Source: Gemmatimonadota bacterium
GTDB lineage: Bacteria; Gemmatimonadota; Gemmatimonadetes; JACCXV01; JAHWKZ01
NCBI GenBank assembly: GCA_035711625.1
Contig: DASTCA010000022.1
Location: forward strand, 21,039 to 85,038
Reading direction: 5' to 3'
Length of the DNA: 64,000 nucleotides
Program-made: the position numbers and the translations under genes
Part shown: positions 1 to 64,000 of the stretch, in pieces
Layout: each line of letters opens with the position of its first letter
Numbering within the stretch: the first letter of the stretch is position 1
The notes under the pieces: generated by a model
The model's input: the letters and a program-made list of their open reading frames with translations, nothing else
The model's database searches: none
Told to the model about the DNA's origin: nothing

Positions 1-20
1 TCCGCGAGTAGGTTCGGGCC

Positions 21-443
21 ATGCGGCATCTGACGATCGCGGCGCTGATTCTCGCTTCGGGCGCGTGCGCGACCAGGCCGACGGGGCCGCCGCCGGATCC
101 GGAGATTGTCGCCGACCGCCTGTTCTTCGGGCGGGCGATCCCCGGAGGCGGCGCGGTCTCGGACACCGAGTGGCGTGCGTTCCTCGAGGAGGTCGTGACG
201 CCCGCTTTTCCGGGCGGGCTCACCGTCTGGCGAGCCGACGGTCAGTGGCTCGACGAGCAGGGGCGCATCGTGCGCGAACCGGTGATGGTGGTCGAAGTGA
301 TCCACGAGACCGGTCCCGCGGCAGAGGCTGCGATCGTCCGCGTAGCCGACGAGTACCGCCGCCGTTTCCACCAGGAGGCCGTCCTCCGTGTGACGGAGGA
401 CGCGCGCATGCGTCTCTTCGACGGAGGGGAGGAAGAGCCGTGA
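21..443 (+). CDS. DUF3574-family lipoprotein
   Basis: ATG at 21. Signal peptide with lipobox-like LILASGAC. Core resembles the DUF3574 consensus (LFFGRAIPGGGAVSD, TPAFPGGLTVW, QGRIVRE). Its stop codon overlaps the GTG start of the next gene. Confidence 0.5.
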   Translation: MRHLTIAALILASGACATRPTGPPPDPEIVADRLFFGRAIPGGGAVSDTEWRAFLEEVVTPAFPGGLTVWRADGQWLDEQGRIVREPVMVVEVIHETGPAAEAAIVRVADEYRRRFHQEAVLRVTEDARMRLFDGGEEEP

Positions 444-1720
444 TCGCTCGCTTCGTGATCGCGTGGCTTCTCTGGGCAGCGATGCCGGACGCCGCCGCAG
501 GACAGGATGCGGCGGGGCTGGCGGGGGAGTGGGTGGGAGCATGGGGGCGAGCCGCCGACACGCTCGCGGTCACGATGCGGTTCGCGGAGCGCGACGGAGC
601 GTGGAGCGGCTCGTTCGACGCCCCACGGCTGCGGGTGGAGGAGATTCCCTTCACCTCAGTACGCTACGAGCCGCCGCGTGTCACGATCGAGATGGAGGGA
701 GACAGGACCACTCTCTCCTTCGAAGGTCGCCTCCAGGAGAACACGCTCGCGGGAATCCTGCGGGAGGAGGGCGACACCGGCTGGTTCTCGGCCACCCGCG
801 CGACCGGCGCTGCGCCCGCTCTGCCCGAGGCGGACGTCCGGTTTGCGAACGCCGGCGTGGAGCTGGCCGGCACGCTCGTGCTGCCGTCGGGACCGGGACC
901 GCACCCGGCGGTCGTGTTCCTCCACGGCTCGGGCGCTGAGGGGCGCTGGGCATCGCGCTTTCTCGCGCGCCGATTCGCCGAGCGGGGGTTCGCGGGGTTG
1001 ATCTGGGACAAGCGCGGTGTCGGGGAGTCGAAGGGGGACTGGAACGAGGCGGGCTTCGATGACTTGGCCGCGGACGCAGCCGCGGCCATCGCGTTCCTGC
1101 GCGCGCGACCCGAGATCGACTCTCGGCGGGTCGGCATCCATGGTCACAGCCAGGGGGGCACGATCGCGCCGATGGTGGCGGTCCGCGCGGAAGCGGATTT
1201 CGTGATCGCCTCGGCCGCGGCGGGTGTCCCGATGGCGGACTCCGAGATCTACAGCCTGGAGAACTTCATCGGGGTCCAGACCCTGTCGGAGGCGGAGGCG
1301 AAGATCGCTCGCGAATACGTGCGGGCGCTCGTCGACGTCGCGTATCGCGGGGCGCCGCGGGAGTCCCTCGACGCCGCCGCCGCCCGCGCGCGCGGACACG
1401 CGTGGTTCTTCGAGCCGCCCGCTCTCGACGACTCGTACTGGCGGTTTTCCCCCCGGATCGCGGACTTCGACCCCCTCGCCTGGTGGCGCCAGATCAGGGT
1501 TCCGGTGCTGCTCGTCTACGGGTCGGCGGACGGGCGGGTGCCGGTGGAGCCGAGTCGCGCGGCGATCGTGGGCGCGATCCAGGAGGCCGGCGGGATCGTG
1601 GAGGCCCGCGTCTTCGACGGGGCTGACCACACCTTCCGGGTTCGGCGCGAAGGAGACGTGTGGCCTCGCACGGTCGAGGAGTATCCGGACGCGATCCTCG
1701 ACTGGCTGCGCGCGCACTGA
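440..1720 (+). CDS. secreted alpha/beta hydrolase (S9 peptidase / dienelactone-hydrolase-like)
   Basis: GTG at 440 overlaps the upstream stop (GTGA). Hydrophobic N-terminus. Nucleophile elbow GHSQGG, and downstream GSADGRVP and ADHTF supply the likely catalytic Asp and His. The track ORF 65..1720 is the same frame with an Arg-rich, non-protein-like 5' extension. Confidence 0.7.
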   Translation: MIARFVIAWLLWAAMPDAAAGQDAAGLAGEWVGAWGRAADTLAVTMRFAERDGAWSGSFDAPRLRVEEIPFTSVRYEPPRVTIEMEGDRTTLSFEGRLQENTLAGILREEGDTGWFSATRATGAAPALPEADVRFANAGVELAGTLVLPSGPGPHPAVVFLHGSGAEGRWASRFLARRFAERGFAGLIWDKRGVGESKGDWNEAGFDDLAADAAAAIAFLRARPEIDSRRVGIHGHSQGGTIAPMVAVRAEADFVIASAAAGVPMADSEIYSLENFIGVQTLSEAEAKIAREYVRALVDVAYRGAPRESLDAAAARARGHAWFFEPPALDDSYWRFSPRIADFDPLAWWRQIRVPVLLVYGSADGRVPVEPSRAAIVGAIQEAGGIVEARVFDGADHTFRVRREGDVWPRTVEEYPDAILDWLRAH

Positions 1721-1817
1721 CCCCGCTTCCGGTCGCCCGCCTGGTGTAAGATTTCTGCTACTGCGCTTCGCGTCATCTCCATACACTCCAAACAGGGAAT
1801 CCAACTCAGGAGGAGTG

Positions 1818-2111
1818 ATGGGACTGTTCGATCGCGACAAGGACGAAAAGAAGAAGAAAAAAGCTGACTTCTCGAACGTGGATAGCGGCTCGTCGGTGAC
1901 GGCCCCCAAGACCGAAGAGGCGAAGGCGGAGAAATACACCGTCCAGAGCGGCGATTCGCTGTGGGCGATCTCCGAGCGCTTCTACGGGGACGGGAACGAG
2001 TGGCACAGGATCTACGAGGCGAACCGCGGCCGTATCAAGGATCCCGACGTCATCCAGCCCGGGTGGGAGCTCAGCATCCCCAGTCGGGCTGCGGAAGGAG
2101 AGGTGAGGTGA
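1818..2111 (+). CDS. LysM peptidoglycan-binding domain protein
   Basis: ATG at 1818 preceded by AGGAGG. C-terminal LysM signature (YTVQSGDSLWAISERFYGDG...IYEAN...I.PGWELSIP). Lys-rich linker (DKDEKKKKKAD). Confidence 0.7.
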   Translation: MGLFDRDKDEKKKKKADFSNVDSGSSVTAPKTEEAKAEKYTVQSGDSLWAISERFYGDGNEWHRIYEANRGRIKDPDVIQPGWELSIPSRAAEGEVR

Positions 2112-2572
2112 TGCGCGCGAGATTCGGATGGAACGCGATGCTGGCGCTCCTTCTCGCGGGATCGCTGGCATCGCTCGGGTGCGATCGCGAGGAGCCCGCA
2201 GCGGAGCAGGCCGAAGAGACCGACATTGCCGTCGAGGAGCCGGCGCTCGACGTCACGAACGTGGCGCTCGGCCGCTCGATCGGAGCAGACAGGAAAGTCG
2301 TCGAGGAGATCGGCAACTTCGCCCCCGGCGACACGATCTACGCCTCGGTCGAGACCGAAGGCGCGGGCAGCGGGACGCTCGCGGCGCGCTGGACGTTCGA
2401 GGACGGCCAGGTAGTAGACGAAAGCTCTCATCCGATCGGGGGCGGGGCGCAAGTGTCCGAGTTCCACGTCTCGAAGCCCGACGGCTGGCCCGCCGGTCAC
2501 TACGAAGTCGTCATCCTGCTGAACGGACAGGAAGCCGACCGCAAGGGCTTCGACGTCGAAGCGGGCACGTAG
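2111..2572 (+). CDS. hypothetical lipoprotein
   Basis: ATG at 2111 overlaps the LysM gene stop by one nucleotide. Signal peptide plus lipobox (LASLGC). High third-position GC. No recognised domain. Confidence 0.55.
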   Translation: MRARFGWNAMLALLLAGSLASLGCDREEPAAEQAEETDIAVEEPALDVTNVALGRSIGADRKVVEEIGNFAPGDTIYASVETEGAGSGTLAARWTFEDGQVVDESSHPIGGGAQVSEFHVSKPDGWPAGHYEVVILLNGQEADRKGFDVEAGT

Positions 2573-2595
2573 CGGCAAGCGGACAGGAAAGCAGG

Positions 2596-2632
2596 CCCGA
2601 GGGAAGGCCGGCGCCGATCAGCCGGCCTCCCC
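2596..2632 (+). terminator. GC-rich stem-loop downstream of the lipoprotein gene
   Basis: Perfect 8-bp stem aggccggc/gccggcct with an 8-nt loop and 3 more GC pairs after a bulge, 24 nt after the stop at 2572. No U-tract, which is common in high-GC genomes. Confidence 0.35.
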
Positions 2633-2674
2633 TCCCGCTGGCCCGCTACGCGGCTCGCGGTAGCTTTCGAGCGC

Positions 2675-3985
2675 GTGCGAACTCCTTCGTTCCTCGTCGC
2701 TCTCCTTGCGGCAGCCGTGACGGCGCTCGCCCAGGAGCCGTCCATCGACCTGGCCGAAGCGAGTCGCGCGTTCGAGTCCGCGAAATCCGCGAGTGATTTG
2801 GACGCCGGCCGGCTGTGGGACACGGAGATATACGGCCCCGTCTTCCTGGTCGATCCCCAGACCCGCTTCGTCGCCGCCGACCGGTCGGATCCAGGAGGGG
2901 TACTGACCGCGCGCGACGGCGTCTGGACGGGAACGCTCCCGCAGTCGATCAACCCCGCGAACACGGCGATCGAATGGGCAGGTCTCGAGTGGACGATGGT
3001 CCTCTGGCCGCCGCCGACGATCCCGCATGCGCGGAACCGGCTTCTCCTCCACGAGATGTTCCATCGTGTCCAGGACAAGATCGGGCTGCCGGCGAACAAC
3101 CCGCTGAACGCGCATCTCGACACGCGGGATGGCCGGATCTGGATGCGGCTCGAGATGCGGGCGCTCGCCGAGGCGCTGTCACATGGCGGAGAGGCGCGGC
3201 GCTCGGCGATTCGCGACGCGCTCGACTTCCGCGCGCTCCGTCGCGGGCTGTTCCCGGGTGCAGCCGCGGACGAGGATGGGCTCGAGCGGAACGAAGGGAT
3301 GGCGGAGTATACCGGGCTCGTCCTGGGCGGGCTTCCGACCGCCGCGCTGGCGCATCGCGCCGCCGTGGGGCTCGAGCAGCAGGAGGCCCGCGAAACGTTC
3401 TCGCGGAGTTTCGCCTACGCGACTGGACCCGCCTACGGCGTGCTCCTGGACGCGTCGGGGAGGTCCTGGCGCGAGGCACTCGTCGGCGGGGCGACGCTGA
3501 CAGAGCTCCTGGAAGCGTCTTATGCGCCCGAGGTGTCGCGGGTCCCGGCGGAAGGCCGGGTCGCGGGATACAACGGCGAGCGCGTGATCGCGATCGAGAC
3601 GGCACGCGACGAGGCGCGGCTGGCCCGCGAGGCGGAGCTCCGGGAACGTTTCGTAGACGGGCCGCTCCTACTCATGGTTCCGGGCTCGGAGTTCTCGTTC
3701 TCGTTCGATCCGAATGACGCCTTCAACCTGGCGGGGATCGGGACCGTCTATGGCACAACGCGGGTGGTCGACGGCTGGGGCGTGCTCGAGGTCGAGTCCG
3801 GTGGCGGGCTCTTCCGCCGGAACGAGGAGGGCATGATCACGGGCGTCGCCGTGCCGGTCCCCTCCGGCGCCGCGACCCCGCCGACGGCAGGGGGCGGCTG
3901 GAGGCTCGAGCTGGCGCCGGGTTGGGAGATCGTCCCCGGAGACCGCGCGGGGGACTGGGTCGTCCGCGCCACCACCACTCCTTGA
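2675..3985 (+). CDS. secreted protein with HExxH motif, putative MA-clan zinc metallopeptidase
   Basis: GTG at 2675. Signal peptide (LVALLAAAVTALAQE). HEMFH at nt 3050-3064. A candidate third-ligand Glu in NEGMAEYTG about 65 residues further on. Family not recognised. Confidence 0.45.
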   Translation: MRTPSFLVALLAAAVTALAQEPSIDLAEASRAFESAKSASDLDAGRLWDTEIYGPVFLVDPQTRFVAADRSDPGGVLTARDGVWTGTLPQSINPANTAIEWAGLEWTMVLWPPPTIPHARNRLLLHEMFHRVQDKIGLPANNPLNAHLDTRDGRIWMRLEMRALAEALSHGGEARRSAIRDALDFRALRRGLFPGAAADEDGLERNEGMAEYTGLVLGGLPTAALAHRAAVGLEQQEARETFSRSFAYATGPAYGVLLDASGRSWREALVGGATLTELLEASYAPEVSRVPAEGRVAGYNGERVIAIETARDEARLAREAELRERFVDGPLLLMVPGSEFSFSFDPNDAFNLAGIGTVYGTTRVVDGWGVLEVESGGGLFRRNEEGMITGVAVPVPSGAATPPTAGGGWRLELAPGWEIVPGDRAGDWVVRATTTP

Positions 3986-4449
3986 TGCCGGACCGGGGGG
4001 CCACCGTAACGCTCCGGGAGGTGACGAAGGAGAATCTGCGCGATGTCCTCCTGTTGAAGGTGGCGCCCGACCAGGAGCGGTTCGTCGCCTCGAACTCGAT
4101 CTCGATCGCGCAGGCCCACTTCCATCCCGAGATCGCGTGGTTCCGGGCGATCTACGCCGACGACACGGCGGTCGGGTTCCTCATGCTGCACGACGAGCCT
4201 GGCACCGCCACGTACTACCTGTGGCGATTCATGGTCGACCACCGGTTCCAGAAGCTGGGCTACGGCCGGCGCGCGCTCGAGCTCCTGGTCAACCACGTCC
4301 GCTCCCGCCCGGGAGCGACCGCGCTCACCCTCAGTCACGTCCCCGGCGACGGCGATCCGTCACCCTTCTACGAGCGGCTGGGGTTCGCGCATACGGGCGA
4401 AGAGGACGACGGCGAGCTCGTGATGCGGCTGGATCTCACGCCCGCATAG
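3985..4449 (+). CDS. GNAT family N-acetyltransferase
   Basis: ATG at 3985 overlaps the upstream stop (TGATG). Acetyl-CoA-binding motif region (HRFQKLGYGRRALE) and typical GNAT fold length. Confidence 0.6.
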   Translation: MPDRGATVTLREVTKENLRDVLLLKVAPDQERFVASNSISIAQAHFHPEIAWFRAIYADDTAVGFLMLHDEPGTATYYLWRFMVDHRFQKLGYGRRALELLVNHVRSRPGATALTLSHVPGDGDPSPFYERLGFAHTGEEDDGELVMRLDLTPA

Positions 4450-4453
4450 CCGC

Positions 4454-4485
4454 CGACCGCTTTCCGCAGAAATCGCTGGCGGTCG
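4454..4485. terminator. weak inverted repeat between convergent genes
   Basis: cgaccgc ... gcggtcg, a 7-bp stem with an 18-nt loop, in the 40-bp gap between the GNAT (+) and GT1 (-) 3' ends. Confidence 0.2.
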
Positions 4486-4489
4486 CTCG

Positions 4490-5749
4490 TCAGCCGCGGA
4501 CCGCAGTCGCGATCTCCTCGCACGCCGCCGAAACCCCGTCCTCCTCCCGCACGATGCGGGAGACCTCCCCCGCCCGGGCGGCGCAAACGGGGTCGTCGAG
4601 GAGCTCCTCGAGCGCAGCGGCCGCGCGAGCGGCGCGGTAGCGACCAGAGCTCAATACGCGGGCCACTCCCAGCCGGGCCGCGCGTCGCGCGTTGTCGGGC
4701 TGGTCGTGAGACCAGGGAACCACGAGCATCGGCCGGCCGGACCGGAGGCCCTCCGCCAGCGTGCCGATCCCCCCGTGATGGACAATGGCGGCGGCGCGTG
4801 GGAACAGTGCACGATGGGGAGCGCGGGCGATCGCGATCGCGTCGTCATGGAGCGAGGGGGAGATGCGGTTCACCCCCTCGTCCCCGACCAGGAGGACCGC
4901 CCGTCGCCCCAGCCGGCGGGCAGCCGCGAGGCTCTCGTCGTAGAACCGACCCGCGACGTTCACCGCCGAGGAGCCCAGCGTGAAGACGACGGGAGGGGGG
5001 CCGGCGACGAGAAAGGCTTCGAGCCGGCGCGCGTCCGGCTCGTCCTCGGAAGGCGCGTCGCGGAACGCGAAGCCCGTCACCCGCGTGCTCTTGGGCCAGT
5101 CGGGTTGAGGGTCGGCGAGGACGCGGGAGAAGAGCGCGAGCGTGCGCAGCGGTGAATGCTGACCTTCCTGGAGAGGGTCGCCGCCCGGCGGCAGTCCGAG
5201 CTCCTCCCGGAGCTGCCGCACCGGTCTGGTCCACGAGCGCGTGACGGAGCGCATCGTACGGACCACGAGCGACACGACACCCGGGATCCCGTACAGCCGC
5301 CAAGCGTGGGGCAGCGGACCGAGCACGGGAAAGTCGTGTCGCGAGAAGAAGGACAGGGGCGCGAGCACGGTCGAGATCCAGGGCAGGCCGCGCTCCGCGG
5401 CGACGATCGGCGCCGCGAGCGAGAGCGGGTGGGAGACGATAGCGTCCGCGTCGCTCGCGGCCGCGAACGTGTCCGCGTGGGATTCCCGCAGAGCGGGCAG
5501 GACCATCTCCCGCAGGACGACAGCCGGTCCCCACCGAGGGTGCATCGCGCGCGCGAAGAGCTCCTTGTCCTCGGGATGGGCGTCCGGCCGGACCGGACGG
5601 AACGCGAGGCCCTCGCTCTCGACGTCGGCGCGCCAGTACTCGTGGGTGGCGACCACTGGCTCGTGCCCGCGCGCCGCGAGGCCGCCGGCGATCGCGAGGT
5701 AGGGGTTCAGGTCGCCGCGAGTGCCGAAGGTCGTCAGGAGGATTCGCAT
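4490..5749 (-). CDS. GT1-family glycosyltransferase (MGT/UDP-glycosyltransferase-like), paralog A
   Basis: ATG at 5749 (MRILLTTFGTRGDLNPY), an N-terminal GT28-like start. C-terminal nucleotide-sugar motif (HHGGIGT...PMLVVPWSHDQPDNA). The track ORF 4490..5812 adds 21 unlikely residues at the N-terminus. Confidence 0.75.
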   Translation of the reverse strand: MRILLTTFGTRGDLNPYLAIAGGLAARGHEPVVATHEYWRADVESEGLAFRPVRPDAHPEDKELFARAMHPRWGPAVVLREMVLPALRESHADTFAAASDADAIVSHPLSLAAPIVAAERGLPWISTVLAPLSFFSRHDFPVLGPLPHAWRLYGIPGVVSLVVRTMRSVTRSWTRPVRQLREELGLPPGGDPLQEGQHSPLRTLALFSRVLADPQPDWPKSTRVTGFAFRDAPSEDEPDARRLEAFLVAGPPPVVFTLGSSAVNVAGRFYDESLAAARRLGRRAVLLVGDEGVNRISPSLHDDAIAIARAPHRALFPRAAAIVHHGGIGTLAEGLRSGRPMLVVPWSHDQPDNARRAARLGVARVLSSGRYRAARAAAALEELLDDPVCAARAGEVSRIVREEDGVSAACEEIATAVRG

Positions 5750-5953
5750 GGAAACGGGATGTACCCTTCCGATGTGCGCCGGATCCTCCGGCCACGCTAG
5801 GTTGTTCTCCATGAACCGGCGCTGCGCGGCGTACTACCTCGGCGACCTCGGTGCGGACGGACCCTCTCCCGAGGAGATCGTGGCGCGGTTCGCTGTGGCT
5901 GGAAGCGGCGAGTGGCCGACGGCCACCGGCGCAAGAGCCAGGGAGACACGGCC

Positions 5954-8900
5954 ATGACGATCGCCAAGCGCCTGATCCTCTTGCTCGGCGTGCCTCTCGT
6001 AGTGCTCATCGGGTTGGGCATCTACACGCACCGGCAGCTCGATCGGATCGAGGAGCGAAGCCGCTTCGTCGCGGAGTCGCGCATCGATGCACTCGCCACG
6101 ATCGCGAACCTTTCCCGACAGTTCGAAGAGCTTCGCGTGGAAGCGCGAGAGTACCTCCTCTCCGACGACGAGGAACGCGCGCAGATCCGCGCGCGGTTCG
6201 ACGAGGGGGAGCGTGAGTTGTCTGCTCTCCTGCGGTTGTATGCAGACAGCCTGGTCGTGAGTGATCAGGGGCGACGCCTTCTGGGGGAGTTCCAGACCCA
6301 GAGCGCGGAGTGGCTGATCGACGCGAAGCGGGTGATGAGCCTCGTCGACGAAGGCCGGGGCGAGGAAGCGCTCGCGCTCGCGGGGGGCCAGATGGAGCTC
6401 GGCATGCGGCTCAGCGCAGCCTCGGGCGAGTGGATCCTCAACAACGAGGAGTTGGCGGAGCGGGCGGGGCAGGACGTGACGCGAGCCATCGAGACTTTCA
6501 GGACGCGAATGATGCTCGTCACCGCAGCGGCGGTCCTGCTGGCCGGTATCCTGGGCTACTTGACGGTCCGCCGGATCGTCGTGCCGATCCGCGGCCTCCG
6601 GTCCTCGGTGGAGACGATCGCGTCGGGCGACTACCGGACCGAGGTCCCGTTCATGCACGCCACAGATGAGGCGGGCGCTCTGGCGCGATCCATCGACGTG
6701 TTGAAGCGCGGCGCGGAGGAAATGGACGACCAACGCTGGGTAAAGTCTCAGGTGTCCGCCATCACCGGGGACTTGCAGGGGGCGACCTCCTTCGCGGACT
6801 TCGGCGAGCGCTTGTTGTCCGGTCTCGTGCCTCTGATCGGCGGGGGGGTGGCGAGCTTCTACGTGTTCGACGAGTCGACTCACCGTCTCCGGAAGAGCGC
6901 GACGTACGGACTGCCCGCCGATGCCGCGGCCGATGAAGTCGGACTCGGCGAAGGGCTGATCGGCCAATGTGCGCGGGATCGCCGCCCGGTCACCCTGTCG
7001 GGACTGCCGCCGGATTACTTGCTGATCGGATCGAGCGTCGGGACGGCGACTCCCACTTTCGCGAAAGCGTGGCCTGTCCTGCTCCAGGACTCGCTCCTCG
7101 GAGTATGCGAGCTCGCATCCTTCCAGGCGTTCGGTTCGCGGAGCGAGGCGTTGCTCGAGCAGCTCCTGCCGGTCACGGCGATGAGCCTGGAGGTCTTGCA
7201 GCGCAACCTGCGACTCGAAGATACCGAACGATTCTTCCGCAGCGTGCTCGAGCTCGCTCCCGACGGCCTCATGGTGGTCGACGAGCAGGGCGTTATCCAG
7301 GTGGCGAACGTGCAGTGCGAGGCGCTCTTCGGCTATACCCAGGCGGAGCTCATCGGCCGTTCTGTCGAGACGCTCGTGCCGGAGGACGTGCGAGCGGGGC
7401 ATGCGGCGCTACGCGAGGCGTTCAATCGGAACCCGTCCACACGCTCGATGGGAGCGGGTCGGGAGCTCCAGGGCCAGCGCAAGGACGGCACTCTGTTCGC
7501 CATCGAGATCGGGCTGAGCCCGTTGCCGGGGCGGAACGGGAGCCGCGCCCAGACCGCGGTCTCCATTCGGGACATCACCGAGCGCAAGCAGGCCGAGGCC
7601 GAGCTCAAGCGCACGAACTTCCTGGCCGACAGCGCGCTGGATCTCACGAAGTCGGGATACTGGCACGTGCCGCTCGACGGGTCGGGCTGGTACAACTCGT
7701 CCGCTCGCAGCATCGCCATCTTCGGGGACGAGCCGAACCCCGAGATGCGATACACCCTGGACCACTGGTCCGCTCACGTGTTTGCGGGCGACGAGGCGGC
7801 GGCGAAGACGACGATGGAGAACTTCGCCGCGGCGGTGGCAGGGACGATTCCGCGGTACGACTCGACGTACGCCTACAAACGCCCCGTCGACGGCGAGGTC
7901 GTCTGGCTCCACGCGTTGGGCCACGTGATCAAGGACGAGGATGGGACGCCGACGGACATGTACGGGGTCGTCCAGGACGTCACAGATTTCAAGGAGCTGG
8001 AACGGGAGCTCCTAGGGGCGCGCGACACGGCGGAAGCCGCCACTCAAATGAAGTCGATGTTCCTCGCGAACATGAGCCACGAGATCCGCACGCCGATGAA
8101 CGCCGTCATCGGCCTCTCGCACCTGGCTCTCAAGACCCAGCTGAGCCACAAGCAGCGCGACTACGTGACCAAGATCCACAGCGCCGGTACGTCACTGCTT
8201 GCGATCATCAACGACATCCTCGACTACTCGAAGATCGAGGCGGGCAAGCTCGAGATCGAGGCGACGACTTTCCGGCTCGACGACGTCATCGCGTCGGTCA
8301 CCACGCTCACAGGTCAGAAGGCGAACGAGCGTGGGCTCGAGTTCCTCGCGCGCGTCTCGCCCGGCATACCGCAAGTGCTCATCGGGGACCCGATCCGACT
8401 CGGACAGATTCTTACCAACCTGGTGAACAACGCGATCAAGTTCACCGAGCGAGGCGAAGTTCACGTCACCGCCGAGGTCCTGGAGAAGACCGACCAGAAG
8501 TGCAAGCTGAGGTTCTCGGTCCGCGACACCGGCGTAGGCATGACGCGCGAGCAGGCCGATCGGCTGTTCCAGCCGTTCATGCAGGCCGACATGTCGACCA
8601 CGCGCCGCTACGGCGGAACCGGCCTGGGTCTCAGCATCAGCCGGCGGCTGGTCGAACTGATGGAGGGCGAGATCTGGCTTGAAAGCGAGCTCGGCGCGGG
8701 GAGCACCTTCACGTTCACCGTCTGGCTGGGAGTCGCTGAGGATAAGGCGTCCCGCAAGGTGGTCCCCGAGAAGCTGGCGAGCCTGCGCGCTCTCATCGTG
8801 GACGACAACGCCGCCGCCCGGGAGATCCTCGAAGACATGCTCGAAGGGGTTGTGAAACAGGCGGACGTCGTGGCCTCGGGTGCCGAGGCGATCGCCGCGC

Positions 8901-10246
8901 TCCGAGACAACGCCGCGGACGACCCCTATGACGTCGTGTTCATGGATTGGCGCATGCCCGGGATGGATGGGCTGGAGGCAGTCCGCATCATCAAGCAGGA
9001 GCCGAGGATCGAGCCCAAGCCGGCGATCGTCATGGTCACGGCGTTCGGACGGGAGGACGTGCGCGAGGAGGCGGAACGCCTGGAGCTCGATGGATTCCTG
9101 CTCAAGCCGCTTACGAAGTCGATGATCGTGGATGCGCTGGTCAGCGTGTTCGCCGATTCGGCCGAACAGGCAGCCGCGGTCGACATGGCGAACGAGCAAG
9201 GAATCGACCTGTCTGGTATGCGCGTGCTCGTGGTCGAGGATAACGAGATCAATCAGCAGATCGCGGTGGAGCTCATCGAGGGCGTAGGCGCGTCGGTGAC
9301 CGTAGCGGACAACGGAAAGCTGGCCCTCGACATCCTGATGGAAGGCCCGACCCCGACCCCGTTCGAGGCCGTGCTCATGGACCTGCAGATGCCCGTGATG
9401 GACGGTTTCCAGGCGACGGAGGCGATCCGGGCCGACCCGCGGTTCGCCTCTCTCCCCATCGTGGCCCTGACTGCGCACGCGACAATGGAAGAGAGGCAGC
9501 GGTGCATCGCCGCGGGCATGAACGATCACGTGGCGAAACCGATCGACCCCGGCTTGCTCTACGAGACGCTCGGCCGTTTCCACCACGGGACGACGCCCGT
9601 CGCGCGTCCCGAGGTGAGCGCGCGCGCACACGACGGAGTCCCGAACGTCGAGGGGCTCGACACCGCGGCCGGCCTCAGCCGGGTCGCGGGCAACGAGCGG
9701 CTCTATCTGAAGCTCCTCCGCCAGTTCGTGGACCAGCAAGCCGAAGCGGTGACGGAGATTCGCGCGCTTCTCCAGGAGCGTCGCACGGAGGACGCGGAGC
9801 GGCTCGCGCACACGTTAAAGGGGGTTTCCGCGACCCTGGGCGTGAAGGACGTTCCTGAAGTGGCCGAGACGGCCGAGCGAGCGATCAAGGATCGCGCTCC
9901 GAGCGGGGAGATCGATGTCGCGCTGGAGAAGGTCGAAGCCGCCCTAGGCCTCGCGGTGACACGGCTGCGGGACGCCCTCGCCGTGTTCGCACCTGACGCC
10001 GTGACGACGAGCGCGGCGGTAGATCCCGCACAGACGCGCGCGGCCGTGGCCGAATTGACGAGCCTGCTGGCGGACTTCGACGCGGGCGCCATCGAGTTCG
10101 TCGAGGGTCACGCCGCCGTCTTGCGGCCGCTTTTCGCGGCCGACGCCTGGAGTCAATTCCTCAAGCAGGTCCAGGCGTTCGCCTTCCCGGACGCGTTGGC
10201 GATGCTCGAGGCCACCGATCGCGGCCAGGGATCGACGAAAGCCTGA
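5954..10246 (+). CDS. unorthodox hybrid sensor histidine kinase (4HB sensor, HAMP, GAF, PAS, PAS, HisKA, HATPase, REC, REC, Hpt)
   Basis: ATG at 5954 (MTIAKR); an alternative start lies at 5912. Two TM helices flank a roughly 150-aa helical periplasmic region. H-box MSHEIRTPMN. G-boxes DTGVGM and GGTGLGL. Two receiver domains (LIVDDN...MDWRMPGMDG and VLVVEDN...MDLQMPVMDG). C-terminal Hpt (HTLKGVSATLGV). Confidence 0.9.
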   Translation: MTIAKRLILLLGVPLVVLIGLGIYTHRQLDRIEERSRFVAESRIDALATIANLSRQFEELRVEAREYLLSDDEERAQIRARFDEGERELSALLRLYADSLVVSDQGRRLLGEFQTQSAEWLIDAKRVMSLVDEGRGEEALALAGGQMELGMRLSAASGEWILNNEELAERAGQDVTRAIETFRTRMMLVTAAAVLLAGILGYLTVRRIVVPIRGLRSSVETIASGDYRTEVPFMHATDEAGALARSIDVLKRGAEEMDDQRWVKSQVSAITGDLQGATSFADFGERLLSGLVPLIGGGVASFYVFDESTHRLRKSATYGLPADAAADEVGLGEGLIGQCARDRRPVTLSGLPPDYLLIGSSVGTATPTFAKAWPVLLQDSLLGVCELASFQAFGSRSEALLEQLLPVTAMSLEVLQRNLRLEDTERFFRSVLELAPDGLMVVDEQGVIQVANVQCEALFGYTQAELIGRSVETLVPEDVRAGHAALREAFNRNPSTRSMGAGRELQGQRKDGTLFAIEIGLSPLPGRNGSRAQTAVSIRDITERKQAEAELKRTNFLADSALDLTKSGYWHVPLDGSGWYNSSARSIAIFGDEPNPEMRYTLDHWSAHVFAGDEAAAKTTMENFAAAVAGTIPRYDSTYAYKRPVDGEVVWLHALGHVIKDEDGTPTDMYGVVQDVTDFKELERELLGARDTAEAATQMKSMFLANMSHEIRTPMNAVIGLSHLALKTQLSHKQRDYVTKIHSAGTSLLAIINDILDYSKIEAGKLEIEATTFRLDDVIASVTTLTGQKANERGLEFLARVSPGIPQVLIGDPIRLGQILTNLVNNAIKFTERGEVHVTAEVLEKTDQKCKLRFSVRDTGVGMTREQADRLFQPFMQADMSTTRRYGGTGLGLSISRRLVELMEGEIWLESELGAGSTFTFTVWLGVAEDKASRKVVPEKLASLRALIVDDNAAAREILEDMLEGVVKQADVVASGAEAIAALRDNAADDPYDVVFMDWRMPGMDGLEAVRIIKQEPRIEPKPAIVMVTAFGREDVREEAERLELDGFLLKPLTKSMIVDALVSVFADSAEQAAAVDMANEQGIDLSGMRVLVVEDNEINQQIAVELIEGVGASVTVADNGKLALDILMEGPTPTPFEAVLMDLQMPVMDGFQATEAIRADPRFASLPIVALTAHATMEERQRCIAAGMNDHVAKPIDPGLLYETLGRFHHGTTPVARPEVSARAHDGVPNVEGLDTAAGLSRVAGNERLYLKLLRQFVDQQAEAVTEIRALLQERRTEDAERLAHTLKGVSATLGVKDVPEVAETAERAIKDRAPSGEIDVALEKVEAALGLAVTRLRDALAVFAPDAVTTSAAVDPAQTRAAVAELTSLLADFDAGAIEFVEGHAAVLRPLFAADAWSQFLKQVQAFAFPDALAMLEATDRGQGSTKA

Positions 10247-10249
10247 GCG

Positions 10250-11254
10250 ATGACGTCGCGAATCCTGCTCATCGACGACACCCCGGCCACCATCGAAGCG
10301 ATCGCCGCCACCTTGCGGCAGGAGGGCTATAAGGTCAGCGTCGCGACCAGCGGTGAGCAGGGGCTGGACGTTCTCGAGCGCTTTCGCCCGGACCTGATCC
10401 TCCTCGACGTGATGATGCCCGGGATGGACGGTTTCGAAACCTGCGCCCGGATCAAGGCGGCCCCCGAGTGGGCAGAGATCCCGGTGGTCTTCCTCACGGC
10501 CAGGGGCGATCCGGACGACATCGTCCATGGCTTCGAGGCGGGCGCGGTGGATTACGTGTCGAAGCCTTTCAATGCGCACGAGTTGCTCGCGCGTGTGAGA
10601 ACCCATCTGACGCTCGACCAGCTCTATCGCGAGAATCAACGTCTCCTGCTCAACGTGCTGCCCGCGCCGATCGCCGAGAAGCTGAAGAAACAGACCGGTA
10701 TCATCGCCGACCGATACGATGACGTATCGGTTCTCTTCGGGGACCTCGTGGGGTTCACACCGCTCTCGGCGACGTTATCCCCGACCGACCTGCTGGAGCT
10801 CCTGAACCGTGTGTTCTCCGGATTCGACCTGCTGGCCAGCCAACGGGGTCTCGAGAAGATCAAGACCATCGGAGACGCCTACATGGTCGCGGGCGGCCTT
10901 CCCGAGCCACGGCCCGGTCACCTCGCGCTGATGGCCGAGCTCGCCCTGGACATGCAGGCCAGCATGGCACCGTTCAAGGCGAAGTACGACGGTCTCAGCC
11001 TGCGCATCGGGCTCCACGTCGGCAGCGCCATCGCCGGGGTCATCGGGATACGCAAGTTCATCTACGACGTCTGGGGCGATACCGTGAACACGGCCAGCCG
11101 ATTGGAGTCCCACGGCATCCCGGGCCGCGTCCAGGTCAGCGACACGGTGTACGAGCGGCTCCGGACTCGCTTCGATTTCGAGCCGCGCGGGGTCGTGGAT
11201 CTGAAGGGGAAGGGCCCGATGATGACCTACCTGCTAATCGGAGCGCGGGGTTAG
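10250..11254 (+). CDS. response regulator with class III adenylate cyclase output (REC–CHD)
   Basis: ATG 4 nt after the HK stop. REC (LLIDDTP...LLDVMMPGMDGFE...K). CHD with intact catalytic set: FGDLVGFT (metal Asp), KTIGDAYMV (adenine-specifying Lys and second Asp), GDTVNTASRLES (transition-state Asn and Arg). Confidence 0.85.
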   Translation: MTSRILLIDDTPATIEAIAATLRQEGYKVSVATSGEQGLDVLERFRPDLILLDVMMPGMDGFETCARIKAAPEWAEIPVVFLTARGDPDDIVHGFEAGAVDYVSKPFNAHELLARVRTHLTLDQLYRENQRLLLNVLPAPIAEKLKKQTGIIADRYDDVSVLFGDLVGFTPLSATLSPTDLLELLNRVFSGFDLLASQRGLEKIKTIGDAYMVAGGLPEPRPGHLALMAELALDMQASMAPFKAKYDGLSLRIGLHVGSAIAGVIGIRKFIYDVWGDTVNTASRLESHGIPGRVQVSDTVYERLRTRFDFEPRGVVDLKGKGPMMTYLLIGARG

Positions 11255-11257
11255 TGT

Positions 11258-12520
11258 TCATGGAGACTCCCAGTTCAGCGCCGCCTCCTCGATCGCGTCG
11301 CACGCCGCCCCGACGCCGTCCTCAGCGCGCACCGTCTCGCCGATGCGTGCGGCCCGGGCCAGCAAGGCGGGGTCGTCGAGGAGCGCTCTGAGCTCGGCGG
11401 CGACCCGGTCGGCCTGATAGCGCTTCGGGGGCAAGGTCTTCGCCACCCCGATCCGCGTCGCCCGGCGCGCGTTGTCGGGCTGGTCGCCGGCCCACGGGAC
11501 CGCCAGCATCGGACGTCCCGAGCGCAGCGCCTGGGCCAACGTGCCCATTCCGGCGTGATGGACGATCGCCGTGGCACGGGGAAACAGCGCACCGTATGGC
11601 GCGCGCTCGATTACGATCGCGTCGTCCCCGAGAGGCGCTTCCGGTCGGTTCGAGGGATCGTCGCCGACCAGGAGGACTGCGCGCTTCCCCAGCATTCGCG
11701 CCGCGGCGAGGCTCTCCTCGTAGAACGATCCCGCGACCGCCACCGCCGAGGTCCCGAGCGTGAACACGATCGGCGCCGGCCCGGCGTCGAGAAACGCCTC
11801 GAGCGGCGCGGTGCCGGGATCCGCGGCCAGCGGGGGATCTCGGAACAGGAAGCCGGTCAGCTTGGCGCTCGCCGGCCAGTCGCGCTGGGGCTCGGCGATG
11901 ACGCGCGAGAAGAGCCCCAGCGTCAGCAACGGGGAGTGCTGACCCTCGTAGAGGGGGTGACCACCCGGCGGCAGCCCGTGCTCCTCGCGAAGCTCGCGAA
12001 CCGGCTCGATCCAGGACCTCGTGATCTCTCGAGCCAGCCGGATCAGGAGGTCCGGAACCCCCGGCATCCCATGCACGCGCCACGCCCGCGGAGGCGGCGG
12101 GGCGACCGGCAGGTCGTATCGTGAGAAGAAGGGGAATGGCGAGAGAACAGTCGAGGCCCACGCCATTTCCCGCTCTTCGGCGACGATCGGTCCCGCGAAC
12201 GTCAGCGGGTGGGTGACGATCATGTCGGCGTCACGCGCGGCGTCGGCCGTATCGAGGTACGAGTCGCGGAGGTGCGGAAGCACGACGTTCCGGATCACGA
12301 ATTCAGCCCCGAGGCGCGGGTCCATCGCGATCTTTCGGTCGTTCGGATCCGCGTCCGGGCGGACCGGCCGGAACCCGATCCCCTCGGCCTCGACAGCTGC
12401 GCGGTAGAAATCGTGGGTCCCGATCATCGGTTCGTGGCCGCGCGCGGCGAGCCCGCGGCCCAGCGCGAGGTACGGGTCGAGGTCTCCCAGCGTGCCGAAG
12501 GTCGTGATCAGGACGCGCAT
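11258..12520 (-). CDS. GT1-family glycosyltransferase, paralog B
   Basis: ATG at 12520 (MRVLITTFGTLGDLDPY). Collinear with the 4490..5749 protein, with many identical blocks (AARGHEP, GFRPVRPDA, REEHGLPPGG, AVLLVGD, AIVHHxGxGTL, DQPDNARRA). Stop lies 3 nt from the cyclase gene stop (convergent). Confidence 0.75.
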   Translation of the reverse strand: MRVLITTFGTLGDLDPYLALGRGLAARGHEPMIGTHDFYRAAVEAEGIGFRPVRPDADPNDRKIAMDPRLGAEFVIRNVVLPHLRDSYLDTADAARDADMIVTHPLTFAGPIVAEEREMAWASTVLSPFPFFSRYDLPVAPPPPRAWRVHGMPGVPDLLIRLAREITRSWIEPVRELREEHGLPPGGHPLYEGQHSPLLTLGLFSRVIAEPQRDWPASAKLTGFLFRDPPLAADPGTAPLEAFLDAGPAPIVFTLGTSAVAVAGSFYEESLAAARMLGKRAVLLVGDDPSNRPEAPLGDDAIVIERAPYGALFPRATAIVHHAGMGTLAQALRSGRPMLAVPWAGDQPDNARRATRIGVAKTLPPKRYQADRVAAELRALLDDPALLARAARIGETVRAEDGVGAACDAIEEAALNWESP

Positions 12521-12584
12521 CGGAACAGTGTAGGCCGTCGCGGGAGCCGGGAGCTACCGGTCCGGATGCTCGTCCCGCTTTCGT

Positions 12585-12600
12585 ATCAAGATTCGTTGAT
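12585..12600 (+). promoter_or_regulatory. candidate ArsR operator / promoter region
   Basis: Imperfect palindrome ATCAAgattcgTTGAT inside a locally AT-rich stretch (tttcgtatcaagattcgttgatgtaagttgg), 14-29 nt upstream of the arsR ATG. TGTAAGT could serve as a -10. Confidence 0.3.
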
Positions 12601-12613
12601 GTAAGTTGGTTCC

Positions 12614-12934
12614 ATGGTCCTCGCTCCTTCGATTCCGGTGGCCCGGGCAGCGGCGGTCTTTCAGGCCCTTTCCGACGAGAAGCGGCTTCGCATCCTCGGG
12701 CTCCTGGTTGGCGGCGAGCAGTGCGTCTGCGAGCTGACCGAGGCGCTCGACCTCCCCCAGTCCCTGCTCTCGTTCCACCTCAAGGCGCTCAAGGCGGCCG
12801 GCCTGGTCGCCGACCGACGTGACGGGCGGTGGGTCCATTACTCGCTGAGGCCGTCGGGCCTGGAAGAGGCGAAGGACGCGCTCGATGCGCTGGTCGTCGA
12901 GCCGATACCGCGTGCGAAGGCAGCCCGATGCTGA
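12614..12934 (+). CDS. arsR: ArsR/SmtB-family metalloregulator
   Basis: Winged-helix protein with the As(III)-binding CVC motif (GGEQCVCELTEAL) and the conserved LLSFHLKALKAAGLV recognition helix. Confidence 0.8.
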   Translation: MVLAPSIPVARAAAVFQALSDEKRLRILGLLVGGEQCVCELTEALDLPQSLLSFHLKALKAAGLVADRRDGRWVHYSLRPSGLEEAKDALDALVVEPIPRAKAARC

Positions 12935-13701
12935 GCTCCTGGCACTGCGCGCTGATCGCCGATGTCCACGGCAACCTGCCCGCGCTCGAGGCTGTCCTCG
13001 AAGACATCCAGCGACGCGGCGTGGACGCGGCCTACCACCTGGGAGACCTGGTGGGATATGCGCCGTGGCCGGACGAGGTGGTGGCGCGGCTCGCCGAGGC
13101 GGGTATCGCAGGTGTCGCCGGGAACTACGACTCCACCGTGGCCACCGGCGCCGACCACTGCGGCTGCCGAGCTGAGAGTCCCGAGCAGGAGGCGCTCGCC
13201 CACGAGAGCTATGCCTGGACGCTGGCGCGGGTGACGCTCGAGACGAAAGCCCGGCTCCGAGCGCTTCCGTTCCGCATCGACCTCCGGCCGGGCGGGGGTC
13301 ACCATTCCGGGCCGACGCTCCATCTCTTCCACGGCGCGCCTACCCTAAATACGCTCTACTGGGACGAGAGCCGCCCGGACGACTTCGCTCGCAAGATGGC
13401 GGCGAAGCTGGGCGCGATCGAGGGCGACGCCATGGTCTTCGGTCACACGCACGTTCCGTGGCAACGCGAAGTCGACGGAATGCTGTTCGCGAACGCGGGG
13501 TCGGTCGGGCGACCCAAGGACGGTGATCCGCGCGCCTCTTGGGCGATCGCATCCTGGGACGGTTCGGCGATCCAGATCGAGCCCGTGAGGACCGACTACG
13601 ACGTCGAGCGCGCAGCCAGGGCGATCCTCGTGAGCGAGCTTCCCGACACGTTCGCCGACGACCTGAAGCATGGCGGGACGAAACGGGTCGGAGCCGCATG
13701 A
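12928..13701 (+). CDS. calcineurin-like metallophosphoesterase (MPP superfamily)
   Basis: ATG overlaps the arsR stop (ATGCTGA). MPP motifs present: DVHGN, GDLVGY, GNYD (a variant of GNH[DE]), FGHTHVP. An unusual HCGC cysteine cluster. Sits between arsR and acr3. Confidence 0.7.
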
Positions 13702-14801
13702 CGGGTCGACTGGCCTTCCTCGATCGATACCTGACGCTGTGGATCTTCCTGGCGATGGCGGGCGGTGTGGCGCTGGGCCGGTTGGTCCCGGTCATCCCCA
13801 CGGCCCTCGACGCGATCGCGATCGGGACCACGTCGATTCCGATCGCCGCCGGCCTCATCCTGATGATGTATCCGCCGCTCGCCAAGGTGCGGTACGAGCA
13901 GCTGCCGAGGGTCTTCCGTGACATCAAGGTGCTGGGGCTCTCCCTCGCTTTGAACTGGGTCGTGGGTCCGGCGCTCATGTTCCTCCTCGCGATCGCGTTC
14001 CTCGCGGATCGGCCCGAGTACATGATCGGGATCATCCTGATCGGGCTGGCGCGCTGCATCGCCATGGTGATCGTGTGGAACGACCTGGCGGCAGGAGACG
14101 CGGAGTACGCCGCGGGGCTGGTGGCGTTCAACTCCGTCTTCCAGGTGGTGTTCTTCGCGGCGTACGCGTGGCTGTTCATCGGCGTGCTGCCCGGCGTGCT
14201 GGGACTGGAAGGCGCGCGGGTCGACGTCACGACGCGTGAGATCGCGACCTCGGTGTTCGTCTACCTGGGCATCCCGTTCCTGGCCGGAATGGCGACGCGA
14301 TGGATCGGGCTGAGGACCAAGGGTCGTGCGTGGTACGAGTCGGAGTTCGTCCCGCGAATCTCGCCGCTCACCTTGATCGCGCTCCTGTTCACGATCGTCG
14401 TCATGTTCTCCTTTCAGGGGGACGCGATCCTGGAGCGTCCGTTCGACGCGGTGCGGATCGCGGCGCCATTGCTCGTCTATTTCGTCATCATGTTCTTCAC
14501 GGCGTTCTGGCTGTCGTGGAAGGCCGGAGCCGACTATCCGAAGGCGACCACCCTCTCGTTCACGGCGGCGTCGAACAACTTCGAGCTGGCGATCGCGGTT
14601 GCGGTGGCCACGTTCGGGATCGGGCACGGTGCGGCGTTCGCCGCCGTGATCGGACCGCTCGTGGAGGTGCCGGTCCTGATCTCCCTGGTCGCGGTGGCGC
14701 TTCGCATCCGCAGCCGCTGGTTCCCCGACGACCCGGCCGAGCTGGCGCGGGTCCGGACCTGTGCGATCGATGTCGAGACCTCGCCCGCAGTCCAGAGGTA
14801 G
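13698..14801 (+). CDS. acr3: arsenite efflux transporter, ACR3 family
   Basis: ATG overlaps the upstream stop (ATGA). About 10 TM helices. ACR3/ArsB(Acr3)-type sequence ([42 protein letters not shown]). Confidence 0.8.
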
Positions 14802-14814
14802 GATCTCGTCCCCG

Positions 14815-15384
14815 TTGCCTGTCTACGCGCTGCTCCTGGTCTGGGGCGCGCTAGCGGTCGCCGCGGGGGCCGCGGGGTGGGTGGCGGACTCGCCGGTTCC
14901 ACCGCCTGCCATCGCGGCGGGTCTGATCGCCGCCTGGCTCGTCGCATACCGAGTCTCGGAACGCATGAAGGGTTGGGTCCGCGCCGTGCCCCTCAGTGCT
15001 CTGATTGCGATCCACCTCGTGCGCTTCGTCGGGGCCTGGTTCATCGCGCTCTACCGCCGTGGGGAGCTGCCGTTCGAGTTTGCCGTTCCCGGTGGGTGGG
15101 GGGACATCCTGGCCGCCGCGGGCGCGGGCGCGCTCCTCGTAGGGGCGATTCCGGCGCGGACACGGGGGCGCCGAGGGGCCGTCCTGGCGTGGAACGTGCT
15201 CGGTGTGCTCGACATCCTGTACGTCCTGGTCACCGCGGCGCGGCTCTTTGTCGCCGACCCGACGCAGCTGACGCCCCTGACGCGACTGCCTCTCTCTCTG
15301 CTGCCGACCTACTTCGTGCCGCTGGTCGTCCTCTCCCACCTGCGGATCTTCGGTTGGTTGCGCGAGACGCGCTCTCGCCCCTGA
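14815..15384 (+). CDS. hypothetical polytopic membrane protein
   Basis: Candidate TTG start at 14815, 11 nt after AGGTAGGA and 14 nt after the acr3 stop. The track ORF begins at 14761 inside acr3. About 5 predicted TM helices. No recognised domain. Confidence 0.45.
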   Translation: MPVYALLLVWGALAVAAGAAGWVADSPVPPPAIAAGLIAAWLVAYRVSERMKGWVRAVPLSALIAIHLVRFVGAWFIALYRRGELPFEFAVPGGWGDILAAAGAGALLVGAIPARTRGRRGAVLAWNVLGVLDILYVLVTAARLFVADPTQLTPLTRLPLSLLPTYFVPLVVLSHLRIFGWLRETRSRP

Positions 15385-15388
15385 ACGA

Positions 15389-16369
15389 TCAGCCCTGGCC
15401 CCGAGTCCGCAGCGCCCGAGCGGTTTCGCCCACTCGGAGCGACGCGTCGAAGATGCGCCCCACGCGGATCCCGCCCGGAAGGCGATGGCGGCCGAGAGCG
15501 TGGAGGCCGATTGACGCAACGCAGCCGCAGTTGGCGCAGTCCGGCTTCCCGCCGAACTGACACGGCGTCACGCGGGTCTCGAGGTCCGCGGAGAGGCACC
15601 GGGTCACGCGCGCGAAGACGCACTCGCTCGGGTCGCGGGGAGGCTCCAGATAGGCATCCAGCATCCCGCGGTTGGCGAGCAGTTTCGGAAACCGCCGTCG
15701 GATGGCGTCCAGCTCCGCGACCGCCTTGCGTCGCATGGCCGGCGACAGGATCTCCTCGCACGACTCCCCCACCTGAGGAGTGAAGAAGCTGATCCGAATC
15801 GACTTCACCTCCGGGCGCTCGCTCCATGTCCGCACGAACTCCGTGAGGTAGCCGTCGCGACGGGTCATCTGGCTCGTAACCGTGCAATGGACGATGATCC
15901 GGTGACCCTCGATGTTGGCGAGGATTCGCTCGTAGGTGGCGGGTTTCCGGCGAACGTCGTGCTCGGGCTGGAGCCCGTCGATGGAGACCACGACCGTGAG
16001 ATCCTCGATGTGGGCCCAGGCGGGCGGGATGCGACGGACCGCGCTCGTCACGACCTCGACACGGACTCCGCGGTCCGCCAGCTGCGGAAGCAGCACGTCC
16101 AGTTCCCGAAAGCGAACCAGGGGCTCGCCGCCCACGATGTGGACGATCAATGGACGCTGGCGGTCGACCAGCTCGAGGATCCCTTCGACGAGGGCAGGGC
16201 CTGTTCGATCCGCCAGCGATGTGAGGGGGACACCGTCCAGGTGCTCGGGCTGGTAGGCGTAGCAGCCCGGACAGGAGAGGGGGCAGCGGGTCGTGATCTC
16301 GATGGAGAGGGACGGAGCGTATCCGCGGAGGATCCGCGTCCAAGCCCGTACGACGTGAATACGATGCAC
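15389..16369 (-). CDS. radical SAM protein, HpnH-like (C-terminal Cys cluster)
   Basis: CxxxCxxC (TTRCPLSCPGCY). GGEPL glycine-rich SAM motif. VSIDG. C-terminal CQFGGKPDCANCGC cluster resembling the CANC-containing tail of HpnH-type enzymes rather than a canonical SPASM CX2CX5CX3C. Confidence 0.75.
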   Translation of the reverse strand: MHRIHVVRAWTRILRGYAPSLSIEITTRCPLSCPGCYAYQPEHLDGVPLTSLADRTGPALVEGILELVDRQRPLIVHIVGGEPLVRFRELDVLLPQLADRGVRVEVVTSAVRRIPPAWAHIEDLTVVVSIDGLQPEHDVRRKPATYERILANIEGHRIIVHCTVTSQMTRRDGYLTEFVRTWSERPEVKSIRISFFTPQVGESCEEILSPAMRRKAVAELDAIRRRFPKLLANRGMLDAYLEPPRDPSECVFARVTRCLSADLETRVTPCQFGGKPDCANCGCVASIGLHALGRHRLPGGIRVGRIFDASLRVGETARALRTRGQG

Positions 16370-16531
16370 GTGTACCTCACCGTTGCTTCGGCGAGCGACG
16401 TGGCCCTCTCGGACGATAGCTCTCGCGGGGCGCGGCAGCCAGCGGATGGGACCCGGGCTCGTAAGCCATCGAACGGTGTATTCTAGGCGGATCGACGATC
16501 ATATACGATTGGATAAGGAAGGATAGGGGTC

Positions 16532-16957
16532 GTGAGGAAGATCCTGCGCGCGGCGATCGGAACGGTATTGTTCCTGGAGGGGCTGGCGTTCTTCGGGGGA
16601 GTCGCGCTCCACCTGGGAATTCCCATCCCTTCGCCCTACGTCGAGAAACTCTCCTACAGCTCTGCGCTTGCGGAGATCATCAGCGGTGTCGTGCTCCTGG
16701 TGGCGGCCGTCGCGACCGCGGTTCAACCGCGGTTCGCGTGGAAGCTGGCGGTGGTGGGTCACGTCCTGGGCGTGGCCAGCATCGCGTGGGGAATCGCGAA
16801 CCGAGGATCCGCAGTGGGCGAGACCAGCCACCATCCGGCGATGCTCCTGATGCTCATCGTCGTCGTGATCGGGCTCTCGATGCCGTTCTGCCGGCAGGCG
16901 CTCGAAAACGGTCGGCACCGATCGAAGCGCCGGAGACGCTACATGCAGGCGATCTAG
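16532..16957 (+). CDS. small hypothetical membrane protein (4 TM)
   Basis: GTG at 16532 preceded by AAGGAAGGA. Four hydrophobic segments. Basic C-terminus (RHRSKRRRRY). Confidence 0.5.
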   Translation: MRKILRAAIGTVLFLEGLAFFGGVALHLGIPIPSPYVEKLSYSSALAEIISGVVLLVAAVATAVQPRFAWKLAVVGHVLGVASIAWGIANRGSAVGETSHHPAMLLMLIVVVIGLSMPFCRQALENGRHRSKRRRRYMQAI

Positions 16958-17436
16958 CTACGATCCGCCCCGCCGGACCCGAGGACGTTCCCGCCATCCG
17001 GGCCATCTACGCGCCCCTGGTCACCGGATCCCACGTTTCGTTCGAGATCGTCCCGCCCTCGATCGAGGAGATGCGGGAGCGGATGGAGACGGCCCCGGTA
17101 CCGTGGCTCGTCGCCGACGAGGGCAGAGTCGTCGGCTTCGCGAGCGCGGGGCCCTTCCGCTCGCGCCCGGCGTACGGCCGGACGGCCGAGGCGTCGATCT
17201 ACGTGGCGGAGGAGGCTCGCCGGAAAGGCGTGGGTCGGGCCTTGGGGGAAGCCATCCTCGAAGAGCTCCGGAACGCCGGTTACCACAGCGCGATCGGGGT
17301 CGTCGCGCTCCCGAATCCGGACAGCGAGCGCCTGCTCGGGAAGCTCGGCTTCCGCTCCGTGGGAACGATCCGGGAGGCGGGGTTCAAGCTCGGTCGCTGG
17401 TGGGACGTCCAGCTCTGGCAACGCGTCCTGGAGTGA
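16954..17436 (+). CDS. GNAT acetyltransferase, phosphinothricin-acetyltransferase-like; start codon unresolved
   Basis: Clear PAT-like GNAT (LATIRPAGPEDVPAIRAIY ... RRKGVGRALGEAILEEL). No ATG, GTG or TTG in frame between 16870 and 17058. Coordinates start at the first conserved residue overlapping the upstream stop, so the true start is uncertain. Confidence 0.5.
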   Translation, partial: LATIRPAGPEDVPAIRAIYAPLVTGSHVSFEIVPPSIEEMRERMETAPVPWLVADEGRVVGFASAGPFRSRPAYGRTAEASIYVAEEARRKGVGRALGEAILEELRNAGYHSAIGVVALPNPDSERLLGKLGFRSVGTIREAGFKLGRWWDVQLWQRVLE

Positions 17437-17446
17437 CGCGAGAGGC

Positions 17447-18793
17447 TCAGGCCATTGCGAGCCGGAGTGCGAGCCCGCAGAGGGCTGCCACGGCCACGGT
17501 GGCGAGGATCCCCCATCGCCGGCGGAACAGGAGAAACGCCGCTCCGGCGGCGATCGCGACCGCGTAGGGATCCATCGTGGACCAGACCGGAACCTCGAGG
17601 TGGAGGCTCCAGCGGGACACCCATTCCGTGGCGCCGAAGAGGGTCCGGAGCGCGAACCAGACCGCGAGGTTCAGAATCACGCCCACGACTGCAGCGGTGA
17701 TTCCGGAGAGTGCCGCGGTGAGCCCCTTCCGGCCGCGCAAATGCTCGATGTACGGCGCGCCGACGAAGATCCACAGGAAGCACGGCGCGAACGTCACCCA
17801 CGTCGTCACGACGGACCCAACCACGCCCGCAACGATCGGATCCAGGGCGCCGGGACTCCGGTAGGCCCCCAGGAACCCGACGAACTGGACGACCATGATC
17901 AGGGGGCCGGGCGTCGTCTCGGCCAGCCCCAGGCCATCCAGCATCTCTCCCGGGGAGAGCCAGCCGAAGTCCTCGACCGCGCGCTGGGCGATGTAGGCGA
18001 GGACCGCATAGGCGCCGCCGAAGGTCAGAACGGCCGCCTTCGAGAAGAACAGCGCCTCTGAGACGAAGACGCTCCCCCCTCCAGCGACCAGCGCGAGCAG
18101 TCCCACCGGAGCCCACCAGATACCGAGCCAGAGGAGCGCGGTCGCGATCGTGCGGGAGGCCGGCGGAGGCGGGACCGCTTCCCGCTGTGGAGGATCTCCC
18201 GCGCCCGGCAGGGAGCGCGAGATCAGAGACTCGACCCCGGCCCGTGCTCCGAGCCATCCGACGAGCGCAGCGGCTCCGACGATCGCCGGGAATGGGACGT
18301 CGAAGGCGAACATCGCGAGGAATGCGAGGGCGGCGACAGCCACGAGGAGGGTCGAATCGAGAGCGCGGCGGCCAATCCGGACCAGCGCGTGAACGACGAT
18401 CGCCAGGACGGCGGGCTTGATTCCGTAGAAGATCGCGTCCACGACCGGAACGTCCCCCCACGCGACGTAGAGGATCGAGAGAGCCAGGATCGAAAGGAAC
18501 CCGGGCAGGATGAACAGCCCTCCCGCCACCAGGCCGCCGCGCCAGCGGTGCATGAGCCAGCCGACGTACGTCGCGAGCTGCTGCGCCTCGGGCCCGGGAA
18601 GGAGCATGCAGTAGTTCAGCGCGTGAAGGAAGTGGCGCTCCGAGATCCAGCGCCGCTCGTCGACGAGCAGCCGCTGCATGACCGCGATCTGTCCCGCGGG
18701 CCCGCCGAAAGAGAGCGCCGCGACCCGTAGCCAGACCGGGATCGCCTCCCGCAGGGAGGTCGCCTGACGCACGCGCTCCGGGGAGTCGGTCAT
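17447..18793 (-). CDS. chrA: chromate transporter ChrA (full-length, duplicated CHR domains)
   Basis: Bipartite CHR family signature (SFGGPAGQIAVMQ in the N-half, LTFGGAYAVLAY in the C-half). About 12 TM helices. Confidence 0.85.
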   Translation of the reverse strand: MTDSPERVRQATSLREAIPVWLRVAALSFGGPAGQIAVMQRLLVDERRWISERHFLHALNYCMLLPGPEAQQLATYVGWLMHRWRGGLVAGGLFILPGFLSILALSILYVAWGDVPVVDAIFYGIKPAVLAIVVHALVRIGRRALDSTLLVAVAALAFLAMFAFDVPFPAIVGAAALVGWLGARAGVESLISRSLPGAGDPPQREAVPPPPASRTIATALLWLGIWWAPVGLLALVAGGGSVFVSEALFFSKAAVLTFGGAYAVLAYIAQRAVEDFGWLSPGEMLDGLGLAETTPGPLIMVVQFVGFLGAYRSPGALDPIVAGVVGSVVTTWVTFAPCFLWIFVGAPYIEHLRGRKGLTAALSGITAAVVGVILNLAVWFALRTLFGATEWVSRWSLHLEVPVWSTMDPYAVAIAAGAAFLLFRRRWGILATVAVAALCGLALRLAMA

Positions 18794-18917
18794 CGGAGGG
18801 GGAGGAGGAGGGTCGGGAGTCGTGACGCGTCCGAAGGGCGCTGAAAAGGGGAGGCCATGCGCCAGTAGGATAGCGTATCATGAAGGCATCGAGGAACCCG
18901 AGGAGAGGGGGAAGATC

Positions 18918-19871
18918 ATGGAACCATCGCCCGCCGTGCACGGCATCCATCACGTCACCGCCATCGCAGGTCATCCGCAGGAGAACCTGGACTTCTACGC
19001 CGGGGTGCTCGGATTGCGGCTCGTCAAGCGGAGTGTGAATCAGGACGATCCCGGCACCTATCACCTGTTCTACGCCGACGCCGCCGGCACGCCCGGCACG
19101 GACGTCACATTCTTCCCGTGGATGCGGATGGCTCCCTCGCGCCCGGGTGCGGGGCTGGTCGGGGAGATCGCGCTCGCCGTTCCCTCCGAGCACCTCGGGT
19201 GGTGGAGCGAAAGGCTGCGGGAGCTGGGAGTCGAGACTCTCGACGAGGAGTCCCGCTTCGGCGAACCGGCGCTCCCGTTCCGCGACCCGCACGGCCTGCC
19301 GCTCGCGCTCGTCGGGATCGAGGGCGAGCGCGAGTTCGCCGCCTGGGAGGGGAGCCAGGTTCCGCCCGAGCGCCAGATCCGAGGAGTGCACGCGGTCCGG
19401 ATCCGGGTGCGGGCATCGGGTCCGACGGAGCGGTTGCTCGCGGACCAGCTCGGCTTCTCTCTCGCCGCCGAGGACCGCGGGTGGCGGCGTTGGGCGGCGG
19501 GCGAAGGATCGGGCGCGTTCGCGGACCTCTTCGAGGAGCCGGGCGCTCACGTCGGACGGTGGGGTACCGGCGCGGTGCATCACGTCGCCTGGCGGGTCCA
19601 CGACGACGCCGAGGAGCTCCTCGTCCGCGCGGCGGTCGAGGCCGCGGGACTGTCGCCGACGCCGGTCATCGACCGCTTCTGGTTCCGCTCCGTCTACTTC
19701 AAGGAGCCCGGCGGCACCCTGTTCGAGCTCGCCACCGACGGCCCCGGGTTCGATCGCGACGAGGACCCCGAGAGCCTCGGCGAGACGCTCGTCCTGCCGC
19801 CCTGGCTCGAGCCGCACCGCCGCGAGATCGAGGCGGTCTTGCCGCCGCTGGAGGTGCCCGCGGCCACGTGA
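18918..19871 (+). CDS. VOC/glyoxalase-family ring-cleaving dioxygenase-like protein (two tandem VOC modules)
   Basis: ATG at 18918 after GAGGAGAGGGGGA. Repeated HHVTAIAG / HHVAWRV metal-binding His-containing modules typical of MhqO/YfiE-like dioxygenases. Confidence 0.6.
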   Translation: MEPSPAVHGIHHVTAIAGHPQENLDFYAGVLGLRLVKRSVNQDDPGTYHLFYADAAGTPGTDVTFFPWMRMAPSRPGAGLVGEIALAVPSEHLGWWSERLRELGVETLDEESRFGEPALPFRDPHGLPLALVGIEGEREFAAWEGSQVPPERQIRGVHAVRIRVRASGPTERLLADQLGFSLAAEDRGWRRWAAGEGSGAFADLFEEPGAHVGRWGTGAVHHVAWRVHDDAEELLVRAAVEAAGLSPTPVIDRFWFRSVYFKEPGGTLFELATDGPGFDRDEDPESLGETLVLPPWLEPHRREIEAVLPPLEVPAAT

Positions 19872-20386
19872 CCGGGCGTGGGGCCTCGGCTTCCGGGCCC
19901 CCGGTCTGGACGCTGCGCGCGGCGGGGCGCGAGGACTTCGGCTGGGTCGTCGAGCGCCACCGGGACCTGTATCGGCGAGAGCACGATTGGGACGACCGGT
20001 TCGTCGCGCTCGTGGCCGGCGTCCTGGACGGCTTCGAACGCGCATGGGATCCCGCGCGTGAGCGAGGCTGGATCGCGGAGCTCCAGGGCCGTCCCGTAGG
20101 CTCGGTGTTCCTCGCCCGTCATCCTGAGCGCGACGGAGTGGCGAAGCTGAGACTCCTCCTGGTCGAGCCCGAGGCTCGCGGCCTGGGGATCGGCAGGCGG
20201 CTCGTGGCCGAGTGCACCACGTTCGCCCGCGAGGCCGGTTACCGCGCGATCACGCTCTGGACCAGCAGCGTGCTGGACTCCGCGCGACGACTCTATGAAG
20301 CCGAAGGGTACCGTCTGATCCGGGAGGAGCCGGAGGAGCTGTTCCACGAAGGCGAGCTGGGCCAGGAGTGGGAGCTCGTGCTGTGA
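19868..20386 (+). CDS. GNAT family N-acetyltransferase
   Basis: GTG overlaps the upstream stop (GTGA). Coenzyme-A pocket motif RGLGIGRRLV. Frame sits inside an otherwise junk 422-aa track ORF. Confidence 0.6.
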   Translation: MTGRGASASGPPVWTLRAAGREDFGWVVERHRDLYRREHDWDDRFVALVAGVLDGFERAWDPARERGWIAELQGRPVGSVFLARHPERDGVAKLRLLLVEPEARGLGIGRRLVAECTTFAREAGYRAITLWTSSVLDSARRLYEAEGYRLIREEPEELFHEGELGQEWELVL

Positions 20387-20390
20387 GCGG

Positions 20391-20807
20391 TCAGACTGTC
20401 GGAGCCGGCCGCGGGCGGTCCGGCAGGAGGAACACGCGCTTGGCGAGGGGGGAGTCGAGCGTCGTGCGCTCGTACAGCGCGTCGAGAGCGCGGCCCGAGA
20501 GGATGTCGGCGGAAGCGGCCTCGAACTCCTCCCAGGACGCGGCCGGGCCGAGCCGCTCCACCTGTTCCCGGATCAGGCTGAACCAGGCCCACGTCAGAGT
20601 CTCGTGGTAGAGGTCCGTCTTCCCCAGAGCGACCGCCAGCTCCCGGATGCCGCGCGCCAGCTCCGCGAGGCCCTCCGGTCCGGACCTTGTGCGCGCGTAG
20701 TGCCAGGCGATCATCACGTGCTCGCGGTGATTGAGCGATCCGCGCAGTGTTCTGCGCTCCTCGAACGCGTTGACGATGTCTGAGACGCTGAAGGAATCAG
20801 CGGGCAT
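20391..20807 (-). CDS. hypothetical protein (138 aa)
   Basis: ATG at 20807 (MPADSFSVSD). Non-repetitive, protein-like composition. No recognised domain. Only 15 bp from the divergent ICMT-like gene start. Confidence 0.45.
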   Translation of the reverse strand: MPADSFSVSDIVNAFEERRTLRGSLNHREHVMIAWHYARTRSGPEGLAELARGIRELAVALGKTDLYHETLTWAWFSLIREQVERLGPAASWEEFEAASADILSGRALDALYERTTLDSPLAKRVFLLPDRPRPAPTV

Positions 20808-20822
20808 GGAGGGAAGATAACG

Positions 20823-21341
20823 GTGAGCCGGGCGTCGACCCTCTGGACGGCCGCCCGTGCGCTCTTCTACGCGACCGCGTTCTCGGCTCTCTGGGGGTGG
20901 CTCGCCTACGAAGCGCATCTCAACGACGCTCGATTCGCGGTTCAGCTTCCCGGCTGGGTCGCGCCGATCGGGGTTGCGCTCATGCCGATCGGCGCGGCGA
21001 TCGTCGTCGCCTGTCTCGTGACGTTCGTCGTCCGCGGAAGAGGGACGCCGGCGCCGTTCGACGCGCCGCGCGAGTTCGTCGCGAGCGGCCCCTATCGTTG
21101 GGTGCGAAACCCCATGTATCTCGGCGCGTTCCTCGTTCTCGCCGGGTACGCGCTCTGCGCGGGCTCGTTCGCGGCGCTGCTGGTCGCGTTCGGACTGCTG
21201 GGGGTCACGCACCTGTTCGCGGTTCTTCACGAGGAGCCCGCGCTCGAGCGGCGGTTCGGAGACAGCTACCGCGACTACCGCTTGCGGACGCGGCGCTGGA
21301 TCCCCGGGCCGCCGCGGGAGGCCGGCACCGATCGCCGATGA
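20823..21341 (+). CDS. isoprenylcysteine carboxyl methyltransferase (ICMT/PEMT)-family membrane methyltransferase
   Basis: GTG at 20823. Four TM helices. Family signature GPYRWVRNPMYLGAFLVLAG and C-terminal EE...L.RRFG.Y..Y. Confidence 0.65.
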   Translation: MSRASTLWTAARALFYATAFSALWGWLAYEAHLNDARFAVQLPGWVAPIGVALMPIGAAIVVACLVTFVVRGRGTPAPFDAPREFVASGPYRWVRNPMYLGAFLVLAGYALCAGSFAALLVAFGLLGVTHLFAVLHEEPALERRFGDSYRDYRLRTRRWIPGPPREAGTDRR

Positions 21342-21775
21342 TGGAGCGCCCGCCCTTGTGGCGCTGTCCCGAGTGTGGGCGGTCGTTCGCGAACCCTAAC
21401 CAGTCCCACGCCTGCGGCCGTCACGATCTCGAGGCCCACTTCGCCCGCCGCCCTTCGGAGGTGCGGGCGCTCTTCGACGCGTTCCTGGCTGCGCTCGAGG
21501 AGATCGGCCCGGTCGAGGTCCTTCCCCAGAAGACCCGTATCGCATTCCACGTTAGGATGTCGTTCGCGCAAGTGACGCCGCGGAAGAACGGGCTGGAGGG
21601 CCATTTCGTGCTGGCGCGGAGAATCGAGGACCCGCGTTTCTTCGAGGTGACGACCTTCTCGCCGCGGAACCATCTGCATCGGTTCCGAATTCGCCGTCCG
21701 GAAGAGATCGATGCTGCGATGAAGGTATGGATGCGAGAGGCGTATGCGGTCGGGGAGCAGCGCCATCTGGATTGA
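21338..21775 (+). CDS. zinc-ribbon plus DUF5655-like domain protein
   Basis: ATG overlaps the upstream stop (ATGATG). N-terminal CPECG...HAC zinc-ribbon. C-terminal region (RIAFHVRMSFAQV...DPRFFEVTTFS) resembles the DUF5655/DUF4287 family. Assignment is by memory only. Confidence 0.4.
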   Translation: MMERPPLWRCPECGRSFANPNQSHACGRHDLEAHFARRPSEVRALFDAFLAALEEIGPVEVLPQKTRIAFHVRMSFAQVTPRKNGLEGHFVLARRIEDPRFFEVTTFSPRNHLHRFRIRRPEEIDAAMKVWMREAYAVGEQRHLD

Positions 21776-21799
21776 CCGCGGGAGCGCGGCGCGCACAGC

Positions 21800-22789
21800 A
21801 TGGACTTCGTGGGATCGAGCGGACCGCCTGTGATCGTACTCGGCGTTTGGCGGAGCGGGACAGCGCTCCTCAAGGAGATCCTCGACCACCATTCCCAGAT
21901 CGCCATCCCCGGGGAATCGTATTTCCTGCCCGCGCTCTGGGTGCGTTACCGCGCCAAGCCGGACATCGGAAGCCTTCTGGAAGACATCGACTGCGTTCCG
22001 CAGGTGCGCGAGTGGGGCGTGAGATCTCGCGATCTCCGGGCGTGCCTGCCCGATCGGCCCATGTTCCCCGACGTCGTCCGGGCCCTATACGAGCGGTACG
22101 CCCACAGTCGCGGCAAGCCGCGGTTCGGCGATAGGACGCCGCACTACATGCGGCATCTGGACCTGCTCGAGCACGCCTTCTCGCGTCCGCGGTATGTTCA
22201 CATCGTGCGGGACGGACGCGACGCCGCCCTCTCTTTCGCAGCGATGCGCGCAAATCCCCGACCCCCGTGGATCTGGCCGCGCGGGATTGCCGACTACGCG
22301 TGCCGCTGGCGCCACGAAGTCGAAGCCGCCCGCGAACTGGGAGCGAGTGTGGGGCCGCAACGATACTTTGAGCTGCGGTACGAGGACCTGATCGCGCGCC
22401 CCGAGGCGGTCGTGCGCGACGTTTGCGCCTTCCTGGACCTGATGTTCGAAGCCGCGATGCTGGACTATTACCGCGACCGTGACCTCGCGATCGATCCGAA
22501 CCATGCACGACTGGCCGAGCCCGTTTCCCCAGCCCTCAGGAACTGGCGCGAGCAGATGTCGCCTTCCGACGCGCGGCGCTTCGAGACGATCGCTGGACCA
22601 CTGCTCGGGGATCTCGGTTACGAGCGCACAACCCTTCCGTCGAAGAGGGACCGGGTCCGAAGCCTCTTCGATCGCGTGGTCTCCCGAGGCCGCATCGCCA
22701 CCGGTCTTCCCGTCCCGCTCTTTCGCCGCTCCTTCCTCTGGCCGATCAGGCAGAAGCGTCAGCTCCGCCGGGCGGGATACCATGTGTGA
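21800..22789 (+). CDS. sulfotransferase-family protein
   Basis: PAPS 5'-phosphosulfate-binding loop (VLGVWRSGTALL) and 3'-phosphate-binding region (HIVRDGRD). Confidence 0.6.
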   Translation: MDFVGSSGPPVIVLGVWRSGTALLKEILDHHSQIAIPGESYFLPALWVRYRAKPDIGSLLEDIDCVPQVREWGVRSRDLRACLPDRPMFPDVVRALYERYAHSRGKPRFGDRTPHYMRHLDLLEHAFSRPRYVHIVRDGRDAALSFAAMRANPRPPWIWPRGIADYACRWRHEVEAARELGASVGPQRYFELRYEDLIARPEAVVRDVCAFLDLMFEAAMLDYYRDRDLAIDPNHARLAEPVSPALRNWREQMSPSDARRFETIAGPLLGDLGYERTTLPSKRDRVRSLFDRVVSRGRIATGLPVPLFRRSFLWPIRQKRQLRRAGYHV

Positions 22790-22810
22790 GGAAGCACCGA
22801 GGAGAGAGCT

Positions 22811-23182
22811 TCAGCCCCGTTCGTACGACGGCTGGTAGAGCTCGATCGTGAAGTTCCCTGGCGCGCGGAAGGTCGTGCGGATCCCGTAGCCGACTTCCTC
22901 GGGCTGGTCGACGAACTCCACGCCCTTCGACTGCAGCTCGTCCATCGTCGTCGCGAGGTCGTCGCAGTAGAACGAGATGTGAGGTGTCCCGGAGGGCATC
23001 CTCCGGCCGTCCACTGAGGGGTCCGCCTCCAGCGGGTGGCAACCCATCTCCGCCTCGGGCAGGTCGAAGATCAGCCAACCTCCGCCCACGTCGGTGGCCG
23101 GGAATCCGACCACGTCGCGCAGGAACGCGCGTAGCGCCTCGGGTTCCGACGTATAGAACATCGTATGCACTCCACGAATCAT
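22811..23182 (-). CDS. VOC/glyoxalase-family protein (single module)
   Basis: ATG at 23182 preceded by AGGAGG. Overlaps the upstream gene stop by 4 nt (ATGA). Glyoxalase-like beta-alpha-beta-beta-beta pattern with H/E ligands (HTMFY ... ELYQP). Confidence 0.55.
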   Translation of the reverse strand: MIRGVHTMFYTSEPEALRAFLRDVVGFPATDVGGGWLIFDLPEAEMGCHPLEADPSVDGRRMPSGTPHISFYCDDLATTMDELQSKGVEFVDQPEEVGYGIRTTFRAPGNFTIELYQPSYERG

Positions 23183-24144
23183 GCGCCCTCCTCTACGGCC
23201 AGATCGCTGGCCGTGTCGGTTCCCGCCGCCAGCACCACCGCCGAGACGGCGAAGGCGAGGCCAAGAAGGAACAGGATCGGGTCGAAAACGCGGTCCAGCA
23301 CCGTGAACGGCCCGCTCAGAGCGATCGCGAACAGGACGATGGCGCCGAGCGCGTCGAGGCCGGCCATCGCCCACCGCTCGGCCGACCGGGTTTCCCCGCG
23401 CTCCATCTCCCACAGCAGGAGCGCGACCGTCGGCAGGAGCCAGAGGTCGATCCACGGGACGAACGTGTGGTAGGCCGGGTGCAGAAGGGTCGTGAGCCAC
23501 AGCCGGCCGTCGGAGTGCGCCAGATACGGGAACAGGACGGGCGCAAAGTGTAGCGCCAACAGCGCGTACAGGCAGAGGCCGAGACGGAGGCCGACCCCGA
23601 CCCGCGACGTCGGCCGAGGCGCGGGGAGCGGCGGCAGCTCGCGCGGGTCCCAGCGGACCGGGAAAGCCGAGGGTGCGCCCATCGCCCAGCGCTGAATGAC
23701 CGCGAACACGAGGACCACCATTCCGAAGTTCGCGATCGCGCCGAAGACGATCTCCATCCACGTGGTCGAGCCGGTGAACGCGAACCGGAACGGCAACAGG
23801 TACGTGACAGTGTAGAAGCCCCTCAGCCACAGCGCGGTGAACGCGAGGTGGACGAGGAGCACTCCGGCCGCGCACTTCCAGAAGAACGGCAGAATGCGCG
23901 GCCCGATGAGTACGGTCTGGTCGGGAGCCAGCCCATAGGCGAGCTCGGCGGGATCCCCCATCGCCGACAGTCGCTCCAGCGTGATCTTCTCGGCGGTTCG
24001 ATCGCTGCCGTCCAACCGCGCCTCGACCTCGGTCGTCAGGCGCGCCCGCAGGTCCTCCGCCACCTCCTCGCGCCGATCGCGCGGGAGCCGGCGCACGACG
24101 TCGTGCACGTAGCGCTCGATCCACTCTCTCCAGTCGACGATCAT
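23179..24144 (-). CDS. hypothetical membrane protein with N-terminal cytoplasmic helical domain (HAAS/DUF1700-like?)
   Basis: ATG at 24144 after GAGGGA. N-terminal LPRDRREEVAEDLRARLTTEVEARL resembles DUF1700-type sensors. Followed by about 6 TM helices. The track ORF extends a further 130 non-protein-like codons. Confidence 0.5.
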   Translation of the reverse strand: MIVDWREWIERYVHDVVRRLPRDRREEVAEDLRARLTTEVEARLDGSDRTAEKITLERLSAMGDPAELAYGLAPDQTVLIGPRILPFFWKCAAGVLLVHLAFTALWLRGFYTVTYLLPFRFAFTGSTTWMEIVFGAIANFGMVVLVFAVIQRWAMGAPSAFPVRWDPRELPPLPAPRPTSRVGVGLRLGLCLYALLALHFAPVLFPYLAHSDGRLWLTTLLHPAYHTFVPWIDLWLLPTVALLLWEMERGETRSAERWAMAGLDALGAIVLFAIALSGPFTVLDRVFDPILFLLGLAFAVSAVVLAAGTDTASDLAVEEGA

Positions 24145-24230
24145 CGCTCCCTCTGGCGTAGGCCGTCCCCGAAAACTACCTATGGGCCGGTCCCGGACAA
24201 CATCGCCCCCCATCCGCATGGAGCCGGTCC

Positions 24231-25160
24231 ATGATCCAGGTCGACGAGCTTCGCAAGGAGTATGACGGAGTCGTCGCCGTGGACGACGTCTCGTTCGAAG
24301 CCCGCCCGGGAGAGATCTTCGGCCTCCTGGGGCCGAACGGCGCGGGGAAATCGACCACGATCGGCTGCATCTCGGGACTCCTGACCCCAACTGCGGGGTC
24401 CGTCCGGATCCAGCAGTACGACGTGGCCCGCGAGCCGGTCGCGGCCAAGTCCCGGATGGGCATCGTGCCACAGGAGGTCGCGCTCTACGAGGATCTCCCG
24501 GCGGAGGAGAATCTGCGGTTCTGGGCCCAGGCATACGGCCTCCGGGGCGAGCGGGCCGCCGAGCGGGTCCGCGCCGTCCTCGACACCGTGGGACTGGCGG
24601 ACCGCGGCAACGACCGGGTCGAGACGTTCAGCGGAGGCATGAAGCGCCGGTTGAACTTCGGCTGCGGAATCGTCCACGAGCCCGAGGTGCTGCTGCTGGA
24701 CGAGCCGACGGTGGGGGTGGATCCGCAAAGCCGCGTGCGACTCCTCGACCTGGTGCGCGAGCAGGCGGGCGCCGGGGTCTGCGTCCTCTACACGACTCAC
24801 TACATGGAGGAAGCCGAGGCCCTGTGCGACCGACTCGCGATCCTCGACCACGGGAAGATCATCGCCGCCGGGACGCTCGAGGAGCTCCGCGGAAAGGAGG
24901 GTGAGCGCGATCTCGTCCGACTCTCGGGGAGCTTCGACCCCGAGGCGGTGGGTCGCGCGGTGAGCGACGTCGAGGGGGTCGAGATCGTCGCCGCCGGTCC
25001 GGAGCAGGTCGCGCTCGCGGTGGCCGCCGCATCGCGCCGGCTCCCTGAGATCCTGACGCTCGTGTCCGGGACGGGGGCGGCGGTTCGCGAGACGACGGTC
25101 ACGCGCCCGAGCCTCGAGAGCCTGTTCATTCGTCTGACCGGCAAGGAGCTCCGGGAGTAG
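24231..25160 (+). CDS. ABC transporter ATP-binding protein
   Basis: Walker A GPNGAGKST, signature LSGGMKRRL, Walker B LLLDEPT, H-loop. Confidence 0.85.
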   Translation: MIQVDELRKEYDGVVAVDDVSFEARPGEIFGLLGPNGAGKSTTIGCISGLLTPTAGSVRIQQYDVAREPVAAKSRMGIVPQEVALYEDLPAEENLRFWAQAYGLRGERAAERVRAVLDTVGLADRGNDRVETFSGGMKRRLNFGCGIVHEPEVLLLDEPTVGVDPQSRVRLLDLVREQAGAGVCVLYTTHYMEEAEALCDRLAILDHGKIIAAGTLEELRGKEGERDLVRLSGSFDPEAVGRAVSDVEGVEIVAAGPEQVALAVAAASRRLPEILTLVSGTGAAVRETTVTRPSLESLFIRLTGKELRE

Positions 25161-25162
25161 GC

Positions 25163-26383
25163 GTGCGCTTCCTCCTCGCGACCGCCCGGAAGGACCTGCT
25201 CCGGCTGCGAAGCGACTGGCCCGCGCTCCTCCTGTGGATCGGGATCCCGCTCCTCGTCGGCGGGCTCCTGGTCCTCGTCTTCGGCGGCGACTCGAACCCG
25301 CGCGCGCGACTCCTGGTCGACGACCGCGACAGCTCGCTGGCGGGCCGCCTCCTGACCGGTGGCTTCTCCCAGGGCCCGCTGGCCGAGATCGTCGATGTCG
25401 AGGGGGTGGCGACCGACGAGGGTCTCCGGCGCATTGAGGACGGGGACGCCTCCGCGCTGCTCGTGATCCCGGAGGGATTCGGCGCGGCGCTCCTGGACGG
25501 TCGACCGGCCTCGCTCGAGCTCGTAAAGAACCCGGCCCAGACGATTCTTCCCGCTATCCTCCAAACCGCCCTCGACATCGAGCTCGAGGCGGCCGAGGTC
25601 CTGCGGCGCCTGTTCGATGAGCCGATCGCGCGCATCGCGGCGGACGAGGACCGCGAAGGGTTCCCGCCCGATTCCCTGGTCGCGTCGGTGGCCGCGGAGT
25701 TCAATCGCGCGGGGGAAGGCGCGCGCGGATGGCTCCTGCCGCCGGCGATCGAGCTGGCGACGGTCGAGCCTCCAGCGGAGCAGGCGTTCGACTTCGGGCG
25801 CGCGTTCTTCCCGGGCATGCTGATCCTCGCACTCCTCTTCATGGCCACCGGCCTCTCGGCCGACGTGTGGAGCGAGCGCCGACTCGGAACCCTCGAGCGC
25901 GCGATCGTCACGCCGGGCGGCGTCGGGACGTTCGTCGCCGGCAAGTGGCTCGCGGGAGCGGCCGCGCTCGCGCTGGTCGCGGCCATCGGACTCGTGGCCG
26001 GCCGGTGGGCGTTCGGGATCGAGATCGCCAACCCGGCGCTCGCGTTCGTCTGGCTGGCCCTCGTCGGCGTCGCGCTCCTCGCCGCGTTCACGCTCGTCCA
26101 AGTCCTGGCGAAGAGCGAGCGCGCAGCGAGCGTCCTCGTCAATGCTGTCACCCTCCCGCTGGCGATGCTCGGCGGGAGCTTCTTCCCGTTCGAGGCGATG
26201 CCGTCGTGGATGGTCGCGCTCGGGAAGGCGACCCCCAACGGGTGGGCGCTCCTGCGGCTGCGCGCGATCGTCGACGGTGACCCCGAGCCGCGACTGCTTG
26301 CGGTCTCGGCGATCGGGGTGATCGCTCTCCTCGTCGTCGGCGGCTGGCTCGTCACCCGTCGCATCCGGAGCTGGACATCGTGA
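25163..26383 (+). CDS. ABC-2 family transporter permease
   Basis: GTG 3 nt after the ATPase stop. N-terminal TM, a large extracytoplasmic loop, then 5 TM helices (ABC-2 exporter topology). Confidence 0.6.
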   Translation: MRFLLATARKDLLRLRSDWPALLLWIGIPLLVGGLLVLVFGGDSNPRARLLVDDRDSSLAGRLLTGGFSQGPLAEIVDVEGVATDEGLRRIEDGDASALLVIPEGFGAALLDGRPASLELVKNPAQTILPAILQTALDIELEAAEVLRRLFDEPIARIAADEDREGFPPDSLVASVAAEFNRAGEGARGWLLPPAIELATVEPPAEQAFDFGRAFFPGMLILALLFMATGLSADVWSERRLGTLERAIVTPGGVGTFVAGKWLAGAAALALVAAIGLVAGRWAFGIEIANPALAFVWLALVGVALLAAFTLVQVLAKSERAASVLVNAVTLPLAMLGGSFFPFEAMPSWMVALGKATPNGWALLRLRAIVDGDPEPRLLAVSAIGVIALLVVGGWLVTRRIRSWTS

Positions 26384-27528
26384 GCGCGCTCGGCGCCGCC
26401 CTGTTCGTTGCCCGCAAGGACCTGTGGTACATGCTCCGGCAGAAGGAGACGCTGCTGTGGACCTTCGGGATGCCTCCCGTCTTCTTCTTCTTCATCGGAA
26501 CGATTACCGGCGGGTTCGCGGACGGAGACGAAAAGCCGGCGCTGGACCTCGTCGCCCCGGCCCCCGCGGGCTGGTTCGCCGACGCCCTGGAGAAGCGCCT
26601 TGCCGACGAGGGGTTCGACGTCCGGCGGACGGACGCCCCTCCGCCCGATTCGCTGGCCGCTTCCAGGCGGCTCGTCCTGCCGGCAGCGTTCACCGATTCG
26701 CTTGTCGCGGCGAGTCGGGTTTCGGCGCGGTTCGAGCACGGGGGGGAGCTGGATCCGGCCGGCCGCTGGGATCAGATCCGCGTGGCGCGGGCGGTGTACG
26801 GCCTGCTGGCCGACGCGGCCCTGGTCGAGAGCGGTGGGGACACGGTGAGCGCCTCCGCTCTCGAACGCGAACGCGCGCGCCCGCGGATGTTCACGCTGGA
26901 CGTGCGCGCGGCGGGTAGCGCGCTGGAGGCTCCGTCAGGGTTCCAGCAGGCCGTGCCGGGCACGATGGTGATGTTCACGCTCCTCGTTCTCCTTACCTCG
27001 GGCGCCGTCGCGCTCGTGATCGAACGCCGCGAGGGGCTGCTCCGGCGCGTGGCGTCGACGCCGTTGCCGCGCGCGGGGGTCGTGGCGGGGAAATGGGGCT
27101 CACGGATGGCGCTCGGGCTGGTCCAGATCGCGTTCGCGATCGCGGTCGGGACCGCCTTCTTCTCGGTCGACTGGGGCCCGGACCTCTGGATGGTGGGGCT
27201 CGTCCTTGTGGGATGGGCCTCCCTCTGCGCCGGCCTTGCGATCCTGTCGGGAAACCTCGCCCGCACCGAGGGGCAGGCGGTGGGGCTCGGCGTGTTCGCC
27301 GCCAACCTCCTGGCAGCGCTCGGCGGGTGCTGGTGGCCGATCGAGGTCACGCCGGGCTGGGCGCAGCGCCTTGCGCTCGGGCTCCCTACCGGATGGACGA
27401 TGGACGCGCTCCACCGCCTCATGAGCTTTCAGGCCGGGGCGTCCGCCGCGCTGCCGCACCTAGTGGCGCTCTCCGTCGCCGCACTCATCGTCGGCTGGAT
27501 CGCGACGCGGACGTTCCGCTACGCCTGA
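26380..27528 (+). CDS. ABC-2 family transporter permease (second subunit)
   Basis: GTG overlaps the upstream stop (GTGA). Same topology as the preceding permease. Confidence 0.6.
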   Translation: MSALGAALFVARKDLWYMLRQKETLLWTFGMPPVFFFFIGTITGGFADGDEKPALDLVAPAPAGWFADALEKRLADEGFDVRRTDAPPPDSLAASRRLVLPAAFTDSLVAASRVSARFEHGGELDPAGRWDQIRVARAVYGLLADAALVESGGDTVSASALERERARPRMFTLDVRAAGSALEAPSGFQQAVPGTMVMFTLLVLLTSGAVALVIERREGLLRRVASTPLPRAGVVAGKWGSRMALGLVQIAFAIAVGTAFFSVDWGPDLWMVGLVLVGWASLCAGLAILSGNLARTEGQAVGLGVFAANLLAALGGCWWPIEVTPGWAQRLALGLPTGWTMDALHRLMSFQAGASAALPHLVALSVAALIVGWIATRTFRYA

Positions 27529-27537
27529 ACGTAATTC

Positions 27538-27567
27538 TTGATCGACGGTCCGCTTACGCGATAGTAT
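27538..27567 (+). promoter_or_regulatory. sigma70-like promoter candidate
   Basis: TTGATC, an 18-nt spacer, then TAGTAT in a locally AT-rich 79-bp gap. GGGAGGCGG Shine-Dalgarno sequence and GTG at 27608 follow. Confidence 0.35.
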
Positions 27568-27607
27568 GAGCCACTCCGAACGTGGTTGACCCTCTCCGGG
27601 AGGCGGC

Positions 27608-28027
27608 GTGGAACGGATTCACTGGGTACGCGTGATCCTCGGCGGGATCGCGGCAGCCGTGGTGCTCGGGATCGGGGAATATGTCCTGCACGAATACGTG
27701 CTCGGCGCGCGCATGGAGGAGGCCATGATCGAGATGGAGATGGAGAATCCGACCGGGGCCGACATGGCGATCTTCTCCGCGATTACGCTCGTTACCGGGA
27801 TGCTCCTGGTCTGGCTCTATGCGGCCATCCGGCCTCGTTTCGGACCGGGCCCGCGCACGGCGATCATCGCGGGACTGTTCCTGTGGGTCCCTCTCAACGT
27901 GTTCTGGTACGGGTACAATCTCGCGTGGGAGACCTTCCCTCAGGACGTCATCACGATGTCCACCGTCTGGGGGTTCTTGGCGCTCCCGATCGCGACGCTG
28001 GTGGGGGCATGGCTCTACCGCGAGTAG
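27608..28027 (+). CDS. hypothetical membrane protein (4 TM)
   Basis: GTG at 27608 with Shine-Dalgarno sequence. Four hydrophobic helices. No recognised domain. Confidence 0.5.
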   Translation: MERIHWVRVILGGIAAAVVLGIGEYVLHEYVLGARMEEAMIEMEMENPTGADMAIFSAITLVTGMLLVWLYAAIRPRFGPGPRTAIIAGLFLWVPLNVFWYGYNLAWETFPQDVITMSTVWGFLALPIATLVGAWLYRE

Positions 28028-28221
28028 CGGCTCGCGCGGTGCGTCTGGCGCTCGCGGCGGCAACGCTCGGTACCGCGCTCGCGTGCAGCACGAGTGACCC
28101 CGACACCGCGCCCGCCGACGGAGGCCGGATCGGGCGCACCACGGCCGACGTCGACAGCGCGCTCGATCCGGCGCGCGCACGCATCCGCGCGATCGACTCC
28201 CTGGGAGAGGGGATCGAGTGA
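28009..28221 (+). CDS. small putative lipoprotein (70 aa)
   Basis: ATG at 28009 overlaps the previous gene by 19 nt. Signal peptide with lipobox LGTALAC. High third-position GC. Weak call. Confidence 0.3.
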   Translation: MALPRVAARAVRLALAAATLGTALACSTSDPDTAPADGGRIGRTTADVDSALDPARARIRAIDSLGEGIE

Positions 28222-28243
28222 GGACTCGGGGGAGAACGGCCCG

Positions 28244-28888
28244 CTAGAGGGCGGGCCGGAAGCGCTCCCCGCGCGGCCGCGCCCAGGCGGGCGGCTCGGT
28301 CGCGAGCCAGGCGCCTCCGACCGCGGCGCCGACGCCCAGCAGCAGCGTGAACCCGGCCCACAAGCCGGCGTCGATCGCCCCCTCCGCGCGCGCTGCCAGC
28401 CGGCGCATCGCCTCTGCGCGAAGCTCTTCGAGATCCTCGTCCTCCACCTCGCCCGCGGGGGGAAGGGTCGAACCCGCCTCGATCTCTCCCAGGACCCCGT
28501 AGACGCTCTCCGTCGCCACCGCGAGCGGGCCGCCGAGGAGCGTGCTGATCGCCGTCGTCAGAAGCCAGAACGAGGCCAGCGTCACGATCGCCCACACGAG
28601 GACGCCGAGGAGCACCCCGCGGGGCGCGAACGGCCCGCCCGCCACGCGGCCCGCCGTCCAGCCGCCGAGGAACAGCGACAGGAGAGCGCTGACCGTCCAC
28701 CAGACGCCGATCGCCCCGGTGATCGTCCCCGACTCGACGTCCGGGTCCGACACCACGTCCACGGCACCTAGGCCGAGTCCCAGGGCGAGGATCGCCAACA
28801 CCAGATGCAGGGTGAGAGCCACCAGGGCCCCGGCAAAGACCGCGCTCCAGGAGATCCCGCCGGGAAACACCACGTCCCTTTCGATCAT
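28244..28888 (-). CDS. hypothetical membrane protein
   Basis: ATG at 28888 after GGAGGAAG. Five TM helices and an acidic cytoplasmic tail. The track ORF extends 58 further codons upstream. Confidence 0.5.
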   Translation of the reverse strand: MIERDVVFPGGISWSAVFAGALVALTLHLVLAILALGLGLGAVDVVSDPDVESGTITGAIGVWWTVSALLSLFLGGWTAGRVAGGPFAPRGVLLGVLVWAIVTLASFWLLTTAISTLLGGPLAVATESVYGVLGEIEAGSTLPPAGEVEDEDLEELRAEAMRRLAARAEGAIDAGLWAGFTLLLGVGAAVGGAWLATEPPAWARPRGERFRPAL

Positions 28889-29125
28889 CGCTTCCTCCCT
28901 GTGCAAGTTCCTCCCATTCCTCCATCTTGACGCGTCGCGCGGACTCGCGCCAGCAAGTCGATCACTCACCGCGAGGTGCGATGGGAGCGGTCCGATTCCG
29001 GCTGTCGGCCTTGATGCTCCTGCGTACTTCGTGCGGGACGGGTGGTTCGTGATCCTCAGCACATCCCTCGACGCTCCGCCACATGCCCACGCCGGGAGCC
29101 TGTATCATGGGATGACGGGGCCCCG

Positions 29126-31117
29126 ATGACCCAGCGAACCTATCGCCTGGCGGCTGTCTGCTTCGCGGACATCGCGGGCTACACCGAGCTCTCCGCGAGG
29201 AACGAGGGCGAAGCAGTGGCGGTGGTCGAGCTGCTCCAGGAGGTGGCGCTCCGGGCCGTCGGAGAGCGCGGAGGCCGCGTCGTCAAGTTCATCGGCGATG
29301 CCGTCCTGGCCGAGTTCACGAGCACGGACGATGCCGTGCGGTCGGCGATCGAGATGCGGGACCGTTTCGCGGCGGAGGCTCGCACGCGTGGGTTTGGTAC
29401 CCGCGACGTTCGCGTCGGCGTGCATCTCGGCGACATCGTGACGGCGGCGGACGGGGACGTCTACGGCGACGGCATCAACGTCGCCGCGCGCATCCAGGGG
29501 GCGGCCGAGCCCGGACACGTGTGGGTGAGCGAGGACGTGTGGCGCCAGCTGCGACAGCGTCCGGAGTTCCAGTTCGAGTCGCGAGGCGAGCACGCGCTCA
29601 AGGGCGTAGCCACGCCGGTAGGATTGTATGGCGTGCGATTGGAGCCGTCCGCCCGCGCCGCCGTACCTCCTCGTCCCGCGGCGAAGGCGGAAGCAAAGAC
29701 CGCTCCCCACAAGCAGTCGGTGGCGGTCCTTCCGTTTGCGAACATGAGCGCGAACGCCGAGAACGAGTACTTCTCGGACGGCGTCACCGAGGAGATCCTT
29801 ACCCTGCTCGCCCGCATCGAAGGCCTCAAGGTGATCAGCCGGACCTCGATCATGCGCTACAAGGGAGCCGACAAGCCGATGCGCCAGATCGCCGAAGAGC
29901 TGGGCGTCGCCTCCATCGTGGAAGGGAGCGTCCGGCAGGCGGGGCAGCGCGTGCGGATCACGGCCCAGCTGATCGACGCCGCGACCGATGAGCATCTGTG
30001 GGCCGATCGGTACGACCGCGACCTCGAGGACATCTTCGCCATCCAGACCGACGTCGCCGAGCGGATCGTCGAGGCGCTGCGCGTGCGGCTGACTCCGAAA
30101 GAGCAGGCGCGGCTCGTCGAGCGCCCGACGGAGAACGTGGAGGCCTACCAGTCGTACCTGAAGGGCCGTCACTTCCTGAGTCGGCGGACGGAGGCGACGC
30201 TCCGGCAGGCGATCGAGTGGTTCCGGAAGGCGGTGGCGGCGGACCCCGGGTTCGCGCAGGCCTGGGCCGGGCTGGCGGACACCTTCGCGGTGCTGCCGAG
30301 TTACAGCCCGATGCCGGTGCCGGAGGCGTGCGCCGAAGGGCGCTCGGCCGCTGAGCGCGCTCTGGCGCTCGACCCCGCGCTGGGTGAGGTGCACGCGGCT
30401 CTCGGTTTCTTGGCCCAGAATGAGTCGAACTGGGAGGAGGCGGAGCGTGAATTCCGCTGCGCGCTCGAGCTAGCGCCCGGATACGCCACCGCGTACCACT
30501 GGTACGGGAACTTCCTGTCATCGCGCGGCCGGACGGAGGAGGCGCTGGCGGCGCTCCGTCGTGCGCTCGAGCTCGATCCGGTGTCGCTGCCGGTTCACAT
30601 GGCCGTGGGGGTCGCCCTCCATTTCGACCGTCGGTTCGACGAGGCGATCGACGTGTGCCGCAAGGCGATCGAGATGGATCCGGGCTACACCAACGCCCAC
30701 CAGAACCTCGCCAACTCGTATCTCTGTCAGGGGCGCTACGAGGAGGCCCTGACCGAGTGGGAGATCATCTCTGAACTGAATCCCGCGAGATTTCCGCCCG
30801 AGCTGTTGTCGGAGATCCGGGCAGGCCATGCGTCGGACGGGGAGCGCGGGTTCTGGGAGGCGGTTCTCGAGGGGTTGCGGTCGCGGCCCAAGGCGCTGGG
30901 CCGGGCCTACGACATGCCCCAGGCCTGCGCCCAGCTCGGAAGGATCGACGAGGCGTTCGCCTTGATCGACGTGCTCCTGGTCGAGCGAAGCGCGATCGCG
31001 ATTCAGGTTCCGCGCGATCCGCTGTTCGATCCGATCCGCACCGATCCCCGCTACGAGAAGGTCCTGGAGCGGCTGGGGCTCGGGGCTGACGGATCGCGCG
31101 GCATCAGCCGCCGCTGA
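29126..31117 (+). CDS. class III adenylate/guanylate cyclase (CHD) fused to TolB-like and TPR domains, cytoplasmic
   Basis: ATG at 29126. CHD motifs FADIAGYT, KFIGDAVLA, GDGINVAARI. Then a region like the N-terminal domain of TolB, seen in other TPR-type cyclases (VAVLPFANMS...GLKVISRTS...IVEGSVR). Then multiple TPRs (AIEWFRKAVAADPGFAQAW, etc.). No TM helix. Confidence 0.75.
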   Translation: MTQRTYRLAAVCFADIAGYTELSARNEGEAVAVVELLQEVALRAVGERGGRVVKFIGDAVLAEFTSTDDAVRSAIEMRDRFAAEARTRGFGTRDVRVGVHLGDIVTAADGDVYGDGINVAARIQGAAEPGHVWVSEDVWRQLRQRPEFQFESRGEHALKGVATPVGLYGVRLEPSARAAVPPRPAAKAEAKTAPHKQSVAVLPFANMSANAENEYFSDGVTEEILTLLARIEGLKVISRTSIMRYKGADKPMRQIAEELGVASIVEGSVRQAGQRVRITAQLIDAATDEHLWADRYDRDLEDIFAIQTDVAERIVEALRVRLTPKEQARLVERPTENVEAYQSYLKGRHFLSRRTEATLRQAIEWFRKAVAADPGFAQAWAGLADTFAVLPSYSPMPVPEACAEGRSAAERALALDPALGEVHAALGFLAQNESNWEEAEREFRCALELAPGYATAYHWYGNFLSSRGRTEEALAALRRALELDPVSLPVHMAVGVALHFDRRFDEAIDVCRKAIEMDPGYTNAHQNLANSYLCQGRYEEALTEWEIISELNPARFPPELLSEIRAGHASDGERGFWEAVLEGLRSRPKALGRAYDMPQACAQLGRIDEAFALIDVLLVERSAIAIQVPRDPLFDPIRTDPRYEKVLERLGLGADGSRGISRR

Positions 31118-31394
31118 CCGCCTGGACGATCGTCAGGCGATCGCCCGCGGACAGCGGGAGCTCTGGCCGCGGAGCCCGAGGTACGAGCCGGTCGTTGTGA
31201 AGGACGAGGACATGCGGTCGCAGCTCACCCGCTTCCGTGAACACGTGGGTCGCGAGCACGGGCCACCGGTTCCGGATCGCGGCGAACGCGGTCCCCAGGC
31301 GGTCCGCCTCGATCTCGACGGCGGAGCGGCCGTCCGTGCAGTCGCGAAGCATGCGGGGCAGCTCCAGCGTCACTCGACCCATCGGTCCCCTCAT
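31104..31394 (-). CDS. MoaD/ThiS-family ubiquitin-like sulfur-carrier protein
   Basis: ATG at 31394 overlaps the BNR gene stop (ATGA). 96 aa ending ...LSAGDRLTIVQAVSGG, which matches the MoaD/ThiS/CysO C-terminal pattern (..DGDE..I.PPVSGG). An alternative start at 31382 gives 92 aa. Confidence 0.6.
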   Translation of the reverse strand: MRGPMGRVTLELPRMLRDCTDGRSAVEIEADRLGTAFAAIRNRWPVLATHVFTEAGELRPHVLVLHNDRLVPRAPRPELPLSAGDRLTIVQAVSGG

Positions 31395-32500
31395 GCATAC
31401 GCCGCGGCGCGGACGCAGAGGACGCGGGGAAGACGCGCCGGGAGTCGTCGCCAATCGTCGCCCGCGTCCGCGGACGCGAACACGTCGCCGCCCGTCGTGC
31501 CGAAGTAGACTCCGGTCGGCGCGCGCCCGTCGAGCGCCATCGCGTCGCGGAGGACGCCGGTGAAAACCGGCTCCTCGGCGCCGACGGCATCCCGCCGCTG
31601 CCACGACTCGCCTGCGTCCTTCGATCGCCAGACCGCCGGACGCCCGCCGTCGAAGACCCGGTTCTCGTCGGAGACGAGCGGGGCGACGAACAGCTCGCCT
31701 TCCGGCGACAGGACCATGGGGAAGCCGAAGCGGTGCGGGAGCTCGCGGTCGATCGCCGTCCATGTGCGTCCGGCGTCGTCGCTCCGGAAGACGCCGCTCG
31801 ACCGCTTGCCGTCGGGAGTCATCGTGTGGGCGTGGAACTGCATGAATAGGCGGTCCCTGCGCGTCTCGTCGAGGACGATCTTATGGATGCAGAACATGGC
31901 GTCCTCGTCGGGCGACCCGGTCATCGTCATCGGGGGGAGCCCCTCGTTCCACGCCTCCCACGTCTCGCCGCCGTCCGTGGTGCCGAAGACCCCGACCGCG
32001 CTGATCGCGACCCACATCCGACGCGGGTCGTGGGGATCGACGAGGATGGAATGGAGGCAGAGTCCGCCGTTCCCGGGATGCCAATGGGGGCGGGAAGGGT
32101 GTCGCGTGAGCGCGTCGATCTCCCGCCACGAAGCGCCGTCGTCGTCGCTCGCGTAGAGCGCGGCGTCGGCCACGCCGGCGTAGAGTTGTCCGCGTCCGGT
32201 TCCGCGCGCGAGCTGCCAGATTCGAGTCAGCGGATGCTCGGCGGGTTCGTCGGGGGGGCGCAACGGCGTCTGAGTCCACGTCGCGCCCGCGTCGCGGGTC
32301 TCGCGGATCGTGGCGCCAAACGCCTCGTGCGAGGTGCCGACGTGGAGTCGATCCGGATCCGCGGGATCGGGGAGGATCGCGTCGACTCGCCACTCCGGCA
32401 GAAGTGGCTCTCCGATCCGCCACGACCGGCGCCCGTCGTCGGACTGAAACCGATACGCGCCCTTCACCGTACCCACCCACAAGACCACTGGCTCGGCCAT
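31391..32500 (-). CDS. BNR/sialidase-like beta-propeller protein (Ycf48-like fold)
   Basis: ATG at 32500 after AGGAGGAG. Repeated S-x-D-x-G-x-T-W BNR motifs (SDDGRRSW, DAGATW, DDGASW, DGGETW, DDAGRTW, KDAGESW). Confidence 0.65.
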   Translation of the reverse strand: MAEPVVLWVGTVKGAYRFQSDDGRRSWRIGEPLLPEWRVDAILPDPADPDRLHVGTSHEAFGATIRETRDAGATWTQTPLRPPDEPAEHPLTRIWQLARGTGRGQLYAGVADAALYASDDDGASWREIDALTRHPSRPHWHPGNGGLCLHSILVDPHDPRRMWVAISAVGVFGTTDGGETWEAWNEGLPPMTMTGSPDEDAMFCIHKIVLDETRRDRLFMQFHAHTMTPDGKRSSGVFRSDDAGRTWTAIDRELPHRFGFPMVLSPEGELFVAPLVSDENRVFDGGRPAVWRSKDAGESWQRRDAVGAEEPVFTGVLRDAMALDGRAPTGVYFGTTGGDVFASADAGDDWRRLPARLPRVLCVRAAAYA

Positions 32501-32659
32501 CGTGACTCCTCCTCGGGTTCAGAGAATCCACCGCGGAGCGTACCGGACCCGCCGGACGACCGTCAAGCGATGCGGCTTTGCAACCCTCCGACCGCCGGGA
32601 CGATCCCAGAGGTAGAACGCCGGCCACATCGCCGAACCCGGATCGCTGGAGGCAGCTCG

Positions 32660-35422
32660 ATGGCTCGCTGGACGCTCGCACTCGCCGCGCTCCTGCTCCT
32701 GGCGGGCTCCCTACGGGCCCAGACCGCGGAGCCGGCCCCGCCCGCCTCTGCGAATGGAGCCGGCGAGGTCCTTGCCCAGGCCACTCCGGCCGCCGGGACG
32801 GCCGACCACGAACGCCTCGCGCCGGTCGCGCAGGCGATCCGGCTGACCGGGCCGATCGACGTGGACGGCGAGCTGGACGAGCCGATCTGGCAGAGCGCGC
32901 CGGCCGTCACCCGGTTCTTCCAGCGCGAGCCGAACCAGGGCTCTCCGGCGACCCAGCCGACCGAGGTACGGTTCCTGTACGACGACGAGACCCTGTACAT
33001 CGGCGCCCGGATGTTCGATTCCCTCGGGGCGGACGGCGTCGTCGGACGGCTCGCGCGGCGGGACTCCGACCCCCCGGGGGACCGCCTCACGATCACGTTC
33101 GACACGTTCCTGGACCATCTCGGCCAGACCCAGTTCACCGTGAACCCGACCGAGACGCGGGTCGACGCGTACGGGCCCGGCGGGTCGAACCTGGACTTCT
33201 CGTGGAACCCGGTGTGGAACGCCGAGGCGGAGATCGATTCGCTCGGATGGACCGCGGAGCTGGCGATCCCGTTCGCCCAGCTGCGGTTCCCGCGCGGCGC
33301 GGAGCAGACGTGGGGGCTCCAGATCGAGCGCGAGGTGAGCCGCCTGAACGAGTTCCAGGTGTTCTCGTTCTGGACCCTCGACCAGCAGGGCGGGCCGTCC
33401 CGGTACGGCCATCTGACGGGTCTGGAGATCCCCAACGCGAGCCCCAACCGCCTCGAGCTGCTCCCATACGTTGTCGCGCAGCTCGAGACGAAGGCGGAGG
33501 TCGACGCGTTCGACCCGTTCGCGCAGGACCGCGAGCAGGACTACCGCGTGGGCGCGGACCTGAAGTACCTGCTGACGTCGAACCTGACGGTGTCCGCGAC
33601 CGTGAACCCGGATTTCGGCCAGGCCGAGGTCGACCCCGCGGTCGTGAACCTCACCGCATTCGAGACGTTCTTTCCCGAGAAGCGCGAGTTCTTCATCGAG
33701 GGGAGCGGGCTGTTCAGCTACGGCGGATTGTGGTGCTTCACGTGCAGCAACATCTCGTCGATGGATCTCCTGTTCACGCGTCGGATCGGCCGCACGCCGC
33801 AAGGCGGGAACCTGGCGTTCCAGGGGGCGGACTACGCGGACGTTCCCGACGCGACGACGATCCTCGGGGCCGCGAAGCTGACCGGGCGAACGCGGAGCGG
33901 AACGTCGCTCGGGATCCTGGGCGCGGTGACGGAGCGCGAGCTGGCGGCGACCGAGACCCTCGAGGGTGAGCGGTCGGAGGCGGAGGTCGAGCCCCTGACG
34001 GGATACCTCGCCGCGCGCGCGCAGCACGACCTGCGGAACGGGGACCTGCAGATCGGCGGCATCGTGACGTCCGTGACGCGGAGCTTCGACGATCCCGACC
34101 TCGAGGACCTGATTCCGAGCCACGCCGAGGCGTTCGGCGCCGACGCGGAGCTGTGGTGGGCCGACCACACCTATCACTACCTGGGGAACGCGGCGATCTC
34201 CAACGTCGCCGGCGATCCCGACGCGATGCGGCGCATCCAGGAATCCAGCGCGCGGTACTTTCAGCGGCCGGATCGGGAGCACGGATCGAACGGGCTGTTC
34301 ACCGACCGCTACGATCCCACGCTGGAGGCGATCCGCGGGTGGGCGATGTACCACCGGGTAGCCAAGGAGGCCGGCGCGTGGCGCTGGGAGAGCTCCCTGG
34401 CCGCGCGGAGCCCGGGATTCGAGATCAACGACCTGGGCTTCCAGACCCGCACGGACTGGTTGTGGCTGCACGGGAACATCCAGCGCCGGTGGACCGAGCC
34501 GACCAGCAAGTACCGGTACCTCCAGGTGAACGTCGGCGCCCAGAACCGCACCAACTGGGACGGTGACCTCGAGGAGCGGCAGCTCCACTTCAGCGTCTAT
34601 TCCGAGCTGCCCAACTATTGGGAGATCAGTCAGTTCAACCTCATCCGCCCGTCGGCATTCGACCCCCGCGCCACTCGCGGCGGACCTGTCGTCAAGTCGC
34701 CGGGGCACGGTTTCCACAGCCTGTACATGGCCACGGACTCGCGAAAGCGGTTCGTGGCGTCGCTCGAGCCGACCTACACGTGGATCGAGGAAGGATACCG
34801 GGAGTACGCGCTCTTCTTGAACTTCACGTTCAAGCCGGCCTCGAACATTTCATTGTCGCTCGGGCCGTACTTCGAGCACGGCGAATCTTCGGCGCAGTAC
34901 GTGACGACGGTCGCGGATGCGACCGCGGAGGTGTTCTACGGAAGCCGGTACGTGTTCTCCGATCTCGATCAGAACACGTTCTCGATGGACACGCGTCTCG
35001 ATTGGACGTTCACGCCGACGATGTCGCTGGAGCTCTTCCTGCAGCCCTTCTTCTCGAGCAACGACTTCTCGCGCTTCAAGGAATTCGCCGAGCCGCGGAC
35101 GCTGGACAAACTGGTCTATGGCGAGGACATGGGGACGATCGCTCTGAACGAGGGCGTCTATGCGGTCGATCCGGACGCCGCCGGCCCGGCCGCGACGTTC
35201 ACCTTTGACGACCCCAATTTCAGCTTCGCATCGTTGCGCGGAAACCTCGTCTATCGGTGGGAGTACGTCCCGGGGTCGACCCTGTTCGTCGTCTGGACGC
35301 AGGACCGCAACAACGAGCTCGCCGAAGGTGATTTCGATCTGGGACGCGACGTCGACGACCTGTTCGGTACCGGTTCCGACAACGTGTTCCTGGTCAAGCT
35401 CACGTACTGGCTGGGCATCTAG
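32660..35422 (+). CDS. DUF5916-family outer-membrane protein with N-terminal CBM9-like domain
   Basis: ATG at 32660 (MARWTLALAALLLLAGSLRAQ signal). GPIDVDGELDEPIWQSA...F.Q.EP resembles the CBM9-like module of DUF5916 proteins. The rest is beta-rich with a C-terminal aromatic residue (LTYWLGI). The track ORF adds 259 spurious N-terminal codons. Confidence 0.5.
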   Translation: MARWTLALAALLLLAGSLRAQTAEPAPPASANGAGEVLAQATPAAGTADHERLAPVAQAIRLTGPIDVDGELDEPIWQSAPAVTRFFQREPNQGSPATQPTEVRFLYDDETLYIGARMFDSLGADGVVGRLARRDSDPPGDRLTITFDTFLDHLGQTQFTVNPTETRVDAYGPGGSNLDFSWNPVWNAEAEIDSLGWTAELAIPFAQLRFPRGAEQTWGLQIEREVSRLNEFQVFSFWTLDQQGGPSRYGHLTGLEIPNASPNRLELLPYVVAQLETKAEVDAFDPFAQDREQDYRVGADLKYLLTSNLTVSATVNPDFGQAEVDPAVVNLTAFETFFPEKREFFIEGSGLFSYGGLWCFTCSNISSMDLLFTRRIGRTPQGGNLAFQGADYADVPDATTILGAAKLTGRTRSGTSLGILGAVTERELAATETLEGERSEAEVEPLTGYLAARAQHDLRNGDLQIGGIVTSVTRSFDDPDLEDLIPSHAEAFGADAELWWADHTYHYLGNAAISNVAGDPDAMRRIQESSARYFQRPDREHGSNGLFTDRYDPTLEAIRGWAMYHRVAKEAGAWRWESSLAARSPGFEINDLGFQTRTDWLWLHGNIQRRWTEPTSKYRYLQVNVGAQNRTNWDGDLEERQLHFSVYSELPNYWEISQFNLIRPSAFDPRATRGGPVVKSPGHGFHSLYMATDSRKRFVASLEPTYTWIEEGYREYALFLNFTFKPASNISLSLGPYFEHGESSAQYVTTVADATAEVFYGSRYVFSDLDQNTFSMDTRLDWTFTPTMSLELFLQPFFSSNDFSRFKEFAEPRTLDKLVYGEDMGTIALNEGVYAVDPDAAGPAATFTFDDPNFSFASLRGNLVYRWEYVPGSTLFVVWTQDRNNELAEGDFDLGRDVDDLFGTGSDNVFLVKLTYWLGI

Positions 35423-35447
35423 GGCGCGCGGGGCGCCCTTCGACTTT

Positions 35448-36356
35448 CTAGACGGCGAGGAGCGCAGAGGCGAGCGGCTCTCCGACCCGCAGCTCGCGAC
35501 CCGGGATCACGCGCGGGTCGAGGAGGACGCGGCCGGCCTCGAACAGGACGACGACGCTCGACCCCAGGTGGAACGCCATCAGCTCGTCGCCGGCGTCCAC
35601 CGCGAGCGGCGGATCGTAGCGGCGGGATCCCGCCGCCCGGCCGCGTCCCCGCGCCCCCGCGCGATTCGTGACCCCGCCGCGGGGGCCATTCCAGTCGGGA
35701 TCGAATACCGACTCGATTCGCCCCACGTTCGTGGCACCGACGGCCACGAGCGCCGCATGACCGAACGCGGCGTCCAACTCGCACACGATCCGCTCGTTCC
35801 TCGCGAACAGCCGGGGAATGCTCGCGACGGCGGGTCCGTTGACCGGGAGGAGCGCGCCGGGGACGTGGCGCGCCGCCGGCAGACGCGCCCGGCAGGGTGC
35901 GTGGATCCGATGATAGTGCCGGGGTGCGAGATAGAGCGTGATGAAGACCCCGCCCTCGAGCCGGGCGGCCAGCGCCTCGTCCGCGAGCAGTTCGTCAGCG
36001 CCGTAGTCGAGTCCTTTGGCCTGGATCAACCGCCCGCTCCCGATCTCGCCGATCTCCCCGACGACGCCGTCGACCGGCGAGCCCGCGCCCGCGGGGTCGG
36101 CGCGCCACGGCCGCGTTCCCGCCCGTAGCCGGCGCACGAAGAACGCGTCGAGCGTGCGGTATTCCTCGAGCGGACGCTCCGCCTCGTCGAGATCGGCTCC
36201 CACAGCCTTCGCGAACGCCTTCAGGACCCGGCCCCGCATCGGGGACGGGATCGGGATGTCGGCGAGGCGTCCCGCGAGACGCGAGATCGCCGCCTGCGGC
36301 AGGCGCTCGAGCGCGACGATCGCGCCGCGCCAGACGGCGGCTCGTGGACCCGGCAT
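35448..36356 (-). CDS. psd: phosphatidylserine decarboxylase proenzyme
   Basis: Conserved FHLGSSVVVLFE (the LGST autocleavage motif with S for T) and the LAPRHYHRIHAP block. Confidence 0.75.
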   Translation of the reverse strand: MPGPRAAVWRGAIVALERLPQAAISRLAGRLADIPIPSPMRGRVLKAFAKAVGADLDEAERPLEEYRTLDAFFVRRLRAGTRPWRADPAGAGSPVDGVVGEIGEIGSGRLIQAKGLDYGADELLADEALAARLEGGVFITLYLAPRHYHRIHAPCRARLPAARHVPGALLPVNGPAVASIPRLFARNERIVCELDAAFGHAALVAVGATNVGRIESVFDPDWNGPRGGVTNRAGARGRGRAAGSRRYDPPLAVDAGDELMAFHLGSSVVVLFEAGRVLLDPRVIPGRELRVGEPLASALLAV

Positions 36357-36416
36357 CGAGACGGTATCTTAGCCCCGACCGTCCGGACCGCCACCGTCTC
36401 CCACACGAGGATCCCC

Positions 36417-36875
36417 GTGACGCGACGTCTCCTTCTCGCCGCCTGCGCGATCGCGCTGCTCGCCGCCGGATCTCCGCCCGACCTCCGCGGGCAGGAGCCT
36501 GAGGATCCCGACGAGGCTCAGGTGCGCGACGTGGTGCAGGGCTTCAAGGCCGCGCTCGCCGCCGGCGATTCGACGGCCGCGCTCGGGTTCCTGCACCGCG
36601 ACCTCGTGGTCTACGAAGCGGGCCGCGCGGAATCGCTCGCCGAGTACCGCGCCGGCCACCTGGCGGCGGACATGGAATTCGCCGCCGCGGTCACGACGAC
36701 GCCGGTCCAGCAGGGCGTGATCGTGCGCGACGACATGGCAATGTGGGTGAGCGAGGGCGATTCGAAGGGAACGTTCCGCGGCCGCGCGATCGACTCCCAC
36801 GGCACGGAGACGATCGTCCTCGTCGCCACCGAAGCGGGCTGGAAGATCCTGCACGTGCACTGGTCGAGCCGCTGA
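36417..36875 (+). CDS. secreted SnoaL-like/NTF2-fold protein (DUF4440-like)
   Basis: GTG at 36417. Signal peptide. Length and pattern of NTF2-like proteins (...KILHVHWS). Confidence 0.4.
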   Translation: MTRRLLLAACAIALLAAGSPPDLRGQEPEDPDEAQVRDVVQGFKAALAAGDSTAALGFLHRDLVVYEAGRAESLAEYRAGHLAADMEFAAAVTTTPVQQGVIVRDDMAMWVSEGDSKGTFRGRAIDSHGTETIVLVATEAGWKILHVHWSSR

Positions 36876-36899
36876 CGGAGCCGGCGCGCGAGTACGCTG

Positions 36900-39485
36900 C
36901 TAGCCGCGCGGCGCCATCCCGAGGGCGGCGAGTCGCTGGCGCACCTCGGCCACGCGCGGCGCGTACTCCGGATCCGCATCCGCCCACGCGATGAGGGCGA
37001 GCTCGTATGCCCGCCGCGCGTCGTCCCGGCGTCCCGCCTCCTCATAGGCCCGCCCCAGCGCGGACAGCCCGACCGGTCCGAACGAGCTCCCCAGGGACTC
37101 CAGGTAGCGGATCGCGTCCTCGTGCCGGCCGGTCTCGCTGGCGATCCCCGCCAGCCACCACCGGATCCAGCGGTTGATCACCGGCCCCGCGACCTGCACC
37201 CGGGCCTCGTCGAGCGCGGCGCGCGCCCGCTCCGGATCGCCGCGTCGCCAGGCGGCGTACCCTTCCAGCGCGTCCGCCACGGCCCCTAGGCTCCGCGCCC
37301 GCAGCGAGTCGCCTTCCGCGGCGCGCGCGCGAGAGGCCTCCCGGAAGGTCTGCACCCCGCGCCGGAACTCCTCGTCGCGCCCGGCGTCGTGACTCCAGGC
37401 CGCGATCGAGAACGTCGCGAGATCGGGTCGCGGCTCCTCGGGCAGGACGAGGATGCCGCCGAACTCGTCCTCCTCGATCGGCAGCCCGTTGATCCACGCC
37501 ACCGCCGCCATGGAGACGCGATCGCCCGGCAGCACGGCCGGGTCGTCCAGCAGCTCGCGGCAGGCGGCGACCTTGCCGGTCAGGGTCTGGTTCAGGAACA
37601 GCTGGAACAGCGCCTGGCTCCGCTCCTCGTCATCGATGTCGCGCGCGAGGAGCGCGCGGATCGCCGTCTCCTGTCCGCGCAGGTGAAACGGCGTGTTCAG
37701 CGTCCCCACGACCTTGCATTGGAAGCAGCTCACGTTCAGGGTGTCGAGCGCCGCCATCGCCCGCTCGCGGACGTCGGGCGACCCGAACGCGAGCGCGAAG
37801 TCGATCCCGAAGACGACGTCGTCCTCGGACCCCGCGGCGTGCTCGCGGAACCGGGCCAGCAGATCGGCCACCTGCGCGCTGTCCCCCTCGAGGAACGCGA
37901 GGTCGATCGGGTGCAGGTAGGCGGGCGTGAAGCGGGGATCCAGATCGATCGCGCGGAAGAACGCGCGTGTGGACTCCTCCTCCGGGATCAGGTGGCGGCT
38001 GCCGTCGTGATAGAGGACTTCGCCGAGGTGGTTCCACGCGTCGACATCGTCCGGGTAGCGATCCACCAGATCGCGCGCGAACTCGATCGTCTCGGGCGAG
38101 CCCTGGAACCACAGGTCCTCGCCCTCGATGAGCCTCCGCTCGCGCTCGGGCAGCCTGTCCGCGTGCCGGCGCGCGGCCTCGGCCTCGAGGTTCGGAAGGT
38201 CGCCGAACTGGGTCTCCGACCACCAGCTGTACGTCTGGCTAAGCCGCAGGTGGGCGAGCGCGAAGGTGCTGTCGGCCTCGACGGCGGCCTTGTAGGCGAC
38301 GACCGCGTTCGGCCAGTCCGAGCGGCGGAAGTGGCCTTCCCCCTCGAGATACGACTTGAGCGCAGGGATCGAGGCGGTCGTGACGCGGCTCAGGTTCAGC
38401 GCGGGAAGCCCACCCTCGCCTTCCTCCAGCAATGCGCTCAGGAGGTCGATGGAGAGCCGATCGACGAGCACGAACAGGCTGTCGGGGGACCCCTCCGCCT
38501 GCGCATGGCCGACGGACTCGCCGCGGGCGACGTCGTACAGGTCGGCGGTCAATCGCATCCCCGGACCGATCGTCACTATGTCTCCTGCGACCGCGTAGCG
38601 GGCCCCCGTCTTTCCCGCAACATCCAGCAGCGTGGCGAGGTCCGCGCGCCGGCCCTCGGGGACGGACTCCGACCAGCGCGCGAGCACCGTCCGGTTGTCG
38701 ATCGCGCGGAAGCCGCCCGCGCCGTCCAGGTTCGTCGCCAGCAGGTCGACCATCCCCTCGCGCCACTGGTCGAGGGCGGGATCGTTCACCGTGAACGGAA
38801 GCACCGCGATCCCCGGCGCTGCGCTCTCCGCGATCGCCGGGCCGGGCGAGATGCGCCGCATTCCCCAACGCCCGCCGACGACGAGAACGACGACCAGGCC
38901 GATCAGGGCGAGGACACCGACGGCGAGAACCCCCACCTGGCGCGTGCTCATCTCCGGGATCCAGCGGCCCGTGCGGAACCCGGGCCCCGGCGGCAGCTCG
39001 GAGAGCGCGTAGAGCCGCCACATTCCGGGCACTCCCTTGAGCTCCCGCTCGCCCCGGTCCTCGAACTTGAATCCCGCCCCGACCAGGAGCTCCCGCACCG
39101 TGCTCGAGACCAGGATCTCGCCCGGAGCCGCGGCGGCCGCCACGCGCGCGCCGATGTGGACGCCGAGTCCACCCAGGTCGCGCCCCTTGCCGTCGACCTC
39201 GCCGGCGTGCACCCCGCTCCGGATCTCGAGACCCAGGTCCTTCATCGCGTCCCGGATGGCGTCCGCGCAGCGGATCGCGGTGGCGGGGCGGTCGAAGACG
39301 GCCATGAAGCCGTCGCCGGCCGTGTTCGCTTCGCGACCGCCGAACCGGCGCAGCTCGCGCCGGACGCGCACGTGATGCGCCGCTAACAGCTTTCGCCACT
39401 CGTGATCGCCGAGGTCGGCCGCGCGCCGAGTCGAGTCGACGATGTCGGTGAACAGGATCGCGGTGAGAGAGCGGCGGGGCTGCAT
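36900..39485 (-). CDS. membrane-anchored class III cyclase-homology protein with periplasmic TolB-like and TPR region
   Basis: ATG at 39485 (MQPRRSLTAILFTDIVDST). CHD with FTDIVDST and TAGDGFMAV, but His replaces the transition-state Asn (GVHIGARV). One TM helix (VGVLAVGVLALIGLVVVLVV), then a long periplasmic TPR-containing region. Starts 4 nt after the MCO stop. The track ORF adds 57 N-terminal codons. Confidence 0.7.
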   Translation of the reverse strand: MQPRRSLTAILFTDIVDSTRRAADLGDHEWRKLLAAHHVRVRRELRRFGGREANTAGDGFMAVFDRPATAIRCADAIRDAMKDLGLEIRSGVHAGEVDGKGRDLGGLGVHIGARVAAAAAPGEILVSSTVRELLVGAGFKFEDRGERELKGVPGMWRLYALSELPPGPGFRTGRWIPEMSTRQVGVLAVGVLALIGLVVVLVVGGRWGMRRISPGPAIAESAAPGIAVLPFTVNDPALDQWREGMVDLLATNLDGAGGFRAIDNRTVLARWSESVPEGRRADLATLLDVAGKTGARYAVAGDIVTIGPGMRLTADLYDVARGESVGHAQAEGSPDSLFVLVDRLSIDLLSALLEEGEGGLPALNLSRVTTASIPALKSYLEGEGHFRRSDWPNAVVAYKAAVEADSTFALAHLRLSQTYSWWSETQFGDLPNLEAEAARRHADRLPERERRLIEGEDLWFQGSPETIEFARDLVDRYPDDVDAWNHLGEVLYHDGSRHLIPEEESTRAFFRAIDLDPRFTPAYLHPIDLAFLEGDSAQVADLLARFREHAAGSEDDVVFGIDFALAFGSPDVRERAMAALDTLNVSCFQCKVVGTLNTPFHLRGQETAIRALLARDIDDEERSQALFQLFLNQTLTGKVAACRELLDDPAVLPGDRVSMAAVAWINGLPIEEDEFGGILVLPEEPRPDLATFSIAAWSHDAGRDEEFRRGVQTFREASRARAAEGDSLRARSLGAVADALEGYAAWRRGDPERARAALDEARVQVAGPVINRWIRWWLAGIASETGRHEDAIRYLESLGSSFGPVGLSALGRAYEEAGRRDDARRAYELALIAWADADPEYAPRVAEVRQRLAALGMAPRG

Positions 39486-39489
39486 CGGC

Positions 39490-41478
39490 TTACGGGCTGG
39501 CGGAGGCTGTTTCGGCGACCACGTCGATTTTCTGCTCGACGAACCGCTCGCCGACGAACGATCGTGCCTCGAGGCGGTACTCGCCGGGCTCGGTGGGGCG
39601 GAACTCGAAGTCCATCGTCTCACCCACGCTGACGACCCGATCGGCGAGATCGACACGCCGCTGGGAGCGGGGAAGATCGGCCCCGTCCTTGGCGACCGCG
39701 CGCCAGAATACCGGGAAGCCGTCCCGGACGAGCCGGATCCGCGCCTGCGCGTTGAACAGCGTGATGTTCATGAAGCGGAAGCGGTACGTCGTGCCGGCTC
39801 GGAGCGTGATCGGGTCGGGAGCCAGGGAGCCGTTCAGGAGCGGGGACATGTCGGGATCCGAGCCCGTGCTCAAGAGGACCACGCGGTCGGTTTCTGGATT
39901 CCATTCCGCGCCCGCGGGCAGGACGACGAAGCCACCGTACAAGCCTGCGCTCTGCTGTCGGATGTCGTTGAAGTGGGTGTGATACATGTAGCTCCCCGCG
40001 CGCGGAGGCGTGATCCGCATTTCGAACGAGTCGCCCGGCATGATGGCGGGCGTCGTCGCGCCCTGGTAGCCGCCGATCCCGACCACGCCGTCGAAATAGC
40101 TGTCGATCTCGAGTCCGTGCCAATGGACCTGTGTGGGCTCGTCCAACCGGTTGATCACCTTCACGCCGGTCGGCTCCCCGACCCAGGTCACCAGTGTCGG
40201 CCCGGGCCATGCCACGGGCCCCGGTGGCGGCTCGCCGTTCTCTCCCCCGAGCGCGAACCCGAAGCGGCGACGCTCCCCCGGAAGCGAATCGCTCTCGACG
40301 AAGAGCCGAAGCCGAAGCCGCGGCTCGACGGCGTGCGAGTACCCCGCGGGCGCTCGCACCGTGACCCCGATCAACAAGCCGCCCATCCCGTCGACGACGT
40401 GATGGTGGGGATCTTCGGAATGGACGCCGTGGAGGAGAGCGTCGTCGCGCGCGGCCCCGTCGGCGTAATCCCCCGGGAGGGCATTGGGGACGACGTGATA
40501 GCTGATGTGACAGGGGAACGGCCATCCGCCGGGGCGGTCCGCGTGCCACGAGATGTCGGCCGTCTGCCCGATCCCGACGAGGTGCGTGGCGTTCAGGCGA
40601 CGCTCTCCCGGCCAGAGGCGGTTCGCGCGCTGGATGTCGCCCAGGGCGTCGACGCCGAAGAAGAAGCCGTGCAGATGCATCGGATGAACGCGGTCGGTCA
40701 GATTGATGATCCGCCAGCGGACGGAATCCCCGAGCTCGTACTCGAGCCGCTCCGTCAGCGGCCACGGCCGGCCGTTGATCGCCATCGTCTCGGTCTGCCA
40801 GTCGAGCTCCTCGCCCGCCGGCGGACGCTCGAACCAGACCGACATGATCATGATCTCGTCGTGAGTGGGAGGCGTCCCCGCCGGGTCCACGATCAGCGCG
40901 CCGCCGAGCTGGCTGTCTTCGAACAGCCGGGAGTCGGGGGCCTCGAAGACGAGCCGGGACCCGGTCGTCGTCCCCCAGTAGAAGTACGTGCCTTCGACGT
41001 CGGCCACGAAGCGCGTCTCACGCTCTTCGCCGGCCGGCACGACGAGCGAATCCATATCGGCGACGCGGCGGGCCGCGAGGCCGTAGACGACGAGCGGGAC
41101 GTTGAGCGGATTGGCGATCGTGACCCGGATCTCGGTGCCGAGCGGGACGCGGATCAGCGGGCCGGGATTCTCGGGGTCCCGCCCGATCTCGCGGAAGGCG
41201 AGAACCTCGACGCCGGGACGGTCGTCTCCTAGGTAGCGCCATTCCCCTCGGACGACCTCCATGCGGAGCGTGAGGACCCTCTCCGAGAGCGCTCCCGCCG
41301 GGCGATCGTTGTCGTTCCAGCGAATCCGGGGGAGATCATCGCGTGCGAAGCCTGCCGGGAAACTGAGGAAAACCAGGGCGAGGACGGCGAAGGCCTGAGC
41401 GCACGAACGCGGGCGAAGCACGGGCGGCGCAGCTCCTTTTTTTGTCGGGGAGGAGACGGAGAATGGTACGCTCGCCAC
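39490..41478 (-). CDS. multicopper oxidase family protein
   Basis: Signal peptide. Copper-ligand motifs HPMHLHG, CHISYH, HWHG, YHTH, in an order that differs from the canonical 3-domain laccase/CueO arrangement. Confidence 0.7.
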   Translation of the reverse strand: MASVPFSVSSPTKKGAAPPVLRPRSCAQAFAVLALVFLSFPAGFARDDLPRIRWNDNDRPAGALSERVLTLRMEVVRGEWRYLGDDRPGVEVLAFREIGRDPENPGPLIRVPLGTEIRVTIANPLNVPLVVYGLAARRVADMDSLVVPAGEERETRFVADVEGTYFYWGTTTGSRLVFEAPDSRLFEDSQLGGALIVDPAGTPPTHDEIMIMSVWFERPPAGEELDWQTETMAINGRPWPLTERLEYELGDSVRWRIINLTDRVHPMHLHGFFFGVDALGDIQRANRLWPGERRLNATHLVGIGQTADISWHADRPGGWPFPCHISYHVVPNALPGDYADGAARDDALLHGVHSEDPHHHVVDGMGGLLIGVTVRAPAGYSHAVEPRLRLRLFVESDSLPGERRRFGFALGGENGEPPPGPVAWPGPTLVTWVGEPTGVKVINRLDEPTQVHWHGLEIDSYFDGVVGIGGYQGATTPAIMPGDSFEMRITPPRAGSYMYHTHFNDIRQQSAGLYGGFVVLPAGAEWNPETDRVVLLSTGSDPDMSPLLNGSLAPDPITLRAGTTYRFRFMNITLFNAQARIRLVRDGFPVFWRAVAKDGADLPRSQRRVDLADRVVSVGETMDFEFRPTEPGEYRLEARSFVGERFVEQKIDVVAETASASP

Positions 41479-41509
41479 AGCCTCAGGTGCAAGGGCGACG
41501 GCCCGGGCA

Positions 41510-42940
41510 TCAGGCCCGGGCCGACACCCAGCCTCCGCGCTTGAACGCGCGCCCCGCGAGGAGCGGCACGACGGAGTACGCCACCGCGATTGCGACGAAG
41601 ACCCCCATGGGTCCCATCCCCGCGCGCGAGAGGAACCAGGCCGCGGGAAGCTCGAGCGCCCAGAAGCAGGCGATGTTGATCAGGGTCGGGGTGCGCGTGT
41701 CTCCGGCCCCGTTGAACGACTGCTCGAGCACCATTCCCCAGCCGTAGAACGGGAAGCCGATCGCCACGATCCGAAGACCCATCACCGCCCAGCGAGCCGT
41801 TTCCGGGTCCCCGGTGAACAGCCCCACGATCCAGGGGGCGAAGCCGATGAACGCGAGCCCCACCGCGCCCAGCGCGAGCGCGCTCCACCAGCCCGCCAGG
41901 CGCACCGACCGGAACGCCCGCTCGGGCTTCCCGGCGCCGAGCCCCTGTCCGACCATCGTGGCCGCGGCGTTCGACAATCCCCAGGAGGGAAGCAGCGCGA
42001 AGATGATCACGCGGATCGCGATCGTATACCCCGCGACTACTTCGGTGCCGTACCCGGCCAGGATCCGGATGAGCGCGATCCAGCTCGCCATCCCGACGAA
42101 GACCTGGAACGTGCCCGTTGCGCTCAGGCGCACGAGCCGCGCCAGGATCGCGGAGTCGATCCGGAGGTGGACGCGGCGGACCCGGACCCTCGAGTGCGGC
42201 CGGAAGAGCGTCAGGAGCTGGACGACGACGGCGGTGCCGCGGCCGATCGTGGTCGCCACGGCCGCCCCCGTCACTCCCATCTCCGGGAACGGACCCCAAC
42301 CGAAGATCAGGAGTGGATCGAGGACGATGTTGATCCCATTCGCGAGCCACAGAAGCCGCATCGCGATCGCCGCGTCTCCAGCGCCGCGGAAGACCGCGTT
42401 CAGCAGGAACAAGAGCATGATCGTGCCGTTCCCGCCCAGGAGGACGCGGGCATACCCCGCCCCGCCCGCGATCACCTCGGGCTCCGCGCCCAGGAGCCGC
42501 AGGAGCTCGGGCGCGTAGAGGATCCCGCAGACACCGATCGCGGTGGATATGCCGAGACCGAGTGCGATCGCCTGGACCGCGACACGGGCGGCCCCCTCCG
42601 GATCTCCGCCGCCGATCCGGCGAGCGACCATCGCGGTGACGCCGATCGAGAGCCCGATCGCGATCGTGTACACGAGCGTGACCAGCGATTCCGACAGCCC
42701 CACCGCCGTGATCGCGTCCGCGCCGAGGCGCGAGACCCAGAACACGTCGGTCAGCGCGAACACCGATTCGAGCGCGGTTTCGAGGACCATCGGGATCGCG
42801 AGCAGGAGTAGAGCGCGCCCGACCGGTCCCTGGGTATAGTCCTGGGACGACCCTCTGAGGGCCTCGCGGAAGGTGGCGAACGCTCCCCCTCGCGGCGCCT
42901 CGGCGGTAGGCTGGGGGTCGGCAGGAAAGGATTCTGACAT
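41510..42940 (-). CDS. MATE family efflux transporter
   Basis: ATG at 42940. 12 TM helices. MATE/NorM-type N-terminus (LLLAIPMVLETALESVFALTDVFWVSRLG) and internal duplication. Confidence 0.8.
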   Translation of the reverse strand: MSESFPADPQPTAEAPRGGAFATFREALRGSSQDYTQGPVGRALLLLAIPMVLETALESVFALTDVFWVSRLGADAITAVGLSESLVTLVYTIAIGLSIGVTAMVARRIGGGDPEGAARVAVQAIALGLGISTAIGVCGILYAPELLRLLGAEPEVIAGGAGYARVLLGGNGTIMLLFLLNAVFRGAGDAAIAMRLLWLANGINIVLDPLLIFGWGPFPEMGVTGAAVATTIGRGTAVVVQLLTLFRPHSRVRVRRVHLRIDSAILARLVRLSATGTFQVFVGMASWIALIRILAGYGTEVVAGYTIAIRVIIFALLPSWGLSNAAATMVGQGLGAGKPERAFRSVRLAGWWSALALGAVGLAFIGFAPWIVGLFTGDPETARWAVMGLRIVAIGFPFYGWGMVLEQSFNGAGDTRTPTLINIACFWALELPAAWFLSRAGMGPMGVFVAIAVAYSVVPLLAGRAFKRGGWVSARA

Positions 42941-43316
42941 GGAAGACCTCGTGAACGCTGAACTCGACGACGACGAATGCGCGGGCGTTCACGGGAACGA
43001 AGCGAGACGCTTCTTCCGCGTGCTACTGGAAGGCTCTTCGGAGCCTCGGCGGTGCTGTCAGACGGAAGGGGTGCCGACCGTGAGCGCCCGCGCGCGGATT
43101 AGACGAAGAACCGATCCGGAACGGGATCGGCGATTCGCCGAATGAGGATGCGCAAGGCGTCAGTTCTCACGAGACTCTCCGGTCGAAACGTCGGACGGAC
43201 GAGGCCGAGCATAGACGATCCCGCGCAGTCCCGTCAACCCTGTACGACCCCTGACGGCGGTGGTCTCCGGCCGACCGAATACTGCGCGAGGGCACACACC
43301 AACGAGAGGAGCGCAC

Positions 43317-44192
43317 ATGGGATCCTTGTCGGCGACCGCCTCCGGGACCCACGACCTGGGCGGCGGGCTCCTGGTCCACCGCCTGGGTTTCGGAGCGATG
43401 CGCGTCACGGGCAAAGGCGTCTGGGGACCGCCGCGCGATCGCAAGGCCGCGATCCGCCTGCTGCGGCGCGTGCCCGAGCTGGGTATCGACTTCCTCGATA
43501 CGGCGGACTCGTACGGGCCGAACGTCTCCGAGGAGCTGATCGCGGAGGCGCTACACCCGTATCCACAGGGCGTCGTCGTCGCGACCAAGGGCGGCCTGGT
43601 GCGTCCGGCGCGGGACGAATGGGTCGAGGACGGCAGGCCGGAGCACCTGCGGGCGGCGCTCGAAGGGAGCCTCGCGCGCCTCCGGGTGGAGCGGATCGAT
43701 CTCTACCAGCTCCACGCCCCCGATCCGGACGTCCCGTACGCGGACTCGGTGGGCGCGCTCGCCGACATGCAGGCGGAAGGCAAGATCCGGCTGCTGGGAG
43801 TGTCGAACGTGGACCTCGAGGAGCTCGAGACGGCACGCAAAATCGTGGACGTCTGCAGCGTGCAGAACCGTTACAATCTCAACGACCGTTCCTCCGACGA
43901 CGTTCTCGAGCGCTGTGAAGAGCTCGGGATCGCGTTCATCCCCTGGTTTCCGCTCGATACCGGGAGCCTGGCCGACGGCAAAGGGCGATCGCGCCGAACG
44001 CTGACCCGGATCGCGCGGCGTCACCACGCGACCAACGCCCAGGTCGCGCTGGCCTGGCTGCTCGCGCGATCGCCGGTCATGCTCCCGATCCCGGGCACAT
44101 CGAGCCTCGAGCACCTCGAGGAGAACGTCGGGGCGGCGGCGGTCGAGCTGTCGGAGGACGAAGTCGAAGAACTCACCGAGGAGGAAGCATGA
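43317..44192 (+). CDS. aldo/keto reductase
   Basis: ATG at 43317 after GAGAGGA. AKR catalytic tetrad region (DTADSYG, K in ATKGG, IDLYQLH). C-terminal NADP-binding IPGTSSLEHLEEN. Confidence 0.8.
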   Translation: MGSLSATASGTHDLGGGLLVHRLGFGAMRVTGKGVWGPPRDRKAAIRLLRRVPELGIDFLDTADSYGPNVSEELIAEALHPYPQGVVVATKGGLVRPARDEWVEDGRPEHLRAALEGSLARLRVERIDLYQLHAPDPDVPYADSVGALADMQAEGKIRLLGVSNVDLEELETARKIVDVCSVQNRYNLNDRSSDDVLERCEELGIAFIPWFPLDTGSLADGKGRSRRTLTRIARRHHATNAQVALAWLLARSPVMLPIPGTSSLEHLEENVGAAAVELSEDEVEELTEEEA

Positions 44193-44785
44193 GGATGGCG
44201 ATCCTGACGCTGGCGTTGATGTCCGGCAGCGCGCTCGGAGCCTTCGCTCAGGAGTCGCGGGTGCGGCTCAATCCCTACGCGGGCTGGTACCACTTCGACG
44301 AGGGCTCGTTCGAGGAGGGCTTCGACACGTCCGAAACCGAGTCCGATCCGATTTACGGCCTCAGGCTCGGGCTCGGGACAGGGAGGTGGACGCTCGACCT
44401 GGCATACGGCCGGACGACGATCGGCGTGGAAGTGCCCGGGCTGGAGGGGACGACGATCTCGGACGACGCCACGATCCAGCTGTTCTACGCGGCGCTCAAT
44501 TGGCACCTGCCGCTGACCGGGCCGCTGGATCTCTTCCTCTCGGGCGGGGGAGGCGGGATCGACACCGCGTTCGACGACGGGGGCAGCGAGACGGACGTGT
44601 TGCTGAACTACGGGCTCGGCGCCGCGATCCCGATGGGCTCGCTGCGTCTCCGCGCGGACCTCAAGGACCAGGTCGACCTGTGCAACGAGCCCGAGGAACT
44701 CGAAGCGGACTTCTTCGCGGCGTGCTTCGAGGACGATGCGCTCCACAACATCGAGCTGACTGCAGGGGTCGAGATCCCGCTGTAG
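44189..44785 (+). CDS. outer-membrane beta-barrel protein (OmpA-like N-terminal barrel/porin family)
   Basis: ATG overlaps the AKR stop (ATGA). Signal peptide. Alternating amphipathic beta-strands. Terminal aromatic residue or Leu (VEIPL). Confidence 0.55.
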   Translation: MRMAILTLALMSGSALGAFAQESRVRLNPYAGWYHFDEGSFEEGFDTSETESDPIYGLRLGLGTGRWTLDLAYGRTTIGVEVPGLEGTTISDDATIQLFYAALNWHLPLTGPLDLFLSGGGGGIDTAFDDGGSETDVLLNYGLGAAIPMGSLRLRADLKDQVDLCNEPEELEADFFAACFEDDALHNIELTAGVEIPL

Positions 44786-44802
44786 CGAGGCGTGCCGGCG
44801 GG

Positions 44803-45783
44803 TCAGTCGGGGAGGATCTGCTCCCAGGCCGTGCCGTCCCATTCCCACACGTCGGCATACGTCTCGCCGGCGTGGAACCCACCGAACAGCACGACCCGTT
44901 GGCGCACGGGATCGTAGGCCATCTCGTGGACGTTCAGGAGCCCCGGGCCCTCGACGTCGCGCCGGGTCCAGGCGGCGCCGTCCCAGATCCAGGTGTCGTC
45001 GAAGTCCCCCGCGTCGCCGCGGCCGCCGAAGAGGACGATCTCGCCGCGCCCCGCATCGAACGCCATCCGCGACGCGAACCGGGGCGCGGGGCCGGGGGCG
45101 TCCGCGCCGATCTCCGTCCAGGCCGTACCGTCCCAGGTCCACGTGTCGGCGAGAAGCCCGTCCGCGCCCCAGCCGCCGAACAGGACGAGGACCCTCCGCC
45201 GGTCGTCCCAGACGAGGCGGTGGGTTGCGCGCGCGGGCGGGCCGTCGGACGCGACCTGGCGCCAGCTATCGCCGTCCCAGGACCAGGTGTCGGCCAGGAG
45301 AGTCTGGTCCGGCCTTCCGCCCCCGAACAAAACGACTACCTCCCGCTCGGGGTCGTACGCCATCGCAGTGTGATCGCGCACCCCGGGGCCTTCCGAGGCG
45401 ATGGCGCGCCAGACCGATCCGTCCCACTCCCAGGTGTCTCCGTGGCGGAGCGGATCCCTGGTCCGGTCGGGATACGCGGTCAGGCCGCCGTGCAGAACCA
45501 GCCGGTCACGGCCGGCGTCGTACGCAAATCCGAAGTGGCCGCGATCTCCCGGTCCGATCGTGTCGAGGACGGACCAGTTCACTCCATCCCACGCCCACAT
45601 CCACTGCCCGCGGGATACGGCCTCCACGCCTCCCAGGAGGACGACCTGCTCGAGGCCGGCGTGCCATGCCATCGCGTGCGAGGAGCGGGGCGCGGGCCAC
45701 GGCGTCTCCTGCGCCGCTCCCCGCGAAGGCGCGAGGGAGAGGAGAAACGCGGGCAGGAGAATAGATCGGGTCGGGACGCGCAT
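44803..45783 (-). CDS. Kelch-repeat beta-propeller protein
   Basis: ATG at 45783 (MRVPTRSILL signal). At least six repeats, each with a VLFGG / W.WDG.W pattern (DTWEWDG, DTWSWDG, DTWTWDG, DTWIWDG, DVWEWDG). Confidence 0.6.
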   Translation of the reverse strand: MRVPTRSILLPAFLLSLAPSRGAAQETPWPAPRSSHAMAWHAGLEQVVLLGGVEAVSRGQWMWAWDGVNWSVLDTIGPGDRGHFGFAYDAGRDRLVLHGGLTAYPDRTRDPLRHGDTWEWDGSVWRAIASEGPGVRDHTAMAYDPEREVVVLFGGGRPDQTLLADTWSWDGDSWRQVASDGPPARATHRLVWDDRRRVLVLFGGWGADGLLADTWTWDGTAWTEIGADAPGPAPRFASRMAFDAGRGEIVLFGGRGDAGDFDDTWIWDGAAWTRRDVEGPGLLNVHEMAYDPVRQRVVLFGGFHAGETYADVWEWDGTAWEQILPD

Positions 45784-45878
45784 CGTCCCCAGTCGGACGG
45801 AGGCGATGCGCGGGTCGTTCAAGCTCCGCGGCCGCGCGCTTGGGCGGCGCGGTGCCCCGGCGCTATGATCGGGGGCCA

Positions 45879-46394
45879 ATGAACGGAGACCGATCCCGTA
45901 TCGCGCGCCGAGGCGCGCTCGCATTCGCTCTCGCTGTGTGCGGATGCGCGGCGCTCGAGTCGCTCGGGATCCTGGCGCCCCGGTTCGAATCCGCAGAGGG
46001 CCGGAGCGCGGAGCTCCGCGTGCTCGGGCCGGCGGCGGACCGGCCGCTCGGCGGCGCCGCCCTCCGCCTCTGGGCGCACGTCGAGAACCCGAACGGTTTC
46101 GGACTGCGGCTGACCGAGGTGGTTGGCGACCTTCGAGTGGCCGACGCGGACGCGATCGACGTGGAGTTCCCGCTCGGCCTGCCGCTCGTCGCGTTTCAGG
46201 ACACGGTAGTCCCGCTCGACGTATCGATCGGATTCGACGATCTCCCGAGCTTGGGGCGGATCGCGCGTGCCGCGATCTCCGGCGAGCGCCTCGACTACAG
46301 GCTGGACGGGACGTTCGCCGTGGACGCCGGCAGCTACGGCGAACCGCGTTTCGGACCGTGGACTCTGCTCGAGGGAGAGCTCACGGTCCGGTGA
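45879..46394 (+). CDS. LEA14-like (WHy/LEA_2) lipoprotein
   Basis: ATG at 45879. Lipobox LAVCGC. LEA_2 signature (AHVENPNGFGLRL ... Y.LDG). The track ORF begins at an upstream TTG. Confidence 0.55.
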   Translation: MNGDRSRIARRGALAFALAVCGCAALESLGILAPRFESAEGRSAELRVLGPAADRPLGGAALRLWAHVENPNGFGLRLTEVVGDLRVADADAIDVEFPLGLPLVAFQDTVVPLDVSIGFDDLPSLGRIARAAISGERLDYRLDGTFAVDAGSYGEPRFGPWTLLEGELTVR

Positions 46395-47980
46395 CTCGAC
46401 TGCCGTCCGTCCTGTTCCTCTTCCTCTCTCTCCCCTCGATCGCCGTCGCCCAGGCCCCGTCCGGGCCGTGGACGCGGGCCGAGGCGAGCGATTTCGTCGA
46501 GACCTCGACATACGACGACGTCCTGACGTTCCTGGATGTGCTCGAACGCGCGGAGTCGCGCATCCGCGTCGGATCGTTCGGCTACTCGTACGAGGGGCGG
46601 CGGCTGCCGCTGGCCGTGTGGGGAGCGCCGGCGGCGACCCCCGAGGCGGTCCGGTCGACGGGCAAGACGCGCGTGCTCGTCCTGGCGAACATCCATGCCG
46701 GTGAAGTGGAGGGGAAGGAGGCTTCGCTAGAGCTGCTGCGTGAGCTGTCGGACGGTGGCCACGCCGCATGGGCCGACTCGCTCGTCCTGCTTTTCGCGCC
46801 GATCTACAACGTGGACGGGAACGAACGCGTCCGCCTCGACAACCGACCGCTCCAGCTCGGGCCCGTCGGCGGGATGGGACAGCGCCCGAACGCGCAGGGA
46901 TTCGACCTGAACCGGGACTACATGAAACTCGACACTCCCGAAGCGCGATCCCTGGTCCGCCTGTTCACCGACTACGATCCCCATGCGACGATCGACCTCC
47001 ACACGACGAACGGGACCTACCACGGGTACCACCTCACGTATTCTCCGCCTCTGCACCCGGGCACCGACCCGGACATCGCGGCGTTCGCGCGCGATCGATG
47101 GCTGACGACCGCCGAAGAGCTCGAACCCGAATGGTCGACGTGGCACTACGGGAACCTGCCGCGGGACGAAGGAGTCGACGCCCCGCCGGGCTGGTACACG
47201 TTCAGCCACCAGCCACGCTTCGGGAACAACTACGCGGGCCTGCGGAATCGGTTCGGCCTCCTGTCCGAAGCCTATTCCTACCTTTCGTTCGAGGATCGGA
47301 TCGCCGTCACCCGCGACTTCGTCGTGTCGCTCCTCGACTTCGCGGGCGCCCACGCCGGCGAGATCCGGCGGCTGTCGGAAGCGGCGGACGGCCGGGACCT
47401 GTCGGGCGCGGAGCTCCCTGTCCGTGCCGAGCACGCCTGCGGACCGGAGGTCGAGATCCTGATGGGGGAGGTCGTGACCGAGCGCCATCCGTACAGCGGC
47501 GAGCCGATGCTGCGCCGGCTCGACGTCCAGCGCCCTGAGCGGATGCCCGACTGCACGTCGTTCCGGGGGACCGAGACGAGTGTGGTCCCGGTGGCGTGGC
47601 TCGTGCCCCCGGCGCTCGAGACGGCGATCGAGCGGCTCGCGGCGCACGGAGTCCGCTTCGAGTCGTTGCCGGAGGCCCTGGAGATGGACGTCGAGGCGTT
47701 CGCGATCGCAAGCTCGACCGCGTCGGAGCGCGAGTTCCAGGGCCATCGCGAGCGCACGCTCGAAGGCCACTGGGTGTCTGTGCGGGAGCCTATCCCCGCG
47801 GGGACCGTGATCGTGCCGAGCGCTCAACCGCTCGGACGACTGGCGTTCTACCTGCTGGACCCGCGAAGCGACGACGGACTCGTCGCCTGGAACGTGCTCG
47901 ACGATGCCCTGGAAGGCGCCGCCCGCTACCCCATCCTGCGCGCGTCGAGTCCGCCGCCGGCTAGCATCGACCGCGAGTAG
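46391..47980 (+). CDS. M14-family zinc carboxypeptidase, secreted
   Basis: GTG overlaps the upstream stop (GTGA). Signal peptide. Zinc ligands HAGE and a downstream His (IDLHT). NVDGNER motif. Confidence 0.65.
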   Translation: MTRLPSVLFLFLSLPSIAVAQAPSGPWTRAEASDFVETSTYDDVLTFLDVLERAESRIRVGSFGYSYEGRRLPLAVWGAPAATPEAVRSTGKTRVLVLANIHAGEVEGKEASLELLRELSDGGHAAWADSLVLLFAPIYNVDGNERVRLDNRPLQLGPVGGMGQRPNAQGFDLNRDYMKLDTPEARSLVRLFTDYDPHATIDLHTTNGTYHGYHLTYSPPLHPGTDPDIAAFARDRWLTTAEELEPEWSTWHYGNLPRDEGVDAPPGWYTFSHQPRFGNNYAGLRNRFGLLSEAYSYLSFEDRIAVTRDFVVSLLDFAGAHAGEIRRLSEAADGRDLSGAELPVRAEHACGPEVEILMGEVVTERHPYSGEPMLRRLDVQRPERMPDCTSFRGTETSVVPVAWLVPPALETAIERLAAHGVRFESLPEALEMDVEAFAIASSTASEREFQGHRERTLEGHWVSVREPIPAGTVIVPSAQPLGRLAFYLLDPRSDDGLVAWNVLDDALEGAARYPILRASSPPPASIDRE

Positions 47981-48041
47981 TACCGATCGGGACCGGGGCC
48001 CGAGCTCGGCTAGGAGTCGCCGAGTCCGGTTACTGCGCCCC

Positions 48042-48926
48042 TTACGGGTCCTCGGCCTCGTCGTTCGGCGTGTCGTCGAGGAGGTAGACGCCACCGTTCG
48101 CCTCCGCGAGGTCCCGCAGAGCGCTGGCTGTGCCTTCCTCCTCGGTGAAGCCCGCGGTGTGGATCACGACCCGGCCGTCCGCATTGAGAGCGGCCACGCC
48201 GTGGAGCAGCGCACCGGCGTCCGGCGGCGACTCCGCGACGATCACGACGATCGTCTGGGGACCGAGCGCGAACGCGCGCCGGATCCCCGCGAGCAGCTGC
48301 TGGGCGCTCGGCGGTTCGTGCGATTCCGATTCGTCGTCCGAGACTTTGTCGGAAATGCCCATAGTGGCCGAGTACAAAAGCCCCTGGCCCTCGTAGAGGT
48401 CGTCGATCAGCTGCTCGGCCGCATCCCGGTTCTCGTCCTCGGCTTTGACGAGCGCGTCGTGCCAGGTCCGACTTCCGACGCTGTCGAAGTACACGATGCC
48501 GAAATCCTGATCGTCCTTCAGCCCCTTGATCGCGTCCCGGAGATTGTTCTCCGCGCGGCCGGCGCGATCGCGGTGCTGGTTGAGGCCGGCGCCGATGAGC
48601 ATCCCTCCGGGCACCACCGCGAGGGCCACCGACTCGCCGCTCTTCTGTGCCACGTCCTGCTGAGTCTCCTCCGTAGCGTCACCCGTGGCGACATCCCCGA
48701 CCTGATCGATGAACCCGGGACCTTTGTGGATCGCGAAGTCGACGACGAAGACGAGGCTCGGCGTTTCGCGTACGTCGAGGCCGTACACTTTGCCGTTGTC
48801 CCCACCCCGCAACCGCCTGCCGAACTGGGCATCCGCAGTCCCGGGGACTGCGAGAATCGCCGATAGTATGAGTGCTGCCGCCATCCATCGCCGGATGACC
48901 TGAGAATGCCGTTTCAGGGCGGGCAT
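48042..48926 (-). CDS. secreted VWA-domain-like protein
   Basis: Signal peptide. VWA-like beta-alpha core (LVFVVDFAIHKG ... IVYFDSVGS ... IVVIVAESPP) with a degenerate MIDAS motif. Acidic C-terminus. Confidence 0.45.
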   Translation of the reverse strand: MPALKRHSQVIRRWMAAALILSAILAVPGTADAQFGRRLRGGDNGKVYGLDVRETPSLVFVVDFAIHKGPGFIDQVGDVATGDATEETQQDVAQKSGESVALAVVPGGMLIGAGLNQHRDRAGRAENNLRDAIKGLKDDQDFGIVYFDSVGSRTWHDALVKAEDENRDAAEQLIDDLYEGQGLLYSATMGISDKVSDDESESHEPPSAQQLLAGIRRAFALGPQTIVVIVAESPPDAGALLHGVAALNADGRVVIHTAGFTEEEGTASALRDLAEANGGVYLLDDTPNDEAEDP

Positions 48927-48970
48927 CGTTCCACGCCCTTCGTGAGGAATCGACCGCGGACCTAGAGTAT

Positions 48971-48992
48971 GCCGCCCGGGAGGACGGGCGGC
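48971..48992 (-). terminator. GC stem-loop after the lipoprotein gene (minus strand)
   Basis: Perfect 8-bp stem gccgcccg/cgggcggc with loop ggagga, 32 nt past the stop at 49024 on the minus strand and upstream of the VWA start. Confidence 0.3.
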
Positions 48993-49023
48993 AACGACGG
49001 GGTCGAGATGAGGGCGTGACTTC

Positions 49024-49500
49024 CTACCAGATTCCGCGTGCGGCCGGCGTCGCGGGGCGGGAGTACGTCATCGTGACGATGCAGCAACTCCGGCCCGGGC
49101 CGAACGACGCGGTGAGCTGGATCCGGGCGGTCGAGAGCGGCGCGGGGCCAGCCGGGACGTAGCGCGCCTCCCAGTACACGAGCGAGTCCGCCTCCCGCTG
49201 GCCGAAATCGTACGGCTCCACGAATCGCACGACCGCTCCGTCCCACGTCGCGTCCGCGAAGCGAACCACCCACCACCTTCCCCAGAGCTCGAACTCGAAG
49301 TATCCGGAGAGGGTACCCGAAGTGCGCTCGACGAGCGCATCGAATTCGCCCGGCGGAGTCGGAAGGGAGGCCTCCCAGGAGCCGAGGACCGGCCGCGGAT
49401 CCGCCTCGACCCCGTCGCCAAGAGCACCCGTCACTGCGTCCTGGCCACAGGCGAAAGCGGTACACGCGAGGACGAGAAGAGCTCCACGCATCGCAACCAA
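49024..49500 (-). CDS. hypothetical lipoprotein
   Basis: Signal peptide and lipobox (LVLACTAFAC). Trp-rich core. No recognised domain. Confidence 0.45.
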   Translation of the reverse strand: MVAMRGALLVLACTAFACGQDAVTGALGDGVEADPRPVLGSWEASLPTPPGEFDALVERTSGTLSGYFEFELWGRWWVVRFADATWDGAVVRFVEPYDFGQREADSLVYWEARYVPAGPAPLSTARIQLTASFGPGRSCCIVTMTYSRPATPAARGIW

Positions 49501-49541
49501 GATCGATCGCGGACGGCCGGCGGGCCAGAACGAAGGGCCCG

Positions 49542-50663
49542 CTACGGAACTCCGCGAAGCCGCAGCGCGTAGATGGACTGCCAGGTCCCCCCGCCGTTGT
49601 CGGCGATGAGGAGTAGCGATCGGTCGCCATTCGCCAGCCGCGGTCCCAGCGCCATGCCTTCGAAGTTCGCGACCGGAAGCCCGAAGCGGCGCTCGAAGAG
49701 CAGAGTTTTCACAGCCGGCTTCCAGTCCGTCCTTCCGGCCAGTCCCGTGCGAAAGGGAGGGGCGGAGAGGTCGGTGGCGTCATCCGTATCGGTCAGGTAG
49801 ATGCGGATCCGGAAGCCGCCCATGCCCGACGAGTCGCCCGCCAGCGCGCGCTCGAGGACGAGGAGCTCGTCTTCGTCGTGGAGGGCGATCAGGGCGGAAA
49901 CCCCGCTTCGGTCCTCGCCGACCGCAGCCGGAGGGCTGGTCATCAGATGGCCGATCGGATCGGTGAGGTAGGCGAATTGCCGCCCCGGCCGTCCCTCGTC
50001 GTCGAATTCCTGGAGGCGGACGATCGAGCCCTCAGATGCCGTGGCGAGCGAGCCGTCGATCGTCAGCGCTTCCTCGTTCGCCGTCCACATCGATTCCGCG
50101 TCTTCGGCGCGGGTGATCGCCTCGAAGCCGTAATTGGGTCGGATCGTCGTGTATACGGACAACGGGCCCTGGCTGTTCACCCGCAGGCGCGCGATCTCGC
50201 GGCCGTCCGACGGATGCACCTCGACGAGCGAGGGACGCGATGGATCGCCGGCGTCCCTCTCGTCCGCGATCCACACCGTCCCGCGCTCGGCGTCGTAAAC
50301 GACGTCCTCACGATCGGCGCTCTGGCCCCGCCCGGCGATCGGTTGCCCATCGAGGTCCTTGAGAGAGACCGGTCGTTCGAACGAAACCGAGCGGACTTGC
50401 CCGGTCCGGGAATCGACGGAGATCCTCAGGAAGTACAGGGTCGCGTGGTCGTCGCCGACCGCCACGTAGAGGTCGTCCCGCATCCGCGAGAACCCGCTCA
50501 GCTCCTCGGCGATCAGCTGGGGGTCGGCGGCCCCGCCACCGGTGAAGTTGAAGCGGCCTACGTCCAGGATCTCGATCTGGGTGGCCGCGATCGACCGATC
50601 GCAAGCGGCGATCGCGACGATCAGGATGAGGGTGGGGGCGCCGGACGGGATCCTCATCATCAC
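49542..50663 (-). CDS. secreted lipoprotein, possible phytase-like esterase family
   Basis: Signal peptide plus lipobox (AIAAC). Beta-propeller-like repeats. Loose resemblance to the esterase-like-activity-of-phytase family. Assignment is weak. Confidence 0.35.
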   Translation of the reverse strand: MMMRIPSGAPTLILIVAIAACDRSIAATQIEILDVGRFNFTGGGAADPQLIAEELSGFSRMRDDLYVAVGDDHATLYFLRISVDSRTGQVRSVSFERPVSLKDLDGQPIAGRGQSADREDVVYDAERGTVWIADERDAGDPSRPSLVEVHPSDGREIARLRVNSQGPLSVYTTIRPNYGFEAITRAEDAESMWTANEEALTIDGSLATASEGSIVRLQEFDDEGRPGRQFAYLTDPIGHLMTSPPAAVGEDRSGVSALIALHDEDELLVLERALAGDSSGMGGFRIRIYLTDTDDATDLSAPPFRTGLAGRTDWKPAVKTLLFERRFGLPVANFEGMALGPRLANGDRSLLLIADNGGGTWQSIYALRLRGVP

Positions 50664-50682
50664 ATGATAGAATGTCCGTGGC

Positions 50683-51153
50683 TCAGGGGGCGAGCCACTT
50701 GGTCATCAGATGGCGCTCATGGTCGACGAAGCCGCGGCGAACGTAGAGGCGCCTGCCGTCAGGATTGTCATGATCTACTTCTAGGTGGAGGGCCTCGATT
50801 CCCGATTCGCGGCACGTCGCTTCCATCGCATCGAGAATCTGACCGCCGATTCCGGCGTTGCGCTGATCGGGCCGCACGAACAGTTCGTCGACGAACGCAT
50901 CACGGCCGCGATATTCGAGACTGAAGCCGCAGCACAGGACACCGTAGCCCACCGCCTGGCCCGAGATTCGCGCCAGCCAGACCGCGCCGTGGAGAGGTTC
51001 GCGCCAGAGCTCGGCGAGCGCGCGGCGGAGGATCGCTTCGTCGAACGGAAGCCGCTCGCCCGCGTAGAACTCCCGCATGAGCGACAGCAGATCGTCGAGG
51101 TCGTCCGCTGTCGCGGGTTCCACGTGAACTTCGTGCTCGGGGGGATTGAACAT
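50683..51153 (-). CDS. GNAT family N-acetyltransferase
   Basis: ATG at 51153 (MFNPPEHE). CoA-binding motif RNAGIGGQILDAME. The track ORF adds 34 upstream codons. Confidence 0.6.
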   Translation of the reverse strand: MFNPPEHEVHVEPATADDLDDLLSLMREFYAGERLPFDEAILRRALAELWREPLHGAVWLARISGQAVGYGVLCCGFSLEYRGRDAFVDELFVRPDQRNAGIGGQILDAMEATCRESGIEALHLEVDHDNPDGRRLYVRRGFVDHERHLMTKWLAP

Positions 51154-51214
51154 GGCTCGCGGTTGAACTCCACGCTGTCGAAAGCGCGCCTTGCTCGGGT
51201 AGAAACCGGAATCT

Positions 51215-52639
51215 ATGTTCGGCCGGGCCATGCCGCTCGACCTCCACGACCCCACTCAACGCGTCTACAGCGATGTCCTCGAAGGACTTGGAAATACACC
51301 GCTGATTCGCCTCAACCGCGTCACGCGCGGGATTCGGACTCCGGTCTACGCGAAGGCCGAATATCTGAGCCCCGGTGGCAGCGTAAAGGACCGGATCGGA
51401 CTGCCGATCATCGAGGCGGCTGAGAAGGCCGGTCACCTCGCCCCCGGCGGCACGATCGTCGAGGCTACGGCCGGAAACACGGGGCTCGCACTCGCGATCG
51501 CGGCGGCGATCAAGGGCTACCGCTGCGTGTTCGTGATGCCGGACAAGATGAGCCTCGAGAAGCAGCGACTGCTCAAGGCGTTCGGCGCGCGGATCGTCGT
51601 CACGCCGACAGCCGTACCGCCGGATCATCCGGACTACTATCTGAACACCGCTCGCAAGATCGCGGAGGACACGCCGAACTCTATCTTCGCCGACCAGTTC
51701 TACAATCGGGCGAACACCGACGCGCATTACGCCACGACCGCACCCGAGATCTGGGAGCAGACGGAGGGCCGGATCTCGGCGTTCGTGGCCGGCATGGGAA
51801 CCGGCGGCACGATCAGCGGCGTCGGCCGTTACCTGAAGGAGCAGAATCCAGCGGTGCGCGTCGTGGGCGCCGATCCCGTGGGCTCGATCCTCAAGCGCTA
51901 TAAGGAAACGGGCGAGATCGGCGAAGGGAAGACGTACATGGTCGAGGGAATCGGCATGGACAAGGTCCCCGCGACTCTCGACATCGAGTACGTCGACGAG
52001 ATCCGGAACGTCACCGACAAGGAGTCGTTCCAGATGGCTCGCCGGCTGACCCGCGAGGAAGGTCTGTTCGTCGGGGGATCGTCCGGGACGATCACGCACG
52101 TGGCGCTCCAGCTGGCGCGCGAGCTCGACGATCCGGAAGGCTGTGTGGTCACGATGCTCTGCGACGTGGGCGAGCGGTACCTGTCGAAATTCCATTCCGA
52201 CGAGTGGATGCGGGAGAACCGGATGCTGGAGGACGAGCGGGTCGAAGTCGCCTACGTCCTCGAGCGGAAGGCGCGCGGCGAAGCTCCCCCCCTGATCGCG
52301 ATCGAGGGCGGCGCGACAGTGCGCGAAGCGCTCGAGCTGATGGAGAAGTACAACGTCAGCCAGATCCCGGTGATCGAGCAGATGGAGCAGCTGGGCAGCC
52401 TGTCCGAGGGGACGCTCCTGAGTCGGGTCCTGGCCGAGCCGCAGGCGATCGACAAACCCCTGTCGGACTTTCTCGAGCCGCCGTTCCCGACGGTGGACGA
52501 GACGGCCAGCATGAAGACCGTCATCGGGCATCTCACGGGCGGGGGCCACGCGCTCCTGGTGTGCAGGGGCCGACAGTTCGTCGGCATTCTGACAAAGTTC
52601 GATGTCCTGCACTTCGTGACGAATGGCGGCGGAAGATGA
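51215..52639 (+). CDS. cystathionine beta-synthase-like PLP enzyme with C-terminal CBS pair
   Basis: CysK/CBS fold with PLP lysine (SVKDRIG), the GNTG loop, GMGTGGT and GSSG. C-terminal tandem CBS domains (VSQIPVIE ... FVGILTKFDVLHF). Confidence 0.75.
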   Translation: MFGRAMPLDLHDPTQRVYSDVLEGLGNTPLIRLNRVTRGIRTPVYAKAEYLSPGGSVKDRIGLPIIEAAEKAGHLAPGGTIVEATAGNTGLALAIAAAIKGYRCVFVMPDKMSLEKQRLLKAFGARIVVTPTAVPPDHPDYYLNTARKIAEDTPNSIFADQFYNRANTDAHYATTAPEIWEQTEGRISAFVAGMGTGGTISGVGRYLKEQNPAVRVVGADPVGSILKRYKETGEIGEGKTYMVEGIGMDKVPATLDIEYVDEIRNVTDKESFQMARRLTREEGLFVGGSSGTITHVALQLARELDDPEGCVVTMLCDVGERYLSKFHSDEWMRENRMLEDERVEVAYVLERKARGEAPPLIAIEGGATVREALELMEKYNVSQIPVIEQMEQLGSLSEGTLLSRVLAEPQAIDKPLSDFLEPPFPTVDETASMKTVIGHLTGGGHALLVCRGRQFVGILTKFDVLHFVTNGGGR

Positions 52640-53040
52640 AGCGCGCGCGACGTCGAGCCCGCGTAGCGATCGCCCTGGCGAGCGCGGTTGCCTGCAACGG
52701 CGGAGGCGGCCCGACGGGGGCCACACAGAAGCAGCTCGCGTTCACGCTCGCGGCCCCGATTTCGGTGCCCTCGAAGCAGGTGGTCGAGATCGAGGTCCAC
52801 GTGACGGAGGCCCGACTCGTCAACTACCCCCTCACGGTCACATTCGAGGAGGCCAACCTGAACGAGCCGTACGCGGTCGTCGCCTCGGTGCTCCTCCGGA
52901 AACCCGAGGACAGGCTCGCGCGGATCAACGAGGAGGCGGCTCGCGATCCGCTGTACCGGGTCACGATCACCGAAGCCGGTGGTGCCGCTGTGCTGAGCGT
53001 TTCCAGGACCGTGCAGGTCGACGTCCTCGACTTCCCCTGA
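52636..53040 (+). CDS. hypothetical lipoprotein
   Basis: ATG overlaps the CBS gene stop (ATGA). Signal peptide and lipobox (LASAVAC). No recognised domain. Confidence 0.45.
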   Translation: MKRARRRARVAIALASAVACNGGGGPTGATQKQLAFTLAAPISVPSKQVVEIEVHVTEARLVNYPLTVTFEEANLNEPYAVVASVLLRKPEDRLARINEEAARDPLYRVTITEAGGAAVLSVSRTVQVDVLDFP

Positions 53041-53050
53041 GGACGCGCGG

Positions 53051-53956
53051 GTGAGCGTCGACCGTTCGCGGCTGCTCACAGAGAGCGTCAATCCCCGAAC
53101 CGCGGACATCGACACGCTCGAGCCGCGCGCGATCCTCGATCGGATCCACACCGAAGACCTACAGGCCGTGACCGCGGTGGGGGAGGTCCTGGACCAGGTG
53201 GCCGCCGCTGTCGAGCGGGTCGTGCGCGCGTTTCGCGAGGGCGGGCGGCTGATCTACGTCGGCGCTGGCACGAGCGGACGGCTGGGTGTCCTCGACGCCG
53301 TCGAGTGCCCACCCACGTTCGGCACGGATCCGTCGCTGGTGCAGGGTGTCCTCGCGGGCGGACCGGAGGCGATGTGGCGCGCGCGCGAAGGCGCCGAGGA
53401 CTCCCCCGAGGATGGGGGCGCCGCGATCGCCGAGCGCGAGGTAGGCCCGCGAGACGTCGTCATGGGAATCGCGGCCGGGTCGACCACGCCGTTCGTCCTG
53501 GGAGCGCTGCGCGAGGCGATCCGCCGTAACGCGGGGACCGTCTTTCTGACTTGCGTCCCTCCCGCCGACGCACCGATCGCGCGCGAGGTGGACGTCGTCA
53601 TCGCGCCCCTCACCGGCCCCGAGGTCATCGCCGGCTCCACCCGCCTGAAGGCCGGTACGGCCACGAAGCTCGTCCTCAACATGGTGACGACGGCCGCGAT
53701 GGTGCGTCTCGGAAAGACCTACGGGAATCTGATGGTGGATCTCCAGGTCACCGCCGCGAAGCTCGAGGACCGCGGCCGTCGGATCCTGCGCCATCTGCTG
53801 GGGGTCGACTACGACGAGGCGGGGGCCTTGCTGGCGGAAGCCGGCGGCAGAGTGAAGACCGCGCTCGTCATGCGGCGGCGCGGCGTAGGGCGCGAGGAGG
53901 CGGAGCGGCTCCTGATCGAGGCGGACGGCTTCCTGCGGAAAGCATGGGGTGAGTGA
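53051..53956 (+). CDS. murQ: N-acetylmuramic acid 6-phosphate etherase
   Basis: GTG at 53051. SIS domain with the conserved MurQ N-terminus (LLTESVNPRTADIDTL ... LIYVGAGTSGRLGVLDAVECPPTFG) and the catalytic Glu region. Confidence 0.8.
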   Translation: MSVDRSRLLTESVNPRTADIDTLEPRAILDRIHTEDLQAVTAVGEVLDQVAAAVERVVRAFREGGRLIYVGAGTSGRLGVLDAVECPPTFGTDPSLVQGVLAGGPEAMWRAREGAEDSPEDGGAAIAEREVGPRDVVMGIAAGSTTPFVLGALREAIRRNAGTVFLTCVPPADAPIAREVDVVIAPLTGPEVIAGSTRLKAGTATKLVLNMVTTAAMVRLGKTYGNLMVDLQVTAAKLEDRGRRILRHLLGVDYDEAGALLAEAGGRVKTALVMRRRGVGREEAERLLIEADGFLRKAWGE

Positions 53957-53961
53957 GCGTG

Positions 53962-53986
53962 GGGGGCGCCCGACGGCGACGCCCCC
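53962..53986. terminator. bidirectional GC hairpin between convergent murQ and dodecin
   Basis: Stem gggggcg/cgccccc with an 11-nt loop in the 41-bp gap between the two stop codons. Confidence 0.35.
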
Positions 53987-53997
53987 GCACGGCCCGA

Positions 53998-54207
53998 TCA
54001 GCGATTCGTTTCGACCTCGAAGGTGATCTTCACGTTCACCCGATAGGCCGTGATCTCCCCGTTCTCGACCACGCCCTGCATGTTCTCCACGTAAACCGCC
54101 TTGATGCCCTTCACGGTCTCGCTCGCCTCGAGCACCGCCTTGCGGGCCGCGTCCTCCCAGCCCTTGTCCGACTGGGCCAGCACCTCGATGACCTTGTGCA
54201 CGCTCAT
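53998..54207 (-). CDS. dodecin-family flavin-binding protein
   Basis: ATG at 54207 (MSVHKVIEVLAQSDKGWEDAARKAVLEASETVKGIKAVYVENMQGVV..., 69 aa) matches the dodecin family pattern. The track ORF adds a 20-codon extension that contains a spurious T-loop-like hairpin. Confidence 0.6.
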   Translation of the reverse strand: MSVHKVIEVLAQSDKGWEDAARKAVLEASETVKGIKAVYVENMQGVVENGEITAYRVNVKITFEVETNR

Positions 54208-54299
54208 CCACACCTCCCGGTTCGGGTTCGAATCCCGAGCATACATGGAACGAGGTCGTGAGGGCACCGCTCGCCGGCGAGGCCGATCCGCGTGGGCGG

Positions 54300-54339
54300 G
54301 GGAGAAAAGCGAAAGCCCCCCTCCGGAGAGGGGGGCTTT
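54300..54339 (-). terminator. intrinsic terminator (minus strand) between divergent dodecin and anmK
   Basis: Perfect 12-bp stem aaagcccccctc/gaggggggcttt with loop cgga (54312-54339). On the minus strand it is followed by CGCTTTTCTCC. There is no U-tract in the plus orientation. Confidence 0.45.
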
Positions 54340-54509
54340 CTGACGCTACCACCGCGGGGCCGCGGTTGCTATTCGACGGCGGCAGCGTTTCCTGCAATCT
54401 GATACTCGCTCGTGCGCGCCGGGTTCCGGGCGTCGAGAAAAAAACCACGCAAACGCTTCCACCACGAAACGGGTTGGCCGGGTGGGACCGCCCGCCTACG
54501 TTGGGTCCG

Positions 54510-55799
54510 ATGCGGAAACCGACCGAGGACGGAAGCCGAAACGGACCGGGCACGGAGTGGCCCACGCCGATCGAGCGGCTGGCGAAGTCGCTTCGCCGCG
54601 AGGACGGCGTTCTGGTCCTCGGCCTCATGTCGGGCACGAGCGCGGACGGGGTCGACGGTGTCTGCTGTCGATTGTCGGGGAATGGAAAGTCGCTCCGCTG
54701 CGAGGTGCTGGGGTCGGCGACCCATCCCTACAGCGATGCGATTTCCGGCGCCCTTCAAAGGCCGGAGGAGTTGACCGCGCCAGAGGTCGCGCGTCTCTCG
54801 GTGGAGATCGGAGGTGTATTCGCCGACGTCGCCGGGGCAGCTGCGGCGACGGCTCGCGTCCGGCTGGACGACGTGGCGTTGATCGGCAGCCACGGCCAGA
54901 CCCTGTGGCACGATCCGCGCGGCGAGAGGGGCGGAGTCCGGTGCACGCTCCAGATCGGAGAGGCGGCGGAGATCGCCGAGCGGACGGGAGTCCCCGTCTG
55001 GCACGATTTCCGGACCGCCGACGTGGCCGCTGGCGGCGAGGGCGCCCCGCTCGTTCCCTACGCCGACTGGATCCTGTTCACGCTCCCTGACCGGTGGACC
55101 GTGTGCTTGAACCTGGGCGGCATCGCGAACGTGACCTTCCTGCCGCCCGGAGCGGACAGCGGGGACGTGACGGCTTTCGATACCGGACCCGGGAACATGG
55201 TCCTGGACGCCCTCGCCGGCCGGCTTCTCGGGGCGCGATTCGACCGGGACGGGGCGGGGGCCGAGGTGGGCACGATAGACGACGCGCGGCTCGCTGCCGC
55301 CCTCGCGGACCCTTACTTCTCTCTGCCGGCACCGAAGTCCACCGGCAGGGAGCGGTTCGGGCACGCCTGGACGGAACGGCATTTCGGCCCGCTGGACGGG
55401 CTCGAACATGCCGAGGCCTGCGGCCGGTTCGCGACCGCCGCCGCTTTGACGGTCGAGTCGGTCGCCCGAGCGCTCGACGGCGCGGCCGGACCGATGGTTC
55501 CCGACGACGCGCGCGTCCTCGTGTCGGGCGGCGGCCGCCGGAACCGGGCGCTCATGGCCGGGTTGCGGCGACGACTGGCCCCCCGCCACGTGCTTCCCGT
55601 GGATGAGGCCGGACTGGACGGAGACCTCAAGGAAGCCATCGCGTTCGCGGTCCTCGCCTACGAAAGCGCGCGGGGCCGCGCGGTGGCGCTGCCGGGCGCG
55701 ACCGGAGCCCGGCACCCCGCGCTCCTCGGGAAGCTGGCGTTTCCGCCGACCCCCGTCGGCGGGGGCTCCGAGATCGACGGAGCCGGGAGCGCGGGGTGA
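54510..55799 (+). CDS. anmK: anhydro-N-acetylmuramic acid kinase
   Basis: GLMSGTSADGVDGV (ASKHA phosphate-1 motif, as in AnmK), plus the DFR..D and GGG motifs. ATG at 54510 is the first in-frame ATG. The start is uncertain by about 40 codons because ATG 54628 is also possible. Confidence 0.75.
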   Translation: MRKPTEDGSRNGPGTEWPTPIERLAKSLRREDGVLVLGLMSGTSADGVDGVCCRLSGNGKSLRCEVLGSATHPYSDAISGALQRPEELTAPEVARLSVEIGGVFADVAGAAAATARVRLDDVALIGSHGQTLWHDPRGERGGVRCTLQIGEAAEIAERTGVPVWHDFRTADVAAGGEGAPLVPYADWILFTLPDRWTVCLNLGGIANVTFLPPGADSGDVTAFDTGPGNMVLDALAGRLLGARFDRDGAGAEVGTIDDARLAAALADPYFSLPAPKSTGRERFGHAWTERHFGPLDGLEHAEACGRFATAAALTVESVARALDGAAGPMVPDDARVLVSGGGRRNRALMAGLRRRLAPRHVLPVDEAGLDGDLKEAIAFAVLAYESARGRAVALPGATGARHPALLGKLAFPPTPVGGGSEIDGAGSAG

Positions 55800-57394
55800 G
55801 GTCCGATCGACGGGAGATCGGCGCGGCGTCCGCGGACGCCCTCTCGCCCGCGGAGCTCGCCGGCCAGCTCGTATGCGTCGCACTCCGCGACTATCGGGGC
55901 GCCGAGGCGGACCGCGACGCGTTCCTCGGCGGGGTCGACCGACACGGGTGGGGTGGGGTGATCGTCTTCGGGGGCGACCTCGCGGCGGTCGCCGATCTCC
56001 TCGCCGAGGCCCGCGATCGCTCGCCCATCCCGCTCCTCGTGACCGGGGATTTCGAGCGCGGCCTGGGCCAGCAGTTCCCCGATTCCGGAACCCGCTTCCC
56101 GTCCTTCATGGCGTTCGGAGCCGCCGGCGATCCGGCGCTCGCGCGAGCGGCCTGGACCGAGATCGGCCGCGAGCTCGCCGCGCACGGGTTCCACGTCGAT
56201 TACGCTCCGGTCGCCGACCTCGCGCTCGAGCCCGCGAACCCGATCGTGGCCGATCGCGCGGCCGCCGACGACCCGGAGCTCGCGGCGGCGATCGTCTCCG
56301 CGGCCGTGGAGGGACTCCAGGCCGCGGGTGTTGCGGCGACCGTCAAGCACTTCCCGGGGCACGGCAGGACGACGGTCGACAGCCACGAAGCGCTTCCCGT
56401 CGTCGACGCGGCGCGCGAGGAGCTCGAGGCCTCGGATTGGGTCCCCTTCCGGGCCGGGATCGCGGCCGGCGCGCGACTCGCGATGAGCGCCCACGTCGCA
56501 TTCCCGGCGCTCGAAGCGGATCGGGCTCGCGACCGCCCCGCCACATTCTCGCGGGCGATCTCGACCGGGATCCTGCGCGGGGAGTGGGGGTTCGAGGGCC
56601 TCCTTTGCAGTGACGCTCTCATGATGGGGGCCGTCACCGGGGAGGGTCCGGGCAATGTCGCGCGCCGCGCGCTGGAGGCCGGTATCGACTGGCTTCTCTA
56701 TCCCCCCGATCCCGCGCGCCTGCACGCGGAGCTGGCGGGGGCGCTTGGCTCGGACCCCGCGCTCAGGGAAACGTGCGTGCGTGCCGCCGGCCGCCTTCTC
56801 GAGCTCAAGCGTTGGGCGATCCGCGAGCCGTCACCGACCGGAGTCGCGATGTCCGCCGCCGCGCTGGCCGAAGCAGTGGCCGGCGCGGCGATCGTCGCCG
56901 ACCCGCCCGATCCGCCCCCCGGGGCCGCGTGGCCGGACCGCGCCCAATGGGTCGTGGTCCTGGACGGAGGCATCGGAATCGACGAGATCGTCTTCCGGGA
57001 CGAGCTCGCGCCCGCGGCAGCGAGCGAGCTGATCGTGATGGACACGGCGGCGGGGTCGGACGCCGTGGTCGAGGCCATCGCGACGGTGCGGGCGAAGTGC
57101 GCCCGCGCGTGGGTCGCGTGCGCGATCTTCAGCCCGGTCCGCGCGTGGAAGGGCCGCGCCGGGCTCTCCGCGGCCGCGCGCGAAGCCGCGCGCGCGGCGA
57201 CGTCGCAGGCGCGGGAATCGGTCTTGATCCTGCTGTCGAACCCACGTATCGTGAGCGAGCTGCCGGCCAAGTCCCGCATCGTCTGGACGTTCGGCGAAGC
57301 GGCCGCTAGCCAACGGGCCGCGCTCGATTTCCTGCGCGGCTCCCTGCCCCCACGCGGACGACTGCCGGTGCGGGTCTCGAGGGAACCGTCTTGA
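55796..57394 (+). CDS. nagZ: beta-N-acetylhexosaminidase, GH3 (NagZ-like, extended)
   Basis: GTG overlaps the anmK stop (GTGA). GH3 motifs KHFPGHG and the catalytic Asp region (LLCSDALMMGAV). Extra C-terminal domain. Confidence 0.75.
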   Translation: MRSDRREIGAASADALSPAELAGQLVCVALRDYRGAEADRDAFLGGVDRHGWGGVIVFGGDLAAVADLLAEARDRSPIPLLVTGDFERGLGQQFPDSGTRFPSFMAFGAAGDPALARAAWTEIGRELAAHGFHVDYAPVADLALEPANPIVADRAAADDPELAAAIVSAAVEGLQAAGVAATVKHFPGHGRTTVDSHEALPVVDAAREELEASDWVPFRAGIAAGARLAMSAHVAFPALEADRARDRPATFSRAISTGILRGEWGFEGLLCSDALMMGAVTGEGPGNVARRALEAGIDWLLYPPDPARLHAELAGALGSDPALRETCVRAAGRLLELKRWAIREPSPTGVAMSAAALAEAVAGAAIVADPPDPPPGAAWPDRAQWVVVLDGGIGIDEIVFRDELAPAAASELIVMDTAAGSDAVVEAIATVRAKCARAWVACAIFSPVRAWKGRAGLSAAAREAARAATSQARESVLILLSNPRIVSELPAKSRIVWTFGEAAASQRAALDFLRGSLPPRGRLPVRVSREPS

Positions 57395-57416
57395 ACCTTC
57401 TCCCCGCCTCGCGAGT

Positions 57417-58814
57417 ATGAACAAGCGCATGCCGATCCGGACCCGAGACATCGCGATGCTGCTCGCCAGCCTGCTGTGCGTGCTGGTCGTTTCCTCGACC
57501 GCGCACGCTCCACGCTCGATCCGCGCCCAATCCGTCCAGGACGACCTCTTCGCTGTGCCCGTCGGGCTCGAGCGCGCGGTCGACTTCTGGAAGCGGGTCT
57601 ACGGCGAGTGGAGTGAGCACGAGGTCACGTTTCACGATCGCGACGATCTGGGGATCGTGTATCGCACGATGCACCAGCAGAAGTCGGAGACACCGTCCGG
57701 CTACGCGGCGAACGAAGCGGCGCAGGAAGCGATCATCGATCGCTACCGCCGCATTCTGCTGGATCTGGCGACCCGGAATCCCGATCCGCGAACGTTGAGC
57801 GGCGAATACCTCGCGGTCCACCAGCTGTTCGGCGCCCAGGGGAACCCCGAGCGTTGGAGGCAGGCGGCGGATCGCATCCGCGTTCAGCGCGGGCTCAAGG
57901 AGCGGTTCCACCGCGGTCTCCTCCACGCGGGTCAGTATCGCGAGCACATTCTCGAGATCTTCCGTGAGGAGGAGATCCCCGAGGAGATCGCCTGGCTTCC
58001 CATGGTCGAGTCGACGTTCAACGTTGAGGCGCGCTCCAAAGTCGGAGCCGCCGGAGTGTGGCAGTTCATGCCCGGGACCGGGCGGCAATACATGCGAGTG
58101 GACGCCACGATCGACGAGCGGCTGGATCCGATCATCGCTGCGCGCGGCGCGGCGCGTCTCCTCCGCCACAACTACCAGGGACTGCGTTCGTGGCCGCTGG
58201 CACTAACAGCCTACAACCACGGGTACTACGGGATGCAGCGCGCGGTCCGCCAGCTGGGCACGAACGACTACATGACGATCCGCCGCCTGTACGACGGGCC
58301 GGCCTTCGGCTTCGCCAGCAAGAACTTCTACGCCGAGTTCCTGGCCGCGCTGCACGTCGCCGAGAACGCGGAGCAGTACTTCGGGATCCACGAGCCCTTC
58401 AAGACGCTCGAGTTCGACGTCGTGTCGATGCCGGTGTCGATGTCGCTGCGGGACGTGGCCAGCGCCGTCCAGGTCGACGCCACCCGTCTGTGGCAGATGA
58501 ACCCCTCGCTGACCGACGATGTCTGGGCGGGCAGGCGTTCGGTCCCGTCCGGATTCCGGCTGCGCGTTCCTCCGGGCTACGGCCGCGAGGCGCCGCTCCA
58601 GCTCGCCGCTTCCGCCGCGAGCCGCGACCCGCGCTCCTCCCGGCCCCCGACTCCCGCGGCGGAGGGTCCCCGCACCTACACCGTGCAGCGCGGGGACACG
58701 CTGACGTCGATCGCGACGCGCCACGGGATCTCCGTCGGTGAGCTGATCGCGCTCAACGACCTGGGTGATCGCGACGTCATCCGGGTCGGGCAGAGGCTGG
58801 TGCTGTCGCGGTAG
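57417..58814 (+). CDS. mltD: lytic transglycosylase (SLT/GH23 domain) with C-terminal LysM, MltD-like
   Basis: Signal peptide. SLT catalytic region (ESTFNVEARSKVGAAGVWQFMPGT ... AYNHG). C-terminal LysM (YTVQRGDTLTSIATRHG...LIALNDL). Confidence 0.7.
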   Translation: MNKRMPIRTRDIAMLLASLLCVLVVSSTAHAPRSIRAQSVQDDLFAVPVGLERAVDFWKRVYGEWSEHEVTFHDRDDLGIVYRTMHQQKSETPSGYAANEAAQEAIIDRYRRILLDLATRNPDPRTLSGEYLAVHQLFGAQGNPERWRQAADRIRVQRGLKERFHRGLLHAGQYREHILEIFREEEIPEEIAWLPMVESTFNVEARSKVGAAGVWQFMPGTGRQYMRVDATIDERLDPIIAARGAARLLRHNYQGLRSWPLALTAYNHGYYGMQRAVRQLGTNDYMTIRRLYDGPAFGFASKNFYAEFLAALHVAENAEQYFGIHEPFKTLEFDVVSMPVSMSLRDVASAVQVDATRLWQMNPSLTDDVWAGRRSVPSGFRLRVPPGYGREAPLQLAASAASRDPRSSRPPTPAAEGPRTYTVQRGDTLTSIATRHGISVGELIALNDLGDRDVIRVGQRLVLSR

Positions 58815-58832
58815 ACGGTCCGTCCGTGGGGG

Positions 58833-59279
58833 TCAGCCCTCACCCTCGGTCTCCGAGAACTCGACGGCCACGATCGCACGGCTCGTCAGCCAGGCGCGCT
58901 CCAGGTTGAGCGCGCGGCTCAGAGGGTCGGTCGGGAAGAGGAAGAAACCCGGCTGATCCGGCCGATAGTCGTAGGTGATCCCCACCAGCACCTCCCCCCA
59001 CGCGCTCGTGACGTTCAGGGACCGGCCACCGACGGAGGGCGGCTTGGGCATCGGAGCGAGATCGTCTTCAGGCTCGTAGCGGCGGCTGCGGTCGAACGCG
59101 AAGTCACGCACGAAGAACACCGCCAAGGTGTCCGCAAACTGGATCTCACGCCGTTCGCCCGTCTCGCCGGCGGGGCCGGCCAGGCGCAGATGGAAGGTCG
59201 GCTCGAGCGGATTGAAGACGCGCGAGTGCCCCTTGATCCGCGTGCCGTCCCCGAGCAGGACCACGATCCGGTTGTCCAT
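58833..59279 (-). CDS. hypothetical protein
   Basis: ATG at 59279 (MDNRIVVLLGDG). No recognised domain. The track ORF starts 13 codons upstream. Confidence 0.4.
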   Translation of the reverse strand: MDNRIVVLLGDGTRIKGHSRVFNPLEPTFHLRLAGPAGETGERREIQFADTLAVFFVRDFAFDRSRRYEPEDDLAPMPKPPSVGGRSLNVTSAWGEVLVGITYDYRPDQPGFFLFPTDPLSRALNLERAWLTSRAIVAVEFSETEGEG

Positions 59280-59371
59280 GGCGTTCACACTAGCCGCCTC
59301 GCGACTGCGCATCAACATCGCCCCGGGCCACCGGGCGATTTTGCGGACTCGACACTAGGTTTCGTCCGCCC

Positions 59372-61183
59372 ATGTCCGACCTTTCCTCCTTTTTCGCCCA
59401 GCTCCACTGGCTCGACTGGGCCGTTATCGCGGCGTACTTCGCGCTCTCGCTGGGCGTCGGCCTGTGGTTCATGCGCCGCGCCGGTTCCTCGACAGCGGAG
59501 TTCTTCGTCTCCGGGCGCGATCTGCCCTGGTGGCTCGCAGGCACGTCGATGGTCGCGACGTCATTCTCCGTAGATACCCCGCTCCTGATCACCGGCTTCG
59601 TCCGGACGCAGGGCATTCAGGGCAACTGGATCTGGTGGTGCTTCGCGATCGGCGGAGTGTTCTCCGCGTTCGTGTTCGCCCAGTTGTGGCGCCGAACCGA
59701 GGTCATGACCGACGTCGAGCTGACCCAGCTCCGCTACTCCGGCCGGCCCGCGGCCGCGCTGCGCGGATTTCGTGCCGTCTATATGACTCTGTACGCCAAC
59801 TGCCTCACGATGGCCTGGGTGATGCTCGCGATGGTCAAGGTGTTCGGGACGGTTTTCGACGTGGGGACGCTGGAGGCGACGCTGTTCGCGGCCGTGATCA
59901 CGCTCGCGTACTCGATGGTGTCGGGTCTGTGGGGCGTGGTGGTCACCGACCTGGTGCAGTTCGCGCTCGCCATGCTGGGAGCGATCGTTCTCGCCTGGTT
60001 CGTCGTCGACGAAGTCGGAGGTCTGGCGGCCATGCTCGATGGCGTGCGCGCTACCGCGGGAGCGGACGTGCTGGGCTTCCTGCCGCGGCTCGAGGACAGC
60101 GGTCCGGCGGCGTCGAGCGGCACTTGGTGGGGAGACCTCCTGTCCTGGTCGGCCACGCCGGTCGCGGCGTTCCTAATCCTGATCACGCTCCAGTGGTGGG
60201 CGAACAAGAACGCCGACGGCGGCGCGGTCGTGATCCAGCGTATGGCGGCGTCGCGCGACGAGCGCGAGTCCGTCCTCGGGACGCTGTGGTTCCAGGTCGC
60301 CAACTACGCGCTGCGCCCGTGGCCGTGGATCCTGGTGGCGCTGGGATCGCTCATCCTGTACCCGACGATGGACGACCCGGAGCTCGCCTACCCCCAGGCG
60401 ATGGTGGACTACCTGCCCGTGGGGCTCCTGGGACTCATGCTGGCGGCGTTCCTGGCGGCCTTCATGTCGACGTTGACGTCGTTCATAAACCTGTCCGCGG
60501 CCTACCTCGTGAACGACCTCTACCGGCCGTTCCTGGCCCGCGGCCGGGAAGATCGTCACTACGTCCAGGCCGGCCGGGTGGCCTCCTTCGTCGCGCTCGC
60601 GATCGGCGTCGTGATCAGCTTCTACGCGACCTCGATCTCGGGGCTGTTCCTGCTCCTCCTGACCCTGGGGGCGGGGATCGGGCTGGTCTACGTGGCGCGC
60701 TGGTTCTGGTGGCGGGTGAACGCGTGGAGCGAGATCTCGGCCATGGTCGCGAGCTCGCTGATCGGCGCCGCGCTCCAGCTCTCGCCCGAGTGGGGCGGCC
60801 CGACATTCCCCTTCGCGGCGAAGGTGTTCCTGAACCTGATCGGCTCGACGGCGGTGTGGATCGCGGTGACCTACGCGACCCCGCCCACGTCGATGGAGCG
60901 GCTGGTCGAGTTCTACCGCCGGGTGCGGCCGCCCGGCTGGTGGGGGCCGGTCCGGGAAGCGATCGGCCAGCCGCCTCGCGCGCGCACCGAAGGTCTGCGC
61001 CGGGGACTCGCGCTCTGGGCGCTCGGCACGACGTTCATCTACGCGGCCATGTTCGCGGTCGGGAAGCTGCTTCTCCTGGAGTGGGGCTGGGGGACGGGAT
61101 TGGGCCTGGTGGCGGTCGTCACCGGGTGGGCGCTCTCCCGTCAGCTGACGCGCGAGCGGGTGGCGAAGCTGCTGGGGGGTTGA
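59372..61183 (+). CDS. sodium:solute symporter family transporter
   Basis: 13-14 TM helices. SSS-type N-terminus (WLDWAVIAAYFALSLGVGLWF ... AEFFVSGRDLPWWLAGTSMVATSFSVDT). Confidence 0.7.
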   Translation: MSDLSSFFAQLHWLDWAVIAAYFALSLGVGLWFMRRAGSSTAEFFVSGRDLPWWLAGTSMVATSFSVDTPLLITGFVRTQGIQGNWIWWCFAIGGVFSAFVFAQLWRRTEVMTDVELTQLRYSGRPAAALRGFRAVYMTLYANCLTMAWVMLAMVKVFGTVFDVGTLEATLFAAVITLAYSMVSGLWGVVVTDLVQFALAMLGAIVLAWFVVDEVGGLAAMLDGVRATAGADVLGFLPRLEDSGPAASSGTWWGDLLSWSATPVAAFLILITLQWWANKNADGGAVVIQRMAASRDERESVLGTLWFQVANYALRPWPWILVALGSLILYPTMDDPELAYPQAMVDYLPVGLLGLMLAAFLAAFMSTLTSFINLSAAYLVNDLYRPFLARGREDRHYVQAGRVASFVALAIGVVISFYATSISGLFLLLLTLGAGIGLVYVARWFWWRVNAWSEISAMVASSLIGAALQLSPEWGGPTFPFAAKVFLNLIGSTAVWIAVTYATPPTSMERLVEFYRRVRPPGWWGPVREAIGQPPRARTEGLRRGLALWALGTTFIYAAMFAVGKLLLLEWGWGTGLGLVAVVTGWALSRQLTRERVAKLLGG

Positions 61184-62450
61184 GGCCCTCGCGCGGGCGG
61201 ACGCGGTTGGGGAGCGGGTCCGGCTCGCGGAACCAGCGACCTCGCACCATCACGCCGGCCGGCGCCTCGAGAGCCCCGAGGTCCTCGAGCGGATCGCGGT
61301 CCAGCAGGAGCAGGTCCGCTCTCGCGCCGGGCGCGATGACGCCGAACTCCCCGACCTGACCGAGGAACTCGGCGGCCCCCGCGGTCGCCATGCGAAGTGC
61401 CTCGAGAGGCGGGATGCCGGCCGCGACGAACTCCTCGAGCTCGTCGTGGAGCGAGGCGCCCGGATCCACCACTTCGATCCCCGCGTCGGACCCGACCAGG
61501 AGCCCGGCACCCGCTCGGTGCAGCGCCCGGACCATCGCGCCGCGGTTCGCTCGCGACGCATCCCGCTCGTCCGCGGGGAGCGCGCGCCCCAGCCGGTGGG
61601 CGATCGTCAGCGTCGGGCATACCCAGGCGCCGGCCGCCTCGGTGGCCGCGGCGAGCGCGGGGATCCGCTCGGAGCGGGTCCGGACCCAGGCGCGTGGACC
61701 TCGCCCCCCCACCAGAGTCAGCTCCTCCAGGTAGCCGGACAGGTGCTCGAGCGAGCGCTGACCGGAGGCGAGCACCCGCTCGAGCCCGACGCGGTGGGGG
61801 ACGTGGCCCACGAAGTCCATCCCGCGCCGCCGCGCCGCGGCGACGATCGAGTCGTACGGTTCCGCCCTCAGATCCTGGTAGACCTTGAGGGTCGTATACC
61901 CGGCCCGCCGCTGGACCTCCACCACGCTGTCGGCGACGGTGGGGTCCATGACGAGCTGAGTGAGCGGCCACTTGGGCGGCGTGCCGTCCAGCCCCGAGCT
62001 CACGAGATGAATCGCGGGGCCGAGGATCTCGCCGCGCTCGATCTCTCCGCGCATGACCCACGCGTCGGGGAAGCCCCACATGTTCCGAACCGTTGTGACC
62101 CCGAACGCGAGGTAGGTGTCGAGATCCTCGCGATTCAGGTGGACGTGCATGTCCGCGAGGCCGGGCATCAGGGTTCGCCCGCGGCCGTCGACGACGAGCG
62201 CGCCCTCCGGCGCCGCGAGGTCGCTCGCCGACCCCACCCAGCGGATCCTGTCTCCCTCGATCAGGACGGACTGCGAGTCGCGCGGTCCCGACCCGTCCAT
62301 CGGGAGGAGTCGGACGTCGACGATCGCGACGGGGGGCGCGGCGGGAGGCGCGAGAGGCGCGGTCACCAGGAGAGGCAGGACCACCGGCAGCAGCCGGCCC
62401 ACACCTCGTCGCGCACCGCCGTACGTCGGGTGGAACCCCACGGGGTCCAA
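61119..62450 (-). CDS. secreted amidohydrolase-family metal-dependent hydrolase
   Basis: Signal peptide. HxH metal motif (GLADMHVHL). TIM-barrel amidohydrolase pattern with a downstream His and Asp. 3' end overlaps the convergent symporter by 65 nt. Confidence 0.6.
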   Translation of the reverse strand: MDPVGFHPTYGGARRGVGRLLPVVLPLLVTAPLAPPAAPPVAIVDVRLLPMDGSGPRDSQSVLIEGDRIRWVGSASDLAAPEGALVVDGRGRTLMPGLADMHVHLNREDLDTYLAFGVTTVRNMWGFPDAWVMRGEIERGEILGPAIHLVSSGLDGTPPKWPLTQLVMDPTVADSVVEVQRRAGYTTLKVYQDLRAEPYDSIVAAARRRGMDFVGHVPHRVGLERVLASGQRSLEHLSGYLEELTLVGGRGPRAWVRTRSERIPALAAATEAAGAWVCPTLTIAHRLGRALPADERDASRANRGAMVRALHRAGAGLLVGSDAGIEVVDPGASLHDELEEFVAAGIPPLEALRMATAGAAEFLGQVGEFGVIAPGARADLLLLDRDPLEDLGALEAPAGVMVRGRWFREPDPLPNRVRPREGLNPPAASPPARASADGRAPTR

Positions 62451-62494
62451 ACGGCGTCGGGCAGGTGCCGGTTTGTTCCGCTACTTTCGCCGTC

Positions 62495-64000
62495 ATGCCC
62501 CATCGCAACGTCTTCCGGATTCTCGCACTGGCCGCGAGCCTTGGGCTCGCCACCGCCGACGCGACCGCTCAGGACGACCTCGCGGTCACGGTCCAGTATC
62601 CGCCCGCGGGGGCTGCGGTCACGGCTACGGATTCCACGTTCGTATTCGGACGGGTCGACGGTGCGAGCGGCGAGACGGTCGAGCTCTCCGTCGGCGGGAG
62701 CCCGGCCCACGTCCACGCCGGCGGCGGTTGGATCGCGTACGTCCCGCTGGAGCCGGACTCGTTCACGTTCGACGTCGTCGCCACGGCGAGCGACGGGCGC
62801 CGGGCCGAGGCGCGGCGCACGGTGTGGGTTCCGCGTTCGCCCCTCGCGGCGCCGACGGGCGACACCCTGGGTTACCGGCCCGAAACGATCGACCCGCGCG
62901 GGGCACTGGAGCTCTATGCCGGCGACACCGTCCAGGTCTCGGTGGTCGCGGCGCCGGGGATGGAGATCCGCGCACGGGTGGGAGGGAGCGGCGTGCGGCT
63001 CTCGCCGGGGTTCCCGGACGGCGCGAATCCAGGGCGACTGGTCTTCGACTTCGCCGATCCCCCGGAAACGCAATGGACCGCGGATCCCCCTCGCCCCGCG
63101 GACGGACCCTGGAAGCGCTACGCGGGTGACCTGTACCTGACGCTCTCGGGTGCGGCTTCCGATTCCCTGTGGCTCGATGTCACCGATCCGGCGGGTCGGA
63201 TGCGGACGGTTCCGGTGGCGGAGATCTCGTTCCTCGACCCGACCGTGATCCCGACCGCCGTCCTCCACGACGACACGGCGGGTGCCGGGGGAACCGACCA
63301 CCGGGTAATCGCCCGCCACGGCGCGGGCGCCGGCTATTCCCTCTTTCTGCCGAACGGCACGCATGCCGCGCTCGGCCGGCGGGTCGGGGACTGGCGCGAG
63401 ATCGCGCTCGCTCCCGGGACGCGCGCCTGGACTCCGCTGGCGGAGACCCACCCGGTCGACGCCGCGCGGCCGACGAGCCGGATCCGCGTGATCCGAACCC
63501 GCACGCGGGACGGATGGAGCGAAGTCGTGATTCCGACGACGGAGCGGCTCCCCTTCCGGCTCCGCCAGGATCTGGAGCCCGCGCGGTATGCGATCTCGGT
63601 CTTCGGCGCACTCGCCGACGTCGACTACGTCCAGTACACGTTCTCGGATCCCCTCGTCGAGTCCATCGATTGGGGTCAACCCGAGACGGGAACGCTCGAA
63701 GTCGAGGTCACGCTGTCCGGCGAGCGCGCGTGGGGCCACCGCGCGTACTGGGAGGGATCCCACCTCGTGATCGGGTTCCGTCATCCGCCCCCGGCGCTGT
63801 CGGACCGCCGCTTCCGCTCCCCGCTCCACGGGGTCCGGATTGTCGTCGATCCCGGTCACAACCCCGACACGGGAGCGGTCGGACCGACCGGACTCGAGGA
63901 GCGCGAAGCGAACCTCGCGATCTCGCTCGAGCTGGCCCGGATTCTCGAACGGCGGGGGGCGCTGGTGACCCTCACCCGCGCGACGCCGGACTCCGCGCTC
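62495..64000 (+). CDS. N-acetylmuramoyl-L-alanine amidase (Amidase_3 domain), 3'-truncated by the window end
   Basis: ATG at 62495 (MPHRNVFRILALAASLGLATADA signal). Open frame to the end of the window. The last about 50 residues start an Amidase_3 domain (IVVDPGHNPDTGAVGPTGLEEREANLAISLELAR). Absent from the ORF track because there is no stop within the window. Confidence 0.6.
   Translation, partial: MPHRNVFRILALAASLGLATADATAQDDLAVTVQYPPAGAAVTATDSTFVFGRVDGASGETVELSVGGSPAHVHAGGGWIAYVPLEPDSFTFDVVATASDGRRAEARRTVWVPRSPLAAPTGDTLGYRPETIDPRGALELYAGDTVQVSVVAAPGMEIRARVGGSGVRLSPGFPDGANPGRLVFDFADPPETQWTADPPRPADGPWKRYAGDLYLTLSGAASDSLWLDVTDPAGRMRTVPVAEISFLDPTVIPTAVLHDDTAGAGGTDHRVIARHGAGAGYSLFLPNGTHAALGRRVGDWREIALAPGTRAWTPLAETHPVDAARPTSRIRVIRTRTRDGWSEVVIPTTERLPFRLRQDLEPARYAISVFGALADVDYVQYTFSDPLVESIDWGQPETGTLEVEVTLSGERAWGHRAYWEGSHLVIGFRHPPPALSDRRFRSPLHGVRIVVDPGHNPDTGAVGPTGLEEREANLAISLELARILERRGALVTLTRATPDSAL

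Follow-up and report, generated by a model that had tools for sequence, protein, structure and literature searches.

Gene content of the locus

The locus lies within a window of 64 kb, the whole stretch of DNA analysed, from a Gemmatimonadota genome. At its left flank a gene for a GNAT acetyltransferase (3985..4449, plus strand; Pfam Acetyltransf_1) converges with GT-A (4490..5749, minus strand), which encodes a GT1 (GT-B fold) glycosyltransferase of 419 aa. This GNAT neighbour is conserved at the left flank of loci L004-L008, L010, L092 and L100. A divergent spacer of 204 nt (5750..5953) separates GT-A from the gene of a membrane hybrid ('unorthodox') histidine kinase of 1430 aa (5954..10246, plus strand), followed with operon-like spacing, after 3 nt and on the same strand, by the gene of a response regulator of 334 aa with a receiver (REC) domain and a class IIIa adenylate cyclase domain (10250..11254). 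The latter two genes are referred to as the cassette. The second GT1 gene, GT-B (11258..12520, minus strand; 420 aa), is convergent with the cyclase gene, the two stop codons being 3 nt apart. The right-hand backbone is conserved and consists of arsR, metallophosphoesterase and ACR3 (SBF family) genes (12614..14801, plus strand), assigned by Pfam and synteny. A palindromic ArsR-type operator, ATCAAGATTCGTTGAT (12585..12600), is located in the GT-B/arsR divergent spacer and was also found upstream of arsR in L099, L100, L010, L096, L005 and L006; it marks the ancestral arsR-proximal part of this spacer.

The window matches the NCBI MAG GCA_025931135.1, and the REC-cyclase/GT-B junction was also recovered in two independent Logan assemblies (SRR13760676 and SRR33883360). 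An assembly artefact was excluded as the source of the layout, since the junction is common to three independent assemblies. The G+C content of the cassette was 65.9%, compared with 69-73% in the flanks, and its dS was 2-3 times that of the flanks; the elevated dS could reflect weaker codon-usage constraint instead of recombination. A scan of positions 4300-12800 for sigma-70 promoters and intrinsic terminators yielded nothing exceeding shuffles.

Characteristics of the glycosyltransferases

The GT-A and GT-B proteins were 63% identical end to end (264/416, 3 gaps), and their genes 69.8% identical across 1258 nt, with homology limited to the coding region. An earlier note on this DNA had described two collinear minus-strand paralogs about 55-65% identical, in agreement with the measured values (63% aa, 70% nt). 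Both proteins matched the Pfam families EryCIII-like_C (49-56 bits, cut-off 31.7), UDPGT (39-40 bits, cut-off 19.5) and Glyco_transf_28 (33-38 bits, cut-off 26.2). The donor-binding motif HHGGxGT...DQxxNA was present as VHHGGIGT...SHDQPDNA in GT-A and as VHHAGMGT...AGDQPDNA in GT-B. Domains and motif place both proteins in GT1 (GT-B fold), with a predicted transferase role. The best PDB match had an E value of 8e-24. Omega was approximately 0.3 for GT-A and 0.36 for GT-B, showing purifying selection on both. NCBIfam matches of the glycosyltransferases were all far under the cut-offs, without reaching equivalog level or providing a specific glycosyltransferase name, and the conserved hypothetical neighbours likewise received no specific NCBIfam name.

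Characteristics of the kinase and the REC-cyclase

The domain order of the kinase, according to Pfam, was 4HB_MCP-HAMP-GAF-PAS-PAS-HisKA-HATPase_c-REC-REC-Hpt. Hydropathy indicated two transmembrane segments (TM1, approximately aa 6-26; TM2, approximately aa 186-207), with the 4HB_MCP domain periplasmic. HisKA (73.7 bits) carries the H-box SHEIRTP with H709, and HATPase_c scored 110.8 bits. The two REC stretches totalled 161 bits; their acceptors D998 (REC1) and D1143 (REC2) lie within FMD/LMD motifs and are accompanied by the DD/ED, T and K residues. The Hpt domain (42.9 bits, cut-off 24.6) contains H1286 within AHTLKG. With the HisKA, HATPase_c, fused REC and Hpt residues intact, the protein is predicted to be a hybrid/unorthodox phosphorelay kinase. 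The earlier description of a 1430-aa unorthodox hybrid kinase on the plus strand between the glycosyltransferases was confirmed by its coordinates and Pfam domains.

The product of the following gene had been described as a REC-adenylate cyclase, and this was also borne out: Response_reg (114.6 bits) and Guanylate_cyc (200.5 bits) were both detected by Pfam. The REC pocket contained the D9/D10, acceptor D53, T83 and K105 contexts. In the cyclase domain, metal-binding D165 and D209, adenine-specifying K205 and D273, and transition-state N280 and R284 were identified by motifs and by structure-sequence alignment; the six residues align to their AC5/AC8 counterparts in an alignment that also took in AC9 and the mycobacterial Cya/Rv1625c structures. 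Omega was 0.12-0.15. The acidic pocket, acceptor Asp and full catalytic set define the protein, as judged from its sequence, as a REC-class III adenylate cyclase, and the K205/D273 pair predicts cAMP, not cGMP, as its product.

Distribution of the kinase/REC-cyclase pair

Kinase orthologues were found in L010 and L092 (76-77% identity) and in L093 (67% over the full length). Besides L093, where the cyclase was 78% identical, the pair was present at unrelated loci without any GT1 gene in L101 (cyclase 80%), in the Verrucomicrobiae L094 and L102 (kinase 55-57% over the C-terminal half, cyclase 74-76%) and in L012 (kinase 55%, cyclase 58%). In all seven loci (L010, L092, L093, L094, L101, L102 and L012) the two genes overlap or are separated by up to approximately 40 nt. 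A scan of metagenome contigs with REC-cyclase, used as a negative control, showed a GT-A/B homologue near the cyclase at none of 80 loci, the closest REC-cyclase among these being only 58% identical. By these comparisons, the kinase and the REC-cyclase form a highly conserved, widespread and very abundant two-gene module across phyla.

Syntenic site in related genomes

The same backbone with a single glycosyltransferase gene and no cassette was found in eight distinct Gemmatimonadota loci (L004-L008, L097, L099 and L100); L098, which repeats L097, was left out of this count. The earlier note had proposed a synteny comparison in related genomes, asking whether the glycosyltransferase genes are adjacent without the kinase pair elsewhere; at these eight loci a single glycosyltransferase gene stands without the pair. 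The contig scan of genomes with GT-B provided only six loci, informative on synteny, none of them with the cassette (0/6).

The cassette was present at the identical site in the closest relatives, L010 and L092. L010 has only one glycosyltransferase gene and, of the cassette-free spacer, retains no more than the 63 nt next to arsR. L092 carries relics of a deleted copy of the segment comprising the GNAT 3' end and the glycosyltransferase gene. The GT-A/kinase spacer was 81-85% identical among the window, L010 and L092, and showed no similarity to the spacer upstream of the glycosyltransferase gene in the cassette-free relatives, being specific to the cassette-bearing lineages. These data support that the kinase and REC-cyclase genes constitute a lineage-specific cassette inserted into a conserved backbone.

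The relics in L092 are an 84-nt remnant of the GNAT 3' end, directly after the REC-cyclase gene, and, approximately 25 nt beyond it, a 22-mer which in the cassette-free L100 is found 15-36 nt before the glycosyltransferase start and which was present in only two of 102 loci (L092 and L100). Together they are read as the footprint of a deleted 1.3-kb glycosyltransferase copy, and they indicate a duplication of the [GNAT 3' end-glycosyltransferase] segment around the cassette. The contigs of L092 and L096 stop at critical junctions. For the piece of a minus-strand ORF with which L092 ends (…AGLAGP*), blastp-short, blastx and tblastx gave no identification, as a glycosyltransferase or otherwise.

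Ancestry of GT-A and GT-B

GT-A was 89% identical (aa) to its orthologues in L010 and L092, with dS of 0.19-0.23, the same as the flanking genes, and its clade was recovered in the neighbour-joining (NJ) tree with bootstrap values of 100 and 97; GT-A is the native copy, orthologous by synteny to the single-copy glycosyltransferase of the clade. GT-B was closer to the glycosyltransferase of L004 (78% aa, dS 0.56) than to GT-A (63% aa, dS 0.88). Against GT-A, dS was 0.86 for L004 and 0.63-0.72 for the cassette-free L099 and L100. The nucleotide identity of GT-B with L004 (79.8%) extends a further 36 nt beyond the start codon on the 5' side. In the NJ tree GT-B was grouped, on a long branch, with the L004 clade (L004, P0003 and P0004), the bootstrap value being only 79. 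An orthologue of GT-B was present in L096 (91%). GT-A and GT-B are therefore not each other's closest relatives, and GT-B, from identities, dS and tree, appears xenolog-like, of the glycosyltransferase lineage of another subclade. The alignment of both genes and their flanks, proposed in the earlier note as a search for duplication scars, revealed no duplicated flanking DNA or junction scars around the two genes of the window; homology ends with the coding regions. In L092, the relics described above do follow the cyclase gene.

The arsR genes of the window and L096 shared no more than 66-70% identity with their counterparts in L010, L099 and L100. Values of dS formed a mosaic along the locus, in which L010, not the window, stood out at arsR and the phosphoesterase gene. 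Import of GT-B, arsR and the phosphoesterase gene as a single block was dropped for this reason, and transfer of GT-B alone, with or without arsR, was favoured over it. Campbell-type integration of a foreign circle by a single crossover would explain the direct glycosyltransferase repeats flanking the cassette; it was rejected because GT-B is L004-like through its start codon, whereas the type of the L092 relics is that of the window clade.

Origin of the layout

The most probable reading, and one in which we have reasonable confidence, is that an ordinary phosphorelay-to-cAMP module was inserted, with rearrangement, into a conserved backbone, giving a locus of mosaic ancestry, and that the genes share a location and not a function. 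The stand-alone GT1 gene, between the GNAT gene and the arsR-phosphoesterase-ACR3 operon, is a conserved backbone gene of the clade. The two-gene module would have entered the glycosyltransferase/arsR divergent spacer in recent ancestors of this genome. The relics in the sister lineage indicate that, along with the insertion, the [GNAT 3' end-glycosyltransferase] segment was duplicated in direct orientation, leaving a glycosyltransferase gene on each side. The right-hand copy would subsequently have been lost in sister lineages and retained in this genome. Since GT-B has the sequence of the lineage of another subclade, allelic replacement or a foreign origin is indicated for this retained copy, and not a young in-situ duplicate. 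The L092 relics are similar to the GNAT of the window clade itself and GT-B to the L004 subclade, so that two events or more are proposed: either a duplication followed by a replacement, or rearrangements that took place separately in different lineages. The precise succession of rearrangements given here is a reconstruction.

The earlier note had placed the cassette inside, or at, a tandem duplication of the glycosyltransferase gene. The inserted cassette is supported by the eight cassette-free relatives with a single glycosyltransferase, and a duplication of the [GNAT 3' end-glycosyltransferase] segment is indicated by the L092 relics; a simple tandem duplication is not supported, as GT-B is nearer to L004 than to GT-A and L010 has the cassette with one glycosyltransferase. 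An in-situ tandem duplication of the native gene, in which the cassette landed between the two copies and GT-B then diverged fast, would account for the common orientation of both copies on either side of the cassette, for the long branch of GT-B and for the within-clade type of the duplicate once present in L092. We consider it very unlikely: dS between GT-A and GT-B is higher than the dS of GT-A against L099 and L100, which are more distant and lack the cassette, and equals that between GT-A and L004, GT-B itself is closer to L004, their similarity extends 5' of the start codon, and the flanks of the window copies lack homology. Slightly less improbable, although still unlikely, is that GT-B, possibly with arsR, came independently of the cassette from an L004-like member of the Gemmatimonadota, through horizontal transfer or homologous recombination, the L092 relics being a separate local rearrangement. 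The affinity of GT-B to the L004/P0003/P0004 clade, the divergent arsR of the window and L096 and the mosaic dS are in accordance with such a transfer, but it needs the coincidence of a second glycosyltransferase exactly at the right edge of the cassette and of an independent duplicate at the same place in L092, and the arsR/phosphoesterase outlier is L010.

The link from an extracytoplasmic signal through cAMP to glycosylation that the earlier note had suggested was not supported: the pair was found at unrelated loci lacking any GT1 gene, a finding of the kind that the note itself had named as refuting, and the glycosyltransferase is common without the pair. A functional unit in which such a signal controls, through cAMP, one or both flanking glycosyltransferases or their pathway might be seen in the tight packing, in the 204-nt spacer conserved in three cassette-bearing lineages, in the stop codons of cyclase and GT-B, in the adjacency of cassette and glycosyltransferase in all three close relatives and in a GT-C (PMT_2) gene near the module in L093. 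Its probability is nevertheless low, considering the eight loci with the glycosyltransferase and no cassette, the cassette without GT1 in L093, L094, L101, L102 and L012, the absence of GT-A/B homologues from the 80 cyclase loci, and L010, which manages without a second glycosyltransferase. In addition, no cNMP-binding protein was detected in the 64-kb window, and CRP-like sites (TGTGA-N6-TCACA) were not above chance (two matches, 8.5 expected). The comparative data gave no support to functional coupling with glycosylation or to a new cAMP–glycosylation pathway. A lineage-specific regulatory link may be compatible with the absence of conserved co-occurrence. That the module was co-opted in this lineage to control the flanking GT1s, the pair, about 74-80% identical across phyla, being more broadly an uncharacterised, horizontally spreading cAMP module, is a speculative and rather improbable proposal. 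Candidate routes may be the divergent spacer shared with GT-A and, as cyclase and GT-B converge, antisense read-through into GT-B, which could occur. If true, co-option would tie an envelope or periplasmic signal to the glycosylation of a lipid or small molecule.

The preferred reading remains an insertion beside a conserved glycosyltransferase gene in one soil Gemmatimonadota lineage, with the second glycosyltransferase as a remnant of the rearrangement and the layout recording genome history. In the module itself, the periplasmic four-helix-bundle sensor and the cytoplasmic GAF/PAS domains would control autophosphorylation at H709; the phosphoryl group would pass to D998 and/or D1143, then to H1286 of the Hpt domain and to D53 of the response regulator, and phosphorylation of D53 would activate a homodimeric class IIIa cyclase to form cAMP. 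The adjacency of the two genes is what points to the possible transfer from Hpt to the REC-cyclase, and the direction of regulation, the signal and any cAMP targets are likewise proposals.

This locus is a cautionary case: its striking nested layout most probably arose where recombination is frequent, through insertion of the cassette, duplication of a segment, differential loss and replacement of an allele, and does not represent a functional unit of the operon kind. It also offers dated, stepwise natural intermediates (cassette-free site, cassette with one glycosyltransferase, cassette with relics of a second, cassette with two) of how signalling modules integrate into conserved backbones of uncultured Gemmatimonadota. 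No studied representative of the exact two-gene form, a REC-class IIIa cyclase with a partner hybrid kinase, was found, and the pair is a reasonable target for the biochemistry of phosphorylation-controlled cAMP synthesis.

Comparison with known systems

GT-A and GT-B share with known GT1 enzymes the GT-B fold, an N domain of the Glyco_transf_28 type and, in the C-terminal part, the nucleotide-sugar motif HHGGxGT...DQ; their resemblance to sterol 3-beta-glucosyltransferase UGT51 (5gl5, 5xvm), the OleD/OleI macrolide glycosyltransferases, GtfA/B and RhlB-like enzymes is at family level only, and the glycosyltransferase gene here is outside any biosynthetic cluster.

Kinases of the ArcB/BvgS/TorS/EvgS type combine HisKA-HATPase-REC-Hpt in one membrane protein, with a separate response regulator downstream. 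The window kinase has the same combination in one chain and a separate response regulator, but differs in its two tandem REC domains, 4HB_MCP periplasmic sensor, HAMP, GAF and two PAS domains, and the output of the system is a cyclase enzyme instead of a DNA-binding protein.

In sequence, the cyclase domain came closest to mycobacterial Cya/Rv1625c and mammalian membrane adenylate cyclases (5o5k, 4p2f, 1yk9, 8buz and 8sl3; E 1e-54 to 1e-70), with which it shares all six canonical catalytic and specificity residues. Those enzymes are controlled via six-helix transmembrane modules or G proteins, whereas the window cyclase has an N-terminal receiver. For cyanobacterial CyaC (Spirulina/Anabaena), a class III adenylate cyclase, activation through His-Asp phosphotransfer has been described (Kasahara & Ohmori 1999, as cited in PMC1183210; PMC3009899). 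In common with CyaC, as presented in PMC3009899, the window system has a class III cyclase under a receiver domain predicted to be phosphorylated by a histidine kinase, and a GAF domain in the sensing part. According to the same source, CyaC is a single polypeptide (REC-GAF-GAF-HK-REC-cyclase) of class IIIb, unlike the separate membrane hybrid kinase with Hpt (four-step relay) and small stand-alone REC-class IIIa cyclase of the window. In Dictyostelium ACR, too, a single signalling unit combines a class III cyclase with a histidine-kinase module and receivers (PMC3009899). This eukaryotic protein is a single chain whose HisKA is devoid of the phospho-acceptor histidine and whose activity is phosphorelay-independent (PMC3009899), whereas every phospho-acceptor residue is intact in the window proteins.

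Gene arrangement

The window has a high G+C content (about 69%) and matches exactly the Gemmatimonadota MAG GCA_025931135.1, contig JAICNR010000004.1. The two glycosyltransferase genes, GT-A (4490-5749, minus strand, 419 aa) and GT-B (11258-12520, minus strand, 420 aa), lie at the positions reported in the earlier note, and their products are collinear from end to end, with 63% amino acid identity. Their nucleotide identity was 69.8%, and homology ended where the coding regions end. Both belong to the GT1 family (GT-B fold), with Pfam EryCIII-like_C, UDPGT and Glyco_transf_28 above the cut-off in each; the nearest solved structures were sterol 3-beta-glucosyltransferase and macrolide or glycopeptide glycosyltransferases, and an NCBIfam search of both proteins gave no specific assignment. 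Purifying selection acts on both genes (omega about 0.3).

Between them, on the plus strand, the hybrid kinase (5954-10246, 1430 aa) and REC-cyclase (10250-11254, 334 aa) genes were confirmed, the latter starting 3 nt past the kinase stop codon. The stop codons of the cyclase and GT-B genes are 3 nt apart; this junction was seen in two more independent assemblies and is therefore not an assembly artefact.

Kinase and REC-cyclase

Hydrophobic segments of the kinase (about aa 6-26 and 186-207) flank a 4HB_MCP sensor, followed by HAMP, GAF, two PAS domains, HisKA (H709), HATPase_c, two complete receivers (D998 and D1143) and Hpt (H1286). The REC-cyclase has a complete receiver (D53) and a cyclase domain closest to mycobacterial Cya/Rv1625c and mammalian membrane cyclases, with metal residues D165 and D209, the adenine-specifying pair K205/D273, and N280/R284. 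The predicted mechanism is a His-Asp-His-Asp relay by which phosphorylation would control a homodimeric class IIIa cyclase that makes cAMP. Two more class III cyclase-domain proteins, with N-terminal Guanylate_cyc and TPR repeats, are encoded at 29042-31117 (plus strand, 691 aa) and 36900-39656 (minus strand, 918 aa); with three cyclases per 64 kb, the genome seems rich in cAMP/cGMP signalling. In the related locus L092, the kinase orthologue (5682-10001) was called as two ORFs, of 231 aa with 4HB_MCP and of 1181 aa, which could mean a frameshift or a pseudogene, or else an error of assembly.

REC-cyclases of similar size were extremely numerous (of 8000 candidates scored, 7930 had E ≤ 1e-30) and strongly conserved: the best 120, including those of Verrucomicrobiota and other phyla, were at least 67% identical. 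Proteins P0133, P0138, P0162, P0165 and P0222, annotated as Verrucomicrobiota and Vulcanimicrobiota, were 70-74% identical to the window REC-cyclase, a conservation across phyla equal to that of the backbone genes (those conserved around the glycosyltransferase site) inside this Gemmatimonadota clade. A related hybrid kinase lay directly upstream of the cyclase at every locus with context, that of L101 (cyclase 80%) being described as convergent. At L093 the kinase was 67% identical over its full length and the cyclase 78%, with PMT_2, Big_2, another kinase and REC-HD proteins as neighbours. In the Verrucomicrobiae loci L094 and L102 the values were 55-57% over the C-terminal half of the kinase and 74-76% for the cyclase, followed by REC-SpoIIE and, in L094, also by an anti-sigma-type kinase and a STAS protein; at L012 they were 55% and 58%. 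No GT-A/GT-B homologue was found nearby at these five loci or at 80 cyclase loci of a metagenome scan.

Related loci

The cassette-free comparison set comprised five MAG loci (L004-L008) together with L097, L099 and L100; L098 repeats L097. Each has one glycosyltransferase gene and neither kinase nor cyclase, and they have in common much or all of a backbone of alpha/beta-hydrolase, LysM, two hypotheticals, GNAT acetyltransferase, glycosyltransferase, arsR, metallophosphoesterase, ACR3, hypothetical, (radical SAM) and hypothetical genes. In the L005-L008 subclade (L005 2700-3892, L006 11218-12462, L007 4501-5760, L008 7302-8597), a further gene of some 400 aa (SLOG cluster4/LOG-like), co-directional with the glycosyltransferase, lies between it and GNAT; the window clade lacks this gene. 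The radical SAM/SPASM-like gene (window 15389-16369, minus strand) is also present in L006 and is lacking in the close relative L010, where the sequences on either side of it adjoin; it is a backbone indel polymorphism. A perfect palindrome, ATCAAGATTCGTTGAT (ATCAA-N6-TTGAT), at 12585-12600 just upstream of arsR, is kept in all related loci (L099, L100, L010, L096, L005, L006) and is probably an ArsR operator. Metal/metalloid resistance genes flank the region (arsR-phosphoesterase-ACR3, 12614-14801; chromate transporter, 17447-18793), a multicopper oxidase is encoded at 39490-41478, and 53051-64000 carries a peptidoglycan-recycling-like cluster of SIS (MurQ/GKRP-like), AnmK, GH3 (NagZ-like), SLT-LysM transglycosylase, sodium:solute symporter, amidohydrolase and Amidase_3 genes.

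At the glycosyltransferase site, the cassette was confined to the closest relatives, which share 85-96% amino acid identity with the window in the flanking proteins. L010 has the order GNAT> <GT-A, kinase> cyclase> arsR>, with no second glycosyltransferase and with just 63 nt, on the arsR side, left of the cassette-free spacer. In L092 the order is GNAT> <GT-A, kinase> cyclase>, after which comes a relic, 84 nt long, of a GNAT 3' end; its best matches are the GNAT genes of the window clade itself (40-42 of 48 positions). Some 25 nt past the relic lies a 22-mer that, among 102 loci compared, recurs only in cassette-free L100, 15-36 nt upstream of the glycosyltransferase start; it is not in the window. 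In L100 about 1.3 kb separates the GNAT-end and 22-mer anchors, and the glycosyltransferase lies in between, so L092 formerly had a right-hand copy of the segment (GNAT 3' end plus glycosyltransferase), of which the glycosyltransferase has since been deleted. The region of L092 downstream of REC-cyclase (10990-11225) ends at the contig end with an open minus-strand frame terminating in AGLAGP-stop, which had no match. The 204-nt GT-A/kinase spacer is kept in the three cassette-bearing lineages and is unrelated to cassette-free glycosyltransferase-upstream sequence; it therefore came in with the cassette.

Ancestry of GT-B and mosaicism

GT-A formed a group with the syntenic glycosyltransferases of L010, L011 and L092 (bootstrap 100), joined next by those of L099, L100 and kin (97). 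GT-B, on a long branch, grouped with single-copy glycosyltransferases of another subclade (L004/P0003, P0005, P0004/L097; bootstrap 79); its L096 orthologue is 91% identical. The dS values, taken as independent of protein rate, agree with this placement: for GT-A, 0.19-0.23 to L010/L092 (the same as for flanking genes), 0.63-0.72 to L099/L100 and 0.86 to L004. GT-B and the L004 gene are 79.8% identical in nucleotides, with similarity running 36 nt further upstream of the start codon. The tree, the dS between GT-A and GT-B (0.88, versus 0.56 between GT-B and L004) and the L004-like nucleotide sequence argue against GT-B being a young duplicate of GT-A and indicate that the right-hand copy of this genome is either foreign or an old allele.

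Mosaicism extends beyond GT-B. Among the window, L010 and L092, cassette-gene dS was 0.5-0.8 versus 0.16-0.33 for the flanking backbone (2-3 times higher in all three pairs), which could be due to recombination with divergent alleles or to laxer codon constraint; the arsR of L010 is an outlier relative to all others, and L010 lacks the radical SAM gene. Cassette G+C is 65.9%, lower than in the flanks (69-73%). In L002 (SRR13760676), from a near-identical strain, REC-cyclase, GT-B, arsR and phosphoesterase are 100% identical to the window at the protein level and the C-terminal 341 aa of the kinase (L002 2-1027, window 9221-10246) just 95.6%, suggesting recombination between strains with a breakpoint where the kinase and cyclase genes meet.

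Interpretation

Genome history gives the best account of the layout. A mobile, ordinary phosphorelay-to-cAMP module would have entered the glycosyltransferase/arsR divergent spacer of a conserved backbone, along with direct duplication of the adjoining segment; the right-hand copy would later have been lost in some lineages (L010, L092) and, in the window/L096 lineage, either kept or swapped for an L004-like allele. The earlier note, which described the gene layout correctly, had read it as a signalling cassette inside, or created at, a tandem glycosyltransferase duplication, linking a signal, cAMP and glycosylation. That reading is supported in part: the L092 relics of a second copy partly favour a cassette inside a duplication. 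The kinase/cyclase pair at unrelated loci, single-copy glycosyltransferases in relatives, and a glycosyltransferase pair that is old and of separate affinities are findings of the kind that the note had named as refuting it. A regulatory link specific to this lineage is conceivable but unlikely, since no cNMP-binding protein was found within the 64-kb window and CRP-like sites were not above chance; what would allow it is that GT-A and the kinase gene have a common divergent spacer and that the cyclase and GT-B genes converge at their 3-nt junction.

The value of the locus lies mainly in its series of evolutionary intermediates and in the pair as a highly conserved cross-phylum module, of which no studied member was found. 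Its parts are of types already described: two GT1 enzymes, one unorthodox hybrid kinase and one response regulator of the REC-class III cyclase type. The same principle is known from cyanobacterial CyaC, and prokaryotic cyclases are commonly regulated by receiver domains (PMC3009899; PMC1183210, citing Kasahara & Ohmori 1999).

Follow-up and report, generated by a model that had tools for sequence, protein, structure and literature searches.

The 64-kb window, that is, the whole stretch of Gemmatimonadota DNA that was analysed, contains four open reading frames read in the same direction on the forward strand, in the order arsR, a gene for a protein of the metallophosphoesterase (MPP) superfamily, acr3, and a gene for a small membrane protein, which is the order and placement given in an initial annotation made from the sequence. 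The codon overlaps claimed there can likewise be read directly: ATGCTGA at 12928-12934 joins arsR to the MPP gene and ATGA at 13698-13701 joins the MPP gene to acr3, and these three genes are translationally coupled via their overlapping start and stop codons. The same four-gene order recurs at two other loci (L091 and L093), with overlapping codons at the junctions that can be read, which argues that the arrangement did not arise by chance. The segment 12614-15384 is a genuine four-gene arsenic-resistance operon, probably controlled by ArsR and including an MPP gene of the Car1 family. A promoter scan found no sigma-70 consensus promoter in 12400-15600, and the two terminator-like matches in that interval both lie within genes and are at chance level.

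The absence of ArsC, Acr2, and ArsH from the four operon genes, as originally stated, was borne out by profile searches with Pfam and NCBIfam. A tblastn search of the 64-kb window with four ArsC sequences and one ArsM sequence detected neither protein (best match E 0.09); for the four ArsC queries alone, two of which came from loci L058 and L012, the best E value was 0.3. Downstream of the operon, a convergent radical SAM gene (15389-16369) was considered as a possible ArsL-like arsinothricin enzyme, but it gave only weak, generic rSAM/SPASM matches and the assignment is unsupported.

ArsR and its putative operator

The first gene, arsR (12614-12934, forward strand), encodes a 106-amino-acid metalloregulator of the ArsR/SmtB family that is recognised by Pfam HTH_5 (E 1.4e-16) and by NF033788 (98 bits, cutoff 55). 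The CVC motif ascribed to it is present as Cys37-Val-Cys39 within QCVCEL, in the region of the DNA-binding helix (alpha-3), so that by sequence the protein has both the winged-helix family assignment and a CxC As(III) site of the R773 type. The two cysteines occupy the position of the As(III) site in R773-type regulators; the residue that corresponds to the third cysteine of the R773 ArsR (Cys37 in that protein) is a threonine in the window ArsR.

An imperfect palindrome, ATCAAGATTCGTTGAT (12585-12600), lies 13 nt ahead of the ATG of arsR and is a putative ArsR operator. This palindrome, with its 5-nt arms, was missed by a generic inverted-repeat finder and was instead spotted by eye and backed by alignment. 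The identical sequence stands upstream of arsR in L093, and in L091 a perfect palindrome, TCAAGAATTCTTGA, occupies the equivalent place.

A car1-like metallophosphoesterase gene

The second gene (12928-13701, forward strand), whose start overlaps the arsR stop, encodes a 257-amino-acid MPP-fold protein that is a candidate arsenate reductase by its homology to Car1. It scores 71.4 bits against Pfam Metallophos_2 (cutoff 27, E 1e-19), and this broad family is the only model that it passes: it falls below the YfcE-family threshold (TIGR00040 / PRK09453) with 47.2 bits against a TIGR00040 cutoff of 56.25, and reaches 53.5 bits against NF006988, for which the cutoff is 117. A specific model for the Car1-type family was found neither in Pfam nor in NCBIfam release 20, and proteins of this type carry database labels such as 'metallophosphoesterase' or 'predicted phosphodiesterase'.

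An AF2 model of the protein has the MPP fold (pLDDT 94.3), and the seven metal ligands (D12, H14, D40, N66, H135, H173, and H175) show no substitution among 83 aligned homologues. The GNYD and HCGC motifs that had drawn attention to the protein are both there, at residues 65-68 and 77-80 respectively, and are unchanged in 14 close relatives; CGC is kept in 81 of the 83 aligned homologues, and GNYD likewise in 81. The tyrosine of GNYD stands where the GNH[DE] motif has its catalytic (general-acid) histidine. The family to which the protein belongs is large, as one search matched at least 8,000 proteins, and 1,279 clusters at 50% identity score E 1e-30 or better against it. Among the 150 best cluster representatives (50% identity), the 61 that have GNYD followed by CGC 6-14 residues further on dominate the top ranks, and the sister clades have the canonical GNHD without CGC. 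GNYD by itself was rejected as a marker of the reductase subfamily, since 29 of the 150 representatives, many of them long multidomain proteins, have GNYD without CGC; it is the combination of the two that serves as a marker.

The intact set of metal ligands would also suit an ordinary YfcE/SapH-like phosphodiesterase or phosphatase, a non-redox enzyme that is merely co-located with the arsenic genes and might, for example, clear arsenate-ester or nucleotide by-products. The Metallophos_2 family and the fold are indeed common to the window MPP and the YfcE / MJ0936 / SapH-type phosphodiesterases, and among solved structures those closest to it belong to phosphodiesterases or Ap4A hydrolases (3rqz, SapH 3qfm, and YfcE 1su1), with a Foldseek match between the model and 3rqz at E 2e-19 and a TM score of about 0.7-0.8. 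Car1 itself reportedly retains weak phosphatase activity, which can be counted on the same side. However, the replacement of the GNH[DE] histidine by tyrosine, the sub-threshold YfcE score, and the near-invariant CGC pair, which is absent from YfcE and, in alignments to the window MPP, from 3rqz and SapH 3qfm, all speak against such an enzyme, as does the genomic context described below, and this explanation is very unlikely.

Relationship to Car1 and other arsenate reductases

The sequence features that set the window protein apart from these phosphodiesterases are those of a described arsenate reductase. For Car1 of Rufibacter tibetensis, As(V) reductase activity is reported for which two cysteines, Cys74 and Cys76, are essential (Shen et al. 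2024, Mol Microbiol 122:201, cited by PMC12124457). By BLASTP, residues 8-247 match P0142, named by NCBI as 'arsenate reductase Car1 [Rufibacter tibetensis]', with 56% positives (E 1e-60) and 40% identity, a value low enough to call for caution in reading the window operon after Car1. Homology extends over the full length (259 amino acids in Car1, 257 in the window MPP). Alignment of the HCGC region, a check proposed at the outset, pairs Cys78 and Cys80 of the window protein with the NCGC of Car1, i.e. with Cys74 and Cys76, a numbering that was checked on the orthologue from Rufibacter sediminis, which shares 86% identity with Car1. Car1 and the window MPP have in common the MPP fold, all metal ligands, GNYD, and the Cys-Gly-Cys pair, and both genes adjoin acr3 in an ArsR-regulated cluster. 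They differ in phylum, Car1 being from Bacteroidota and the window MPP from Gemmatimonadota, and in the residue ahead of CGC, which is Asn in Car1 and His in the window protein. At the R. sediminis locus (L058), an LMW-PTP-type arsC lies directly upstream of the car1 orthologue, whereas the window operon has no arsC; set beside the Car1 locus, it presents arsR-car1-acr3 with overlapping codons plus an extra, lineage-specific membrane gene. Judged by this homology, the window MPP is a Gemmatimonadota member of the known Car1 family.

Related gene orders have been described elsewhere. The arsR-orf1(MPP)-acr3-arsM operon of Paraclostridium dentum accompanies As(V) methylation by the strain (PMC12124457). 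The Orf1 operons of P. dentum IIB4 and of Tepidibacter/T. petrolearius strains share the arsR-MPP-acr3 order with the window, and Orf1 shares about 40% identity with Car1 and has the same cysteine pair as the window MPP, but these Firmicutes operons add arsM, arsP, arsD, and arsA, none of which is in the window operon (PMC12124457). Uncharacterised MPP genes also occur inside the ars operons of Mucilaginibacter gossypii P3 (MrMe1/MrMe2) and Deinococcus indicus DR1 ('MPase', for which the Deinococcus authors guessed an ATPase role), although both operons, unlike that of the window, include ArsC (PMC10652896, PMC9807832). In related Sphingobacteriaceae loci with tandem MPPs, the first copy is Car1-type (GNYD, CGC) and the second has GNHD and lacks CGC.

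The likeness of the Car1-type enzyme to the classical arsenate reductases, ArsC (the thioredoxin-coupled LMW-PTP type of pI258) and Acr2 (Cdc25-type), is one of role and chemistry. In each case, a phosphatase scaffold would take arsenate as a phosphate mimic, a cysteine relay would end in a disulfide that is reduced by a thiol system, and the gene has the same operon position and role. The folds are unrelated, ArsC and Acr2 having a P-loop (CX5R) and no metal centre whereas the window MPP is a binuclear-metal beta-sandwich, and ArsC queries detected no sequence similarity in the window by tblastn.

Acr3 and the trailing membrane protein

The third gene, acr3 (13698-14801, forward strand), encodes an arsenite efflux permease of 367 amino acids, which matches TIGR00832 at 449 bits (equivalog cutoff 282.8, E 1e-134) and Pfam SBF at E 8e-60. 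The residues that matter in Acr3 proteins, the cysteine of RCIAM and the glutamate of PLVEVP, are both retained.

The last gene of the operon (14770-15384, forward strand) encodes a small helical membrane protein of about 204 amino acids. The 14-bp gap reported ahead of it depends on the choice of start codon: a TTG at 14815 would leave a gap of 13 nt, but the ATG at 14770 is the better start, because homologues keep the N-terminus MSRPRPQ..., and it produces a 32-nt overlap with acr3; at L091, the corresponding acr3/membrane junction overlaps by 4 nt. The protein contains no cysteine, and its invariant residues include H, R, GWGD, WN, R, PT, and SH. It matched no family model, and comparison of folds returned only generic helix-bundle matches. 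Its own family is small, with mostly unnamed members, and the named homologues are all from Gemmatimonadota. A general linkage to ars genes was considered and rejected, as homologues at 47-50% identity are found in unrelated contexts; the linkage is confined to the closest relatives, and the distant homologues are not beside MPP genes.

Gene neighbourhoods of Car1-type genes

Whether MPP genes recur in ars contexts, the check by which the original proposal was to stand or fall, was addressed with a sample of 80 homologous loci in species-representative genomes from at least 8 named lineages, with a distance limit of 3 kb. An ars gene is present within that distance of the MPP gene at 67 of the 80 loci, and 59 carry ACR3, an aquaglyceroporin, ArsM, or ArsC. 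In many lineages, then, the Car1-type subfamily is found among clustered ars genes, a setting that tells against the merely co-located phosphodiesterase discussed above. Thioredoxin-type ArsC is found nearby at 2 of 42 loci of the Gemmatimonadota type as against 14 of the 38 others.

ArsN1-like acetyltransferases act on organoarsenicals, and genes for them recur near the MPP loci, including one in the window at 16960-17436. Together with the presence of arsM within 3 kb of the MPP gene at 35 of the 80 loci, where the MPP gene is often immediately downstream of arsM, this could indicate that the enzyme acts mainly or additionally on another pentavalent metalloid, such as methylarsenate or antimonate. 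Proximity to arsM would, however, be equally expected if the enzyme provides ArsM with As(III), the argument made in PMC12124457; moreover, As(V) reduction is the activity reported for the characterised homologue, and the window operon itself has no arsM. Another main or additional substrate is unlikely, though it retains a small share of the probability, and inorganic arsenate remains the preferred one.

At three loci of close relatives (L086, L087, and L092), the MPP and membrane-protein genes form a pair, overlapping by 4 nt, without adjacent arsR or acr3; the slot is syntenic, following the same glycosyltransferase gene, and the MPPs of L086 and L087 are 77% identical to that of the window. 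These pairs suggest that the car1-like enzyme is not strictly bound to an arsenic operon, and they could be taken to mean that the two genes form a unit whose primary role is unrelated to arsenic and to which arsR and acr3 were recruited later in this lineage. Such a history is highly improbable given that the MPPs of all three pairs retain GNYD and HCGC, that the wider MPP family is overwhelmingly ars-associated, and that distant homologues of the membrane protein do not accompany MPPs. Moreover, every version of the slot, with or without arsR and acr3, is bordered by ArsN1-like and ChrA genes, which gives it the look of a neighbourhood for metal(loid) resistance.

Proposed function of the operon

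The suggestion that an MPP-fold enzyme has taken the place of ArsC as arsenate reductase is supported by the existence of the characterised Car1 family and by the correspondence of the HCGC motif to the CxC pair of Car1. We therefore consider it probable, on comparative grounds, that the window operon serves ArsR-controlled arsenic detoxification in which a Car1-type enzyme rather than ArsC reduces arsenate. The steps that can be envisaged draw on standard ars biology and on the Car1 work, the latter as conveyed by the paper that cites it. Arsenate, a mimic of phosphate, would enter and bind the former phosphoesterase site, where attack by Cys78 would yield a thiol-arsenate adduct; Cys80 would then resolve this adduct, so that As(III) is set free and Cys78 and Cys80 are joined in a disulfide, to be reduced again by thioredoxin. 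The As(III) would be exported by ACR3, and its binding to Cys37 and Cys39 of ArsR would cause the regulator to leave the palindrome at 12585-12600 and thus induce the operon, with which the fourth gene would be co-transcribed.

What that fourth gene contributes is a matter for speculation. It could encode an accessory permease, as first suggested, a role that the family and fold comparisons neither favour nor oppose. The membrane protein could also be a new small channel or exporter for arsenicals or oxyanions, or a dock in the membrane through which reduction is linked to efflux. In either form it may work specifically with the Car1-type reductase as its partner, which would explain why the membrane gene keeps its translational coupling to the car1-like gene in relatives that are without arsR and acr3. 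As a separate possibility, the principal arsenate reductase of Gemmatimonadota may now be a Car1-type enzyme in place of ArsC. These extensions of the proposal are rather doubtful, though worth stating.

Significance

The hypothesis of an MPP-type reductase is supported but not new, as the publication on Car1 dates from 2024 and operons of the arsR-MPP-acr3 order have been described since. The biology of MPP-fold arsenate reductases being established, the value of the finding lies in annotation and ecology. In this instance, a functional recruitment was recovered from a reading of the sequence alone, and the recruitment is real. As the car1-like genes of Gemmatimonadota ars clusters are usually without ArsC, surveys that count arsC as a gauge of arsenate-reducing potential probably miss these organisms, and if Car1-type enzymes have indeed replaced ArsC there, ArsC-based metagenomic surveys of arsenic cycling in soil would undercount the abundant Gemmatimonadota.

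Operon layout and regulator

The operon comprises four co-directional genes on the forward strand, as the initial annotation had it and as ORF listing and direct reading confirm. In profile searches, arsR (12614-12934) encodes an ArsR/SmtB regulator (HTH_5, E 1.4e-16; NF033788, 98 bits, cutoff 55). The metallophosphoesterase (MPP) gene, from an ATG at 12928 to 13701, matches Pfam Metallophos_2 (E 1e-19) and scores under the NCBIfam YfcE cutoffs, and acr3, from an ATG at 13698 to 14801, scores 449 bits on the ACR3 equivalog TIGR00832, whose cutoff is 283. The product of the fourth gene, a membrane protein, drew zero family matches in these searches, Pfam included. The ATGCTGA overlap of arsR with the MPP gene and the ATGA overlap of the MPP gene with acr3 are seen on direct reading. 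The 14-bp gap originally placed before the fourth gene presupposes a TTG start at 14815, which gives a gap of 13 nt; an ATG at 14770 is preferred, since homologues keep the N-terminal MSRPRPQ... extension, and from there the gene runs to 15384 and overlaps acr3 by 32 nt (4 nt in the syntenic locus L091). A divergent glycosyltransferase gene (11258-12520, reverse strand) flanks the operon upstream, and a convergent radical-SAM gene (15389-16369, reverse strand), whose stop lies 4 nt from that of the membrane gene, flanks it downstream. The order arsR-MPP-acr3-membrane is found again in two loci of close relatives, L091 and L093.

An imperfect palindrome, ATCAAGATTCGTTGAT, at 12585-12600, 13 nt 5' of arsR, is likely to be the ArsR operator and accounts for position 12585 having been taken as the start of the operon. 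It is identical in L093, and a perfect version, TCAAGAATTCTTGA, occupies the equivalent place in L091. ArsR carries Cys37-Val-Cys39 on direct reading, at the positions of Cys32 and Cys34, which bind As(III) in R773 ArsR; a Thr takes the place of the third cysteine of the R773 protein.

Further upstream, beyond the glycosyltransferase gene, translations read by eye indicate a 1444-aa hybrid sensor histidine kinase with HAMP, GAF, PAS, HisKA, receiver and Hpt-like regions (5912-10246, forward) and a response regulator that carries a fused adenylate/guanylate cyclase-like domain (10250-11254, forward).

A Car1-type metallophosphoesterase

Anaerobic soil isolates carry in their ars operons an MPP gene whose product is about 40% identical to Car1 (PMC12124457), a Rufibacter tibetensis enzyme that this paper cites as an As(V) reductase (Shen et al. 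2024, Mol Microbiol 122:201). The protein of the isolates is described there as retaining the two cysteines that reductase activity requires, Cys74 and Cys76. Scanning genomes with aligned homologues of the window MPP led to a Rufibacter sediminis locus, whose MPP, used as a query, retrieved P0142, named by NCBI 'arsenate reductase Car1 [Rufibacter tibetensis]'. The window MPP is 40% identical to Car1 over residues 8-247 (E 1e-60); GNYD pairs with GNYD, and HCGC (Cys78/Cys80) with NCGC. The R. sediminis orthologue, equal in length to Car1 and 86% identical to it, has these cysteines at positions 74 and 76, so the HCGC cluster singled out in the initial annotation corresponds to the Car1 catalytic pair. 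The absence of an ArsC beside the MPP is likewise borne out: tblastn searches of the whole 64-kb window, using four ArsC sequences and one ArsM sequence as queries, found neither.

The metal ligands D12, H14, D40, N66, H135, H173 and H175 show zero substitutions among 83 aligned genome-scan homologues, and GNYD and CGC each occur in 81 of the 83, the two exceptions being one frameshifted copy and one mis-picked paralogue. An exhaustive profile search yielded 1,279 clusters at 50% identity (E 1e-30 or better). Among the best 150 of the 1,279 representatives, 61 have GNYD followed 6-14 residues on by CGC, a combination dominant in the top ranks, 29 have GNYD and lack CGC, a set that includes many long multidomain proteins, and 31 have the canonical GNHD and no CGC, a distribution by which GNYD plus CGC marks a discrete subfamily. 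Many high-scoring relatives (P0435, P0440, P0446, P0459, P0469, P0477, P0479, P0490 and others) are multidomain proteins of 440-800 aa, their MPP domain having GNYD or GNFD without CGC.

The AF2 model of the MPP is confident (pLDDT 94.3, pTM 0.92), and its nearest solved structures are the MPP phosphodiesterases 3rqz, SapH (3qfm/3qfn), 1nnw, 2gju and YfcE. The CGC pair sits in the loop that joins helix 66-73 to helix 85-101, some 11 residues past the metal ligand N66, and is absent from 3rqz and 3qfm in alignments with the MPP. A plain phosphodiesterase like these structures, an enzyme for another pentavalent substrate such as MAs(V), and an MPP-membrane unit outside arsenic metabolism, of the composition seen at loci described below, are even jointly rather unlikely. 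The operon structure, the homology to Car1 with identical catalytic motifs, the intact metal site and the conserved ars context are direct observations; homology, motifs and context make the idea of the initial annotation, an MPP in the place of ArsC as arsenate reductase, a sound prediction.

We infer the steps of such a reaction partly from what is reported of Car1 and from standard ars biology. Arsenate would bind at the former phosphoester site, Cys78 would form a thiol-arsenate adduct, and Cys80 would resolve it to As(III) and a Cys78-Cys80 disulfide, to be recycled by thioredoxin; the As(III) would be exported by ACR3 and would derepress ArsR.

Gene neighbourhoods

The neighbourhood sample comprised 80 loci from species-representative genomes in the scan, with titles naming Gemmatimonadota, Bacteroidota genera and orders, Solirubrobacterales, Conexibacter, Chlorobiota, Armatimonadetes, a Kuenenia MAG, Myxococcales, Rhodanobacter and Limnohabitans. 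The neighbourhood check proposed in the initial annotation gives a positive answer. MPP genes recur in ars contexts, with at least one recognisable ars gene inside 3 kb at 67 of the 80 loci: arsR at 49, arsM at 35, acr3 at 30, an aquaglyceroporin gene at 17, Trx-type arsC at 16 and an ArsN1-like gene at 6, counts that are too low because several loci are truncated contigs. Four metagenomic contigs (L001-L004) read arsR-arsM-MPP-acr3 and another (L005) arsR-arsM-GNAT-MPP-aquaglyceroporin. Trx-type ArsC is nearby at 2 of 42 Gemmatimonadota-type loci versus 14 of 38 others, which fits the MPP as the resident reductase of the phylum.

In Sphingobacteriaceae and other Bacteroidota (L069, L071, L072, L076; about 6001-7500), acr3 is followed by a tandem pair of MPP genes. 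The first is Car1-type and has both GNYD and CGC; the second, a paralogue, has the canonical GNHD together with GHSH and lacks the CxC pair. Their counterparts in Mucilaginibacter gossypii P3 are mrme1 and mrme2, both uncharacterised.

The fourth gene and flanking genes

The membrane protein belongs to a small family of about 305 proteins, the named members all from Gemmatimonadota. It has zero cysteines and, within its helices, the invariant polar residues H67, R70, G94-W-G-D97, W126-N127, R143, P164-T165 and S174-H175; 'accessory permease', as first suggested, is a guess. After the shared glycosyltransferase gene, the slot holds arsR-MPP-acr3-membrane in the window, L091 and L093, MPP-membrane with a 4-nt overlap and no arsR or acr3 in L086, L087 and L092, and MPP-amidohydrolase in L090, the amidohydrolase gene taking the membrane-gene position; the MPPs of L086 and L087 are 77% identical to that of the window. 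Given this variability among close relatives, arsR and acr3 were recently gained or lost around a fixed car1-like gene. Membrane-protein homologues at 47-50% identity sit in unrelated contexts, and the link to the car1-like gene is thus real but limited to one lineage.

A GNAT acetyltransferase gene (16960-17436, forward), 1.6 kb 3' of the operon, best matches ArsN1 family B, a family of arsinothricin resistance, at 161 bits, short of the NF040504 cutoff of 210. It is preceded, end abutting, by a 141-aa membrane ORF (16532-16957, forward); on its other side lies the chromate transporter gene ChrA (17447-18793, reverse), in convergent orientation. L086, L087 and L090 show the trio in synteny, which sets the operon in a small neighbourhood of metal(loid) resistance. 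The radical-SAM gene (326-aa product) is present in L092 and missing from the equivalent slot in L086 and L087; its matches, weak generic rSAM/SPASM ones, give no evidence of an ArsL-like identity.

Implications

The enzyme class is already described: Car1 was published in 2024 and operons with Orf1 in 2025, and ars clusters had earlier been noted to contain 'MPase' or 'MrMe' genes, left unexplained (PMC10652896, PMC9807832). No characterised member from Gemmatimonadota was found in the literature. Three points of interest remain: Pfam and NCBIfam hold no specific model for the Car1-type family, the membrane partner of the car1-like gene is uncharacterised, and in Gemmatimonadota Car1-type genes appear to take the part of ArsC.

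Follow-up and report, generated by a model that had tools for sequence, protein, structure and literature searches.

A small open reading frame with the Gly-Gly end of a sulfur carrier lies directly against a gene for a BNR beta-propeller in a Gemmatimonadota contig, and the locus raises the question of whether the two proteins work together and what such a carrier would deliver to a propeller. The window analyzed here is the whole stretch of 64,000 nucleotides that contains both genes. An earlier note on this DNA had stated that no described module pairs a ubiquitin-like carrier with a propeller, and we likewise found no description in the full-text literature searched, including the Aravind-lab surveys of prokaryotic beta-grasp proteins; most subscription journals lay beyond this search, so that absence from it is not proof. 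Both genes were found on the minus strand at the positions given in that note, and Pfam bore out the BNR nature of the propeller. The features of the locus are as follows.

31391–32500, minus strand: propeller gene; its product is a cytoplasmic protein of 369 aa, a seven-bladed Asp-box (BNR) propeller that belongs to the Reut_B4987/3b7f family.
31104–31382 (stop codon included), minus strand: carrier gene, probably encoding a 92-aa ThiS/MoaD/CysO/SAMP1-like beta-grasp protein with the end QAVSGG (Pfam, homologue alignment, AF2 and Foldseek).
31383–31394, minus strand: gene junction, with the propeller TGA, an overlapping ATG and a GAGGGG run (direct reading of the sequence).
32501–32659, no strand assigned: 159 bp of intergenic DNA separating the propeller gene from a divergent DUF5916 gene.

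On the minus strand, the propeller gene comes first and the carrier gene directly after it, ending with a stop codon at 31104–31106. The carrier had been read as a 96-aa protein starting at an ATGA overlap with the propeller stop. The overlap is present (minus-strand GCATGAGGGGACCGATGG, with the ATG at 31394–31392 and the propeller TGA at 31393–31391), and this in-frame alternative ATG would yield a carrier of 96 aa. A second ATG (MGRVTLE...) is found at 31382–31380, 8 nt past the propeller stop, and a Shine-Dalgarno-like GAGGGG run overlaps that stop, 4 nt ahead of this conserved ATG. Since nearly all of the 79 carrier homologue clusters are 92 aa long and align from the second Met, the carrier likely starts at the second ATG, 12 nt downstream of that in the ATGA; the overlap thus stands, and its use as the start of a 96-aa protein probably does not. 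Tight coupling of the two genes still applies after this revision. Upstream, a ribosome-binding site (GAGGAGGAG) was read at 32514–32506 (minus strand), 5 nt 5' of the propeller ATG. The operon promoter presumably lies in the 159-bp intergenic region, and a consensus scan of positions 30800–33000 for sigma-70 promoters and terminators returned no site.

The carrier ORF is a real gene and not a high-GC artefact, as judged from its GC content per codon position (0.78/0.51/0.86), which resembles that of the propeller gene, from its 79 homologue clusters and from an AF2 model with a beta-grasp fold (pLDDT 90.2). Its assignment to the MoaD/ThiS/CysO family with a GG end was confirmed: the protein scored 31 bits against Pfam ThiS (PF02597; cut-off, 22.5), a family that most of its homologue clusters also match, and it ends in ...TIVQAVSGG. 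A Foldseek search with the model matched SAMP1 (3po0, TM 0.81), CysO (3dwg_C, 0.81) and MoaD (1fm0_D, 0.58), as well as Urm1 and the Urm1-Ahp1 conjugate (PDB 7q5n), with CysO (3dwg), SAMP1 (3po0) and the BexX partner (4n6e) being the nearest solved structures. The ThiS membership would suit a displaced housekeeping carrier of molybdopterin, thiamine or cysteine synthesis whose adjacency to the propeller is incidental, but the protein fell under every NCBIfam equivalog cut-off checked, including moaD_arch (TIGR01687; 35.8 versus 49.5), thiS (TIGR01683; 28 versus 37.45) and SAMP1 (NF041918; 42.5 versus 60 bits), the last giving the best NCBIfam score.

The neighbourhoods of orthologs had been set beforehand, in the earlier note, as a refuting test of the link between the two genes. 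We surveyed 84 non-redundant propeller loci taken from one-genome-per-species contigs. A GG-ended ORF of 88–121 aa adjoins the propeller gene, directly downstream and on the same strand, in 72 of the 84, and the paired loci span at least 15 bacterial phyla; carriers thus adjoin the propeller and not moaE or thiG, and every carrier-side context examined has the propeller gene as a neighbour. Of 71 loci, 32 have a gap of -4 nt (ATGA) between the genes, and in 64 the gap does not exceed 30 nt. The pairwise identities of carriers and propellers are strongly correlated (r = 0.95, a value reached by none of 2000 Mantel permutations). In Ralstonia, Burkholderia, Mitsuaria, Cupriavidus and P. aeruginosa the order is swapped and the carrier gene precedes that of the propeller. 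In two natural fusions (P0341 and P0368), a ThiS domain (scoring 37 and 40 bits) precedes the propeller on its N-terminal side. The pair occurs from Gemmatimonadota and Actinomycetota through to Pseudomonas aeruginosa and Ralstonia. These results demonstrate that carrier and propeller form a two-gene unit across at least 15 phyla and are no local accident. The pairing, its correlated divergence, the swapped order and the fusions all contradict a displaced housekeeping gene, and we rejected that reading, which we regard as very improbable.

The GG tail, whose absence from relatives the earlier note had named as a second refuting condition, is kept in them, being present in 72/72 paired carriers; it is terminal in 65 and is followed by 1–7 further residues in seven. 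Carriers that undergo maturation by a protease are known to have short extensions of this kind. The type II carriers have diverged so far that Pfam does not detect them, yet they retain the GG. In the P0341 and P0368 fusions the GG is internal, which means either that it is exposed by cleavage or that a free C-terminus is unnecessary. No carrier adjoins the propeller in 12 of the 84 loci, a Verrucomicrobiota clade dominated by Opitutaceae/Opitutales, or in certain copies from Streptomyces and Fuscovulum; these propellers keep all the conserved residues, and the propeller may therefore work without the carrier.

The only recurrent neighbour of the pair is an activating enzyme. Pfam censuses of the flanks covered 265 genes, of which 115 are nearest neighbours and 150 lie second or third from the pair. 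ThiF combined with Rhodanese was the top family among the 115 nearest neighbours, every other family being represented by two genes at most, and generic families alone recurred among the 150 more distant genes. In 5 of the 84 loci, and in three different arrangements, the pair directly adjoins a gene for a MoeZ/MoeB-type E1 that carries a rhodanese domain, the mark of sulfur transfer. This partner gene goes beyond what the earlier note had reported. No other functional theme emerged from the 265 flanking genes: MoaE was absent from them, JAMM/JAB proteins did not recur, and ThiG, CysM and PALP were absent from the listed census families and from the contexts examined gene by gene, which again speaks against a housekeeping copy. 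Genes for VOC/glyoxalase, YciI, DoxX, DJ-1, AhpC and thioredoxin proteins lie near individual copies with no enrichment. In the window itself, an hmmsearch with the MoeZ profile gave no E1 at E <= 10, and neither MoaE, ThiG, JAMM nor CysM was present among the 27 genes scanned, in agreement with the earlier statement that no MoaE, E1 or JAMM partner adjoins the pair. The same note had offered a CBS-domain gene about 20 kb away as a candidate partner, and a displaced housekeeping carrier could be served by it. The gene (51215–52636, plus strand) does encode a genuine PALP+CBS protein, but nothing conserved ties it to the pair, and it is not a credible partner. PADLOC defence-system models gave no match for either the carrier or the propeller.

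The propeller was then considered on its own terms. It matches Pfam Sortilin-Vps10 (51 bits) and BNR (38 bits), both over the cut-off, carries six Asp-boxes, and matches PDB 3b7f (Reut_B4987) over its full length in sequence and fold. The function of Reut_B4987 was given as "not known" (PMC2716378). The 3b7f entry is a JCSG deposit without a function, annotated as a "putative glycosyl hydrolase with BNR repeats". NCBI labels on relatives ("exo-alpha-sialidase" or "sialidase family protein"), together with the Asp-box fold and with halves of GH74 xyloglucanases as the next best structural matches, would make the carrier gene an unrelated passenger beside an exo-alpha-sialidase or another glycoside hydrolase. 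The protein, however, scored below the cut-off for BNR_2 (sialidase; 30.6 versus 31.4), no FRIP/RIP motif could be read in its sequence, and it has no signal peptide, because the N-terminus leads straight into a beta-strand. Its conserved set consists of His, Cys, Gln, Trp and Phe with a single Arg, whereas sialidases have an Arg triad plus Tyr and Glu. GH74 xyloglucanases need two tandem seven-bladed propellers for their catalytic cleft, whereas this protein is a single propeller of 369 aa, with which the ~750-aa GH74 chains align over one half (target-normalised TM, ~0.3). The carrier linkage is moreover too consistent for a chance passenger. On this profile, motif, residue and linkage evidence we rejected a true sialidase, a reading that is hardly credible. 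A relation to Ycf48/HCF136 also failed, with 18.8 versus 326 bits for NF010237 and 21.1 versus 27 for PSII_BNR.

The conserved residues of the propeller point to a different kind of site. All 88 sequences compared have H150, H206, H223, W95, W140, F258, F260 and R318; C204, Q221, C148 and H134 are nearly invariant, with C204 and Q221 conserved in 87 of the 88. The strand register of the AF2 model places the conserved residues where the innermost strands of blades 2–6 begin and, in blade 4, in the B-C loop. This is the face of a propeller that usually holds the active site. The three invariant His together with C204 and Q221 would thus line the central pocket, the clustering of the His being derived from the model topology. 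H150, H206 and H223, with C204, Q221 and usually C148, look like a putative mononuclear metal site. Propellers of the Burkholderiales type have neither C148 nor C204, and the cysteines are therefore not essential to any mechanism that is shared. An 11-residue insertion (HTMTPDGKRSS) after QFH was considered as a mark of carrier association and discarded, as it is confined to the Gemmatimonadota subclade of the window. In one relative the propeller is joined to a Ser/Thr kinase, an arrangement that suits a ligand-binding domain just as well as an enzyme.

Our data described above point to a previously undescribed sulfur-transfer system, in which the carrier, thiocarboxylated by an E1, would dock on a propeller acting as a metal-dependent sulfur-acceptor enzyme, the two forming a self-contained pair; we give this model an even chance. 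We show the folds of the two proteins, the GG tail, the constancy of their pairing, the co-evolution, the fusions and the recurrent E1, and we infer thiocarboxylate formation, docking geometry, the metal site and the way in which sulfur flows. The C-terminus of the carrier would be adenylated at its Gly-Gly by a ThiF/MoeB-type E1, namely an E1-rhodanese of the MoeZ/MoeB type, and then converted to the thiocarboxylate; this E1 would be encoded elsewhere in the genome under study, and in some relatives its gene lies beside the pair. The carrier would then dock on the cytoplasmic propeller, its flexible GG tail entering the central pocket from the top face, where H150, H206 and H223 with C204, Q221 and usually C148 may hold a single metal ion. 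As a counterpart of the MoaE, ThiG, CysM or BexX that serve other carriers, the propeller may move the thiocarboxylate sulfur to an acceptor, for which a metal centre, a small molecule and the propeller's own cysteines, in persulfide form, are candidates.

Two further readings bear on the same observations. The beta-grasp protein could be a non-covalent subunit, chaperone or regulator that is never adenylated, with its GG tail plugging or gating the channel of a ligand-binding or sensor propeller. The internal GG of the fusions, the sensor role suggested by the kinase fusion, the intact conserved residues of carrier-less propellers, and the want of a nearby E1 at most loci, including that in the window, would agree with such a role. 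An invariant GG even in highly diverged carrier types is nevertheless hard to explain without C-terminal chemistry, and the sole recurrent neighbour is an E1-rhodanese; we hold this reading to be rather unlikely. Alternatively, the carrier could be a protein modifier of the SAMP/TtuB/Urm1 type, activated by an E1 and attached to lysines, the propeller being its main target, an adaptor, or a metal-dependent isopeptidase or maturase. SAMP1 as the top NCBIfam score, the Foldseek matches to Urm1 and its Ahp1 conjugate, and a three-histidine site, which is also typical of zinc hydrolases, count for this possibility, as do the residues past the GG in 7 of the 72 carriers and in both fusions, where some hydrolase must expose the GG. 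The SAMP1 score is under its 60-bit cut-off, however, a maturase would be unnecessary for the 65 of 72 carriers that already end in GG, JAMM proteases do not recur in the flanks, PADLOC found no match, and the E1s adjacent to the pair bear the rhodanese domain of sulfur transfer. We consider a modifier quite improbable.

The pair has counterparts among the known carrier systems. CysO-CysM of M. tuberculosis (3dwg), MoaD-MoaE and ThiS-ThiG likewise combine a GG-ended beta-grasp protein of ~90 aa with an adjoining, translationally coupled enzyme that uses its thiocarboxylate, and their carriers are activated, as proposed here, by an E1-rhodanese of the MoeZ/MoeB type whose gene often lies at another locus; CysO is the top match of the window carrier in both sequence and fold. 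The partner here is a seven-bladed Asp-box propeller, in contrast to the PLP enzyme, the MoaE hammerhead fold or the TIM barrel of those systems. The carriers of the BexX/CysO type, which serve 2-thiosugar synthesis in Amycolatopsis (4n6e), belong to the same subfamily (Foldseek TM 0.82) and supply sulfur to a non-canonical acceptor enzyme through a housekeeping E1, and the nearest characterised structural relatives of the propeller bind carbohydrates. BexX, however, is a ThiG-like barrel within a biosynthetic cluster, whereas the present pair stands alone in variable contexts. Within the family, Reut_B4987 (3b7f) represents the Burkholderiales branch, which differs from the window pair in its reversed gene order and in lacking C148 and C204. 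The dual-function proteins Urm1, SAMP and TtuB share the beta-grasp fold, the GG end and, as predicted for the carrier, E1 activation. The thiocarboxylate of Urm1 persulfidates a cysteine of its target Ahp1, and by analogy the conserved C148 and C204 could be persulfidated. The pair differs from these systems in having no linked tRNA thiolase or JAMM. Bacterial conjugation and defence systems with E1-E2-JAB (Bil, CBASS Cap2/3) were not matched, given the PADLOC result and the lack of a recurrent JAB. Selenium-binding protein/methanethiol oxidase, thiocyanate dehydrogenase and the CuZ of N2O reductase are seven-bladed metal propellers that handle sulfur, an analogy only, as they are unrelated in sequence and have neither Asp-boxes nor a protein sulfur donor.

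The propeller profile retrieved ~4,250 protein clusters (50% identity, E <= 1e-30), an upper bound on the family because large multi-repeat BNR proteins are counted in, and for the commonest carrier type, which Pfam and NCBIfam do not detect, clustering at 90% identity leaves 8,000 clusters or more. With propellers named sialidases and the commonest carrier invisible, sulfur surveys based on annotation therefore miss the system entirely. Copies occur in the genetically tractable P. aeruginosa, Ralstonia, Burkholderia and Cupriavidus, and one propeller structure is solved, so that the system is directly testable. In P. aeruginosa the pair is probably PA1355–PA1356. To our knowledge, every known sulfur carrier defines a pathway, the products being molybdopterin, thiamine, cysteine, methionine, thiosugars, thioquinolobactin or thiolated tRNA. 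That a carrier stays faithfully linked, across many phyla, to a novel kind of partner implies an overlooked sulfur-dependent product or modification. Tentatively, and at a little less than an even chance, the pair may be the core of a widespread, unrecognised sulfur-transfer class, in which a three-His metallo-propeller would pass sulfur from a protein thiocarboxylate into a thiol metabolite, a persulfide or a metal-sulfide centre; if this is true, 3b7f would be an already solved but uninterpreted member of that class.

The carrier and propeller genes form an operon on the minus strand of the window, bordered downstream by a convergent gene and upstream by a divergent one, as follows.

29042-31117, plus strand: adenylate/guanylate cyclase gene with a TPR region, overlapping the end of the carrier gene tail-to-tail by 14 nt
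31104-31106, minus strand: stop codon of the carrier open reading frame (ORF), which lies 3' of the propeller ORF and ends in ...TIVQAVSGG
31391-32500, minus strand: propeller ORF of 369 aa, read from the sequence
about 32660-35422, plus strand: gene encoding a large DUF5916 protein, divergent from the propeller gene; the N-terminus (MARWTLALAALLLLAG) resembles a signal peptide

The GC contents by codon position (0.78/0.51/0.86 for the carrier and 0.71/0.54/0.86 for the propeller, in a window sequence of 69% GC) are the pattern of real genes. A strong GAGGAGGAG site was located 5 nt ahead of the propeller ATG, and the junction of the two genes on the coding strand reads GCATGAGGGGACCGATGG. The ATGA overlap described in the earlier note is present in this sequence, but it is probably not the carrier start: in nearly all of the 79 carrier homologue clusters the proteins have 92 aa and align from the second methionine, and translation therefore likely begins at the ATG at 31382-31380, 8 nt past the propeller stop and preceded by a GAGGGG run. 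The nearest homologues were found in Gemmatimonadota metagenome bins, and the gene order of the window recurred in a 616-kb relative.

Neighbourhoods read from both sides showed the pairing to be more than a local coincidence. The propeller gene lay directly upstream of the carrier gene in every readable context examined from the carrier side, which comprised carriers 72%, 48%, and 40% identical to that of the window (the latter two being the most distant carrier matches), one context reached via a 58% identical propeller, and two contexts with carriers of a second, divergent type. Relatives of the carrier therefore do not lie beside moaE or thiG, which was the refuting outcome named in the earlier note, and it is highly improbable that the small protein is a displaced housekeeping carrier. 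Starting from the propeller, a search through one genome per species gave 80 loci from many phyla, or 84 non-redundant loci together with those already collected. The 80 had the highest scores among at least 584 candidates, which were found with two peptide patterns, one including C148, and they therefore represent a biased sample of the family. A GG-ended ORF of 88-121 aa followed the propeller directly on the same strand in 72 of the 84, one of which (L041, lacking GG at the end of its ORF) was counted by the carrier profile alone. The remaining 12 belong to a Verrucomicrobiota clade, mainly Opitutaceae and Opitutales; in the complete Horticoccus genome among them, the next gene is on the opposite strand. 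The gap between the two genes did not exceed 30 nt in 64 of 71 loci, and in 32 they overlapped (-4 nt, ATGA). The GG tail, whose loss in relatives had been considered, was retained in 72/72 paired carriers: 65 of them end in it, and 7 extend 1-7 residues beyond it. Divergence of the carrier was correlated with that of the propeller (r = 0.95, a value reached by 0 of 2000 permutations); the pair has been inherited and has diverged as one unit.

The order of the genes is reversed in a more distant propeller branch (29-32% identity) of Burkholderiales and Pseudomonas, where an annotated "MoaD/ThiS family protein" lies directly upstream of an "exo-alpha-sialidase" in Ralstonia solanacearum, Burkholderia, Mitsuaria, P. 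aeruginosa, and Cupriavidus metallidurans. The loci with the carrier first were as follows.

L093, 4699-6095: P. aeruginosa pZYPA1927
L091, L092, L094, and L095: further relatives with the carrier first

The P. aeruginosa pair is located five genes from pmpM and, judging from that position, is presumably PA1355/PA1356 of PAO1. Natural fusions were also found: P0341 (454 aa) and P0368 (453 aa) consist of an N-terminal ThiS domain (37 and 40 bits, respectively), a linker of 8-13 residues, and a full propeller. Conserved adjacency, swapped order, fusion, and co-variation, taken together, are classic signs of two proteins physically working together, and we consider the carrier and the propeller very probably functional partners.

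The carrier scored 31 bits with Pfam ThiS (PF02597; cut-off 22.5), and its NCBIfam scores for SAMP1, archaeal-type MoaD, and ThiS were all under the cut-off. Its predicted structure is a beta-grasp fold (pLDDT 90) with a disordered tail, superposing on SAMP1, CysO, the CysO-type partner of BexX, Urm1, and MoaD; CysO and SAMP1 were also its best solved relatives by sequence. The carrier is thus a member of the ThiS/MoaD superfamily outside every defined carrier equivalog. Besides the window type (...IVQAVSGG) and a related type ending in ...HIIPAVSGG, a 98-aa "type II" (...VVGAMAGG) was observed, as listed here.

L088, 7104-7397, and about 40 other loci: type II carriers
P0200-P0319: type II carrier proteins

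Type II is the commonest type, with at least 8,000 clusters and about 80% identity within the top 120. It gave no match in Pfam or NCBIfam and is recognisable only by gene context, the GG end, and an end-to-end profile-profile alignment with the window type (probability 77%, E 2e-5).

The propeller was modelled at high confidence with seven blades and six Asp-boxes (pLDDT 92.9, pTM 0.92). In Pfam, Sortilin-Vps10 and BNR/Asp-box scored above the cut-off, and the sialidase domain BNR_2 fell just under it (30.6 versus 31.4 bits). Its next structural matches were single halves of GH74 xyloglucanases, followed by Ycf48, DAIP, and generic propellers; as a sialidase, GH74 enzyme, or Ycf48 it failed the tests for all three. 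NCBIfam contains no model specific to either protein, and PADLOC gave no match for them. Because the N-terminus is a beta-strand from the outset, the propeller lacks a signal peptide and is cytoplasmic, as expected for a protein paired with a cytoplasmic carrier but not for a secreted glycosidase; that it is a true glycosidase with a passenger carrier gene is scarcely credible. Over 88 family members, H150, H206, H223, W95, W140, F258, F260, and R318 were invariant, and C204 and Q221 (87/88), H134 (83/88), and C148 (78/88) nearly so, within the motifs GGLCLH, C-V-H-K/R, Q-x-H, FGFP, and VLRDAM. The strand register was set via the Asp-boxes, whose place in a blade is between strands three and four. 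The topology then suggested that the conserved residues lie where the innermost strands of consecutive blades begin, as well as in the B-C loop of blade 4. They would thus encircle the mouth of the central channel on the top face, the position of the active site in propeller enzymes. With a Cys and a Gln nearby, the three invariant histidines resemble a mononuclear metal site; in the Burkholderiales branch the histidines and the Gln are retained and the cysteines are missing. A 704-aa relative, P0329, combines a Ser/Thr protein kinase domain with a propeller of this family in one fused chain, with the His, Gln, and FGF motifs kept and Ala at the C148 position, which hints that the propeller is able to act as a ligand-sensing domain.

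Almost no other gene accompanies the pair. All-versus-all clustering of locus ORFs returned only the pair genes, their shadow ORFs, and one informative family, a MoeB/MoeZ-type adenylyltransferase (E1) with a C-terminal rhodanese (NCBIfam MoeB 530 bits, MoeZ 525 bits). It was directly adjacent in 5 loci, where three arrangements occur: the E1 gene follows the carrier, precedes the propeller, or is divergent. When the 115 closest flanking genes, called by a simple length and GC3 heuristic, were counted by Pfam family in a census, ThiF+Rhodanese ranked top with 3 genes and other families had 2 or fewer each; the 150 second- and third-nearest genes gave generic families only. MoaE and JAMM did not recur among the flanking genes of relatives, and neither ThiG, a PLP cysteine synthase, nor a PALP gene appeared in the families listed by the census or in the contexts read gene by gene. 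Further genes of the window are as follows.

10250-11251, plus strand: adenylate/guanylate cyclase
15392-16369, minus strand: radical SAM protein
21800-22786, plus strand: sulfotransferase
36900-39656, minus strand: adenylate/guanylate cyclase
44806-45924, minus strand: Kelch-repeat propeller
51215-52636, plus strand: PALP and CBS-domain protein of the cystathionine beta-synthase type

No E1 was found in the window, nor MoaE, ThiG, or JAMM among the 27 window genes scanned. The PALP and CBS gene, named in the earlier note as a candidate partner, is real but has no conserved link to the pair; the Kelch-repeat propeller, sulfotransferase, and radical SAM genes likewise showed no link. One of the three cyclases has a receiver domain and two have long TPR regions, and similar cyclase-TPR genes lie beside the pair in the relative L001. 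The divergent DUF5916 arrangement recurred in the Gemmatimonadota relative L096, and in L001 the gene is a few kb from the pair; because it is absent at the pair loci of other phyla, we regard it as lineage synteny outside the module. At three unrelated loci (L001:13743-14060, L097:6328-7147, and L093:4016-4441), the pair has DoxX and YciI-family genes only a few genes away, and VOC/glyoxalase, DJ-1, AhpCF, and thioredoxin genes lie near other copies. None of these was enriched in the census and their presence may be due to chance, but a connection with thiol or electrophile stress is worth bearing in mind.

In the scheme that we propose, the MoeZ/MoeB-type E1-rhodanese would activate the C-terminal glycine of the carrier to a thiocarboxylate. 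The carrier would then dock on the propeller, its tail occupying the central pocket, and the propeller would pass the sulfur to an acceptor, be it a small molecule, its own cysteines, or a bound metal. The tails of MoaD, ThiS, and CysO insert into MoaE, ThiG, and CysM, respectively, and the proposed docking mirrors these pairs. Activation of the C-terminus is probable; the whole scheme of activation, docking, and sulfur use has about an even chance. Against it stand the kinase fusion, which resembles a sensor domain, the propellers without an adjacent carrier, which retain all conserved residues, and P0341 and P0368, in which the ThiS part ends in ...AVSGG or ...AISGG and the GG is internal, so that the fusion must be cleaved or else work without a free C-terminus. 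It is unlikely that the carrier acts purely as a non-covalent subunit or gate, and quite unlikely that it is a protein modifier for which the propeller serves as target or as C-terminal hydrolase.

The comparative-genomic surveys of prokaryotic beta-grasp and Ubl proteins (PMC1779556, PMC1949818) mention no BNR, sialidase, or propeller association, and a full-text literature search, which most subscription journals lie outside, found no paper on the pair. The view that the pair is undescribed agrees with both, and an earlier description is possible. In its proposed way of working the pair is like the known carrier/synthase pairs, and we regard it as a sulfur-carrier system in which the fold of the partner is new.
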